Shown one piece after another: positions 1 to 64,000 of a stretch of DNA of 64,000 bases (positions are counted from its first letter, which is position 1; each line of letters begins with the position of its first letter). The DNA is from Dimorphilus gyrociliatus (taxonomy: Eukaryota; Animalia; Annelida), in NCBI GenBank assembly GCA_904063045.1, contig CAJFCJ010000006.1:1-64000 (forward strand), in the 5' to 3' direction. The translations under genes and the position numbers were made by a program. The notes under the pieces are model-generated. The model was not told the DNA's origin, did no database searches, and saw nothing but the letters and a program-made list of their open reading frames with translations.

Positions 1-1920
1 CCGGACGATGGTATTTAAGACCGGTGCCATCCAAATAATTCGGAAAGGGACACCCTGCTGATTTTCGAGGGTTCGCCATCCTGCTGTTTTGTTTTAATGA
101 TCGGTTTACGACGGGCGTTCAAAATCGGCCACCCCACCTGCGCTCCTCTCTGCAAGGGTTGAGGGTTTTTCGCGAACGTAATCGATTATCGGAAGTACGC
201 ATCTTTTCCGCGTTTAATTCTCGTTAAATACGAAAGTACGTTGCCGGATTAGAAGATAACGTCTAAGATAAGGGCGTTCCGCGTCACGTGATGAGCAACC
301 AAAGTGAGAGGCAAAGATTAATAGGCCTATTTAGGATTAGAAAATTATAAGAAAAATCTCTACACCTGTTCAAGCGTTTCCTTAGCCTAAGAATAACAAT
401 ATAACCATAAAGAAAACAGTTTGATTCCTTTGATATAGAATCATTATGACGACAGTGTGACGTCATTAAAGCGACGCCGCACCCTTCAGCCCTGCCCCTC
501 TAACTTGTTTAGCCTGCAATTTCGGTTCGAATAACATGCAAATTTTTTCTTTATTCTTTTTAGTTTAGGGAAAGGAATAACCGCAGAGTTTAGCGTGTTG
601 TGGCGAAAGAGAACATATCGGGTATCAGAGGGAAGATCCGCCGAAAAATGAGTTTAGGACATATCGATTTATCTATGCAATATGTTCTTCCCCAATTTCG
701 ACCCTTTGAACAGCCGCCCAAGTTGTGAAAAGAATTTAACAGTTTGCCACACTCGATCATTCTTATTGCCGCAATAAGATTGGCGGAAGGGGCGTTTTAT
801 GACTTTGATCGGAAGTCTTTTCCTCTGAGAAAAAAGAGCTGTATAATTAACGATTCTTATCAGGCGGTTCCTATTGTTTCTGAAGAACATCCGGGACTGG
901 GGCGTCTACCGTCGCTCACCTTTTCCCTTTTCTCTCTCTCCCCACCTTTCTTTCTCTTTAAAGAAAAACTTTCGCTCGCTTTCGAAAGTTCGCTTATATA
1001 ATTGAAACATTTTTACGTGATAATGTATTCAAGTGCGTTCTTACGTGCCTCCTTCTCGTTCCTTTGAACTGACACTGCTCTCCTGCACATGTTCTCCTCT
1101 CAGATCATGCTCTCCTCCGTCAGGTGTTCTTCCGCCTCGTTGACCGCCTACCCTTTCTCCACGTCTAATAGAGCGTTGCCGACTGGACGATCTGGGAACG
1201 CAATTTTAAATCGTAGGCGCGAACAATTCTCTTATTCATTACCCGATCGAGCGTTAATTAATTTCTAAACTTGTAGTTTTATATACTATTACAGAATAGT
1301 GGGAGCGTCACCGTGATTTCCTTAACGCTGTAATTGTTGCTTTGTTACGACAAATTACGTAAAAATGGTGTTAGGGCCTATTTAGAGTTTAAATTTTCGC
1401 CGTATATATTATTTTCGTCTGTATCTACGTCTCATCTTTTCTATATCGTCTTACGCACATTACTTTCAGTTTAAGGAGTACTTAACGCCTAAAGCGCGCT
1501 TCTAGAGCGCCCTCTGAAGAGCGCAAAAAGAAACCTTTGCGTTGCCAACATGAAAGACGGTGTTTCGCCGATCTTTTGATCGTCAACACGTATAATTTGA
1601 TTTATTTCGTCCAATACAAATGTTTTCTAAACAGGTTAAATCACTATTTGTACTCATTCATACCGTAAGTGATACACACGAGAGTTACGAGACCAGTTAA
1701 TATATATGGATAATATAGTTATAAATATATATATATATAGATATATATATATAAATGTATACATATATGCTGTATATTCAAATATTTGATATATAAACGG
1801 CCAAGGTACCACCCGCAAGTCTTTATTCTATTTTCTTAATGCAAATATAATCTTCAAAACATCAAAATAGTTAAAGGGACAGAAATTTAATATCCACAAA
1901 CGAAATATCTTGAAATACTT

Positions 1921-3119
1921 TTACTTGAATTCGGGTCGTCTAACAACAATTACGGGAACTTCGGCATTTTTCACAACGAAATCAGAAACACTACCCAGAA
2001 GGGCTTTTTGTAGTTTATTTCTTCCTCTGGTACCCATTACTATAGCAAAGGCAGCCTCTTCTTTAGCAACCTCTATTATTGTTTTCCCAGCGCTCTTACT
2101 CGGTACGCTTATCACTCGGCCTTTTAACTAGATAATATACAAACAAGTCTAACAGTATTTCAAAATAGAGCATATTTATAAATATATATGAAAATATCTT
2201 AATATTTTTTGATATACTTACCCCACCTGTATGAAGTTTATGGTTATATCTTTCTTCCAATTCGGTTATTTTCGAATAAGTCTTTTCCATAGACTCCTTC
2301 ATTTGTCCACTCTTTGCAAGATCTTTTTCTTGAAATGAAATAGGAATTATTTTAATAGTCATTAATGATTAATTGTGAAAATTACTAATGATTTTCAATA
2401 GATGAATGCTATTCATTGTGAACATGATATTTTTGACAAGTATAGATATGTATAAATATATATATTATAATTACATACGGGCTTTGTCCAAGTCAAATCC
2501 CTCGGGAACGTGAAGGACAACGATCTCGTTGCTTGGATGGTGCAAATATTTTGTATACCCTGAAATAGTAGCGACATCTACCGTTTATTAAGGCTTAATT
2601 TATCTTATCTCATTGAAAGAACTAATTAAAAGTAAATAGAGAAATGCTCAAGTGGGAGATGAGAAAGAAAGAAAAGGTGGTTAGCTGTAAGGGGTAGGGG
2701 GTCGGGGTTGTGTACCTCCCTTAACCTTCTGGTTTTTTTTTGAGATAGGAGAACCTGTTACTTTTTACATCACGCACTTAATTGTAATAGACTACTGCGA
2801 AAATTTGTTCTCTTTACTATCCTACTTAACGCAGACGTATCAAAATGGGCTGATACGAAGATTCTATAAGATTTCTGTGTAACCTCCTAAGAGTATTATA
2901 AAACCCTTAACATTCCATTTCAAATAGAAATCCCAGTGTTTCAGAGAGAGAATTTTGCAGATATTATTAAATGAAAGATAATATGTCCTCTTTCAAGGTC
3001 AATGCGTAGAAACAGAAATACATGTTAGTCATTCTAAAATAGAACTTACAATCGAAAGAATTTTCCGCATCTTCATATGGATCAACAGATATGAGAATTT
3101 TTCCGTTTTGAAAAGCCAT
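1921..3119 (-). CDS. Universal stress protein (UspA domain), 4 exons
   Basis: Exons 3119-3050, 2559-2479, ~2330-2222 and 2127-1921 join in frame via GT-AG introns: MAFQNGKILISVDPYEDAENSFDWYTKYLHHPSNEIVVLHVP...VMGTRGRNKLQKALLGSVSDFVV. Intact G-x2-G-x9-GS ATP-binding motif. Confidence 0.92.
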
Positions 3120-5112
3120 GTTTTATCTACTTTTCTTGTTTTTTGAATAAATTTTGAAAGCAAAAAAAAATTGCGCACTATAAATCGCCGTAGCGTAAGG
3201 CCGCCAGACGCTTACCAACTGCAAAAATTTTGCTGTAGGAAGTTGCTTAATTCTAAGAGGCTAACAGTTTTTCTGCTCTTACTTTTTTCCGCGGGAGATT
3301 TTTCAAGCAGTTGGCACAAATTTCTTTTTATCTTGCTAAAAAGTTAGTAAATTTGTAGGAAAATGCTTTCAATCTTGTTTTTTACAAAAGTATGTTATAA
3401 ATTCTAATATATCAATCCAAAAAGAAGTAAATACAACTTATAGCCTGGTTATAGGATTATCTAAATCTATATAACATAGGAAGTATAATATTTATTTACT
3501 TTTTTGACTCCTTATAATATTTTTTTAATACTTTTATTACTAAATAACCTTTTTATTTGATTAATTATACTGCAAAAATAACTTAAAAAATGGGAAAAAA
3601 ATTAGATTTTGCTGTAGATAAATTAAAGCTGTAATAAATTATAAAAAGCTGGAAAATACTGCAAATAAGAAAAAGTTGAAAAAAGAAACTACTTACAATC
3701 AAAAGCATATTCGGAATAATCAAGAGGATCTACTGGAATAATAACTTTTCTTCTCTCTGAGTCCATATTGTTTGTTTCGGAGGATTTTTTTTGTTTTTAA
3801 GTTTTATGAGACGAGATAGTTGAAATAAAAAAAGTTTTAAAGAAGTAAATATCGAAAAGAGGAAAGGAAAAGGAGGAAGACGATGATAAAGTTCTTTCTT
3901 TATTTATTAACAAAAAATAGTTTTAGCTAAAGAAGAATAGTCTGTTTTAGAGAGAAAAGTTGAATAGAACGCGAATGGTAAATCTTGCTTCGTTGTAATA
4001 AAAAACGCTGATAAAAGTTGATAAACAAAGTTAAAATCCTCTTTCCTCTTTGGTAAACTCGACTTATTTAAAGAAATAACAAAATATTGGCTTGTCAAGA
4101 TGATTATCCCGCTGCTCCGACACTTATTCAATTATTCGAGTTCACTAGGTGGCAGCAGATATATTTTTTTTTTTATAAAAAAGTTTTAGTTATTTAAATA
4201 ATGTTTGTAATTCATCTTTGTCTGCGCTATATCTTTTATCTATCCTTCCTACCATCTCTAAAACTCTTTTTAGTCCTACCTTTTCTTTCTCTCGATCATT
4301 CTCCCCACTTTTATTTAAACAAAATCATTAGAGAGATAAACATTTGCGTTTTTCTAGAAGGCTTACAGAGCTGAAAAATTCATAGGAAAATGATAAAAAG
4401 AAAGCTATATCTTACAGTCGAACGCATATTCTGACCAATTGTTAAAATCCGTAGCTAAAACCACAGTACGCTTCTCTGTTACATTCATAATTATTCAGCT
4501 GGTAAGTTAATAAGGGTATCGACCTTTTCGACAAAGCCAAACCCAAACGCAGGCTTTCACCGTGTAGTGAGAAATAATCTGTTCTAGAAAACTTATTGCA
4601 GATTTTTTTAAAAATATACGCCTTTTTATTTTCGGCCTATTGAAATCTTTACCATATTCCATAGGTTTTTATCATAGTAAAACAGGATGGAAAGTCTTAG
4701 TTTTTAAATGATGAATTAGGAAAAAGTGAATGATTGGTTGATAAAATTTTCAACTTCTGGACGATAAAGTTTTTTTTATTGGTGAAACCTTGGTCAAATA
4801 GATTTAGAGTGGTACCTGCTTACAAAGTGATGTACACACAGTCGAATATTTTCCTACAGATGGCGTTTTTGACACACTTACAGAAATCTCCATTTCTTAA
4901 ATATCAAGCCATATTTATGAGGCAATCCTACCAATTGCGACAATGATAGAGTCTGACGATTTATGATAACAATAGACATAATATCATTCAACAATGTTAA
5001 GATACGGTTGAAATATAAGATGATCTTATCTTATCTTATGTTTTTGAGTTATTTATCTTAAGATTTCTTTATAAATCAGGCCATTAACAATAAAAAACCG
5101 CTGCGCGACAGG

Positions 5113-7249
5113 ATGAAAAACTTTATATTTTTTCTTTTATTAACTATAATAGCATCTGTTCTTACCTATAAAAGAAACCCATATCTAGGTAAATAATATT
5201 GCGCGAAAATCAACGTCTCCCTCCTAATTTAAAACAAATGATGATACAAAATATGATATTGCCTACCTCCCGGCCTAATTATAAACAATTTACAAAATTT
5301 CATTATGAATATTGTTTGCAGAGGATAAATGGAAAAGATACACAGCTGCACTGGAAGAGATAAATAGAAGAGCACAAACAGATGAGGAATTTAGAGAAGA
5401 GTTGGACAAACATATGGCTGAATATGATCATGATCCTTTAGACGTTGGCACATATCAAATAAAATTTAACTGTACACAACAAGCAACTGTTCAACCAATT
5501 AGTAGTGGTAAGTAGGGAGATGTTCAACTTTTTAAATACAGTATAAACTATAACTTTTATTATAGTTAATAGAATTAAATTCGCTGATATAAGGGCTATT
5601 GGAGCTGTTGGAGATTCTATTGTTGTAAGTGTAAACATGCAAACGGTAGTGCTATTATCTTAAACTAATCTAAAAAAAACAATTTCATTAGTGCGGAAAC
5701 GGTATTGATAAAAGTAGCATTTTTCGGGTAAGAGATGCTATTAGAGGCGAAGCTTATAGCAATGGAGGTTCTCAAGATTTAGAAAGAGATGTTATGACAA
5801 TGCCAAGTAAAAATTTCTTAAAGAAATATTTTTTTGCGACTAACTCTTCTTTCTTGCAGATGCTCTGAAGAAACTTGCAAAAATTTTAGATGGTTATGCT
5901 ATATCTAGAGGCCACTCTGATGCCGGAGACGTTGAAGCAGGCTTCAACTATGCTGAATGGGGTGCCGAAACGCGTCATACAAAGGAGCAAGCCGAATATT
6001 TAGTGGAAAAACTTGAAGAAAAAAATTTAGAAGATAGTCCAAAATTAATTACCTTGCTGGTTGGCGCTAATGACCTTTGTCAAGCCTGTGATTATCCACA
6101 AGATTACAATGAAGATGTATACGTTGAACGTTTAAAGGATACTATAGATTACATCAAAGACCATACTACATACACTATACTTTCCATTGACACAATGTTC
6201 GATGTAACACCTCTTCCTTTATTTAGTTCTGGTATTGTCTGTGACGTTATTGGAAGTAGCGTTTGTAATTGCGCCACTTCCGAAGGTAATAAACCTTTTA
6301 CTAGAGACATGCAGAAGAAGTTTCATAACAAGTTAATGGAACTGATCGCATCCGGTAGATATGATCAAAATGAAGAGTTTACTGTTGTTGTTCAAACGCA
6401 CTTTCAAAATGCTACACCTCCAATGAAAGATGGACAAGTTGATAAGTCTTATTGGTCTATTGATTGCTTTCACCCAGCTAGAAAGGCGCAATACGCTTTT
6501 GGAAAGTCTCTTTGGCATAATTTGGTATGATCAATTTATTCTCTAAACAACCTTATTACTATTAATGTTTAATTGAACGCTTCATAAAAATTTTTGCAAC
6601 AGATGGAACCTGTTGGGAAAAAACGAGGGGATTTGGATTGGACCTTTAAAGGCGTTTTAAATTGCCCTACAAGAGTAATATTTATTTAAAAATCTAAATA
6701 AGTTGCTATACTTATATGATTCTTTTGTATTCTAATCAGGAAAATCCTTTCATCTACACAAATAAAAATAGTCGTCAGTTTAAGGCAACTGGTTCCCAAT
6801 TGGATTATAAAGTGGTACAGAACCCAAAAAGAGTACAATTAGAAGGCTACTTGCGTTTAAAATTAGACAGCCTAAAGGAAAAAATGAATGAAAATATGTT
6901 TGGAGAATTTATATGGCATTTGACAAGTCGTGTTTTAAGACTTCAAAGACTTGGTAGACCTATTACTGTACCTTTGAATATTGTCCAAAAGTATGGTTTG
7001 GGTGCTGATGAAGCGAATTTTGTTAAAAATGAAATTGATACATTTGCTTCATTGAGTAAACCAAACACGACAAAAGGAACCATTAGTCCTTTAGCTATAG
7101 GATTGATTGCCGGTTTTTCAGCCTTTGGTATAATTGCTCTATTGAGTTTGTTTGTAACGGCCAAGTGGAGAAGAGAAAAGAATGATTCCGCAAAGCAAAC
7201 TGATTATATTGATAATCCAGCATTTGCTGAAAAAGCTTGTGATATGTAA
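5113..7249 (+). CDS. PLB1: Phospholipase B1-like SGNH/GDSL lipase, single catalytic domain, signal peptide and C-terminal TM helix
   Basis: Signal peptide MKNFIFFLLLTIIASVLT; block I IGAVGDSIV; LLVGANDLC; catalytic DCFHP; FIYTNKNS; TM LAIGLIAGFSAFGIIALLSLFV. Exons join through short GT-AG introns. Confidence 0.88.
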
Positions 7250-7422
7250 TTGATATTCAGCTTTTTTTGCTAATTTAAGAGATATTTTGATAATGAACAA
7301 AGGATTATTAATAAACTCATTTTAATGATTGATATAATATAATGAAAAAAAATATATTGCAAAAATCAGTGAATGAACTTTATACTGTACTTAGTACTCT
7401 GTCCTCATTTCGCGTTAGTAGC

Positions 7423-8443
7423 ATGAACGACTACATAGCAGGAGCTATAGCAGGTTGAGAAATATTTATAATTATAAAGCAATGAATATAAATGTAAAAT
7501 GAATTTTATCAAAGGATCTGCTGGTATTGTTGTCGGTCATCCGCTCGATACGACGAAAGTCCTACTACAAACCCAACAGATAGCTCAGAAAGGTCGTAAA
7601 AGCTATTATGATATTTTAAAGGTCATCGCTAATGATGGATTGGTTAGTTGTTTTACTTCATCAATAGTAACATATTCATGATATCATCTGTACATTATTA
7701 AAATACTTAGAAGAATGGTTCATTCAGAGGACTATCCTATCCACTAGTATCAGTTGGAGTAATTAATTCAATCTATTTCGGTGTACAATCATATTCGTTA
7801 ACAGCATTGGAGAATAAGATAAATAATAATTATTTAAGATTATTTATAAGTGGTTGTATGGGAGGAACAGTTCAAATTACTATCTCATGTCCAATTGAGG
7901 TTATTAAAATAGTCTTACAGTCACAAAGTAAATCTATGGAAAGTACGCTCTTTAACTCTTTTATGACGAATCTTTCTTACTCTATGCCTTCATGTTTCAG
8001 ATGTTATAGGAGGTAAATACCTGAGAGGACCAAATGAAGCATTTAGGCATCTTGTCAAAACTGAAGGAATATGGCGTTTATATAAAGGACTAGATATTAT
8101 GATTATGAGAGATATTCCTAGCTATGGAATCTATATTCTATCTTATGAATCTTCAAAAGAAATGTTTTTGAAATGGAACTGCAGCCCCGTAATTTCCACT
8201 CTTATAGCTGGCAGTATTGGCGGTGTGATATCATGGGGTTCTGTTATTCCATTCGATGTTATAAAATCAATTATGCAATCAAACAGAGGAAATATAGGAA
8301 TAATACAAACTGCCCTGATGGTTTACAATAAACAAGGTATAAGGGGCTTCTTCTCCGGTATAGGTATTGCATGTTTAAGAGCAATACCTGTCAATGCTGT
8401 AACCTTTTTAGTTTATGAAGAACTTTTAGCCCTACTTAAATAA
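7423..8443 (+). CDS. Mitochondrial carrier (SLC25; SLC25A29/45/47/48-like subfamily)
   Basis: MNDYIAGAIAG|SAGIVVGHPLDTTKV; three carrier signatures PLDTTK, PIEVIK, PFDVIK; C-terminal RAIPVNAVTFLVYE. Confidence 0.92.
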
Positions 8444-9020
8444 CACAATTTTTTGCTATGTAGAATGAAAATCATATAACTCAATTTCATTTTCAATTGT
8501 TTCTTCAACGAAAAATATTGTTCATTATTTGTCTTCTTTAGTCAACAAATAGAAATTAACAGTTAAAAACAATGTTGTTGATATTATTTCATGTGTTTCC
8601 TTTATCGCAGTATAGTGAACATAGATCACATCAAACAATGACTTTTTATATACATATATAAATATAAATGAATAAATAAAAAGGAATAAAATTAAGGTTG
8701 AAGGGAGTGTGAAAAATGATTGATAGAGGTATGGTGTGTTAAAGTAGATTATATTGAATAATATGTTTCAAATAAACATACATTTACCTCTTTTATTATT
8801 TATATAAAAACCAAATTTGTAAACTGTTAATTTATGTTATTATTTAACTTAAAGTAGATGCTTCATAATGAGATTGAACTTTTCAAGTTTTAACAAATAT
8901 TTGCTAATAAGCCTTTTTAATAAAACGAATATTCCATTATTTTGTAGTTTGTTTCTTTTGTAAAGAATTTGTAAGCCTCCTTTTTTTAGCCAAATGTAAC
9001 TATTTCTTGTCGATATTGCT

Positions 9021-9678
9021 TCAAGTCAACCTCATTAGTTTGCTTCTTACTTCCGGTATTCGATCTTCAAATTCTTTCTTTATATCTTGATAATCCCTAT
9101 GCTATATCGGTAGAGGAAAATTGTGTTTATAACTGTCTGTTATTTACTTTGCTTATCGCTTTTACTTACAAGTAGAAATTTTCCTCGTTCTAATTCTAAT
9201 TTGATTCTCTGTTCAACTGTTAAATTGTTTACATCGATTCCTTTATCTCTTAGTTTAGATAGGGGGCACGTTGGCATATGAGATTTGTGTTCAGTCCACG
9301 GATCGTCTTGCTCTTCCCAACCCTCTAGTGGTTTTAGGCAAATATAACATTCTGCAAGGTCTGGCCGTTTTCTAGGGTAAGGTCTGAAAAAACCAGCTTC
9401 GGCCAACTGAAACAAAACAACACAATAACTTGATTGATTCAATTAATATACAGAAAAGCAAAAATTCCTTAAGTTTAATGCTTCAGTTTATTTAAGTTGA
9501 GTGCTTTTTTTTGAGCAGTACTTTGTCTACGTTACATTATAACGATAAAATTGTTTACCTTTACTGATGTACATATAGAATCCTCTATGTCATCAAATGC
9601 CCAGTTTTTAAAAGATGCTAATCGGGCTTGGTAATCGTGAAATTTAAATGCCTTTGAGGCTGCTTTTTCGTTAGACAT
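9021..9678 (-). CDS. BIRC5: Survivin-type single-BIR protein, 3 exons
   Basis: MSNEKAASKAFKFHDYQARLASFKNW...|LAEAGFF...CYICLKPLEGWEEQDDPWTEHKSHMPTC (C-x2-C-x16-H-x6-C zinc motif), then a short helical tail HRDYQDIKKEFEDRIPEVRSKLMRLT*. No RING domain. Confidence 0.92.
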
Positions 9679-9934
9679 TTTAAATCGCGGTTAGCCGACT
9701 AAAATTTGTTTTTTGAATACCTATTGGGTTACTACAACCAATGAGAAACGGTTTTGTAAATATTGTTAGCATGGTTGGTATTCCATTCAAAATTTTCGAT
9801 ATGAGGTATGTAAACAGCCTAATATCCAGGCTGTGCGAAGAACTTGTTTGAACAAGAAAGTATAACTTGTTTGTCTTAAATTTGACAAAGTATTAGTAAA
9901 TCTGTTTCGGTCAAGACCTTATAGAATAAACATC
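9679..9934. promoter_or_regulatory. 256-bp bidirectional promoter between survivin and POC1
   Basis: Divergent ATGs at 9678 (-) and 9935 (+). CCAAT boxes at 9723-9727 (ATTGG) and 9738-9742; TTTGAA (CHR-type) at 9712-9717 and 9847-9852. Confidence 0.65.
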
Positions 9935-12900
9935 ATGACTTCGATGGTAAGGTCCTTTTTTTCTGATGGAAAACATCTATATCTCATTCATAAACTAGTC
10001 TTTGTTAACGGATCGTATAATGTTTCATGGAGTTCTTTTATTCGTAGGAGGATCCTTCGCTGGAAAGGCACTTCAAGGGCCACAGAGAAACGGTAACATC
10101 AGTTGACTTCAATCCTAACATGAAGCAATTAGGTGAGATTAAACTTTTTAAAATTTTTTTTATTCTAATTCAAAAAATGCCAACAGTTTCTGGTGGTATG
10201 GATTCTTGTGTAATGGTTTGGAACTTCAAACCGCAAATGAGGGCTTATAGATTTGTGGGACACAAGGTCTACACAATAATAACGAATTAATATTATGGTA
10301 CTTTACTGTTTATTACTAAAACAGGATGCAGTCATGTCTGTTGCTTTTTCACCATCTGGACATCTCATAGCATCAGCATCTCGGGATAAAACTGTTCGAC
10401 TGTGGCTACCCAGTGTGTTAGTATATCTAAAAGGCCTAGTTTTAATAATAATATAATTCGATTCGGACCTTATATTAAAATTCAATTATTTATGAAAATT
10501 TCTATTTTCAGGAAAGGAGAATCTACAGTCTGCAAAGCACATACAGGAACAGTTCGAAGTGTAGATTTTTCGAACGATGGTCAAACTTTGTGCACAGCTT
10601 CGGATGATAAGACCATAAAGGTTAGAATAGAATAAGTATAATTTTTGTACAGAGGGTAAATGAGAGCTTTATTCCAATAGTTATGGACGGTTCATCGACA
10701 AAAGTTTATTTTTAGTTTGGCAGAACACACCAATTGGGTTCGTTGTGCGAAGTGAGTAACTTATACAATTTTTTTCTTAAAATGATTAAGACAGTTAAAA
10801 AAGTCAAGTTATTTAATACTGAAATGGTTTTTATTCATTATTTAATTGTGCACACGTTCAATAATTTATGTTCTTGGGGCATTTCCTAGACCGAGTACTG
10901 TCTTGTACGATCCAGTTCCATATTTTCCAACTGCAAGAAAAAAACGAAATATTACAATTGTGCAATTGATTTACTATTCAGTGACCTTGAGCTGTAAGTT
11001 GGTTGTCTAGAATTTTATTTAGCAATTCTTATATTAAATAGATACTTTTTCATGTTGAAAAAGAGTAGCTAATACTTACAACTAGTGGGTTTCGGTCTGT
11101 CCATTGGCCAATACTTGAAACCTTGACGAGCTCTTTCGTTGTAACTTGTTCTCAGAGGGTTCCTCTTCTTTGATGTCGGACTGCTAAATGTGCTTCGACT
11201 CTGATAAAATTGAGTTGAATTTTTTAACCCTTCATTTGTGCTGCTATACAGACGATTCTGTTGATCTTCACACTAGAATTGTTATAAAAAAGTTTTTATC
11301 AGAGATGATAAAAAGTCATAATATCTGATAAAGAAAGATGAATTTTAGTTAAAAGTTTACCTTAGTTTTTAGTTTACTCCAATGATCAGTTTTTTGAAAG
11401 TCCATTTTTGCTGGCTTAACCCATGTAAGACTATAAGAGAATATGACTTAATATGTGTCTTTCATTAAGCGGAAGACGGATTATAATGAATTATTGAATA
11501 ATCTATTGAGTTGCTAGCTGGTAGCCATGTTGTTAGTTAAAAACTATTGATTATTGAATTCATTGTGTCTTAAGTTTTTTTAATTTCATATCATTGACTA
11601 GTCATTGACGGCATATTAACTTTTTGCTGAATACTTTTTATAAAGAAAATCTTCTAAATGTTCTTTTAATTTTTTTATATTAAATATTTTTAAAACAATT
11701 TTTGGACACAAACTAAACTGATTAACAACAAAAAACATTATAAATTTTGTAGTTCTTATATATTGGCTTTTAATTTATTTCCCTTACCATGCCCACATAT
11801 TCGGACTTGGCTCGAAAGTTTTCAGGCACTGCCACTGAGACATGTTAGCTGTTGAATTGTCGATAGGCAAATGAATTGCTCGTGCTATTCTCACAAAGAC
11901 CTTGCCAATTTTTGCGTATTGAAATCCATTTAATGAGTACTGTTTGCTTTGCGGATATACCGTCAGGGCTATTGTATATTCTATATAAGTGTGTTTTGAT
12001 TTTTATAAAATCTTTTCTTTTCTCTTGATCGTTAAAGACGCTAAAAAGTAGTTAATCGGTGAAAAAGATCTTTTTTTAGGCAATTTTAACTGTTTTTCTT
12101 TTCCGTTTTCAATGGATCAATAACAATATAACAAACTAGTTGTATAAAATTCATACGCTTCGTTAATGTTTTTATCCGTCATTGATTGATCAAACTTTTG
12201 TAAATATAACTATCACTTTTGTCAATACTTCATTGTACTTTCTTTTATTTACCTTACCACGTAGATTTTCACCTGATGGGCGAATGATAGCTTCTGGAAG
12301 TGATGATAAAACAGTGAAATTATGGGATCGACAAAGTGGGGATTGTATCCAAACATTGAAGGAACCTTCGGGCTACATAAATCATGTTGCATTCCATCCA
12401 AGTGGAACTTGCGTTGCAGCCGCGTCTTCCGATTCATCCGTTAGAGTTTGGGATTGTCGAATGAAACGTAAACTTTTACAACACTACACAGCTCATACCG
12501 CTCCCGTTAACTGTTTATCTTTCCATGAGTCTGGAAACTATTTAATTTCCGCTTCAGACGATTCGACTTTAAAGATTTTAGATCTGTTAGAAGGAAGACT
12601 TTTTTATACTTTACACGGACATCAGGCATGCATTTTATTTGAAGTTTTTCCTATAAAACTGTATGAAGTTTAATGAATTTATGTGACTTTATTTTAGGGA
12701 CCCGCTACGGCCGTTTCGTTCTCTCTTAAAGGTGACTATTTCGCTTCTGGCGGAGCAGACGAACAAGTTTTGGTTTGGAAAACTAATTTTGATCAAGTTA
12801 ATTATGAAGAGGTGCTAAAATCCCACAAAGGAAAGCAAACCACAGAATCAACCAAACCAACTATTCACGATATTCCTCCTCGATCGTCAAATTACTCAAA

Positions 12901-13402
12901 ACGCCCACTTTCATCTTCCAATGCAGATGATCTTATGAAAGGAGACGGGATTAGGACTACTGTGACAGATGTTCACGTTCCAACAACAGTAAAGATTATT
13001 AAATAATCTGATCTCTATATTCTAATATCAAGTTTATTTTTAGTTAAGAAACGGAGACAGAGAAGATTCCGCAGTGTATCCTTTAACCTCGGATGTCTCT
13101 GATGTTCAAGAGACAGTAGAAGACGGTTTAGAAAGAACGAATTCTTCAAACGCTCCTGGTCGAACAATTCAAGTTCCAGCTGAAATTAGTTCAACATTGG
13201 AGCACATGGTTAAACAAATGGAAATTTTAACAGACGTAAGTTGTATTTTAATTTTGACTTCTTTGCCTATAAACAGCACTTTCTATGATTCGTTTAGACT
13301 GTATCCATCCTTGAACGAAGAATGACTATTGTTGAAGACAAGCTAAAGGAGTGTGGCACAAATCAAGAGAATATTATGATGCAGATGTACTCAAAACAAT
13401 AA
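9935..13402 (+). CDS. POC1: POC1 centriolar WD40 protein
   Basis: MTSM|[30 protein letters not shown]40 repeats, and C-terminal POC1 coiled-coil [13 protein letters not shown]|[19 protein letters not shown]. One abnormally long intron (~10752-12264). Confidence 0.96.
10866..11980 (-). CDS. Uncharacterised spliced gene nested antisense in the long POC1 intron (5' end unresolved)
   Basis: Exons 11430-11361 (70 nt), 11272-11080 (193 nt), 11006-10986 (21 nt) and 10930-10866 join in frame via 88-, 73- and 55-nt GT-AG introns: [23 protein letters not shown]|[11 protein letters not shown]...[24 protein letters not shown]|YNQLTAQ|[27 protein letters not shown] lies ~35 nt downstream. A phase-compatible open exon 11980-11788 is a candidate upstream exon. 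Confidence 0.68.
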
Positions 13403-13639
13403 TTAGATAGTAATAAAGTCTCTGTGATGTAGAACTTATATATTGTATAACTTTAACTGTATTTAGCTACTAATAAACATTTCTGTCAGACTATTAAATA
13501 TTAAAACTTTAGTTGTCTTTCCGTCCAAAGGTGGAATAAATAAATGCCACATTAAATTATTCTTTTTTGAAATACAAAGTATAAAGTTTTCATTCCTATT
13601 GTAAAAATGGTTTTCTTTAGTTGAGCTGCAACAGGTAAT

Positions 13640-16600
13640 ATGTATGTTGGTTTGTGCATATACTTAGGAATTGTTTCACTTTTAAGTTTAGTTCATGGAA
13701 ATTGCTCTCATTGCAAATATGGTACCTGTGTTAACGCTAAATGTTCTTGTTATGGATTCGTTTATGGATGGAGATGTGATCAAGGTAACATTATTACCTT
13801 CAAGAACGTAAAACTTATTTGTTTTTACATGAATAGTGAAGGGGTACCTTGTCTTGGAAGGTTACGAATATGTACAGTATGACAAGACTTTAAAAGACAA
13901 AACTTTAAGCGAATGCTTAGAATACTGCGAAATTGAACATTTCGCAGGAGTGATATTTACAACGACTGAATGTCATTTTATAAATAGAATTACACTAGAA
14001 GATGTGACAGAGACATATCCAAGTTCTAACAACTTATTACTTATCTATTTAAGTCAGTATTTCGATAGTAAAAGTATACCTCTAAATTTTCTTCTGTTTT
14101 AGATCATCCTAAAGTTTTTCATCCATCCCAATCATCTACATTAAGTATACAATACTTATATGCGTCCATCGGTTGTGATCAAAGATATTATAGCAATCTA
14201 CACATCGACGAATCTCTATGGCTTAGCAAAAACGAAATGAAAATAAAAAATGATTTAATAGATATTGCTGTAGAGAAAACTTTTCTTTGCCCAATGGCTG
14301 CCTTAGGAAGTACGACTAATCTTGCTCAGTATAAAAGTACAACGTCAGGAGAATTTTATAATTTTGATCATTCTTATCGAGCCGTAGATGGTGTCACATT
14401 AACATTAAAAGTACAGGAAATAGAGCATTAATTTTTAATTATTAAAATTTTGAAATATTTTTTAGATTTATAATGGCTGTACTACCATTCTAGAAAGTCC
14501 ATTTTTTGTTCAGGTTGACCTAAGCATAGAAGTACGAGTTCAAAGAGTTGAAATTATTGAAGGAGAATGCTGTTATATTGCGCAACCAAAAGTATTCGTG
14601 AAAGATATTTTATGTTCGGATTCAGCCGTTATAGGTGATAAGAAAACAACTACGATATATAATTGTAATAAAGAGTCGAAAGGAAATTTGCTTAAAATTG
14701 AAAATAATTCGGCTTTTTCAGTGTGTGAAATGCTCGTTTTTTCAGGTAATTAAAATAAATTAATATTAATAAGATTAATGCCTATAAAAAATATTTTTGT
14801 TAAAAAAAAAGAAAACATAGCATTGTACAAGCCTGCTTATGCATATCTTATACCTCTTGATGACTATTTGACAATTGCTTCGGTTTTAAACGATGGAAAA
14901 ATCTCAACATGTTTGTCAAGTAGACCTGTTGAAAATGGTCCCAGATTTCATATTGACTTACAAGATAGCTACCTGATTCATACGATAACTGTTTACCCAA
15001 GCGGCACCGGAAGTAATATTATAATATTTTGTATTAATATAATAACCTTTAATTTTGCATACAATATTTACAATTGAAAGGTGCCAATTCTTCAATTAAT
15101 GCTTATACTTCTTTCGATAATCCAATGTATGATTGGGTGAATATGAATAAAACGTTATGCGCTGATGAACTGTTTCAACTTCAAAAGAAAGAACCAATCA
15201 TATTTACGTGTAAAACTATAGGAAGATTTCTATCTATTATTCTAATATCGCCTAGAGATAAATTGACGTTTTGCGAAATTGAAATGAAGGGTATTTTAAT
15301 ATCTAAACGTAAGTTTTATTATGGGATCGATCAAGGTTCAAATTAAATAGTCTTTTTCCTAGTGCCGAAGAATATTGCTTTAAATCGACCATCTCTTCAA
15401 TACGAAGGCACTTACAGCGATTCTCGTTATGCATCTAGTACAGCTTTTGATGGAGCATTAGGCGGCAACTATATAACAATTAGTCACACATCTGGTAGAA
15501 AAGGACTCCATTGGTTAGCGGTAGCGTTAATTCATACATATACCGTTTCTAGTATAGGCATTCAATACAGGATTTGCTGTAAATTTTTAAATAAAGTCCA
15601 TACTTTAGCATACTAAAAAACTTTTCTTTCGATAGGTGTTGAGAGGAATGGCGAAGATATTGTAGTCGCTGAAGAGTATGAGGATAAGACTTGGGTAGAA
15701 AATGAGCCTACCTGTATAAATTCTACGGCACCATCTTTTGAAAATATTAAACCCTTGGAATACAGACTTCATCCTTGTAAAGTTCCCAATCCTGTGGGAA
15801 AGTTTGTGAAATTACTGAATATGAAAGGGAAAGCTTTTCAGGTAGGGGAGGTTGAAGTTTTTGGCAACCTCCGAAACTTGGCGCCGTATCTTATTGAAAT
15901 AGAAAATATGACGTTAGTTAGTACCAGCATGTCTAATGAGCAAAAAAAATTTATGAATCTTATAAAAGTCTTTGATGGGAACTCTCAAGTTGCAGTTAAA
16001 AACTCTTATGCTCATCCTTGTACTGTAATTTCAAGATACCAAGATGAAGAATTATGGATAGGAGTGGAATTTTCTGTAGTATATTATCTTTTAGAAGTAA
16101 CAGTGGTTCCAACGTTTTTTGATAATAATAGTTTGTTACTTTAATCTTGATTAAATTATTCTTATAAATTAAATTCATTTATCTAGACTTTTTAAACCAT
16201 TTCGATATATCTTTGACGTCATCTCTCCCTACGATTACTTGGCCTCTTTCTCCTCGGACTATATGTAAATACGTAAAGTCAACGATAAAAGGTTCTTGGA
16301 CATGGTTCAATAAATGCCCTCCAAACAGATTCGGCAAGTTTGCCATAATAACCGATAAGAATTCATATTCAAAAAAGATGGGTATTTGTGAGCTGTTACT
16401 TTATGGTTTTCCGCTAAATAACACCGAATTTGGTCGAAAAAGAATATATCAGAAGCATTTTTATCAATATAAAACCTTTACTTCAGAGTTAAAAGCATAT
16501 TCAAAAGTACTTTTATCCAATGAAATTCAAAATTATCCAACACACGAAGTTTTAATATTTGATACAATGAAAAAAATTATATTAAGAAGTCTTTTGATTT

Positions 16601-17116
16601 ATTTTTCTATGGACAAAAAGTCGACTGTTTCCTTTACCATATACTCGAGTTGGAATTATATCAATAGAGATAATTTAATATTTTGCGATGAGCATACTAA
16701 CGCTGGAGTTATTTCTGCCGGGTCAAAAATAGAATACCATTGCAGGAATCTAAAAAAAAATAGATATATATCTTTACACAATACTGGTTATTTCTATATT
16801 AACTATATTGAATTCTTTGTTGACGAATGTAAGTTATAATGAGCTATTATATGTTATTTTAATTGTTCAATTTTCAACAGTTTCACTAGAACGAATTTCA
16901 CTCTCCTCTTCAGCTGTTAACGAGCTTTTTACAAAATGGATTGATTTAAATTTAACAGAATGCCTGCAAAAATGTTTCAGATTATACCATTGCCATTCAG
17001 TATCATTTCAAAAGGTTAACAAGTTATGTTCCATATTGGAGAATGTAATACCAACATCGGACAATAATACAATCGATAATACCTATACAACATTTTCTTA
17101 TAGACAATTTAGATAA
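13640..17116 (+). CDS. Secreted EGF-PAN-F5/8(fucolectin-like) multidomain protein, array copy 1
   Basis: Signal peptide, EGF (CSHCKYGTCVNAKCSCYGFVYGWRC), PAN-like (SECLEYC...ECHF), IQYLYASIGC module, domains opening NLAQYK / NIALYK / NIALNR, VFDGN...HPC, C-terminal PAN (ECLQKCFRLYHCHSVSFQKVNKLC). Confidence 0.8.
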
Positions 17117-17421
17117 ATAATTTTAATTATATAATATTTTGTACAACGTGACAGTGACAAAAAGCTTAATACAAATACTCTAAAATTGTTCAAGTTGAGT
17201 AAATAAAAAAACAAAAATCTATGTTTTTTAATAATAAAATACTAAATAATATATGAGTTTGTCTTTAATTTTAATGAGTACGTATGACAAACAATTGGAT
17301 AATATAAGATATGACTTATGCAGGTATAAGGAAACTAAATTATGAAAAGACAAAGGCATTTGTTTTGACATTTCATTGCTTTCATACTCAAGTTTTATTT
17401 GGATTTTGTGCCCTGTTAGAG

Positions 17422-20400
17422 ATGAAATTCTGTATCGCTTGTTTATGGATTTATACAATTTCACTCTTATGTTTAGTTTACTATGTAACCAGTTCTTGTG
17501 AAACTGAATGCCTTGCAGGTACATGTCAATTTGATAATTGCATATGCTTATCCGGTTTCTATGGGAAATGGTGTGAAAAATGTAAATATTTTCAATACTT
17601 GATATATACAGTATATTGTTTATTATTACAAAATTTTAATTAGCAAATACCATGGTTTTGTTACCTCAATTCGATTCAGAATACAATGATATAGAAATGG
17701 AAGAAAATATGTCATTATTACAATGCATTGAGTCTTGCAGTTTAAAGAACATTTCGTCCTGCACGTATGTAATATCTAACAAAAGTTGCTACTACAAAAG
17801 CAGATGGACACTCGATCCAGATGGAGCTCACATGGCGAAATTAACTTCAAATCCAAATCTTTTCGGCATGTACAGAATATGTAAGACACTTCTTTTTTAA
17901 AATGATATGTTATCTTTTATTGTTGCATTTTCTAGTTGATGCAGCAGTTACCTGTTCAAATAAAGATGTGAAGAGGGTTAACGGCAATCATTGTATTGAG
18001 CTTCTATTTCGACGAGCAGGTTGTTTGCCAGAAAAATTTGCTGAACTTTTAAAAGCAAAAGGAACGAATTGGCTAGGAAAGACTGTAGAATATGTTAAAC
18101 AAGAATTAAAGAATATAATGAATAGTGATGAACGAAATTTTTGTCGCCATGAGTCTTTCCATGGAAGAAAGAATCTTGCTTATAGGGCACTGACTTCTGG
18201 TGATACGATCACTTCAGATATAAACCATCCTTCTCATATCGTTGACGGAGTTAAAGAAACCAATTTCGTCGGTATTTTCTTGTGTTTTAGACTAATAGCA
18301 ATAAAAATAACTGTTTGTTTCCCAATTGAAATAATCAGACGGGTGGTTGTAGTGAAGTAACTGGTTCGCCTACTTGGTTAAATATCACCTTGGATCATCA
18401 TTTATCTCTGTATAGTGTTGAAATTTTATCGGCTGATTGCTGTAAGCTACCATTCGTTAAAATTTATGGAGACAATAGTAAATACTGTTCGGACTCCTAT
18501 AATGTTGAAACGATTATAGGAAAAACAACATTCATTTGTTTATCAGAGGTTATAACTAATAAAGTGATTATAATAGGTGAAGGAAATATGGTTGTTTGTG
18601 AGGTTAGCATTTTCTCAGGTAGGCTTTATTTTCAAAGCACAATACCATATACTGTATAAGTATTCGTAACTTACTTTTGTTTATTCTAAATAGATAATAT
18701 TGCCGAAGGTAAAGGTGTCATTCTTAACAGCTATAGGTCTGATACTGTAATAGATGAATTTGATCCCATCTATTTGACTGATGGTATTCCGACTAGCTGT
18801 ATGAAGCTACAAAATCCCTATAGCTTTTTCATTGATCTTGGAGATATTTTTACTATACAACAGGTTAAAATTATGAAATCATCCTTAACTACTGGTTAGT
18901 AAACAATTAATGAATTCTGTAGGTTTGTTTAACATTCCATATTTTAGGTGCAGTGCAGGCGAATGTAGTTGGCTATGCTCACCATCTAGCATTTACTCAG
19001 GTCGTGAATATATGTTCTTCGCTTGTCGACGTTGTTTTTGTAAATAATTGGGCAAATTTTAGTTGCCAGTCAAATAACAATGTTAGATTTATTCATGTAA
19101 AAACAAATAGCAACAACAACCTACTTTTATGTGATTTGATTATAAAGGGAAGTTTTTCCGAAAAAGGTAAAATCATGTAATTATCTTATCTTTTTTATCA
19201 TGAAAATTTTATCCATGTTTACAGGAAGCACCAACATAGCTTTTAATAAAATTTGTTGGAATTCAGGATCTTATCGACGAACTAATAATCTGAACTTTAT
19301 TCCCTCTAAATTAGTTGATGGTATTATCGGAGGAACCGCTCCGTATCTTTATCAATCTGCTAGCCCAGAAGCCTGGTTATGCGTTGATCTATATAATATC
19401 TTTAAAGTGCAATCTTTTATTTTGATTAGTCCTATTCGTAAGTATTTATCAATTAATATTAAGATGAACTTATTAATTATGTTTGGCGAAAAGGAGAAAG
19501 AGGCGATTCATTTCACGTTACTGTTATCAACGAAGTTCCAGATGAAGATTGGAATTTAACAAATACAAATTGTCTCAGAGATTACCGACCTTACGAAGAC
19601 AGATCATTAGGAAGTTTAAAAATTGCCAATTGCACAAATCCTTATCCTATTGGAAGATATTTTATAATAGTTGAAGTATTAAATAGTTCATTAGTAGCAA
19701 GTGAACTGGAAATTTACGGTATACTTGAAAAAGAAATAGCCGATTTGTTGTCATTAAATAATATAAGCAGTATTCACCAAAGAAGTAAAAGAGGATTAGA
19801 TTTTAATCATCCAATTAAAATGTTTGACGAAAATGCTAATTCGATATTTGAAAATGAATATTTTCAGTCATGTGCTACTATTGTTAAAAGTGACAGGGAC
19901 TATCTTAACTGGATGGGTGTTGATTTTCAAACATATATGTTAGTCAGCAAAGTTATTTTAGTACCAGCTAATGATCCGCATCAAGGTTTTATTCATCTTC
20001 TTTGTTGTAATATACATTTATTTATATCTATTTTTCGTATTTATAGAACGATTTAACCATTTTCAAATAGTGATGTTAGGTCAAAGTATTGCAAATGATA
20101 ATTACAAAAGGAGCCAATCCGGCTACTTTTTGTGTCGCTATATTAATCTGGATAGACCGTTGGGTTGGATATGGAATATAGACTGCAAAAACTACACCCA
20201 CGGACAAGTTCTTATAATAATTGACAAAAGAATAAATACGTTTAGAATGTCAATATGTGAATTGAAAATATATGCTGTACAAATAGCCAAACCTGAAGAA
20301 GGACAGTCAAAGAGCTATGATAAACATATTTTCAGATATCCCTCTCTTGTCGCAAATGATAAGGCTAAATATTTTAAGACGATTTATAGTTTCGAATCAC

Positions 20401-21013
20401 CATATATCTTTTCATATACTTCACTTACTGTTGATACAGTTAGACTCTTTGAGCTGAATCTAATAAGGATATTTACATCATTTAATTACAACTCTAAATC
20501 TTCCTTTAAGATATACAATAGTCGAGATTTGCATAATACAAATGAGTTAGAATACTGCAATGAACATAGATTGGAAGACGATGGTGAAATTTTAAGAGAA
20601 TCTGTAGTTAAATATTGGTGTAAACACAAGTCGATTGGTAGATATGTAGTGTTTGAAATTAATAGCGCCCTGAACTTTAGAGTTATAGAGTTACGTGGCT
20701 CAGAGTGTGAGAATCCAATTTTCAATATAATATTATTGAATAACGAATGCTACTAATACATTTGTTTACAGATGCCTTTCGTAAAAAGTCACCTCAAGAT
20801 GAATCTGTTCTACAGCAATTTCAAAATTGGCTTCCATCAATATCATTTCAAAGATGTATCTCCTCCTGTTGGAGGGACATAAATTGTTCATCTTATGCTT
20901 ACAAATGGAATAACGCTCAATGCTCTCATTCACCCGAAAGATTTATTTCTTCAAACACTCAACAATGGGAAAGTTCAGATATAACTTTCTATAAGTTAGT
21001 CAGAACGCCTTAA
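17422..21013 (+). CDS. Array copy 2 (signal peptide-EGF-PAN-module-F5/8 repeats-PAN)
   Basis: MKFCIACLWIYTISLLCLV, EGF CETECLAGTCQFDNCICLSGFYGKWC, CIELLFRRAGC, NLAYR / NIAEGK / NIAFNK, HPIKMFDEN...QSC, terminal PAN RCISSCWRDINCSSYAY. Confidence 0.8.
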
Positions 21014-21526
21014 CTGTCCATTTTAAATATGGCAATTGAATGAAAATGATCCAATAAATTCCTGGGAGTTATACTTTAAGTCGTCGATAAGTTAACAATA
21101 AATTGGATAATAACTATTCTCAAATTTCTCAAATGAATAAGATGTAATTGCATCATTTTCTCAATTTACTTTGAAGGATTGATTATTTACAATTCAACCT
21201 ATTTTTGATAACAAAGACAACTATCGAATTTGTTTATGGAAATTTTGCAATATCTCAATTTTTTATATAAAAGACTTGAACAATAATAATATAGATGTGA
21301 CGTTTCTTTGAATATTAATGAATAGCAATAAACTTATTGTTACTTGATTACAATACCTAATGAATAGAATGCAAATAGTTAATTTAACAGTTTAGTCCAA
21401 TAGCAGCTCTAATTTATCATTATTTTATATTTTTTTGTAAAGAATATCTATAAACAGTTCATTAAATATTTGCAGTTAACGAATAATTTATGAGTTCATT
21501 TGGCAGCCAAGACGAAAAACTTAACA

Positions 21527-24500
21527 ATGAAGAAACTAGATTTGCTTCACCTTATATTAGTAGTTTTTCAAATTGTACAAACAATTTCAATTTGCCCGCT
21601 TGGAAGAGTTTCTGATATTAATAGATGTGAAGAGTATTATGACATTGAAGACAATACGTCTAAAGGTATCGAAGTGACTTAAAAATAGAATAAGATTACA
21701 ATTTAATGTTTTTTTCAGATATGTTTGTTTTTCTAAGCGGATACGACGCTTATGGAAATGATTTATATAATTTGAAACTTACCTTTGATGTTTGTTTACA
21801 AATATGCTTTGATGAACCGGATTGTTTTTTAATAACAAGAAGTAAACGGAATGAAATTTGCTATCTGAAACGAAAAATATATTTATCTCTTCAAAGTGAA
21901 GACACACAACCACAAAATACCTTTATAAGAAAGTGTGGCAGTTGTGAAACGGCCTATTTAATTGGTAATGAACAATACAGAATAACCTGATATCTAATAA
22001 GCAATTCATTATACGCAGATCGAGAAGAAGGCATATTATGCTCACACGAAGAAAATGCTAAAATTACAGGGAAACTCTGTGCCCAATATTTATATTTAAA
22101 AGCGGGAGGTTTATATAATAACTTTGAATTAGTTTATAAAATGATTGGAGATCTTTGGACTGACAAACCTCTAAAACAAATTCAAGATAATATCGACAAA
22201 AGTACTATCTGGAATCCAATCATAAATAGAGAGAATATCGCGTTATATCGTAAAGTTAAAGTTAATAATACTGCAGTGGACAATTATATTCCCTATCACG
22301 CAGTTGATGGTGTTAATTATCCAATAGTAGTAAGTTTCGTTAAGATAAGAGCTATTCATTTTTAATTAGCTCTCTATATTTTCATTTGTAATTTCATAGA
22401 ATCTTCAGGCTTGTGCCATATTTACAAATATTGACAATTCTGCGCCAGCTTATATAGAAGTTAACTTAGAATCAGTGATCAAACTTTATTGTTTAATAAT
22501 ATCAGAATCTAACAATAAGCAATTATCGGAAATTGTAATCTACAAACAATATACAACGGAAAAGCAGATTATTTGTAATGAAACTAAAAGAAAGGTAAAC
22601 TTAGATACAACATTCTACTGCAAAAATAACGATTCTGCTAAAATATTAAATTTGGAATATTTTAATAAATTAGAAATCTGCGAAATTAAAATATATCCAG
22701 GTAAAACTTGTCAAATAACTAGTTTACAGCTATTTCCCTTCTATTTTTTCTTTACAGACAATTTGGCATTAGGAAAGCCAGTTTTAAATTCTGCAAATTT
22801 CATGACAAACAATCAGTTTATTGAAGATAATCTTTTTAGATTAATTTTTATCGATCTAGAACAAGAATATTCTGTAAACTTCGTAGCTTTAAATTATACT
22901 AATCCACATGAAAAAAGTATAATAACAAGTTTATTTATCAATAAAAACGTATTCTATTTTAATGAAAATTAATAGATAATGTTACTTTCCAAATTCAATA
23001 CATTAAAAGTTTCTTACAACTGGACAATGAAGATTTAAAATTACATTCATACTCGAAAAACAATAGTATCAATTTTATTCGGAGGAAAGTTACTCAAAGA
23101 GCAAGATATTTAAATATCTATAGATTAAATGAGGACTTTTACGAAATAACATTTATACAAATTTATGGACAGCTGAAAAGTAAGTAATTTAAACTTTTAG
23201 TTAAAGTTAATTGTTAGATTTTGATTATCTCTTGTTACAGAACCAAATTTTCTTAATATTGCTTATAGAAAGCATATCTCTCTGTTGAATAGTTCGGATT
23301 ATGTTTTTAAATTAAATGACGGTAATTTCAATTCCTATAGTGAAATATCAGCAGATTCAATGATTGGGATTTATCTTGGTAAAATCTATGCAATTCAATC
23401 ATTCGCTTTACTCTATGGATTAAGTGTGTGTTCATCTATTATTATCTATCTCATTTTTCTTTTATATATGTATTTTTACTATTCAGATAATGAAACTGTT
23501 CAGTATTATTTATCCGCTTTCGTTAACAACACTATCGAGAGTCAAGATATCGATGAAAATATGCAATCTTGCATTGATAATAATGAACTAAATCTTCCTT
23601 TGAAATATCAATATTTTCACTTTCAATGTGATAATATTGTAAAAGGAAATCGTTTTATAGTATTAAATAAAAATTCTAGGATAATTATCAATGAAATTCA
23701 AATTTTTGGTCTAGAATTCAATGATGGGAATATAATACCAATTGAAGAAATTAAACAATTTCATACAAGTGACAGTGGGCCTATAGACGATTATCATTTC
23801 CATCATCCAATAAAGGCCTTCGACGGCTATCATGAGAACATAATTTCCGATTTAAGTAGGCATTCGTGTACCTTTTTTTATACAAAATTTAACTATGCCT
23901 GGTTAGCTATTGAGCTTTTCAATGAAATTTTATTAGAACAAATAGTAATTACCTACGGAAAATATGCAAATGAAGGTATTGTATGTTGTTTATACCAATA
24001 TAAAATGTTTTTTATTACTTTTTACCATAAAAGAAGTCTTAAGTGAATTTGACGTTTCTGTTGTACGAGAAAACGTTTCATTAACCAATTGGCCTTTTGT
24101 AACACGTCGAATCTGTAATTATAGAAATATTAAGAAACATNNNNNNNNNNNNNNNNNNNNNNNNNNNNNNNNNNNNNNNNNNNNNNNNNNNNNNNNNNNN
24201 NNNNNNNNNNNNNNNNNNNNNNNNNNNNNNNNNNNNNNNNNNNNNNNNNNNNNNNNNNNNNNNNNNNNNNNNNNNNNNNNNNNNNNNNNNNNNNNNNNNN
24301 NNNNNNNNNNNNNNNNNNNNNNNNNNNNNNNNNNNNNNNNNNNNNNNNNNNNNNNNNNNNNNNNNNNNNNNNNNNNNNNNNNNNNNNNNNNNNNNNNNNN
24401 NNNNNNNNNNNNNNNNNNNNNNNNNNNNNNNNNNNNNNNNNNNNNNNNNNNNNNNNNNNNNNNNNNNNNNNNNNNNNNNNNNNNNNNNNNNNNNNNNNNN

Positions 24501-25009
24501 NNNNNNNTAATAATTTTGAATTATATTCCGTTGAAAATGTTTTTATTGCATCGTCATTAAAGGTTTTTTGCGATGATTATAAAACGCAAGATGGTAATAT
24601 AACATCAAAATCTATACTTCGTTTTTATTGTAAAAGAACAATTATAGCAAAATATTTTGTATTAGAAAATTTAAATGGGATATTAAATATTAATCGTATT
24701 GTGTTCTATGGATGGAGTTGTAAGTTATGGATGAAAACATCGCTTAAAAACGAAATAGTAATATCTTTCTCTTTTATTATAGATTCGTTTAGAATAACTA
24801 CTACAAATGATATGTCTACTTTAGCAAGTTTTACGACCATCGAAGCGAAATCTTTTAGCATTTGTTGCAAAAGCTGCTTAATTTCTGTTAATTGCAAATC
24901 ATTTCTATATGAATGGAAAGATAAGATATGTTCAATTAGTGATAAAATCTTTGCGAAAAACTTTGAGAGCACAATCACCACGACAAACTATCACATGTTT
25001 TCAATATAA
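21527..25009 (+). CDS. Array copy 3 (interrupted by assembly gap)
   Basis: MKKLDLLHLILVVFQIVQTISIC, PAN VCLQICFDEPDC, CAQYLYLKAGG, NIALYRKV, NLALGKP, HPIKAFDGY...HSC, terminal PAN ICCKSCLISVNCKSFLY. Confidence 0.75.
24141..24507. other. Assembly gap (367 N) inside coding sequence of array copy 3
   Basis: Run of N. The homologous stretch in copy 4 (between ENIKH and GNF) is 315 nt versus 368 nt here, so the gap either hides a ~53-nt intron or its length is an estimate. Confidence 0.95.
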
Positions 25010-25628
25010 TATTTAAATACCCTTACAAACAATACATTTGAAAGCTAATGTAGTTTCGTAATTGATAAATGTTTGTACTAGGTAAATATCTAATAATAGT
25101 CTTTCTGCTATTAACTCTTATAAAATAGAATATTTATGAATAAGAAAAAATATGATAATATGCTATTATACAATACTTTGTTAACTGCTGTACCTTTTGA
25201 AATATAAAGACTAATTCTTTACTCTAATTGGTGTTTGTCATATCTTATATTCGAAGATTATTTTGCTTAGAATGGCATTAAATTCAAAGCAATCCTTGGG
25301 GGGGGGGGAGAGCAGAAGGGTAGTGTTTAGTTGCAATTCAAATAGTTCAATGATATTTAATAAGGCAATTACCAAGAAATCTATCTTTACCATCATTTTT
25401 ATTTCTTTGAATATTTAATAGCACTATTATTTTATTGCATATGTTTCAAAAAGATGTTTATTCAGTCAACTGTAAATGGAGTCACTACCTTAAATGATCA
25501 ATCTTGAATGAGAAGAAACAATTTCTATGGATAAACTTTAATTATTATTCTAAATTATTAAAGATATCTTTACTATACGATTTTCATTCTTGAAGTTTGT
25601 CCGTATAACTTTCAATATTTTGGTGGAA

Positions 25629-28600
25629 ATGTATTGTATTTATATTTTCATTTTTTGCTTTTCTATCAAAAATTTGAATGGAGCTTGCGATTATTTGAAC
25701 GCTTTTGATGATTCTGAATCTTGTATTATATATAATTATACGTCTACATCTGTTCAAGGTATTTAGATAAATATATCCAGAGATATCGTTTCTATATTGG
25801 ATCGGTTTTAATAAAATTTATCAAAGTTAAAGGCGTTGTGGCGATTAAGAAGTACATTTCACCAGGAAATAACCTTTTTCCTTCGTGTAAACTCATAGAA
25901 AATTTAAATGAAGCGATTGTATATTGTCAATCACATCAGAATTGCGTTGGATTTGTTTTTTCTATTCCACAGAGCTGTGTATTGTATAAATCCACAATTC
26001 ATTTAAACTATAGGCCAGGTTTCAGTTTCAAATATCTCGGCGACCAACCTAATTCAGCTCTATTTTACTTTCTAGGTTTGAAAAATGACTTTCTAATTTC
26101 ATTTAATAGAAATATATCTTTTCCTTTTAGATACGCAAGATATAAGATGTAATGCTATTGGGAATTCAGGTGATATTGTAGAGGATAAATATTGTTTTCA
26201 ATATCTTTTTTTAAAATCTGGTTGTTTACTGGACAATTTTGATATTACATACAAAAAGTACACAACATACTGGACAAATCAACCTTTTTCATTAATAAAA
26301 AACAGCTTTAATTCATTTTTAAATTCCTGTTTAGCTCATTTTTGTAATAGTAAATCATATCCCGTTAATGGCGGTTATAATTTGGCTTTATATAGATCAG
26401 TGAAGTCAAGCGGATACAATTCATCCGAATTTCATCCATATCACGCGGTTGATGGAGTTATTTACAGCATACTGGCAAGTAAAAATCCGTAAACTACAAC
26501 TTGTAACTATATTTCTATTGTGAGAAATATGCTAAAATCAAATAAATATACAAGAGTTTACAAAGATTCTATCAGCATCAAGTAAACAAATATTTGAAGG
26601 ATGCTTTTTAGAAACCTTTTAACACTAGAATTAGATCAACCGTTTTCCCGACAAGATAAAGATTCTTTCTAGAGGCGTTGCTTATATCTTCTATGATATA
26701 TAATTAATACTTTATTCTATTTATTAATCAATTGAACATTCAAAATGCAGTTATCTTCCTCCATTATGTTTCTCTTTTCTTCACCTTATTAAATTTAGAT
26801 TGTATCTTTGTTTTATCATTTTCCATTATAGCCTTTAATAATTCTTCTCTCTCAACAGCATACTGGCGGATGTACTATAGTTTTAGGTGACGAACTCCTG
26901 CAATATTACTTTGAAGTTAATCTAGATACTCCAACGATGATTGAAAATCTTGTTGTTTTTGAACATGAATTTTATGGAAATTCAAGTGATTATCGTGCAT
27001 ATATTGAATCAATTTCCTCAGAGAAGAAACCAATGTATAGTCTCGAATTGAATGAGAAAGCGAAAAGATATTTCTATATCATTGATATAGAAATGTCTGG
27101 AAAAGTTTATATCAATAGTACAAGTACATTTTCAATTTGTGAAATAAGAATTTATTCTGGTAAGGTTTATACAAAAGAAATTGTGTCAATTAGTCAAATA
27201 TATGTAAATATAAACAAATATATTCAGCTGATATTTCATTTGGAAAATCTCAATTCAATTTTACTAACACATCAACAAGTTTAAATACAAATCAGCCATC
27301 TTGGATTATTCTTGGAGACTTTTTAGCAACAATTTTAATTGATTTGGAAGGGATGTTTATTATTAATCTTATTGAATTAAACATTGAATATAGCAGTTTT
27401 GGTAAATTTTTGTCATTTACAATATAATAATTATACAAATATAATATTAAAATCTTTCAGTTAACGCTATTTTGGATGAAAACTATAGAGCCAGTATTTT
27501 TAAAGAAATCAATTCAATACAGTTAAATACCGGAGATACGTACAGTTGTAATAAGCGAAATGATTCAAATTTCATTTTAAATTGTGTCGGAATCTCTAAA
27601 GGAAAATATGTTCTATTCAAAGAGAGAAGAGATATTAATCATCCAATTGAAAATATTATAATTAGAGGTAGATTTTTATACAAAAAAGGTAAAATTTTAT
27701 TATTTTAATTTATTTAATTAGTTATTTAATTGAATTTATTTAATTATTAATGCAGACAAGAATATTGCTAAACATAAATCAATACGACAAACTTTTGATA
27801 ATCGATATTCAAGCAGAATTGCTGATGGATTGTTTAAAACGTTTTTAATATTTAAAAGAAAGAGCCAATTTTTTATTCACTTAGGAGCTTTATATAACGT
27901 TACCTCTTTTGCTATTTTTTTTCAAAGTAATCAAATACATTATCGATCTTTTTAGTTAAAAAGTTTATAATTTGTCTGTCTTTTTATTGAAAATTTGCTG
28001 TTAGGCGATAAGAATATTACTATAACTGCTTGGGCTAAATTTCAAACTAAAGATGGCAGTATAAATTCTTCAAACTGTGTTGAAAATTATGAGATCGGTG
28101 GAGATTTTATACATCAATTCCAACAAATTTATTGCCTTGGTTCCAACACAATTGGTCGATCATTTATAATAAGAAACAAATCTCCATTTGAGTTTAGTAT
28201 CAATGAAGTTCAAATTTTTGGTTCATTTCAACAATTACAATCCAAATTAATTTACTTAAATGAGATTAAAGCATTTTATTCAAGTAATAGTACTTCTGAA
28301 CAAATTCGCTATCAGAATGTACTTAAAGCATTTGATGGTAATCATAGTAGTTTAGTTACGGACTATCAACATCATTCTTGTATGTTTCTATTGAAAAGTG
28401 ATACTTTTTCATGGTTTATCATTCAACTTTACGATCCGTATCACTTATTATCTCTTAAAATAACACCTGGTGAATATATGAATAAAGGTAACATCAATAA
28501 GATATGAATGAAATTTTGAATAAAAATCGCTATTTCAATAGAAATTATAAACAATTTTGACGTATCAACATCATACCAACTGTCTTCTTTAATAGATTGG

Positions 28601-29498
28601 TCTCCTTACAAACCACGTCGTATTTGTAGATATTTACATAGAGAAAATATTAAACATGGATGGTTTTGGTTCCTTAAGTGTAAAAATAATTCATTTGGCA
28701 ACACAGTCGCCATTACCACCAGACACTCTGATATGAATATAATAGTAATATGCGAGATTGCACTATTTGGAGTAAAAACTAACTTGGACTTTGGAAAGAA
28801 AATGATCTTTAAGAAGCATTTCTTTATGGAAAATTACAATAAATTACAAGTATATTTCAAAGAAAGAATTCAACTGAGCGTCGATTATCCTAAAGTATTA
28901 ATAGTAGACACTGGTAAAAGGGTAAATATTAAGAAAGTAGACATACACTTCTCGAAACAAGGCTCTCCCTCTGGAAATTTTAAATTGTATATTGTTGATA
29001 ATTTTCTTAACTGTTCAGAAGAAGATTATAATGTATGCGATAATCACGATATACTGAAAGATGGACCGATATTGAATAACTCAGTAATTCAATACTTTTG
29101 TAAAAATGACATAGTAATGGGACGTTATTTTATTTTAAAAGGAGAGAATACAATAGAAATAGATGATATTAATTTTTTTGGAGAGATTTGTAAGTGTTGA
29201 ATAATAATAAATCATTTTATATAAATCAATAATGAGTTGTTTTATTCTATCTATAAAAGATTCATTTAAGCGGCTACTTGAAAAGAATTCAACAGCTTCA
29301 TTGAACCAAAAACCATTCGAAGAAATTTTTCAAGCAATCTTTTCAAACTGTAGTCAATTATGCTTTAAAAACAATAAATGTAAATCGTATATATTCAACG
29401 TAATAACGAGAAAATGTTCTCTTTACAAAGAAATTCTGGAATATATTAACCTTCATCTGAACAATTCAATAATGGGATTTTCCCTATTCAAATTATGA
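25629..29498 (+). CDS. Array copy 4
   Basis: MYCIYIFIFCFSIKNLNGAC, PAN YCQSHQNCVGFVF, CFQYLFLKSGC, NLALYRSV...HAVDG, GC-AG intron 26475-26858, NVLKAFDGN...HSC, FGKKMIFKKHF, terminal PAN NCSQLCFKNNKCKSY. Confidence 0.8.
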
Positions 29499-29984
29499 TA
29501 AAAAACCAATTCGATAATGGTATGCCCTACTTTTGAAACTCTGACAATCATTTTGATTAAAACAAATCTAGATTATTCGTTAAAAAGGATACAAGATAGA
29601 AAAGATCAAGAGTCTTTTTTTTTGAAGATGCTTGTCTTTACGAGACAATTTATGAATTAATAAGATAATTGCTAACACATTTGGTCAAGAACTGTTACTA
29701 CTTTATTTTATCGCACATTTTGTATTTTTATTGTTCTATTGTTTTAATTATAAAAGATTTCATTGGACAGTATTTTCAATACAATACGAAAGAAGAACTA
29801 AATTATTCATATCTTATATATGAGTCAACTAGTTTATAGTATAATATCGATATTCAGTGTATTGCTTTAGGAAATTACTATCTCAGATATTGAAGTTTAT
29901 TCCATGAACAAACATTAGTTATATATACCATATTTTTCATATGATATTCACTATTCTTTCAAGCAGATTCACGTTTGTGTTAAA

Positions 29985-32900
29985 ATGAAATTTGCTCATA
30001 TTTTCCTCAAGTTTAAATCAACATTTTCAATTAATGTTTTTATAATTTTTTTATCATCTTTATCCAACTCTAACAGTTTGTTTTCACTAAATCAAGTGAA
30101 AAAAGATCCTGTATATTGTTCTTCTGTACTCTATGATACTTATGGTTAATAAACTTTAACTTTACGACAAAAATTCTTTTTCTCTTACTTCCGATTTTTT
30201 GCTTTTAGACGCAGTTGTCCTTTCATATGTAGATTTCACTGGCGAAACCTTTTTTTCAATGAAATATGACAGTTTTAACGATTGTATTGAAAATTGTTTA
30301 AGTAAATCTAAGTGCAGTGGTGCTACATTTTGGGATGATAAATGCTACTTTTATAAGAAGGTTAATTTAAATGAGAATTCTGGTCTAAAGAGAACAGGCT
30401 ATGCATATTCTTTCTATATTAGAAGTAAGTTTAAAAGTCTATATTACTTTTATAAAACTATCTAATATATAGCTCGAAAGATAAAGTGCGAGAATCCTGA
30501 ACATGAAAAGATAAAGGGAAAATACTGTGCTCAATATTTCTTTTTAAACCAAGGATGTACTTTTAGTAATTTTGAAAGTGCTTATGAGCAGTATAGCTAT
30601 CATTGGAAAAATAATCCTATTGAAGATATTGAAGCTCATGTTGAAAGTATTAAACAATCGACATTCTGCAAAAAAAGAATAAGTTCTGGAAGAATAAATG
30701 TTGCCCCTTTAGCGAAAATACATTTATCTGGAAATATTACGTCATCTCTACTTCATCCCTATCATATGATTGATGATGTTTTAATAAACAATGAGGCATG
30801 TTTGTAAATAATAAAGTTACTTTATTAATGCTGTTTATCTTATTTAGCATCTTGGGAGTTGCTCTTTTATTCTTAGAAATGATACAATTAATATTATTAC
30901 ACATTATTTATTTATACGTGTACAAAGTGTTACTATTCATGGAGCAAATGGCTATTCTCTCCCTCAAGTGGAAATTGCTTTAATTGACGAAACAGAAACG
31001 CTTATGGAATTAGCGAAAGAGAGTAATAGTCTCATGAAAACATTTTTTAGTCCATCGTTGAATCTAACTAAAATGATCAAAATAAATACGATTAATAACG
31101 ATATAAATGGCTGGATTATATGTGAAATACAGATATATACCTGTAAATTATCAACTTTCTCTAATAATTATAGAAAATAGCGTTGATTGTAATCTCTTTC
31201 AGATGATATTTCATATGGTAAACCTCAAATGAACTTGCAAAACGGCTTACCCAATTCTGCCGCTACTGGTACATGGTTAGAAACAGATGACCAGCTCCTT
31301 TTTAATACTTTAATTGACCTTCAAGCCGACTTTATGATTGAAAATGTACATATAGAATTTAATGGAATATCGAGTAACATTTAATTAACTATTTTTTATT
31401 AAAGATATACATTTAACAATTTATTATCCTTTTTTAAGCATTTTCTTCGGTCTACTATACTAAAGATATTAACGAAATAATGACAAATATCAAAACAAAA
31501 GTAATTTGTCAAAACAAGACAAATATCTTCCATTGTCCAATAGAATCTGAAGCAAGATATATTTTGATTGCAAGTAATACAATGAATCAATCTTCTATTA
31601 AAGATATATATGTGTCTGGGCAATATATTAAAAATTATATAGGTATATTTATTTTGATTAAAAACAAGATACAGTATTTACGAGACGAAGGATTTTTGAT
31701 CATTTTCTATTGAATTACAGTAAATGCTGCTTTAAAAAAGGTGATATATCTTTCTTCAAATAGGACTAGTCCGTATTTTGGAAATGATGGAAATTTCAAC
31801 AGTTATATCACTGTTATTCCTGAACAATATCTTACTGTTCATCTGGTTTATGTCTACGTTATTAGATCATTTTCACTACTTTTCTATAGTAAATAACAAT
31901 ATATTAATAAAAAATACCTTTTTTTCTATAAGAATGTCCTATTTTCTGTTAGATGTTGAATATTCAATTTTGATATCTACTGAAGTTTATGGGTCGGGCA
32001 ATAAACACTTTTGCATTGATGGTGCAGTTTTGGAACAGTCATCAGTTTATCAAATCAAAGAGTTTTTCTGTAAAAATTATATGGAAGGAGAATATTTCGA
32101 CCTAATCTCCTCCAAACAGTTTAGAATTTATGAACTTGAAATTTACGGAAGTAGAAAAGAATCATCTGAAATAATTAAATGGGATTTATTAGATTATTTC
32201 ACTTTAAGCTCACAAACTGATAATGATATAATATATAATAATCCTATAAAGGCTTTTGACGGTAAATATCAGAATGAGTTAAAGGATGATAATTTTAAAT
32301 CTTGTAGTAGAGTACCATTCTCAACTATAAGTAGATATAAATGGTATGCTGTTAGAATGAAAAATATATATTTAATTGAAGGATGCATATTAAATTTTGG
32401 GTCAACTGAAGGTGAGACTATAAGAGAATAAAGATTGTATATTCTCACGATAACCGTGTATGTAATTAATAGGCGTTCCCGATGAATTTGATGTATCAAC
32501 AACAAATGAAACCTTAGATACATTAACATGGCCTTCTGTTAGTCGGACTATATGTAAATATATAAAACCTGAAATGCCATATCAAATCTTTTGGCATATA
32601 ACCTGCTCTACTTTGGCTTATGCTAATTATTTGGTTGTTACCGACAGAGGTTCTTTGCAAACAAACTTAACACTTTGCGAATTGACACCTTTCGGAGCGG
32701 AAAGTAATCCTACAACTGGTAAACTGTTAAAGTATGATAAAATGATTCTAGAATCTTCGAATGGACTTTCTAAATCAATCGATATAAATTTAATTTCAAA
32801 TAGTTTAATAGAATACTCAAATGTTCAAAAGTTAATAATAGATTTGAAAATAACAGCGGTTATTTATTTTGTGACTCTACACTTTTCTCAAAAGACTTTA

Positions 32901-33393
32901 AATAACTCTGAAATAACTTTAGCACACACAAAAAACCGATCTTTTAATTATAGTACTTACGAAAAATATTCACCATCACACTTTGGACCAGTTTTGAATC
33001 AGACTATTTTTCAATTTCATAATGCCAATGAAGAGATATTAAAATACTTTAGTATTACTTTTAATGTTGACCACTATAGAGTAGCTAAAGTAGAACTTCA
33101 TGGAATGAGATGTAAGTACTATTTCTATTCTATTTTTAAATTGTCATAAGTATACATGTTTAAATTTATTTAAAGATGCTTTTAGAAGAACCAAATTCCG
33201 TAATGTAGAATCAAAAGTATTCGTCTTAACTACATCATTCTCAAAATGTTCTAACGAATGTTTAAGAATAGAAAATTGTAATACATTTGCCTATAATTCT
33301 GTCAAGAGGGAATGCACCTTATCATCTGAATTGTACAGTTATAAAAAACCAAACGAAAATAATCCTATAATGCTGTCATATTTTCCATTGTAA
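29985..33393 (+). CDS. Array copy 5
   Basis: MKFAHIFLKF...VFIIFLSSL, PAN DCIENCLSKSKCSG, CAQYFFLNQGC, NVAPL...HMIDD, GC-AG intron 30796-30847, NPIKAFDGK...KSC, terminal PAN KCSNECLRIENCNTFAYNSVKREC; stop at 33391-33393. Confidence 0.8.
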
Positions 33394-35873
33394 GATTACA
33401 TGTATATACTGAATATAAATTTATATGTTTATACTGTTTATACTGTTTATAACTGTTTGTTAATGATTTATAACAAACAAAATAAAAAGAAAGAAGGTTT
33501 TATCAATAAATATATTTTTTTTATTGAAAAACTACACTGAACATTGAATTGAATTTTAGGAAATTGAACAATTTTCGTTAAAACATTAACATTGACCTTG
33601 TAAAAAATTGATTGAATAATAGTTATTAATATTAATAGTTTAGCATCATATATAATAAATTATCAAAAATTATAGAAAAATGTCAAAATGAAGGAGATAA
33701 TATTATTAAATTTCATTCTTTTTCTTTTTCAATGAGGAAAAAACAATGAGCTATTCACTGATTGTAAACTGGATATTTATAGTGTATAACTTGTCAACAG
33801 CAATTAGAATAAGATATAGATTACCATAACTTCTGATGTAAAGAAACATATCTATGAATGAATCCTTTATTCTGAAATATTCTTCAATTATAAAGATAAA
33901 TATTGAATTTATGAAAGAGAGTGATTATAAAATTTAAATGTATCTAGTACAAAAAAGAACATTGGTTTTATAAATTGGTTAAATCTTTAGATATTGATTA
34001 CGTGTTCATTTTTCTTTGAACAGCTGGAGAGAATATGACACTCTCATTCAAATTATCCGAATAATATCTTTCTAACTACTCCTTCAATTTATATCTTTAA
34101 GCAAAAAGGAGTGTCTTAGAATGTCCTCTTTTTACAACATCCTAATGAATTGGATTTATTCAGGATAAATAATCTTGAAGGGTAAACTCGGAGGAAGCTG
34201 TGGGGAATTTTTAATGTTTATACAGTATTATTAGAATTGAAGAGAAGAAGTTAATAATCAGACTGTAGCAAATTAACTAATAAATTTTGCAGTAGATTTA
34301 TTTCCTCTGCAATAGTATTTTATTTGGTAAATAAAGAATAATTTATTTCGACAGTTAATATAAAACGAATAATATTGAATTGAACGAGAAATTAATACAG
34401 TCAAAGTTTATTCTATAAAGCAAATAGCTTGTTAAGGTAAAATTGAATTCAATTAAACAATATTAGCATATTAGGAAAAGAGGTATAAATCGACTCTCTC
34501 TTAATTTATCGATTGGCGCTGCAAAGAATTTTGCAAATTATCGATAGAACTAGAAAAATTATATAGTATATTAACCCGAATTTAGGCCTATTGTTCCATC
34601 AAGCCTAGATAATAGTATTAAAAGAGTTCTCAGCAACATTTTCTGTCATATTTCTTTCTTGCTATCGATTATTTATGCATAAAATTATCTATGGATACTT
34701 CTTTCGACGATTATTGTTAATATAATAGTCTAGTAGATGAAGAAGTCTCGAAAAATCTGAAATGTAAAGCGCATACTGCAACAACTGGAATATGTAACAA
34801 TGCCATAGAGATACGTCAAATTTCGAGTTTAATTTTATAAGCAATAATCTTATTTTCCTCTCGAATTTTCTTTTCTTCTCTTAACGAATGATAATTCCTT
34901 TCCATTTATTGATAAAAAGAAATGGTTCTAGTGCTTTATTTGCCTCCGGAAATAAGAATCTATATTGTAGAAGGGTCTTTCCTGATTTTGACGGAGGTAG
35001 ATTAACCTGAATTATTTATTTGCGACAAAAATTAAACTATGCATAAGCATTTCAATAAATTTTCATGCAATACCGTAAACTATTCATAATTTATGTAAAT
35101 TATTAAACGTATTTGCATATTATAACAAACAGAATGGTATTTACAACCATTCTTCATCAAAATGAGCTTTTAGTGTATATATAATCTTGAATTATTCCTC
35201 AATACTTTCGATTATGTCCAATAGATGGCTCTAGATTCTTAATTTCTGTATTTTTACTATTAACTTGAGGAATGTAAACATATATATATACCATTTGTAA
35301 TATAAAGAAATATATTGACAATGTAGAAGTATTAGTTTCAAAAAGATATCTAATGATTAAGCTCTTATGATGATGAAGAAACGAAGAGAAGAAATAATTA
35401 CATTAATGTTATAGTAATATGCAATCAAACGTTAAAATTTCTGAGGTAATCATCTGTAAAATTCATAATATTTAATTATTGCCCTTTGATAACACCAAAG
35501 ATAGTCATTAGTTGTAGTAATACGTTTAATGAATCATATTTATGCGGAAAATTTGAAAATAGAAAGAAACGATTGTACTATGAAGAAATTAGGATAGAAA
35601 TTACCATACAGCTTTACGTAAGATTATAAAAACGAGTCTTTTGGGTAAATAAGTCATATAAAATCTTCAAATTAATTACGAACTGTAAGCGTAAGGGACA
35701 ATATGTCTTCCAAGAATTTTAAAATAATTACACACATGTAAATTACGAAGATAAATAGTGTCTAGAAACGTTGTAGCGAGTTATTGTAGTTTCTCTTATT
35801 CTCTTTCTCTCCTTCTCTCCTTCTCTAATAGCATACACGCACACGAATATAGAAAAATTCTCAACTCACACAG

Positions 35874-35924
<51 letters not shown>
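35874..35924. repeat. Compound (CA)n(TA)n microsatellite
   Basis: CACACA... directly followed by TATATA... Confidence 0.9.
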
Positions 35925-35926
<2 letters not shown>

Positions 35927-36747
35927 CCTTTCTCTGTATAGATGCTAGCTTTATTATTCTACAAAAAAAAACCAGATTATATATTTAACTAATACAGATA
36001 ATGAAAGAGAGAAAACATGACAGACTTAACAATCTAGTTCGTCTTGTAAGTTTCTATTTTTATTGTAAAAAAATATAATAATTCTCAACATTCGGTTGTA
36101 ATTGAGGCAATTGATCATTGATCAATCGAAAATACAAGAAAATATTAGGAATAATCCAAAAAAATTGGATTATTTCATTGATCATAAAGGACAACAGTCC
36201 TATAAAGTAGAACTTGAATTACAATAAGACTAAATTCCAATCCAAATTCTTATTCCTCCTACTTTCCTTTCAAATATAATAGAGATAAATTTTTTATTTT
36301 CTATTTAATTGGATCAAGCTTAGGAGAATTAATTATCGGGGCAGAACATTCTAAATCATCATAATTCCTTCTCAGAATTATTTATATATACTGTATAGAG
36401 CATCGAAAAAAAGGGCCAAGGTTCATGTTAATGTCAAATCATCGTATGTAATTATCATAAATACAAGTATTTAGCGTTGTATAAATAAAAGAGCCTTAAA
36501 TTTAACATTTATTTTGAATCACTGCAAACAATCAAAAAAAATTTACAGTACAGAATGCAGAAGTATTGTAATTTTTTTAAGGAATAAAACAGCATAGTTT
36601 AAAACACTATTTAATTTATAAAACTGCTTATACGTACAAAATTAAGAATATCATTATTAAAAGAATATTTCTAAAAGTCAGATAAAAGGTAAAAATCTAT
36701 ATAAAAAAAATGAGAAAAAACAATTGAACACTAGTAGTATATTTTTT

Positions 36748-39700
36748 TTAGCAATCTGTACTTTTAGGTTCACCACGCGCATGAGCGCTCGAATCAGAAC
36801 ATTGAGCGGAAGTACTGGATACAGGTAGAGGGGAAAATCGTCCTCCTACTATTTCATTATCACTGGTACTCTCATTATCCGAATACTGATAAGCCGAAGC
36901 AAAACTCTCGTTGTGCAAAGGCCTATTTTCGATCGGAGGAGGCGGAGGTGGAGCATGCTCCAGTAAATTCTCCGTTATCCTCATTCTATAGTCTTTATAG
37001 TCCTTATAATACGCAGCTCTTGGGAGAGAAGAGTAGTTGTAGTTTGTACGAGGCAATGATGAGTAATTGGGTGGCTCTGACGTAATGTCATCCCTGGGCG
37101 GAACTGCACGTTTCCCTCTGCCATTCGGTAGCGTCATCAAACCGTCCGGGTGCCTTAAATCCTTGACACTCTCATAGCAAGCTTCATGCTGAGCGGAGGG
37201 TGCTGAGTAGCCTATTGAAGTCAAGGCTAGACCATTATGATTTGAACTTCCGCTTTTCCTAATCGAATTCGAATGTAATTCCCTAGAGGTATCGCCAAAT
37301 TTTTTCAAATTTTCTTCGTTGTCCATTTGACGCTGACGTCTTTGACGCCAAGCACACATTGCCCCGAATATGACAATTAAAACTAACAATGTACCAAGCA
37401 CAATACCAAGGACAAGATAAAGCAATTCTGAGCTGGATTTTTTTGGCCAGTTTTTATCCCGTTCTACAGCATCTACTTCAGACCCATCGATATTAACTCG
37501 TTTCGTATTAATAACTCTAGAATAATTCGTACACTTATCTTCCGCATTTACGGTACAAATCTTAAACGAATATGAATGTCTTAAATCAATGTTTGTAATC
37601 ACTGCGTGTCTTTTTCCTTTTGGCACGGAAACATTGACAAATTTATAATCGGAGGAAGCCGGTTTATAGAATATACTGAATCGTTTTATATTCTTTGCAA
37701 TACCGTCTAATGTCCAAAAGAGATGGATATTATTATCGTTTACTGTTTCTACTTTATCTAGGCGAAATATTATTTTCCTTTGTCCCTTTAATTCAATCCT
37801 CGACAATGGACCATTCTTTGACGTTTTATCTTCGTAGATAGCGTGAACTCTGACCTTATAGAATTTATTCGTCTCTAAATATTCGATTACGTATTCCCTT
37901 CTGTCTCTATCAATACCATCAATTGTTGTCCACTTTAGGTGTTTTCCTTTCATCTTCCGGTGTTGCAGTGAGAATGATGTAATTTTCATTATTTTATAGT
38001 CTTTATATTTCTTGTCAAGAGAGACTTTCGGCTTTTCTATTATTTCCCACCTCACTTTAACTGAATTTCTCCCAACTCTCTTCAATGTCGGCTTGTTGGG
38101 TTTAAAGTAGACTTTCTTGGGCGGCTCTGGGGAAGTAACAGAGAAATCGGTTACTAGATTGTTTTTTCGTAGCTTAAGGCTCAAAAAAAAACGAAACGAA
38201 ATCTACAACAAAGTGACGCCTCCCAGCAAAGATTAGCACAATTAGGACATCGTTAAGCGTAAAGAAGAATGTCGAGTAACGCTGTAAGGCGTTTTAATTT
38301 CCCGTTTACAACATCGCCTGAACAACAATTTAACAACAACAACGGATTTGAAAAGAAGACAATAAACGTATTCTGATGAAAAAATTAAGAAACAGCTACC
38401 TTTCACCCTTATGTAAGCAGACGCTTGAATTGTTTGAGTGTCAAAACTACCCCAGATGTAACACGTGTACAATCCTTCGTGGGTCTTATTTACTTTTTCG
38501 ATGTATAGTTCCTCCTTAGAAATTTTATCGTTTACTGGACGACCGTTGAATACCCATACTAAATTCTTATAATGAACGGCTGAGCATTCCAGAGTAAGTG
38601 GATCTCCTTCAGAAACGGTTTGATTTGCGGGCCCTCTTACAATTTTGGCTTTTCGTCGAAAATTTACTGCAAAAAATTGGACGTCTCATGCAATAAACAT
38701 GCAGAAAGAATTCTAGAATAGTACAATATTTTTAAGAATATTATCTATGAATAGTGAAAGCAAATGGTAAGTAAAATATATATATATATATACTGTATAT
38801 GTATACTATTTACTTTCTTTTAAAGATAGAGCGAGGGAAAAATTTTACTCTAAGATAAGGTTTTGTTTACTTCAACAGCGCCTCTAGCGAATTTGTCAAC
38901 CGATCAAAAGGAATGAAAATGTTTGTCTTTTTTACTTTGTTTCAATTCAAAATATTTCAAACAAATGTTTTATGAGATTGATTCAATGAAATATTTTGTC
39001 TTTTTTAATGTCTCTTTTATACATTGATAAAAAAAAGACTAATTAATAACTAAAGTTAATTAAAAACATAAAAAGGAGTGTAAAAAATACATAAAAAGAA
39101 TGAAGGGGAGTAGAGAGAGAGAAAAAAGAGTAAGTTAAAGTAACCTTCCCTTTTGAGCGTATAAAAGAAAAAGGCGTTGGCAAAGTAGGTGAAATAAAAG
39201 AGTTTTAGAGGGAGGGGGGGCTTTACTAGATCTTTAAAAAATATCTATCTCGTCTATTCAGTACACTACCTGACGGTTTTTCAGTAATAGGAGCCTTCTT
39301 GGGTGAAGTACTATCAATATTCAAGTAAACTGTTCCAATATCGGTACCAAGTTCCGACCGAGCTTCGCACTGGTAATAGCCTTCATCTGATTTCTTAGCC
39401 ATTTCGATAATTATAGTTGTCCCTACAGGAGAACATAACATTTATTATTCAGCTTATAGAAATTATTAGGATTGAAATAAGTGCATACGCGTTCGAAAAT
39501 TGCATGTATATAAATAAAGAAGGGAAAAATACTGAATAATTACTCATTTTGCCTTTATTTCCCTTCCTTATTTATACCATTTATTAAATTTATGTAGTGT
39601 TCATGTAAACAGACGTACACTATAGCTTAGATAAATAAATACATACCTATAGATGTATAAATTGTATTCTTATTGTATTTAAATATAAATATATACTGTA

Positions 39701-42700
39701 TACTGCATACATCTATTTTATATAGGTATATATGTATTTTATATACATACTGTATATACAGTATATATAGTTATACTGTATAACTATATTTGTATGTATC
39801 ACTTCAAGGTTAGTCAATCGATAAGTCTTTTTTCTATAGTAAAATAATTGAGTTCGAATGCTCGTAACGTAACCCTAGGGAGTACGTATAAAATCATTTA
39901 ATTATTTACTAACAAAGCCGTGCATTCTAATTAACTTTAATTTTTTACTCTTTTCCTTTACATTTTTTGTTCAATAGTAATAAGCCAGCTAATGACTCGT
40001 AAAGAGTCTTTGACGGGCGTTCTAAAAACATATCGAACGGTTCAAAAATTTTCATCACAAAAGAGGTGTTTTATTTACAAAAACATGAAGTACTTTTTTT
40101 TAAACTCCCTTGCCTGTAAGACTTTAATCTTGACAGGTTTAACAATCGAGTATGATCGAATAGCTTGTTAACTCTCTTGTATAATTACTCCCCAGACCAC
40201 CGTCTTGTAACATTTTTCACTGCTTCTTTATTAAAGATTATTAACTTTTAAAATTCTATGGGAGTCTAGCGTAACACTTGATTTATAATGGCGTCAGAAG
40301 TGAAGCTAAAGTTTGCTTTAATGTTTAGATGATTTGGACGAAAAAAATTTGAAAATTCTCCTCACGCTCCCATTTCCCAATAAAATCTCTGGAGCTTTTA
40401 CTTATAGTTTCAGATAAGGAAATCCAAACAATTTATCTTCGTCGGAGAATTTCCTTCTCTCTCTATCGGCAGCTTTTCATTACAAGAGGTCGGAAACATG
40501 CTTAGTTTACAAATAAAAATGAGAAGAGAATAGCAAAAGTTCTAATTCGTTAAAATTAAAGAAATACTCAGCTATGTCTTTGCTTTTAACGATTCCGTAT
40601 GGAAAAAAAACTAATAGGAGAGTTCTTTATTAAAAGTCTTTCCCACGGTTGTTACGCATTTCACGACGTGTTAATTAAACGCCTGCCGCGAAAAATAGAC
40701 CGAAACGTGAGAGGAAGGGGATTGTAGGTGGTAGCAAAAGAGACAATAAATAATAATTGCTAAAATTATAATAAATAAAAAGGAATAATTATTACAAATG
40801 TAAATAGCAAAAGTTTACCAGGCTATTTTTAGCACCGATAGATATACTCTTTATACTGTATATCGCACAAACATGTGTATCTTATATATATATATATATT
40901 ATAATACAGCTAAGTATAAACTATAAATAGTGCATATTAAAATACTAAGACTTTAAAACCTATCGAATGACATCCCTTCTTTGGGTTAAGAGTATTAGAA
41001 GAGGAAGTTTTCGGTGAATAGCATAGACACTGAGAATTAGAGACATGCCACTGCTCTATTAATATAATATTTTAGATATATCTTAAAAGTATTTAAAAAA
41101 AAAAAAGAAACCGCATATTCGATTTCTTTTGTGATATTTTTAAGTGCAAAAAAATATAATAATAATAAAACATATGAAGAGTAAAAAATGATAGCACTAT
41201 CACGAACAAAAATTTCTCTTACCATTTAAAACGGCTGCAAAAGAAGAGGAATAAAAAAAAAACATGTTAGTAATAAAAAAAAGGCAAGAATCGACTTCTA
41301 TAACCAACAAAAATAAATTAAACTACTAGAAAAAAAATCGGTCGCGAAGCATTAGCTACATAAAAAAAAAACAGTCTTGGAAAAAAAAATTCTCGCTTAT
41401 TCGGTTTTCTAAATATAAATATAATGTTTTATGGATGAGAATATATGCAAATAAATATATTCTCCTAAATGGAAAACGTTTACATTGGCCTTTTTAAAAG
41501 CTTAGTTGTGAATATCTTTGATCGACTTACGTTTTATCTTCAGTGATTTACTTGTCCGCTTCTTAACTGGTTTGCCGTTGACGTACCACTTAACCTTCGG
41601 TTCGGGGACACCTCTGACGTTACAACGAATCTGAACGTTCCTTGTTCCCGATCTTTCGTATATTTGTCTCCTTTCTACTGTAACTTTTGGTCTTAGATTA
41701 ACTTGTAAATAAGTTGATTGTTCAGTATCAGCTGTAGTGGCTTGGCACATGTAATAACCCTGATCCTCTGGTATAACTTTTGTGATATGAATAGCATTAT
41801 CAGAACGTTGAAAGATTCTTGGGTGGGGTAGCTGCAACGAATTTGGGTGTCGTCCCCATCGTATAACAGGGGGCGGTACAGATTTTATACAGCAGGGTAT
41901 CGTTGCATTTTCTCCCTCAATTATAAAGATTTTCTTAGGAGGGTCTCTATAAAAGGACGGTTTTTCGGGCACTGTCGGAGCTGAAAATACAAAAAGGATG
42001 CTATTATATGATCCCCCATTAATTACCAGATGGCGTAGGTAGCACGAAATTACAAACGAATAAACAACGGAATCCAACAGGGACATTGAACAATAAGCGC
42101 CTATTCATGTATAATGCACGCATTAATGCATGAGCGTCTACTCGACTAATTACTAGTACGTTTTGTTCTCCGCACATAAACAGGCCCATAGAAATGGGCA
42201 AGCGACGCCCCATTTCCGGTCGCCCACTTCTAACCGTCACAGCCGTCAACTCAACGTCTACCACGAATGACGCTTCGGCCGGCTAATAATCGCGAAAAAG
42301 CTTCGAAGAGCCGAAGGCCCGAGGCTCGCCGTTGAGAAAGAGATACCTCAGGGAATTTTCTTTCGTTCTTCATAAAGCTAATTTCTTTGCGTCTTTCCCA
42401 CTGTTTCGAGTCCGTTTACTCAATATTAAATCCGAATTTTATAAACGCAATATATAAACTTTAGAGTTTAACAAGCCGAAAAATCAGTAAAGATTAACCT
42501 ATGGCTCAAAACTTACTTTTCACAATTAAGTTAGTCACGTAACCGCTTTGAACTTGACCGCTGATGTGATTTTTGGAGAAGCATTGGTAACGCCCTGAAT
42601 TCTTTTCCGTTACCGAGACAATATGCAAATAACCGTCGTCCATGAGGAAATGATTTTCTGCAAGGTTATTTTTACCCCTTTAGCGTTTTCGTTTCTCAGT

Positions 42701-44528
42701 CAAAGAAAAAAAGAAGGAAACTTACCGAGCCGATCAATATATAGCCGCCGTCTATTAAATTCGAAATAAATTTCGGCTTCCGGTTTTGAGCGGGGTACTT
42801 TGCATTTGATTATAGCATAATTATTCGTCGTCGCTTCAACCTTGAACTCATCTCTTTCCATCTTTTCAGTAACTAAAGGAAGAGATATAGAAGAAAAGGA
42901 TTAGAGTGATCTGCCAATTGAAAAGAAATGAAAAGAGAATTTTACAGGCTAAATAAACTCGAGCGACTTTACTAAGAACAGTAAAGGCTGAGCCAATCTT
43001 CTTCGCAGAGCACCTATAGTCACCCTCGTCCTCGCTTCCAAAATTCTTAATCACCAGTTTTCCATCCTCATTTGCTCCTCTATCTAACTTCTTATTCTTA
43101 TACAACCACACAATTCTGTAATTCGATTCGACTTTACATCTTAATGTAATTCGATCACCTTCCTTGACGTAGGTATCTTTCGGGTGGATGAGGAACGGGG
43201 AAGCTGCTAAACCTATTAAGAGGCAAGAAAGTAATTTGTAATAATAATAATATAGCGAGCCTACCAACTCCCTAAACTAATCTAGTCTGAAATTTTATAT
43301 AACGCTTTCGTCGTGAAAATAGCACAAATTGGTGTCGTTTTTGGGTCTCTTGGGTATCATGAGTAAAAACGAAAGTAGGCTTATTTAAATATATAAATAA
43401 AAATAATAATAATCATCTACGATTTACAATTAGTGTGTTCTTGGGTATCATTGAGTCTCTGCTGTAGTGTGCTATATACTGCCATTAAATATAGTATTGA
43501 GAAAAAATTTAGGTCGAGACAGACGACGCTCAAGGGCGTCGTTATACTAAAACCCTCTTCTTATGGGACAGAAACGGTCCGAAGTGATTAAAACCAATTT
43601 CTCAATGTATTTTCAATAGTTAAAGACACAGCGAAAGTAACGCTAAACAAAATATTAAACGACACCTTTAAAATAGATTAAAGAAGCTGTACAAAAAGAA
43701 AACGTGGCCAAACACGCGAAGGGAGCCGGCTGAATAAATAAACCCCGGCCAATATACGTTTGCATGTTTCTCATTTCGACGCTGAGATCTTTATCTGGAA
43801 TACACGAGGATTTTTCCCAATACGATCACCGTTAGAAAACAAAAACAGAGAAAAGTAAGGAAGAGAGAGAAGCGGGTCAACTACGCTCATCCATCACCGT
43901 CTCCAACGTAGCAAGACAATCGAGATAATTGAGCAGAAAAAATGGCGGTGGGGCGAAAAAGAACCGTCTGCAACAGTTTGCCCCGCTACAATTCATTCTT
44001 GCACGTTTGTCAACGATTGGAAAAAATGCGGTGGATGGGCATTAGTTTGGCAAATGAGTATTCATTAGGGACATAATATAAAGGCTTATCTGTAAAACGC
44101 CGTCCGAATTTGCTCTTCTGTTTCGTGTTATAGGAGAAGGGCGTATCTAATACAATAAACCCAGGGGGTAAGGTTTGGGATAGTATACCGCCTTCGTTTG
44201 GGTTCACAAAGCGGGTGTTCGTTATTGATTGCAAAAGTGAGTATTTTTCAATAAATCGAAATTTTGCCTAAACGCGTAAAGCTTTTTATGTAATGGAATA
44301 AAATGTCGTTTGAAAGGATATGTAAATCCCGTCTACATGCATTTGCCTTCTATTAGATTCGCCGTTCGTCGGTCGCGTTAGGCAATTCGATTTAGACGCC
44401 TTTCTTTTATCTCGCTTAACTAAGCTGGAACGGCGCTGTTGGCCTAGAAATATTCGGTAAGTTATTTTCATAATAAATTCATACTCACCACCAAACACGG
44501 TTGTTAACAGAATCCACACCGATAACAT
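36748..44528 (-). CDS. CDON: CDON/BOC/ihog-family Hedgehog co-receptor (5 Ig + 2 FN3 + TM)
   Basis: Signal MLSVWILLTTVFGG|LAA. Ig2 AIIKCKVPRSKPEAEI resembles CDON/BOC Ig2. FN3a SVKVRW...KWTTIDGI...YKVRVHAIY and FN3b FYKPASSD match ihog FN1/FN2 as I recall them. TM SSSELLYLVLGIVLGTLLVLIVIFGAMCAW resembles BOC. All exon phases are compatible. Confidence 0.85.
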
Positions 44529-47500
44529 TTTCCTTATCTGTTCGGTTTATCTTCGACCCCAGTTTGCCATTAACTGTAAGTGCAAAAATAGAGATAAAAT
44601 AGCAAATTCAAAAATTAACCCTCGCAGTAAAATGAGACCGTTACATTTCCCGTTGAGGCGTCTCTCCCTTAATCCCTATTGTCAACACGCTAGACGCTCC
44701 ACCAAAACTCTATGAGCGTCTAGTTGGCCAGGCGTTTATTACAAGATATTCTCATAAAATCTTGTTTGTTAGATCAACCGCATCACGTGATTTTTTTCGT
44801 TAAAGATAAATCCCGTTTGGCCATATCTATTCTAGGCCCCAACTAATGGATTTCAATGAAGTTGTCGAGTTATAATTTCTACCCTAAAAGTATGATTTCA
44901 ATCCACTTTCGTGACTCTAAATCACGTGACTATTTGCCTGTATTAGTATTCCTTGTAGGCGTAAATAAATCTAATTAAAATAAATTAGCCAAGAACGGCT
45001 TAATTGCTTCTGAATAAGTTTGAAAGCTAGTGGGATTGTTTATTTATATAATATACTTGAGCTCTGTGAAAGTATTTTCTCAACCATTCTTTAAGTATTT
45101 CCATGTCTCTCTGATTTCTTTTTGATTGAGAAACTTTTTAACAAGTATTTTCTTACAATTAACTCTCTTCTTGGCCTAATCGATTAGAATAATAAGGATC
45201 TACAATAAAATGAAAGGAGTATTTCCGTACAGGATTGACACCAACCAGCTGACCGTAATTATAGCCCGCCAAAAATAGAAGAAACAACAAAGAGCCGACT
45301 ATTCTAAATCGTGTATAATTATCTGCTCTCGTATCAGCCGGCCACCCGCAGATCAAGTTCAATTAAAATCTAATATAAACGACGCCGAAATAAATAAAAA
45401 AAGGGACAGAGGACTAAAGAGAAGTATTAAAAGAGCAAGCGCCAAACAACAAGTCATGAAATATCTACAAACATAGCGTGTAGAAGGAAACGAACAAGGA
45501 AAATGTTAAGCGACGTCTACGCGACAGAATTAGGCGTCTACACCGCCATAATTCAAACGTCGACTTGGAGACGCTTCGTCGCACATCGCGTTTAATTCGC
45601 GCCTTTTCTTCCCTACTCTCCTTCAAACCCTTCAAAAAATTTTCCCATAAAAACGAGTTCCAATCGATCGTAAAGAAAGTGGAAGGGACACGTAGGCCTA
45701 TTTAACAACATATATACTTAACCATTAATGATATTCTCAATTGAAATGCCAAAGATCATTTATCGAACGCAATTCGTTAATTCTTATAGACTTTAAAACG
45801 CAGGACGTAAGACTATCGCGATTCCCCTTTTAACCATTTATTCATTAACCCAGCTAAAAATTCATTAACCTAATTTCCTCCAGCATTACATAACAGCTAG
45901 AAATCGAATAACGTTCAAAGTAAATAGTTTGTAAGCACCAAAAAGAAGACAACTTCCTTCAAGAATATTTTCAGGCCTACAACAAAAGCTATTTTTTACC
46001 TGCACTTGCAGTAGTGCTAACACGATTTGTAGTTTGTGAAGTGCAGTTTGAGGCTTACCAGTTTCTCTTATTTTACATGCAAAGGGTATACTATGCATAT
46101 ATAACTGTTCTTAAATGAAAAAATTACGGATAGTGTATTTGCATAGATGTGCTGTCATGGTATTCTATATATGAAAAATGTGATAAAAATTATTTAAGGT
46201 CATATTACATAATGTTATTAGATACGTTTTCGTGAGATTGTCTATATGGTTTAGAAAGAAAAAGCTCCACAGAGGCTTGCGTGTACGAGTAAATATTAAA
46301 AAAAATATGTACACATACCGTATATCAATATATTCAAGTAAATTGTACTGGCACATGCTATAATTAATAAAAACATATTTAATTTCATTGCAAATAATTG
46401 TACTTTACCTTTACAAAACGATATAATAAACAAAGCTTAACCAAACATACAACCGATTACAAATTAAAGAAAAATAAATCCCAAATCGACATTTTCACAC
46501 ATCATCTCATTCCCTAATCTGAAGAAAAAACTACATCCGGTTTAGTGCACGATATTCCCTTTAAGCGGATTTTATTAATTGACGCTACCTTCTAGACGCT
46601 CTCGCCCGACTTATCAGAGTTTTATATCTATTGTATCGGTAAAAGAAAGAAACACCCATAGGGGTTGGATGCACTGATTGCCATTTTCAATCTAAATCGC
46701 AGTTCAAAGGTTGAGGTTTATTAGCATAATTGATTACTCATCCAATTTGTCGTATGTTTGCGCTCGTTTTGTCCGCTACTTAATCGAGTAGTCTAGGAAC
46801 GTCAAAAATTAGTGGAGTACCGGCGTTAGACAAACTTTCGAATTTAGACAACATCTGCGAAGAATTCTGAGAGCAAAAAGTAACGCCCCGTTGCATATGA
46901 CCGACAGACCGTAACAAACCCTTTCCGCGCTGCACCTGGCAAACTAGCCAACTGCAATGACAAACGCATTATTTACGCCGATCTTTCAAAACAAACAAAC
47001 AACAAAAAGCTACAAGCAGCAAGCAAACAGTTTATTGCCAATACCCTGCTTGACAAACAATGACGAAGCGTACGATTCATTGGACCGTACAGCAAACTTG
47101 ACAAACTATGATGTATGCAGCGTTTCTTCAATTAATTATACCGTTTCTATTTTTCTCCTTTTTCTCACTTCTCTTTTAGCTGCTACCTGTTTTTGTTCTG
47201 TCAACTGATACGACTTCAAAAGTCCCTTTTATATTTCATACAATGTATAAGCAGAGAAAAAACTGACTAAATACAATTACCCAAGCCCTTCGGGATTTTT
47301 CTACATTATTTATGAGTTTGTCATTATAGCTTTATACTCAGCCCGCGTTGTTGAGAGGTATAAAATTGAATAATTCACCCAACACACGTGTTACACGCAC
47401 TACAATAGAAAAAAACTAGCAATAAAATGTATCGATTATTAATTAAGAGTCGTAGGTGTATAGTATATTACTATACACACCAGGGATGGAAGGAAGGAGA

Positions 47501-49845
47501 GAAAACAGTTTTCTGGTATAGTAACATCAAACGATCAGGATGCGGCAGAGAAAGGGAAATTTGTTGTTGTTGCCGCAGTAAATAATCCGCAAATAATTGA
47601 AAAGCAGAATAGTTTCAGAAATGTCAACTTGAAAAGGCTCTCGAAACGGAAAAGGGGGAAATTTTTCGGGATAAAAAAAAGAATCGATTTTCGGACGAGT
47701 CAGTTAATTGTAGTCGTTTATTTAAGCATAACAAAGCCGGTAAACGAGTTGCTTTTTGTATGGTGAATGATTGCCGAGTGGTTTGTCGCCGTCCTACCGC
47801 AACAGGCTGGCAGGCAGACAGCCCCTTTATCTCATTGGGCCTACTAAAATTATTTCGTTTGCATGCACTCTTTCTAACTGCTAAAAAGCTTAAGATCCTA
47901 AAACTTCTTTGTTTCGCTAAACTTGTACACTTACGCCTGTTGATCTTTTTAACATTAATCTTTTTTCCAGCTCGTCCTTCGATTACCATTATTAATAGTT
48001 GCAAAGGTAATTGCAGTGTAACATAAAACTTAACAATTACAGAATACAATAGACAGAACAACTGGGTTGCGACGCTGGAATGTATATATTTATAAAACCC
48101 TTCCTATATATTTAAATAAAAAGAAACATAAAAGTACATATTTTCTTACGTTATAAAATTACAGCCTATACGCCATAACGCTTCCCCATCTATAATTATA
48201 TAAGGGAAACAATATAGGGGTAAACTCTTCCCCTCCTATATACTTTAACTGTATATAAATCAACACCGGAAACGTAAACAGTGGCCCTAGTAGTACGACC
48301 TTTGCAAATAAGTTAAGATCTGATAGATCTTTGTAATGGTTGTTCAAAAAGAAATGAAAGAGAGAACGGGGCCATTCAGTACTTGTCTTTTCACTGGTGA
48401 TGGTTACGTCATAGTAAATACTCTTTTTTTATTTCTTTGCAACACTTTCCTTTTAACAATAGAGAGGTAGAAACTACGTATAATAACAATTTCGAGAGCT
48501 TGTTCATTCGATCCCGCATAATAACAATAACAATCCGAGTACGCGCCATCTTATTCAAATTTAGAGCAATTTTTTTCGTAGAAAAAAAATAAAAAAACGT
48601 TTAAAAAATGTAATTCCATTGTTACCGTTCTATTGGTATAAATTTGTATCGCAGCTGGCACCGTATTCAATATAAAGCAGGGTTAGACGATATAAACCCA
48701 ACTGTAACCTCTCCTCATTAAACACTAATTAAACATTTAATTCGTCGAATCGGCTCAACAAATATTGACATTTCTACCAATAAAATACACCCTCCTCTCT
48801 TCTCTCTCCCCTCCCCTTTCTTATTCGATACTATTCTTACGAGTTCTTTCACCCACTGGTGGCCAGGTGAGCTTTTCAGCTCAATAAGCCGACCCTTGGC
48901 ACTGTTGGATACAAGCCTGATATGTTAATCGGGGTAGGGGTTTAATCAAAGGATTTTCCCCCTCGGCTTGAGAGAATTATACTGGAAACCGATTGGTAAA
49001 AAGAAAGAAATTAGTAAGGAGGTGTGGAAAAAGAATTAAATATTTTCTTTTCCATGTCCAATTTTCCGCAATGCATTTGTAAATAACCTCCCGAATAATC
49101 TGTCAACTAAAATTCGTACAAAAGGATCAATAAAACTCTTATTATTTGCGACTGGCGCGAGGATTGAATATAAAGTGCTGTTTAATGGCCTATACTGACT
49201 TCACGGAGTTTTAGTTTTCAGTCGATTTTCCTCCCAAATAGCGATATCTGATAGAATGCGAAAGAGAACAGAAAACCTACATATTATACTACCGACCATT
49301 TTCGACCAAAGAGAGATTGGCAAATCAACGAAAAAAGTTTCTTATTTAACCGATCTCAGCAGTTTAATAATAGAAAATATGCTAAACTCACCTCTACTTG
49401 TCCAGCTTCTTAATTCATAAACGAAATCCCAAAAATTTTAGGAATTTCACGGTATGCGTTAGATTTAATCAAGACAAGCGTACGACTTCGCACGAATGTT
49501 GGACCGTATTTGGCGTCGGCTGCTAATGGCGGTTGGATATACTATCGTAATTCGACAAGAAACTACTTTCTTATTCAAATTTTTGTATTGATGCTATTAA
49601 TATATAACTTAATTTTTATCTCATATATAATTACCTATATCAATATGAAACGGTATAAAAATTATAATATTCATGCTAGAATTCGAACATAAATTTACGA
49701 TACAACACCCGAACTGACTCAAATAACGACATCTATCGTTTTTGATAGTAACAATTTCATACTTCACCTATACACTGAACATCAATAAATCTATATTGAG
49801 TAATCAATCACTTCTTATACACGTAAAAGATGAAAATAAACAATC

Positions 49846-50686
49846 TTAACGCGTATCCAAATATTTAGTGAAATTGTGCTTAACAAGAGCTTTTAAGTTA
49901 TCATTTATAATAGTGTTTTTCCAGTTCAATTCGCAATTATCCAGATGATTATCAAAGTCTATCAGCCACTTGGTTGCGTTCAAATCAATGAGTGAATTAA
50001 AAATAGTCGATAGCTTTACCTTGTCCTTTTCTTTTTCAATCCATCCGGAGCTGAAAATTATTATTTCCATTAAAGTCATAGTCAAAAAGTGGAGCATGTA
50101 CTTACCGATTTTCATTTTTCTTTTTCCAATCCTGACCATTAGAGCAGGTGTAGACATCAATCATTTCATTCTTGTCAAAGTCAATAGGTTCAATCGCCGA
50201 ATAATTAAGCATGACTAGAATTCCTTCGTTTTCATTGTTTTCTCTTATTTTCGAGGCAATCTTAGTCGCTAAAGGGTTTAATCTATTTTGATGTCAAATG
50301 TAAGTTAGTGGAATATTTATATGATAAATTCAATTACGTTGGATTGGAAGCCAATTCGTTTGCCTGATAGTACCCATACATTGTATAATTATGCCTCTTG
50401 CAATAGCCTTCAATCTGTGAACATTAATATTAGCATTTAATTTTGAAGATTATTGATCGATAATTTTTAAAAAATTATTGCCAACTTGTGTAAGTGCGAC
50501 TTCCAACATAGGCGATAATTGAGGATGTATATGAAACAACGGAACACAATCAACTATTTTACGCTGCTTTGTATTCCCTTTATCGGCTATTAAAACTCCA
50601 TTAATTAATGAATGAGGATATTTTGCAGCATGGAGAACCATCTTAAAATAAGCCTGTATAGTAAATGTTAAATCCGGCTCTGCCAT
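49846..50686 (-). CDS. EMC8: ER membrane protein complex subunit 8/9
   Basis: AYFKMVLHAAKYPHSLINGVL...DCVPLFH...PMLEVALTQ|...GYYQANE...LIDFDNHLD...W, the EMC8/9 (UPF0172) signature motifs. Confidence 0.94.
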
Positions 50687-51097
50687 TTTTCTTCGTTCAA
50701 TGAAGCGAGGTAACACATAAGAGGTCAATCTTGAAGCCGATAAATTATGAAGGAGTTAGAACCAGTCTATAATTTACCAGAATTCATGAACAACGCAATA
50801 CCGCGGTTCTCTTTTTAAAGATAAACTGGTCATATCGCAAAACCATAGGTTATAAAATATCTTCTCAAAGAAGCTCAAATTGGTTCAAGAACTTGGTGTA
50901 CTAAAGAGTAAATGTTATTTGCTATATGCATTAGTCAAGTGTGATAATACTTAGGGCTTAATACAGAAGATTATACAGTTATCAAGCTTAGACGGGCTAC
51001 CCTATATCACACAGGAAGTAAGAAACCGGAAACAGTATAAGAGCACACGTGAAATCTTTCTTGCTTAACGCGATAAGAAAACTCGTGTTAAACAAAA
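50687..51097. promoter_or_regulatory. 411-bp divergent intergenic (probable bidirectional promoter) between EMC8/9 and NSA2
   Basis: Head-to-head ATGs at 50686 (-) and 51098 (+). Confidence 0.5.
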
Positions 51098-51880
51098 ATG
51101 CCGCAAAACGAACATATTGAATTACATAGAAAGCGTCATGGGTATCGGCTTGATTATCATGAGAGGAAGAGAAAGAAGGAGGCTCGAGAAGCTCATGAAA
51201 TCTCCAAAAAGGCAAGAAAATTAAGAGGCATCAAAGCTAAACTTTTCAACAAAAAGATGCACGCCGAGAAGATCCAAATGAAGAAAACAATTAAAAAGCA
51301 CGAGGAACGAAAAACAAAATCCAAGGATACAGATGAAGTTCCTGATGGAGCTATTCCAGCTTATCTTTTGGATCGTGAGGGGCAACAGCGAGCCAAAGTG
51401 CTATCAAATACTATTAAACAGAAAAGGAAAGAAAAAGCTGGCAAATGGAACGTACCACTTCCTAAAGTACAAGGAATTAGCGAAGCTGAAGTGTTCAAAG
51501 TAGTAAAAACCGGTAAAAGAAGGAAAAAGTCTTGGAAAAGAATGGTTACCAAAGCTTGCTTTGTTGGCGAGGGATTCACAAGAAAACCACCAAAGTTTGA
51601 ACGTTTCATCAGACCAATGGCATTGAGATATAAAAAAGCTCACGTCACTCATCCAGAATTGAAAGCTACTTTTCAATTGCCAATAATTCGTGTAAAGAAA
51701 AATCCATCAAGTCCGATGTACACAACCTTGGGTGTTATAACCAAAGGAACCATTATTGAAGTAAATGTTAGTGAATTAGGTCTGGTAACCCAGGGAGGAA
51801 AAGTGGTATGGGGCAAGTACGCCCAAGTGACTAATAACCCCGAAAATGACGGCTGTATAAACGCCGTTCTATTAGTATAA
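51098..51880 (+). CDS. NSA2: Ribosome biogenesis protein NSA2, single exon, 260 aa
   Basis: [19 protein letters not shown]...[21 protein letters not shown], full-length and uninterrupted. Confidence 0.99.
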
Positions 51881-53315
51881 ACTGCAAAAAGAGTAATCAT
51901 TTTTTCCTTGAATCATACAATACAAACGTAAATACATTATCTCGTTATTTCGGAAAAAAAGGCTTTTCTCAATATGAAAAATATGAACTACTTGTAAATA
52001 TGTAATTTCCCATATTATAAGAGAGTCTAAAACCACTCAAAGAAATTGGCTAAAACTTTAAAAAAGATCTATAAAATAGTACGGCTTCTAAAAGATAAAA
52101 GATAATACAATTTAATCCTCATGACCTATTGAAAAGCTGATTATGCAACTGAAATTTTATTATTCCACTAGGTAAAATTCCCTCAATAGCTCTGAAATAA
52201 TAAAAGACTCTATCTTCTTAGGAGATGAAAATAATAAGAAAAATTTCAAAAGGTAGCATCAATTATGTTATCTTAAGTAACATTTACTAAAGAAATATTT
52301 GAAAAGCCCACTTCTTGGACAAAAATTGTACAAAATATCTAAAAGCGTATACAGTTGGTTATATGACTGCTTAAAATGATTGTCAAACAGAACCACTAAT
52401 TGAACGATCCGGCAAGTAGGTGAAAATCTAATTTATAGGGAATTCGGCAAATGTCATCCGGGCATATATTAGATCTGCAGACCTAATTTAGACACTCGAG
52501 TCGTACTAGCCTAGCCAAGAGCAATCAGTAATTATGAGGATCATAGACAAGATTCCGTTCATTTTCGGATGAATAGCTGATCATTCGTGTAGAAAAATGA
52601 GTTCGGCTCACGAGTACAAAAGACACGAATTCCGGTGTACTAAAGAAAATTACATTTTTCTAAATACGTGTCTCTCGCTACAGATGTCAGAATGATAGAG
52701 AAAAAATATCCTACTGGAACAATCGAGTACAGAGAAAAAAGTCAGAATAAAGACTTTTTGTTATTATTTAAGAGTATTGTAAAAAAAAAAAAAGAAGAAT
52801 CTACATTCCAATTTATATAGATAACTAAGTTGATTGAGTGGCATTATATATTGCCAAAAAAATTACATTATTTCCAGGTCAATCCAACATAGACGAAAAT
52901 ATAAATATTATTATACGGCTTTTTCATCAGTGCTCAGCATTGTTTTGAGTTTGATTCGATCGTTTATAATGCAATTTTTTCATATTTCTTTTTTTATCCT
53001 ATGACGAAAATTATTTCAACAAATTTAAGGATTTGATGAATTACATTGAGGAATACTTTCGAATTGATTATTGGATTGACTATTATTCATTTTGTCATTT
53101 TACAATTTATATATTATATAGAAAAATATATCACTCATATATCTCGTAAATAAGTTACGACCCAATGTTTGGCTGGAAATGATTGTAGACTTTTATGCTT
53201 GTATTAGAAATATATATATATATAAATTTATACATCATGTAAATACAATGTATAAAATAATTAAAAATTTCTAATTGTTTAAAACGAACTTATAGTATAA
53301 AAAAAATTATGCTAA

Positions 53316-54315
53316 TTAATTAGAATTTTCATTGTCGGAGTCGTCTGGTTCTGTAAAAACAGATACACTCCGCGATGAACGTCTCCTTATCAGGTTCTCC
53401 TTAAAATCTCCTGTGGCGACTATGTTAGATTTTGGCGGAGATTTTATATTAGCTTGGGACATATGTAGAACACAATATTCTGACCCTGAGAAAGAGATTA
53501 GTCTATGTAATAGAATGAGGTTAGAAAGAGGATATAATTTATTTCCTAACCTTTTGCGCTCGTTTTTTTACACGGCTGTTTTGCTGCTGTGCGGCCTATG
53601 CAGACAGGTCTAGTTGGCGTTCGTCTATTTATATATGTAGGGGTATGTAACAATTTGAAAAATGTTAATATTTCTTAAATAAGACAGCTAACCCTCTGTT
53701 AGCAACAATCGAAATATCTGCTAAAGGCGATCCTGGAACACCGTTATAGACGCTATTATTCAGATTTCTAGCAGAATTAGCCAAGGAATAGCGGCTTATA
53801 ACATCTCTTGGTGATAAAGGCGTCGTTGGCGTCTTCGGAGAATTTAAAGATGCCCGCCTTGCCTGTAAAATGATATATCACTTACAAATCTCTTGACATA
53901 AAATATTAGACATTCAATCAGTTAAGAGAGAAAAAAAAAACAAACCATTGAAAGTCTACTTGGTGTTGCAGGTGTATTTGGTGGATCACACGGTTGCTCA
54001 TCTGCCGACGAGCTAACATAGCTGTATTTTCTTAAAATAGGTTCTAAATCCTCTGGAGAAGAATATAAATAAAAATATGAAAATTTATCCAATAAATTCT
54101 ATTTACTTGGATTCATCTTTTGCAGTAAATCATTTAATTTAGAAATGTCATCAACTTCATGTTCAATCTCTTTTACGTCTTTTGTAGAATTATCTTTCTT
54201 GCGTCTTCTTTTTGCTCGACAAATTTTCACAAGAAATTGAATAACTAGAGATACTGTAGGTAAAAGTATAGCGAATATAGCATTTGTATAGACAAAATCA
54301 TCGATAGAGGTATAG

Positions 54316-54357
<42 letters not shown>

Positions 54358-57084
54358 GTATATCAACTTGGTATTTACTTGTAATTAAAGTTATAAATAC
54401 AGTGCCCATGGAGAATGATTCTAATCCACTCTTCTCGTTTAATGTCAAATAGGCATTAGTTGGGGCTAATATCCATATTAGGAATTTAACAATCAATGGC
54501 AACTTTAAAATAGAGGCAATGGCCGAAAAAGCAAAAAAATATAAGCAATGAATAACAGAAATGTTAAGAAGGTCCATTTTCGAGCCTAAATAAAGAAAAA
54601 AAAATGCGCAATATATAGCATGAGAACAGATAACTAACTTTCTATTTTTACCCGTAAAACCAATAAATTGAGCAATCCATCCTAACTTCGAATCCATATT
54701 ACTAAGAAAAGAAGACATAGTATTTAATACAAAGGTAACGGAATCATTTATTTTTTGCAGCTTTTCCAAAGTTTCCTCGAAATATTCTGTATTCTGTTCA
54801 TTCATTTTCAATAAACGTTGACTATCATCATCTGTAAAGAAGAGCGTAACACGAATAAATGATTAAGGAATTCTTTAAAAAAGAAAATGAATTTATCAAG
54901 TTATCTTAAAGGAACCAAATCTATCTTTCTGCTTGGTATGATTAATTATTTATAAATATTGACTGTACCGCAATAGTCAATGGCTTGGGCATTTGCAATA
55001 GTTATGAGGTTTCGGAAACAGCATCTAAAATTGGTTATTTTAGCCAGTATATTAATTATTAATTTGACTTTAGTTGTTATTTCGTATTGGTCAATTATAA
55101 GTAACAATTGGATATCAAGAAATGGCAGTAAGTTATCTAAAGTCGAACAATTAATGTTGTCGAATTAATTAAATATTCAATAGCTGTAGCTGGTCCATTT
55201 CAATACTGTACTGAAGATCTTGGATGTAAAAAATGGCAAAATATCGATTATAAAATACAATATATACAAGCATTTCTAATCATAAGTTTAATAGTAAGCA
55301 TAATCAATGTTTTTGTCGCTGCAACGTCTTTAATATGTTATTCGACAATTCGGAATCGGAATGCTAATGATAAAGAAAAACAAATAGAAATATGTGGAAC
55401 AATAAACAAAATTTTCTCAAGAATGCGCTGTAAATGCTTTAATGAAAAGGAGAAAAATTGGGTAAAAATAATGAAATACAGCATACAACAATAATAATTC
55501 TACATCATCATTACTGCTATTATTATTTAACAATAGTGCTAATTATGTTTTCGTTGTAGGTGCCATCTTCATCAGTTAAAGTGATGATATTATCTACACT
55601 TTCAACAAAATTTGGTAATTAATATATAAACAATTAATTAGATCTATTTAACGAAACTTTTCTTTTTAATTACTCATTTTTAGTATTTATTATACATATG
55701 TCTATTCATTACTTCTGGAAATCATTAATAGATAAGTCAGAAATAGGACTAGTACCATATTTTCTTATTTTTCCATTCATAATTGTTTTGATGGTGATAA
55801 TATTGAGTCTAATTCTAGGAATGATAACCTTTTTTTGTTGCTATTATCATAAACATGACCAAGATCAATTACGGGTAATAATTCTTTCTAATTACTTGTA
55901 ATATATACTAACCAAATCTCTTCCAGACATCACCTGCCTGAACTCTTATTTCAGCTAAAGCTTTTATAATATCCTTTTGATTATCTTTATGCTTGTCCTC
56001 AGTGGTAAGAAGTTCTTTTACGAAAGAATCTGCAACAATAACGTTAAAAATTGTACATCATTAGTAAATCATTAAACGATTGAAAAGGTTTTTTACAATA
56101 TGTGTAACAGACCTAATTTATCATTTAAACTACCAGTTAGCTCCATAAGTTGTTTATTACCATTGGCGATTAAAGCTTTTTCCCTTGTTAAATCTTTTAA
56201 ATTTGACGCCAATTGGTGATGAACGCTACTTTGGGCATTTTTTATTGCAAGATGTTGTTCAATAAGAGATTTTTGATTTTGTTTCATGTTACTTAGAGTA
56301 TCTTGTGTTTGCTGGGCTAAATTTGATTGACCTTCCTTTATAGAATAAATAAAATTAGTTTTCTACTGCATCAATATTTAAAGACATAATTATATACTTT
56401 AAGCATTTTCATTGCCTCCATTTGTCCTTGCGCTGTACTTAGTAAATTATTAACAGTATATTCAGTTTTTAGTCTAAATTGTTGCTGACGCGTCGCGTAG
56501 CAGATAGCTCTAGCTCGATTCGAGACAATTTGATAGGCATTCCATGTTGTTGGTTCCATACTCCTTGTACAATCGGCTAAAGACTGTATAGAAAATTTTT
56601 ACCTATGAAAACAATAACTAATTGTAAATAGTAACTTCTTATTATACCATATCATCAGTACATTCGAAAGTTTGTCTCTCCTCCGTTTCCGCTTGACAGT
56701 TGTATAATCTGACAGCGAACTTTCCAAGACTCTCTTCTGATAATCCAGAGCATGAACTTCTTAGACTAGCGACAACCTAATAAAGTATGTACACAACCAA
56801 ATTATACTTATTTGCTTCAAATGTTACATAATTACAGTCAACTATAGTCATACCTGATGATGGCACAGATCTAAAGGTGATAATTTTTCAGCGAATTTTG
56901 CTTCCGCTAAAAAACCTTCATCTACTGTTTTTAATTCAAATTGAGTGGGTTTATTTTTAACAGATTCAGGCGCGGCATCAACTTCTTCATTATTTTGACT
57001 ACGCGAGAAAAACCAGGCATTTGTATTACAAAATTGAAGAGATATTATTAAAAAGAGAATTTCTTTCAATCCAAACAGCTTCAT
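53316..57084 (-). CDS. bmb: Brambleberry (GEX1/Kar5-related nuclear envelope fusion protein)
   Basis: Signal MKLFGLKEILFLIISLQFCNTNA; Cys-rich luminal domain CSGLSEESLGKFAVRLYNCQAETEERQTFECTDDM...TWNAYQIVSNRARAICYATRQQQF; coiled coil; TM helices; Ser/Pro-rich tail. Confidence 0.9.
54321..54350. repeat. (TA)15 microsatellite abutting a brambleberry splice acceptor
   Basis: Perfect TA run inside the 59-nt intron 54320-54378. Confidence 0.9.
54980..55941 (+). CDS. Claudin/PMP22-like four-TM protein nested antisense in brambleberry intron 54832-56112 (central junction uncertain)
   Basis: TM1 LVILASILIINLTLVVISYW; 56-nt intron 55128-55183; loop W-ISRNGT-VAGPFQYCTEDLGC (variant of the claudin W...GLWxxC...C signature); TM2 AFLIISLIVSIINVFVAATSLIC; last TM YFLIFPFIIVLMVIILSLILGMITFFCC; final exon TSPA* ending 55941. 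Confidence 0.6.
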
Positions 57085-57829
57085 CTGTAGAGTTAATCGT
57101 CGCTTGATTATTTCAAGTTTAACTAATTTCAGTTTGCCTCCATTAGTCACGTGACTTTTAAAATGACATAATAGAAATGTCTCTATTGGTTAGTTATGTA
57201 CGCTTTAACCTATAGAATAGTTTATTACTAAACTGGCCTTGACATTAATGCTCTTTAAACTGCTGAGTAGTTTAACAGATTATTGCACTTATATTATTTG
57301 TTTATAGAGAGAGACTACTTATATTCGGAAGGAAATATGAAAACAATAAGTATTTATCAATATAAAAGGTTTATAGAAATATTGCACACATATAAATCTA
57401 CTAGATGGCGTTGTTTATCCTTTAGAGTAACAAACATCAGAATACTTTTTAAAAGAATTAAATACACATGCCTTATTTGAACTATTTAGAAATGACTGAT
57501 CTTCACAATACATCTCCAATTCTACATTTCAATTATTGTTTTTGATGTATAAAAAATAGATATCCATTTAAATATAATCTCCAGAAACAATGCTTATTAT
57601 ATGCAATCCAAGTTTGAACGTTTGTGTATTTGACACTCTGATTATTACGTAACAGGACAGGGTAACAACTTTGAGAAAATCAAGATGCAGCTATGAATAA
57701 TCCACAATCAGTTGCTTTTGTTCACTTTTTTTGAAATGTAAAAACATAAATAAACAAATTTTTCGAACAAATTTGATGATTTATTTTTTTTGTCGTTTTT
57801 CTTTTTACAACATTATTTAACAGAAAAGT

Positions 57830-58986
57830 TTAACTTGTATTTTCCAGACGAGATCCTATCTGGAGCACCAAAAAAAAGAGAAAGAGAGAAATATATTCAA
57901 ACCGCCAGAAAAGTTGCTGATCCGTTTAACTCTCCTCTACTGCTATTCCAACCTTCCTTAGCGTTTGGGCTGTAATATCGGGCTCTTATAGTTGCTTGTG
58001 AAACTCTGCGACTGTTTAGAAGAGACATTTGATTCATGAAAAATAGTTTTTTCAATCCTTTCCTCATGTCCGGTCGATAGATAGCATAAACAAAAGGGTT
58101 ACAAGCGGAAGCCATGTACTGCAAAATCGAGGCAGCCGTGGAAACTCTATTATCTAGACGATACTATAAAAAAAGAAAAAAAACAATTAAATTATCTCTT
58201 ATCTTTAATTAAATTAATAAATACCTTGATAACTTTTAAAAGCTTTGTAACGCAAAAAGGTGCCATAAATATGAAGAAAAGAACAACGATGGTGAACAGA
58301 GATAGAATTAATTTTATGTCTTTATGAGCCCGATTTTCTTCTAATCTTTTTGAATTTTTTGTAAAGGCGGCTTTAATAATCGACGAATAAATAAATACTA
58401 GTCCGACAAATGGTATCGCGAAGCACATGGTAAAAGCAGCTATGACGTAGATAACTGTACCTTCCATATTCCAGTCTATTGCGCAAATAGCCTCCCAGTA
58501 ATCGTAATGAACCCATCCTTTAATTATCGGTGGTACAACCCCAAATGCAATACCTTGGATCCAAGACCAAGATATAAATCCGTAAATAACGTATTTTGTA
58601 ATGAGATCCCTATGTTGAAATAGATAAACGATGCTGAAATACCTATCCACTCCGATAAAGAACATAGTCATCATTGAAGCTATGATGAGACAGTAGTTAA
58701 AAGAGCAAACTAATTTACACCATATGGATGGAATTTCCCTTACATCACCCGTTACCGTTATCACTGCTGTTAGCATGACGAGAACTGCATTCAATATGTC
58801 TGACATAGCTAAATTGATGATTAATTTATTCGAGTATTCTTTTCTCAGAGTAGTCGATTTCAGGATTGCCAAAATTACCAAAATATTCCCAATTAAGGCT
58901 ATCGATAGCACAAATGCAATCGATGTTGATACGATTATCGTTTCTAAGACGTTCCGTCCCTCATATACGTATGTCTGATTCTTCAT
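57830..58986 (-). CDS. Class A (rhodopsin-like) orphan GPCR, loosely GPR161-like
   Basis: GN in TM1, LAMSD in TM2, DRYF after TM3, NPFVY in TM7. No TM3 Asp and no TM7 Lys. Last micro-exon IGSRLENTS* inferred from a strong polypyrimidine acceptor; alternatively the gene stops at 57897. Confidence 0.9.
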
Positions 58987-59657
58987 TTATGAATTACTAT
59001 ACTTGTCTAGACCTTTAGGTAGTTCGAAAAAGAATTTCTGAGTCAACTTTTGATGCTTTGTTCTAACGAGCTGAGAGTTAATTTAAAAAAAATGACGTAA
59101 ATTATTAATTGATATATAAGTGTATTATATTTTTATATACTAAGAATATATAGTATATAACATACAATTACATGTATTTACATAATTATTTTTTAATAAT
59201 TATATATTTATATATATTAGTATATACTGTAGTTTGATTTTAATGTATACATATATATAGATTTATGTATATATGTCTCATATATTAATATATTAATCTT
59301 AATAGTCTAAAACATCAATGCCATCATTTACAGATAATAAAAATAGATATTTATACACAACCTCCAATTCTAACTATTGAATAAAAAAAATAAAATTTAA
59401 TATTATATAATAGGCGCTATTCTATTTTTAAAGGCTTTTCCGCTTTTATACTGGTACAATGTCCAATTTTTGTTTAAGAAGTTTCTCTTAAAAAATAAAG
59501 TACTTGTTTAAAGTTGTAAACTCTTCAATCAACAATATAATCAATCATCTTGACCAATGAAAGCCTTTTTTTTATCGTTAGAATATTGTTAATTTATTAA
59601 TTCCTTTTTATTTTAAATACTATTTATTCTACTTTCATTAATGAATTGTGTACACAA

Positions 59658-59696
59658 GAAGAAGAAGAGGAGGAGGAGGAAGAAGGAGAAGAAGCA
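59658..59696. repeat. Purine-rich (GAA/GAG)n simple repeat
   Basis: AAGAAGAAGAAGAGGAGGAGGAGGAAGAAGGAGAAGAAG. Confidence 0.8.
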
Positions 59697-61404
59697 GTTG
59701 GAATAGAAAAAGAAGGAAAGTGTAAAGTTTATCGTAATTTGACACATTTAATCTAATAATTAGAGAGAACAAACTATTTAATTTTATAATAAATAAAATA
59801 TCTTTTCACAGTTTGTTTGAACTAATAAGCCTGAAATAAACGCTGTATACATACGCCAAAATATAGATAATCATTGTCTAAAATATTTAATTAATCTAAC
59901 CAGAATATTAAAGAGCGATAGTCTTCTATTTATCCTATTATAATAAATTTGTTGGAAACGAATTGGTAATGTCCTTATCCGTAATATTATAATATTTTCT
60001 CTCTCTCTCTCTTTCTCGTTCTTTCTCATTCTTCTCTCTCTTATATAATATATCTACTCAAAAGCCTGGGAAAAGAAGTTTGCAACATTTTTTATGTTTT
60101 CGTACCCCTACCGATGGAAATCTTTTAATCTTAAGATAAAAAAATTTAGGATAATGATAAAGAATGGGTTTCTAATCCCATATATTTCTTTTTGTTTATA
60201 TCAATAATTATTTGTAGAAGATAATTATCCATTACCAGTTAAAACTTAAAAAGAATTCCTAACCTTTTATAAGAGGATGTTTAGAATTCCGAGGGTATTG
60301 CGATTTAATAAATATTCTCATAGTCAACCATTTGTTGTCGAAATAAGAACATTTGAAAATTTTCTCTTTCCTATATACGTGGCTAAGCCTGTTTCTCTTT
60401 AGATTGTCTTTTTTTTCCTTAAATTTTTACTCTAGGCTTTCTCCGCTTCCTCTCATTGTATTTAAAAAAAATTCCTTATACAGGTCAACCAATCACGTGA
60501 TTCTTACAATCAAAAATATTAAATCAGTTTTTAGCTTTTTTACGTATTTATTAAAGATTATACTAATAAAATACTAATTAGATTAAAATTTGTTATTATT
60601 CTTAAATAATCTTGCTTTTGCTATTAAAAGAAATTACCTACACCTTTCTGATAGACCGGAGTCGCTTGAGCCTATTTCAGATAAGTACTTTGAAGGTGAT
60701 TATGGGAATAGGAGGGAGGGAGGGGGAAGGGGGACGGAGGGGAGGTCGGTCGGGGTTGAAGTGGGAGAGGATATAACTTTCAATACGTAGAAAATTAGCA
60801 TTTAAATACGTGAGTACAAGTTAAAAAGCTTTTTTTATTAAAAAAAAAACAAATGGCGTTACTTGGCCTTAGTAAAAAAAGAAATTAATTAAAAATGCTT
60901 ATGATAGAGATATACAGCGTCTGTAAGTCTATAGGCAATGAATATGTTAGAGAAAAATGAAAATAAATAATAATATCCAGTTAATTTTTCCAGTTCCTCT
61001 TCTCCTTCCCGCTATCATTCCCCTTTGGCTCTGTTTTTTTTCATCTTTCTTATTTTTAATAAAAGGAAAAGGTACGTGGGCACTTTTATTCATTTATCAA
61101 CGGTGGCGCTTCCCCTACAATATATAAGAACAAGAGCTGTGCGTCACATTCGACGCTCTTACGGTTTAAGTCTTGGTAGGAAATTTGGTAATAAATTTAG
61201 AGAAACTTACAGGTGTTTATTAATCTTTTAAATGTATTTCTTTTTCTATTTAAAAGTTATTTAGTAAAGAAATATTATAAGAATAAATAAAACGCGATAT
61301 TTAATTTTTGCGTCTTTTTTGAACTTTCTTTCTAGAATTATTCTCAATGAAATATTTTTTCAGGCAGTAATTTAACTGCATCTATAGGCCTTTATTAATT
61401 GATT

Positions 61405-64000
61405 ATGGATACTAAAGAATTTCGAATACGAGGAAGGGAGATGGTCGACTATATTGCCGATTATCTGGAGACGATTTCAACTAGAAGGGTTCTTCCAGAG
61501 GTAAGGATATTTAAAAGTTGAATGATAAAGTTAGAAAGTAGAAAAAAAGTTTAAATAGAATCGAAATGTAAAGGTTGAAAGAATCTTATAGATTTAATAT
61601 CTAGGTTCAACCTGGCTATTTAAGATCGATGTTACCATCAAGACCGCCAAGGAATCCGGAAAAATGGGAAGATATTATGAGGGATGTGGAAAAAGCCATC
61701 ATGCCTGGGGTTTGTATAGACAGTACGAGTAAATTTTGAACGTGACAGCGCATTATAGAAATAGCTAACCAGGAAACTGAAAAACGGAAGATCTTTACAA
61801 CAGTTCTATTTGAGAAGCAATTGTGTAAACGCTCTTATTCACCTTTTTGCTTTCTATATTTATTACAGCCACTTAATTTTTTCTTGTCGTAAAACAGCTT
61901 TTCTTCTAGCTTTTCAGCTATATATAGATTTTATAGATATATCTATTTTTCACTGCGCCATCTGCCGTTGCGTAATAAAACTTTATTCTATTTTAATTAT
62001 GTAAATATATATTTAGCTAACCCATTGGCAACACCCACGCTTCCATGCTTACTTTCCAGCCGGAAATTCTTACCCATCCATCCTTGGTGATATGCTAAGT
62101 GATGCCGTAGGATGCGTCGGTTTCTCCTGGGTAAGTGACGCCTCTTAATGTCATAGCCACAGATCGCGAAGCGAATGTGCATCGGACATTTCGATAGATT
62201 GATGACTGGTCCTATTAATTATTTCTCTCTTTCTTGTACAGGCAGCTAGTCCAGCCTGTACAGAGCTGGAAATAATTGTTTTGGATTGGGTCGCAAAAAT
62301 GATAGGCTTACCTAAATGCTTTACTCATGATAGCGGTACTGGAGGAGGTGTACTACAAGGTTCAGCTAGCGAGTGTGTACTTGTTAGTCTGTTAGCCGCT
62401 AGATACGCAGCTATACATGATCTTAAGAAAAAGTTTTCATTCGTTGACGAGGGTCTTCTGCTCTCTAGAATGGTTGCGTATTGTTCCAAAATGGCTCATT
62501 CCTGTGTTGAAAAGGCGGGTATTATAGCTATGGTCAAAATGAGGGAATTGGAAACCGATGGTAGTTATTCGCTAAGAGGCGATACTCTGGAGAAAGCGAT
62601 CGAAGAAGATCGAAAGAATGGTCTTATACCATTTTACGTGTGCGCTACCCTAGGTACAACTTCTGTCTGCTCTTTTGATAATTTACCAGAATTGGGTAAA
62701 GTTTGTGAGAAGGAAAATCTTTGGCTTCATGTGGATGCCGCCTATGCGGGTTCGGCGTTTATTTGTCCAGAGTTTCAATCTTTATTAAAAGGTGTAGAGG
62801 TAGCGTATTCTTTTTATTTGAAATAGAATATACAATAAATTAATTGTTCATTTTAAAGACTAAGTTATTAACCAATTTTATGCATTATCCACAAATAGAA
62901 TGCTAATTCATTCAATATGAATCCGAATAAATGGATGTTAGTGAACTTTGATTGCTCGACAATGTGGGCCAAAGATAAAATGGTTCTCACTCAGGCTCTA
63001 ACTGTAGATCCATTGTATCTCCAACACCATCATTCAGATAAAGCTGTTGATTTCAGAGTGAGCGTGTGTTATAATAATAAAAATAGGTAATTATCTATTA
63101 TGAATTGTAAACGACCAGAGTAATCTCTTTCAGCATTGGGGTATTCCATTAAGCAGACGATTCCGGTCGCTCAAGTTATGGTTTGTTATACGTTCTTACG
63201 GAATCGACGGTTTGCAAAAATATATCAGAGAAGTATGATAAAATTTATCTTTCTTAAGATATACATAAATAAATTATAATATCTTTGAATAAATTAGCTA
63301 AATTTTATTCTATATAAAAATATAGCACTGCAGATTGGCAAAGAAATTCGAGCTCCTAGTTAGAAAAGACGAACGCTTCGAAGTATTGGGAAACGTTAGA
63401 ATGGGCTTAGTATGTTTTAGGTTGAAAGTGAGTTGTAAAGAGGGAAAATTAAACATTTCTAAGAAAGTATATTGTATTTTTAGGGTTCCAATATTAGAAC
63501 CCAAACTCTTTTAAGGGCTATAAACATGTCCGGTAAACTGCATATGGTTCCAGCTCTGCTTAACGAACATTACGTAATTCGCTTTGCGATTTGCGCCCAA
63601 AACGCTTCGGAAGACGACATAATCTTTGCTTGGCAGGTAAACTGCGTCACGGATTTCATCCTTCTCTTTCATAATATAAAATAAATATAAATAGACGTTT
63701 TATATTGATAGGTTATTAGCGCTATGGCCTCTGAAGTACTTGCTGCAGTTGATTCGAATTTGGAGAAGGAAGGTTTTGAACTGGAAAGAAATAACGTAGA
63801 GGTGAAAAATGAAAAGAATATGGACGAGAGAAGACGAGAAAAAGACGTTGATAAATATGTAATACAAAATATATTCCAATTAATAGTAATATAATAATTA
63901 AGTTTTTTCGTCAGTCTTCATCATCACCAGAACTTAGCGAAGAAGAAATCGAAGAAGAGTTCTTATACGATGCCAATATACCATCCATTCCAACTAGATA
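61405..64000 (+). CDS. Tdc: PLP-dependent aromatic amino acid decarboxylase, most likely tyrosine decarboxylase (3' end beyond window)
   Basis: [21 protein letters not shown]...[26 protein letters not shown]...[21 protein letters not shown]...NPNKW (PLP Lys)...[26 protein letters not shown] and SASECV favour Tdc over DDC (QIPLGRRF) or HDC (QIPLSRRF). Confidence 0.9.

Follow-up and report, generated by a model that had tools for sequence, protein, structure and literature searches.

The closest described systems are the tandem F-type lectins, which were also the best outside matches of our profile search. Eel AAA, striped bass MsaFBP32, the Xenopus multi-FTLD proteins and the FTLD-pentraxin proteins are secreted, with 2-7 F-type jelly-roll domains in tandem. 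Tandem repetition is common among F-type lectins, which have a role in immune recognition (PMC5712786). Oyster sperm bindin, with 1-5 F-lectin repeats, joins tandem repetition to very fast change, and some of its repeats lack the basic triad (PMC5712786). The discoidin or F5/8 type C proteins (factor V/VIII C, lactadherin, neuropilin b1, muskelin, CBM32) have the same fold.

The window analysed here is a stretch of 64,000 nucleotides from the annelid Dimorphilus gyrociliatus (positions 1 to 64,000 of contig C6, CAJFCJ010000006.1). Our splice models place five genes on its + strand, from 13640 to 33393.

13640..17116, + strand: gene 1, 10 exons, CDS 2979 nt; splice model, frame and phases checked
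17422..21013, + strand: gene 2, 10 exons, CDS 3036 nt; fused with gene 3 in public model DgyrCDS4151
21527..25009, + strand: gene 3, 10 exons, assembly gap in exon 9; second half of DgyrCDS4151
25629..29498, + strand: gene 4, 10 exons, CDS 2943 nt; splice model
29985..33393, + strand: gene 5, 10 exons, CDS 2832 nt; public model DgyrCDS4152, partial

We hold with high confidence that these genes encode a PAN / F-type-lectin-like multidomain family. The layout is signal peptide, EGF-like motif or Cys remnant, PAN, four-Cys module, five F-type-lectin-like domains and PAN. The domain order (unreported) and the helical module are new; the F-type-lectin-like and PAN domains are known. Searches were run per exon; what is said of whole proteins is based on the public models P0001, P0002, P0008 and P0011.

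The genes span 3409-3870 bp, with spacers of 305, 513, 619 and 486 bp in order from gene 1 to gene 5. Each has 10 exons, whose sizes match across all five, and the introns are short (median 61.5 bp, n=36). Every exon chain keeps an open frame, and the phases agree. According to the preliminary description, five genes lie on one strand, measure 3.4-3.9 kb each, stand 305-619 bp from one another and have homologous intron positions; the independent splice models bear this out. The five intact tandem duplicates are a real observation. We found no similarity to a sixth, decayed copy in 33394-36760. Intron 3 of gene 4 measures ~402 bp (26457-26858), a point on which the preliminary description is corrected. 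A 16-nt micro-exon in this gene was discarded as a splice-program artefact in favour of the single intron. Likewise, a 42-nt intron within exon 8 of gene 5 and tiny 5' exons in the genes of contig L004, from a relative, were discarded as artefacts of the same kind.

The public annotation of the locus needs correction. The profile search returned no public protein for genes 1 and 4, genes 2 and 3 are fused, and gene 5 is partial. Because of these gaps and faults in the models, transcript support may be weak. No mention of DgyrCDS4151 or DgyrCDS4152 was found in the literature.

Gene 3 is interrupted by the assembly.

24141..24507, no strand: assembly gap within exon 9 of gene 3, nominal 367 N

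Profile A6 matches this gene at 24045-24134 (profile positions 2-31) and at 24506-24724 (positions 144-216). From these positions, ~112 residues (~336 nt) of exon 9 are missing. Upstream of the gap, the final complete codon closes at 24140; downstream, the next one opens at 24509. The gap length must therefore be 3k+2, which puts the nominal 367 off by one base. The nominal size is an estimate only.

The first exon gives the N-terminus of each protein.

13640..13784, + strand: gene 1 exon 1, signal peptide and six-Cys EGF-like motif (CSCYGFVYGWRC); pattern read by eye
17422..17581, + strand: gene 2 exon 1, signal peptide and six-Cys EGF-like motif (CICLSGFYGKWC); from translation
21527..21665, + strand: gene 3 exon 1, signal peptide and Cys remnant
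25629..25758, + strand: gene 4 exon 1, short hydrophobic N-terminus and Cys remnant
29985..30144, + strand: gene 5 exon 1, hydrophobic N-terminus and Cys remnant

Strong hydrophobicity is confined to one N-terminal stretch, and the proteins have no TM-like segment, as expected from the earlier claim of secretion without a TM segment. Each gene would yield a soluble secreted protein of ~940-1010 residues. The sequence C-x-C-x5-G-x2-C belongs to the EGF-like six-Cys pattern. Exon 1 of genes 1 and 2 presents a six-Cys pattern that includes it, and genes 3-5 keep one or two Cys. Pfam returned no EGF match.

PAN domains were placed in exons 2 and 10.

13837..14052, + strand: gene 1 exon 2, N-terminal PAN-like; PAN_3 12.8 bits, below cut-off; by position
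17644..17880, + strand: gene 2 exon 2, N-terminal PAN-like; no Pfam match; by position and Cys pattern
21719..21964, + strand: gene 3 exon 2, N-terminal PAN; PAN_3 21.8 bits, above 21.1
25833..26075, + strand: gene 4 exon 2, N-terminal PAN-like; no Pfam match; by position
30209..30424, + strand: gene 5 exon 2, N-terminal PAN; PAN_3 26.9 bits, above 21.1
16881..17116, + strand: gene 1 exon 10, C-terminal PAN; PAN_1 25.1 bits
20772..21013, + strand: gene 2 exon 10, C-terminal PAN; PAN_1 23.3 bits
24783..25009, + strand: gene 3 exon 10, C-terminal PAN; PAN_1 29.2 bits
29260..29498, + strand: gene 4 exon 10, C-terminal PAN; PAN_1 28.2 bits
33176..33393, + strand: gene 5 exon 10, C-terminal PAN; PAN_1 27.3 bits

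With the Pfam gathering cut-offs (PAN_1 21.4 bits, PAN_3 21.1 bits), the C-terminal domain passes in 5/5 genes. PAN had been described at both ends, which stands at the C-terminus. However, the N-terminal domain passes in 2/5 only (PAN_3, genes 3 and 5).

Exon 3 carries a module of ~70 residues with four Cys.

14103..14410, + strand: gene 1 exon 3, four-Cys helical module and start of lectin-like domain 1; alignment A4, profile match
17936..18267, + strand: gene 2 exon 3, four-Cys three-helix module (AF2 model) and start of domain 1
22019..22329, + strand: gene 3 exon 3, module and start of domain 1; alignment A4, profile match
26131..26456, + strand: gene 4 exon 3, module and start of domain 1; alignment A4, profile match
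30473..30803, + strand: gene 5 exon 3, module and start of domain 1; alignment A4, profile match

The AF2 model of the gene 2 exon shows three helices, with pLDDT 74-86 over residues 11-70. Foldseek gave no match to it below E 1, the PDB no match and the ESM Atlas no usable one. With VIA, the best Z was 5.0, to generic helical proteins. A PDB sequence search with exon profiles A2 and A3 returned nothing meaningful. As modelled, the module is matched by no known fold.

Exons 4-9 encode the lectin-like repeats, beta-sandwiches of the F5/8 type C fold.

14466..16828, + strand: gene 1 exons 4-9, remainder of domain 1, then domains 2-5; Pfam F5_F8 hints, AF2/Foldseek of exon 9
18339..20706, + strand: gene 2 exons 4-9, domains 1-5; P0001 PF22633 36.6 bits; aligned to canonical F-type domains
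22400..24719, + strand: gene 3 exons 4-9, domains 1-5; interrupted by the gap in domains 4/5
26859..29189, + strand: gene 4 exons 4-9, domains 1-5; exon comparison and profile
30877..33111, + strand: gene 5 exons 4-9, domains 1-5; exon comparison and profile

The repeats had been counted as 4 to 5 F5/8-like domains. They are present, but their number is five in every gene. The AF2 model of gene 1 exon 9 (domain 5 and half of domain 4) reached pLDDT 79 and pTM 0.79. Its top Foldseek matches were F5/8 type C, discoidin and CBM32 structures (E 6e-5 to 1e-3, probability 1.0), including 2kd7 (E 6e-5), muskelin, factor VIII C2 and lactadherin C2. Compared with the F5/8 type C proteins, however, the signatures are F-type and not FA58C, and the partner domains differ. 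PF00754 (FA58C) stays below its cut-off of 28.2 bits, with 17.5 bits in gene 1 exon 7 and 19.9 bits in P0001 (17-20 bits overall). PF22633 reaches 36.6 bits on P0001, against a cut-off of 27.8. The similarity to F-type lectins is so low that individual lectin-like domains score below the Pfam cut-offs. The MAFFT alignments A1 and A5, in which half-domain exon rows were misplaced onto the wrong repeat, were left out of profiles and folding.

The exon 9 profile found 34 matches in 1.84 billion representatives, and it matched tandem FTLD proteins with E 1e-33 to 1e-4. All matches scanned outside the worm and its relative are multi-F5_F8_type_C proteins. Among them are a fish protein (P0012) with seven canonical F-type repeats, a frog protein with seven repeats and a pentraxin, and a Lineus cluster containing 'fucolectin-6-like'. 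The fucolectin-like character claimed before is supported by these closest outside relatives and by PF22633. An HMM built from the seven near-identical P0012 repeats was too narrow a model and gave one weak exon match only.

Canonical F-type domains can be aligned over their full length with all five domains of gene 2. Like the tandem F-type lectins, the window proteins have the NLA...QSS start, h2DGx and a C-terminal CEVEVYG strand, along with Cys at positions that may correspond to the two structural disulfides. The skeleton retained is the N-terminal NLA stretch, h2DGx, the Cys pair columns and a CE.E.YG strand. The h2DGx cation motif appears as IVDGV, LTDGI and LVDGI in domains 1-3 of gene 2, and as AFDGN, AFDGY or AFDGK in domain 4 of genes 1 and 3-5. 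It is degenerate in domain 4 of gene 2 (MFDEN) and in domain 5. By sequence alignment alone, columns equivalent to Cys50-Cys146 and Cys108-Cys124 occur in most domains, and the contiguous Cys82-Cys83 (CC) pair only in domain 1 of genes 1 and 2.

The window proteins differ from the tandem F-type lectins in three respects. They lack the fucose motif HX24RXDX4(R/K), PAN flanks their repeats, and the new helical module precedes them. PAN is absent from the F-type lectin partner domains listed in the review (PMC5712786). A relaxed regex for the fucose motif gave 0 matches in P0001, P0002, P0008 and P0011. The same regex gave 14 overlapping matches in the fish control P0012, covering all seven repeats. 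Moreover, His52 is replaced in 5/5 domains of gene 2. Sugar binding is therefore not assured. The preliminary description had called these proteins multivalent recognition molecules; such a function is putative rather than supported, and the proteins lack the canonical motif by which fucose is bound.

Loss of the fucose motif would suit a scaffold. The proteins may belong to a structural secreted matrix, as a mucus, cocoon jelly, cuticle or adhesive-gland component that cross-links glycoproteins. Sea-urchin nectin (six discoidin domains) and a discoidin-bearing sea-star footprint protein would be parallels. The multivalent layout, the PAN ends and the lack of a membrane anchor fit this reading, and a mucin-like stretch in another family member (below) is counted for it. 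Nevertheless, structural matrix proteins tend to change at a slower pace, and a set of ~50 diverged paralogues is rare among them; we consider a matrix role unlikely. A defence or mucus-associated binder, discussed below, is our preferred reading.

The five copies are strongly diverged. Protein identity between homologous exons is 24-36%, and blastn between genes returns matches of 20-39 nt only, in agreement with the earlier remark on the lack of long nucleotide identity. The anchor motif [IL]KxFD[GE]...[HQK][PS]C, said to recur in every copy, was found in 5/5 (IKVFDGN, IKMFDEN, IKAFDGY, LKAFDGN, IKAFDGK, each then followed by H/Q/K-P/S-C). The motif W-x5-R-x-IC[KRN]Y, reported in four copies, occurs in genes 1, 3, 4 and 5 with a spacing of x5/6.

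The window genes have many relatives in the genome. The same-module family amounts to 62 matches at ~50 loci, many in tandem, with further arrays on contigs C10, C5, C36, C69, C2, C87, C58 and others. These arrays repeat the layout from EGF through PAN, four-Cys module and lectin-like repeats to PAN, and they often stand in tandem. However, they have fewer introns, and their motifs are nearer the canonical F-type (e.g. CHT...W.QIDL). One member, L007:5161-6453, presents a long Ser/Thr-rich mucin-like stretch. The window genes are one diverged branch, of seven genes counting the copies on C26 and C17. In the genome, the exon 9 profile is strong only for these seven. The locus had been presented as the best candidate for an undescribed system. 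We find instead paralogous single proteins, in an array that is one branch of a ~50-locus family.

Among the profile matches, the PAN and module architecture occurs only in D. gyrociliatus and its relative. This restriction, and the mere 34 matches in the search, sustain the claim of a lineage-specific family. Word-indexed protein searches (P0001 1-926, the L007 ORF, P0008 17-266), which are too insensitive at 25-35% identity to show absence, returned the query alone or nothing. The D. gyrociliatus genome is known for its streamlined gene content, in which very few families have expanded, so that a ~50-gene family would be one of its few large lineage-specific investments. In the genome paper, only nine families are given as expanded, most of them immune genes that were duplicated locally (PMC7854359).

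Contig L004 of the relative is syntenic with the window. On both, BIR and WD40 genes neighbour the array (91% and 81% residue identity, 72% nucleotide identity over 4.7 kb). The array orthologues on it are intact, with exon sizes as in the window genes. However, they are 29-47% identical, against 81-91% for the neighbours. The dN of the array genes is 0.58-0.70, compared with 0.05-0.12 in the flanking genes (5-14x). Their dN is lower than dS. Since dS to the relative is saturated, dN/dS is only a rough upper-level indication. Genes 2 and 5 group with their own orthologues (support 98/96 and 97/92). At least these two duplications predate the split from a relative with saturated dS, and both the age and the rapid diversification proposed earlier are upheld. 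From these sequence comparisons, the change is fast but constrained.

The same data bear on whether the array is a decaying, non-functional set of old unexpressed duplicates. Its extreme divergence and the missing, wrong or partial public models would fit such a view. However, the four complete genes (1, 2, 4 and 5) are open over ~940-1010 codons in 10 exons with GT-AG introns. The chance of ~1000 open codons is <1e-40 per gene. The orthologues are intact at saturated dS with the same exon sizes, dN is below dS, and Cys residues and motifs are conserved. Decay is highly improbable, and close to refuted.

Fast divergence fits reproductive proteins equally as immune ones. In D. gyrociliatus, dwarf males fertilise females within the cocoon. 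The proteins could be reproductive recognition molecules carried by sperm or by the coat of egg or cocoon, changing fast through sexual conflict or species recognition. The contrast between orthologues and neighbours fits this; in oyster bindin, the distinguishing mark is a set of tandem F-type repeats that diverge very fast (PMC5712786). Nevertheless, bindin has no PAN or helical module. Its diversity comes from few genes through polymorphism, recombination and splicing, whereas the window family consists of ~50 old, fixed paralogues. This number is far above known bindin-type systems (one or few genes), and the paralogues are ancient and one-to-one between species, not turned over. A reproductive role seems improbable to us.

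As a whole, soluble multivalent binders, most likely defence or mucus-associated, are the best explanation, and we give it about an even chance. The proteins would act outside the cell. The five variable loop-bearing barrels would recognise diversified glycans or proteins, fucose probably not among them, and the PAN ends would offer another surface for binding or self-association. Humoral or mucus-associated defence would be the likeliest setting, with the proteins agglutinating or coating microbes or particles. The defence or mucosal role taken by itself is tentative, with a likelihood at or slightly under one half. A bolder reading, which we rate as doubtful, is that the ~50 genes form a dinophilid-specific germline repertoire. 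Its barrels would be retargeted from fucose to many ligands, and the module would serve assembly or signalling. If true, it would be a lophotrochozoan counterpart of families such as the snail FREPs.

For lectin biology, the family offers a natural case in which F-type domains retain their scaffold and lose the fucose motif. It also hints at what this miniature worm still needs in many variants. This is most likely the recognition of microbes, mucus components or mates.

Contig C6 (CAJFCJ010000006.1) starts with the 64 kb of the window and belongs to an assembly of 77.9 Mb. No part of the window resembles human DNA. Five genes of the same layout lie here in tandem.

13640-17116, plus strand, gene g1
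17422-21013, plus strand, gene g2
21527-25009, plus strand, gene g3
25629-29498, plus strand, gene g4
29985-33393, plus strand, gene g5

The DNA of the array region is AT-rich (22-34% GC). From 13.6 to 33.4 kb, the stop-free stretches of the plus strand can be sorted into five series, with 24-36% residue identity among the members. Introns in D. gyrociliatus are short, with a published median of 66 bp (PMC7854359). Splice-site matrices came from a training set of 21 short introns in the public models. Gene models were built by a dynamic program over GT-AG introns, and doubtful junctions were inspected by hand. The spans are 3409-3870 bp and the spacers 305, 513, 619 and 486 bp.

Each of the five genes has 10 exons of corresponding size, so the homologous intron positions reported earlier were recovered. 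From g1 to g5, exon 2 measures 216, 237, 246, 243 and 216 nt, and exon 8 495, 492, 489, 483 and 459 nt. Exon 9 has 642, 660, 648 and 639 nt in g1, g2, g4 and g5, and holds an assembly gap in g3. The median intron is 61.5 bp (n = 36, the four complete genes). Intron 3 of g4 (26457-26858) is an outlier of about 402 bp; that of the other four genes has 55-77 bp. The coding sequences (2979 nt in g1, 3036 in g2, 2943 in g4, 2832 in g5) form open exon chains with consistent phases. Off-frame stops within exons occur at a frequency of 0.09-0.11, so about 1000 codons would be open by chance with a probability below 1e-40 per gene. As first noticed, the copies lack long nucleotide identity: blastn between genes gives matches of 20-39 nt only.

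The gap in g3 exon 9 covers 24141-24507. The exon 9 profile matches 24045-24134 with model positions 2-31 and 24506-24724 with positions 144-216. Both sides are thus collinear pieces of one exon, with about 112 residues (about 336 nt) missing. The last codon before the gap ends at 24140 and the frame resumes at 24509. These boundaries imply a true gap of 3k+2 bases, and the nominal 367 nt is one off; the mismatch has little meaning, as the gap length is an estimate. The exon ends at 24719, and intron 9 (24720-24782) is by chance in frame and without stop.

Two public proteins of D. gyrociliatus map exactly to the window. DgyrCDS4151 (1557 residues; 17652-24878) starts within g2 exon 2, bypasses the stop codon of g2 by way of a 512-bp 'intron', fuses g2 with g3 and jumps the gap. 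DgyrCDS4152 (30259-33390) is a partial g5 model in which coding exons are skipped. Both models are wrong at this locus. For g1 and g4, no public protein appeared among the matches of an exon 9 profile search able to find them.

In every gene, exon 1 codes for a hydrophobic N-terminal stretch, less marked in g4 and g5. It is the sole strongly hydrophobic segment, in agreement with the reported lack of a transmembrane segment. Exon 1 also has a six-Cys EGF-like pattern in g1 and g2, degenerate in g3-g5; Pfam gives no EGF match. Two PAN domains per copy had been proposed. The C-terminal one, in the last exon, scores above the PAN_1 cut-off of Pfam in every gene. The N-terminal one (exon 2) passes that of PAN_3 in g3 and g5 only; in g1, g2 and g4 it is assigned by position.

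Exon 3 encodes a module of about 70 residues with four conserved cysteines, followed by the start of lectin-like domain 1. AlphaFold2 predicts three helices (pLDDT 74-86). The module has no Pfam match, no Foldseek match below E 1 and no usable match in the ESM Atlas. An exhaustive structural search reached a top Z of 5.0, with generic helical proteins. The module was not found in the outside relatives examined, where its profile matches the F-type start alone.

The searches and folds took single exons or public proteins as input. Because an intron interrupts every lectin-like repeat, the F5_F8_type_C matches of single exons are weak. P0001, a public spliced model that includes g2, passes the cut-off of PF22633 with 36.6 bits. 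We ran the exon 9 profile against 1.84 billion cluster representatives and obtained 34 proteins in all. Besides this worm and exon-sized fragments of a relative, every match scanned is a multi-F5_F8_type_C protein. Sources of these outside matches are molluscs, a nemertean, a hemichordate, frogs and a fish. Among them, a fish protein carries the canonical F-type fucose motif in 7/7 repeats, a frog protein combines seven repeats with a pentraxin, and a Lineus cluster contains 'fucolectin-6-like'. The AlphaFold2 model of g1 exon 9 (domain 5 and half of domain 4; 12-row alignment) is a beta-sandwich (pLDDT 79, pTM 0.79), and in the PDB it is most similar to F5/8 type C, discoidin and CBM32 domains.

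Domains 1-5 of g2, sliced from P0001, can be aligned over their whole length with F-type domains of the canonical kind. Features in common are the NLA start, the h2DGx cation motif, the W.VDL strand and the CE.E.YG end, and in most domains there are cysteine columns equivalent to Cys50/Cys146 and Cys108/Cys124. The cation motif is degenerate in domains 4 and 5. His52 is substituted in 5/5 g2 domains, and the R-x-D-x4-R segment is lost. The anchor motifs of the preliminary description were all found in the sequence. Of these, [IL]KxFDG corresponds to the cation motif in domain 4, [HQK][PS]C to the Cys50 position and R-x-IC-x-Y to the Cys108 position, all of them F-type landmarks. Instead of four to five F5/8-like domains, every gene has five. 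A profile made from the second half of domain 1 gives weak matches to the corresponding half of the other domains. A relaxed regex built on the fucose motif definition in PMC5712786 found no motif in four public spliced models of the subfamily, and it detects every repeat of a fish control. The family is derived from F-type lectins, multidomain and with PAN ends, and its small module is new.

The genes around the array (5844-13322 and 36751-62823) look like ordinary genes.

5844-13322 (range), lipase-like ORF and mitochondrial-carrier-like gene, by eye
9143-9442, minus strand, BIR gene, Pfam label on the orthologous contig
10048-13322, WD40 gene, Pfam label on the orthologous contig
36751-43276, minus strand, Ig/FN3 gene, by eye
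51092-51877, NSA2-like gene, by eye
58195-58986, minus strand, GPCR, by eye
62206-62823, aromatic-amino-acid-decarboxylase-like exon, by eye

The 3.3 kb 3' of g5 (33394-36760; 25% GC) has no open frame above 67 residues. It is about one array unit in size, where the array spacers are only 0.3-0.6 kb. It could be what is left of a sixth copy after complete decay; similarity to one was sought there and none was detectable. In the relative, another PAN-bearing ORF (L012:6680-6919) lies downstream of the g5 orthologue.

A contig of the relative (L004; 16,953 bp genomic, assembled from run SRR23372228) is syntenic with the window. The proteins of the genes preceding the array share 91% (BIR) and 81% (WD40) of residues with their counterparts on L004. 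An alignment of the DNA covers 4.7 kb at 72% identity and breaks off at window position 13407. Past this point, L004 carries three genes of the same family, with exons 29-47% identical to g1, g2 and g3/g4. The exon sizes of these genes correspond as well; for example, exons of the g1 counterpart measure 280, 204, 234, 213, 489, 633 and 236 nt, against 280, 201, 228, 228, 495, 642 and 236 nt in g1. A second contig (L012) has the g5 orthologue.

We estimated dN and dS by Nei-Gojobori on exon-wise codon alignments; synonymous sites are saturated, so the ratios are rough. The flanking genes gave dN 0.049 and dS 1.59 (BIR) and dN 0.124 and dS 1.70 (WD40). With dS saturated, the g1 pair gave 0.58 and 2.3, and the g2 pair 0.70 and 1.6. 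The array genes are diverging fast, as proposed: their replacement-site change is 5-14 times that of the neighbours, with dN still below dS. In the maximum likelihood tree of exon 9, g2 and g5 pair with the relative's counterparts (98/96 and 97/92), and the remaining orthologue pairs are without resolution. This pairing, with intact genes in the relative, means that the duplications, at least those behind g2 and g5, are old and the copies preserved, as the claim of an old family required. A decayed array is excluded, since the copies are old and still intact. The feature is real, and its first description was good.

The module profile found 19 additional places in the genome. The loci fetched have the EGF, PAN, module, lectin-like repeats and PAN layout of the window, often as adjacent copies, with motifs nearer canonical F-type domains. 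A broader module profile gave 62 matches, which amount to about 50 loci, many of them tandem; haplotype duplicates may account for some. On C10, five lie within 20 kb, and there are several on C5, C36, C69 and C2. Other tandem arrays of the family are as follows.

C10:979597-998470, tandem array
C5:4443713-4448687, tandem array
C2:3471672-3480801, tandem array

The C5 pair is nearly identical, which indicates a recent duplication, unlike the window array. Strong genome matches of the exon 9 profile are limited to the five window genes, one on C26 and one on C17. The window array is therefore part of one diverged branch of seven genes. The C26 paralogue (L003:2667-3851, minus strand) has 395 residues open across exons 8 and 9, probably because the intron between them is in frame and stop-free. 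Its public model, DgyrCDS13679, excises 759 bp of coding-like sequence instead. A family member on C69 (L007:5161-6453) has a long Ser/Thr-rich mucin-like stretch between lectin-like domains. Outside dinophilids, the layout was not found by one exon 9-seeded profile search and insensitive word searches.

The array proteins are predicted to be secreted, without anchor, and with seven potential binding domains each. Tandem-repeat F-type lectins take part in immune recognition, and in oysters they act in sperm-egg binding (PMC5712786). Reproductive recognition and a structural matrix are both live rivals for the role of the array proteins. We favour soluble multivalent binders that would act in defence or mucus. 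Loss of the fucose motif suggests that the ligands are probably other than fucose, and they may be no sugars whatever. PMC7854359 describes D. gyrociliatus as having few expanded families, mostly locally duplicated immune genes. The main significance of the array is that it is part of a large expansion within a compact genome.
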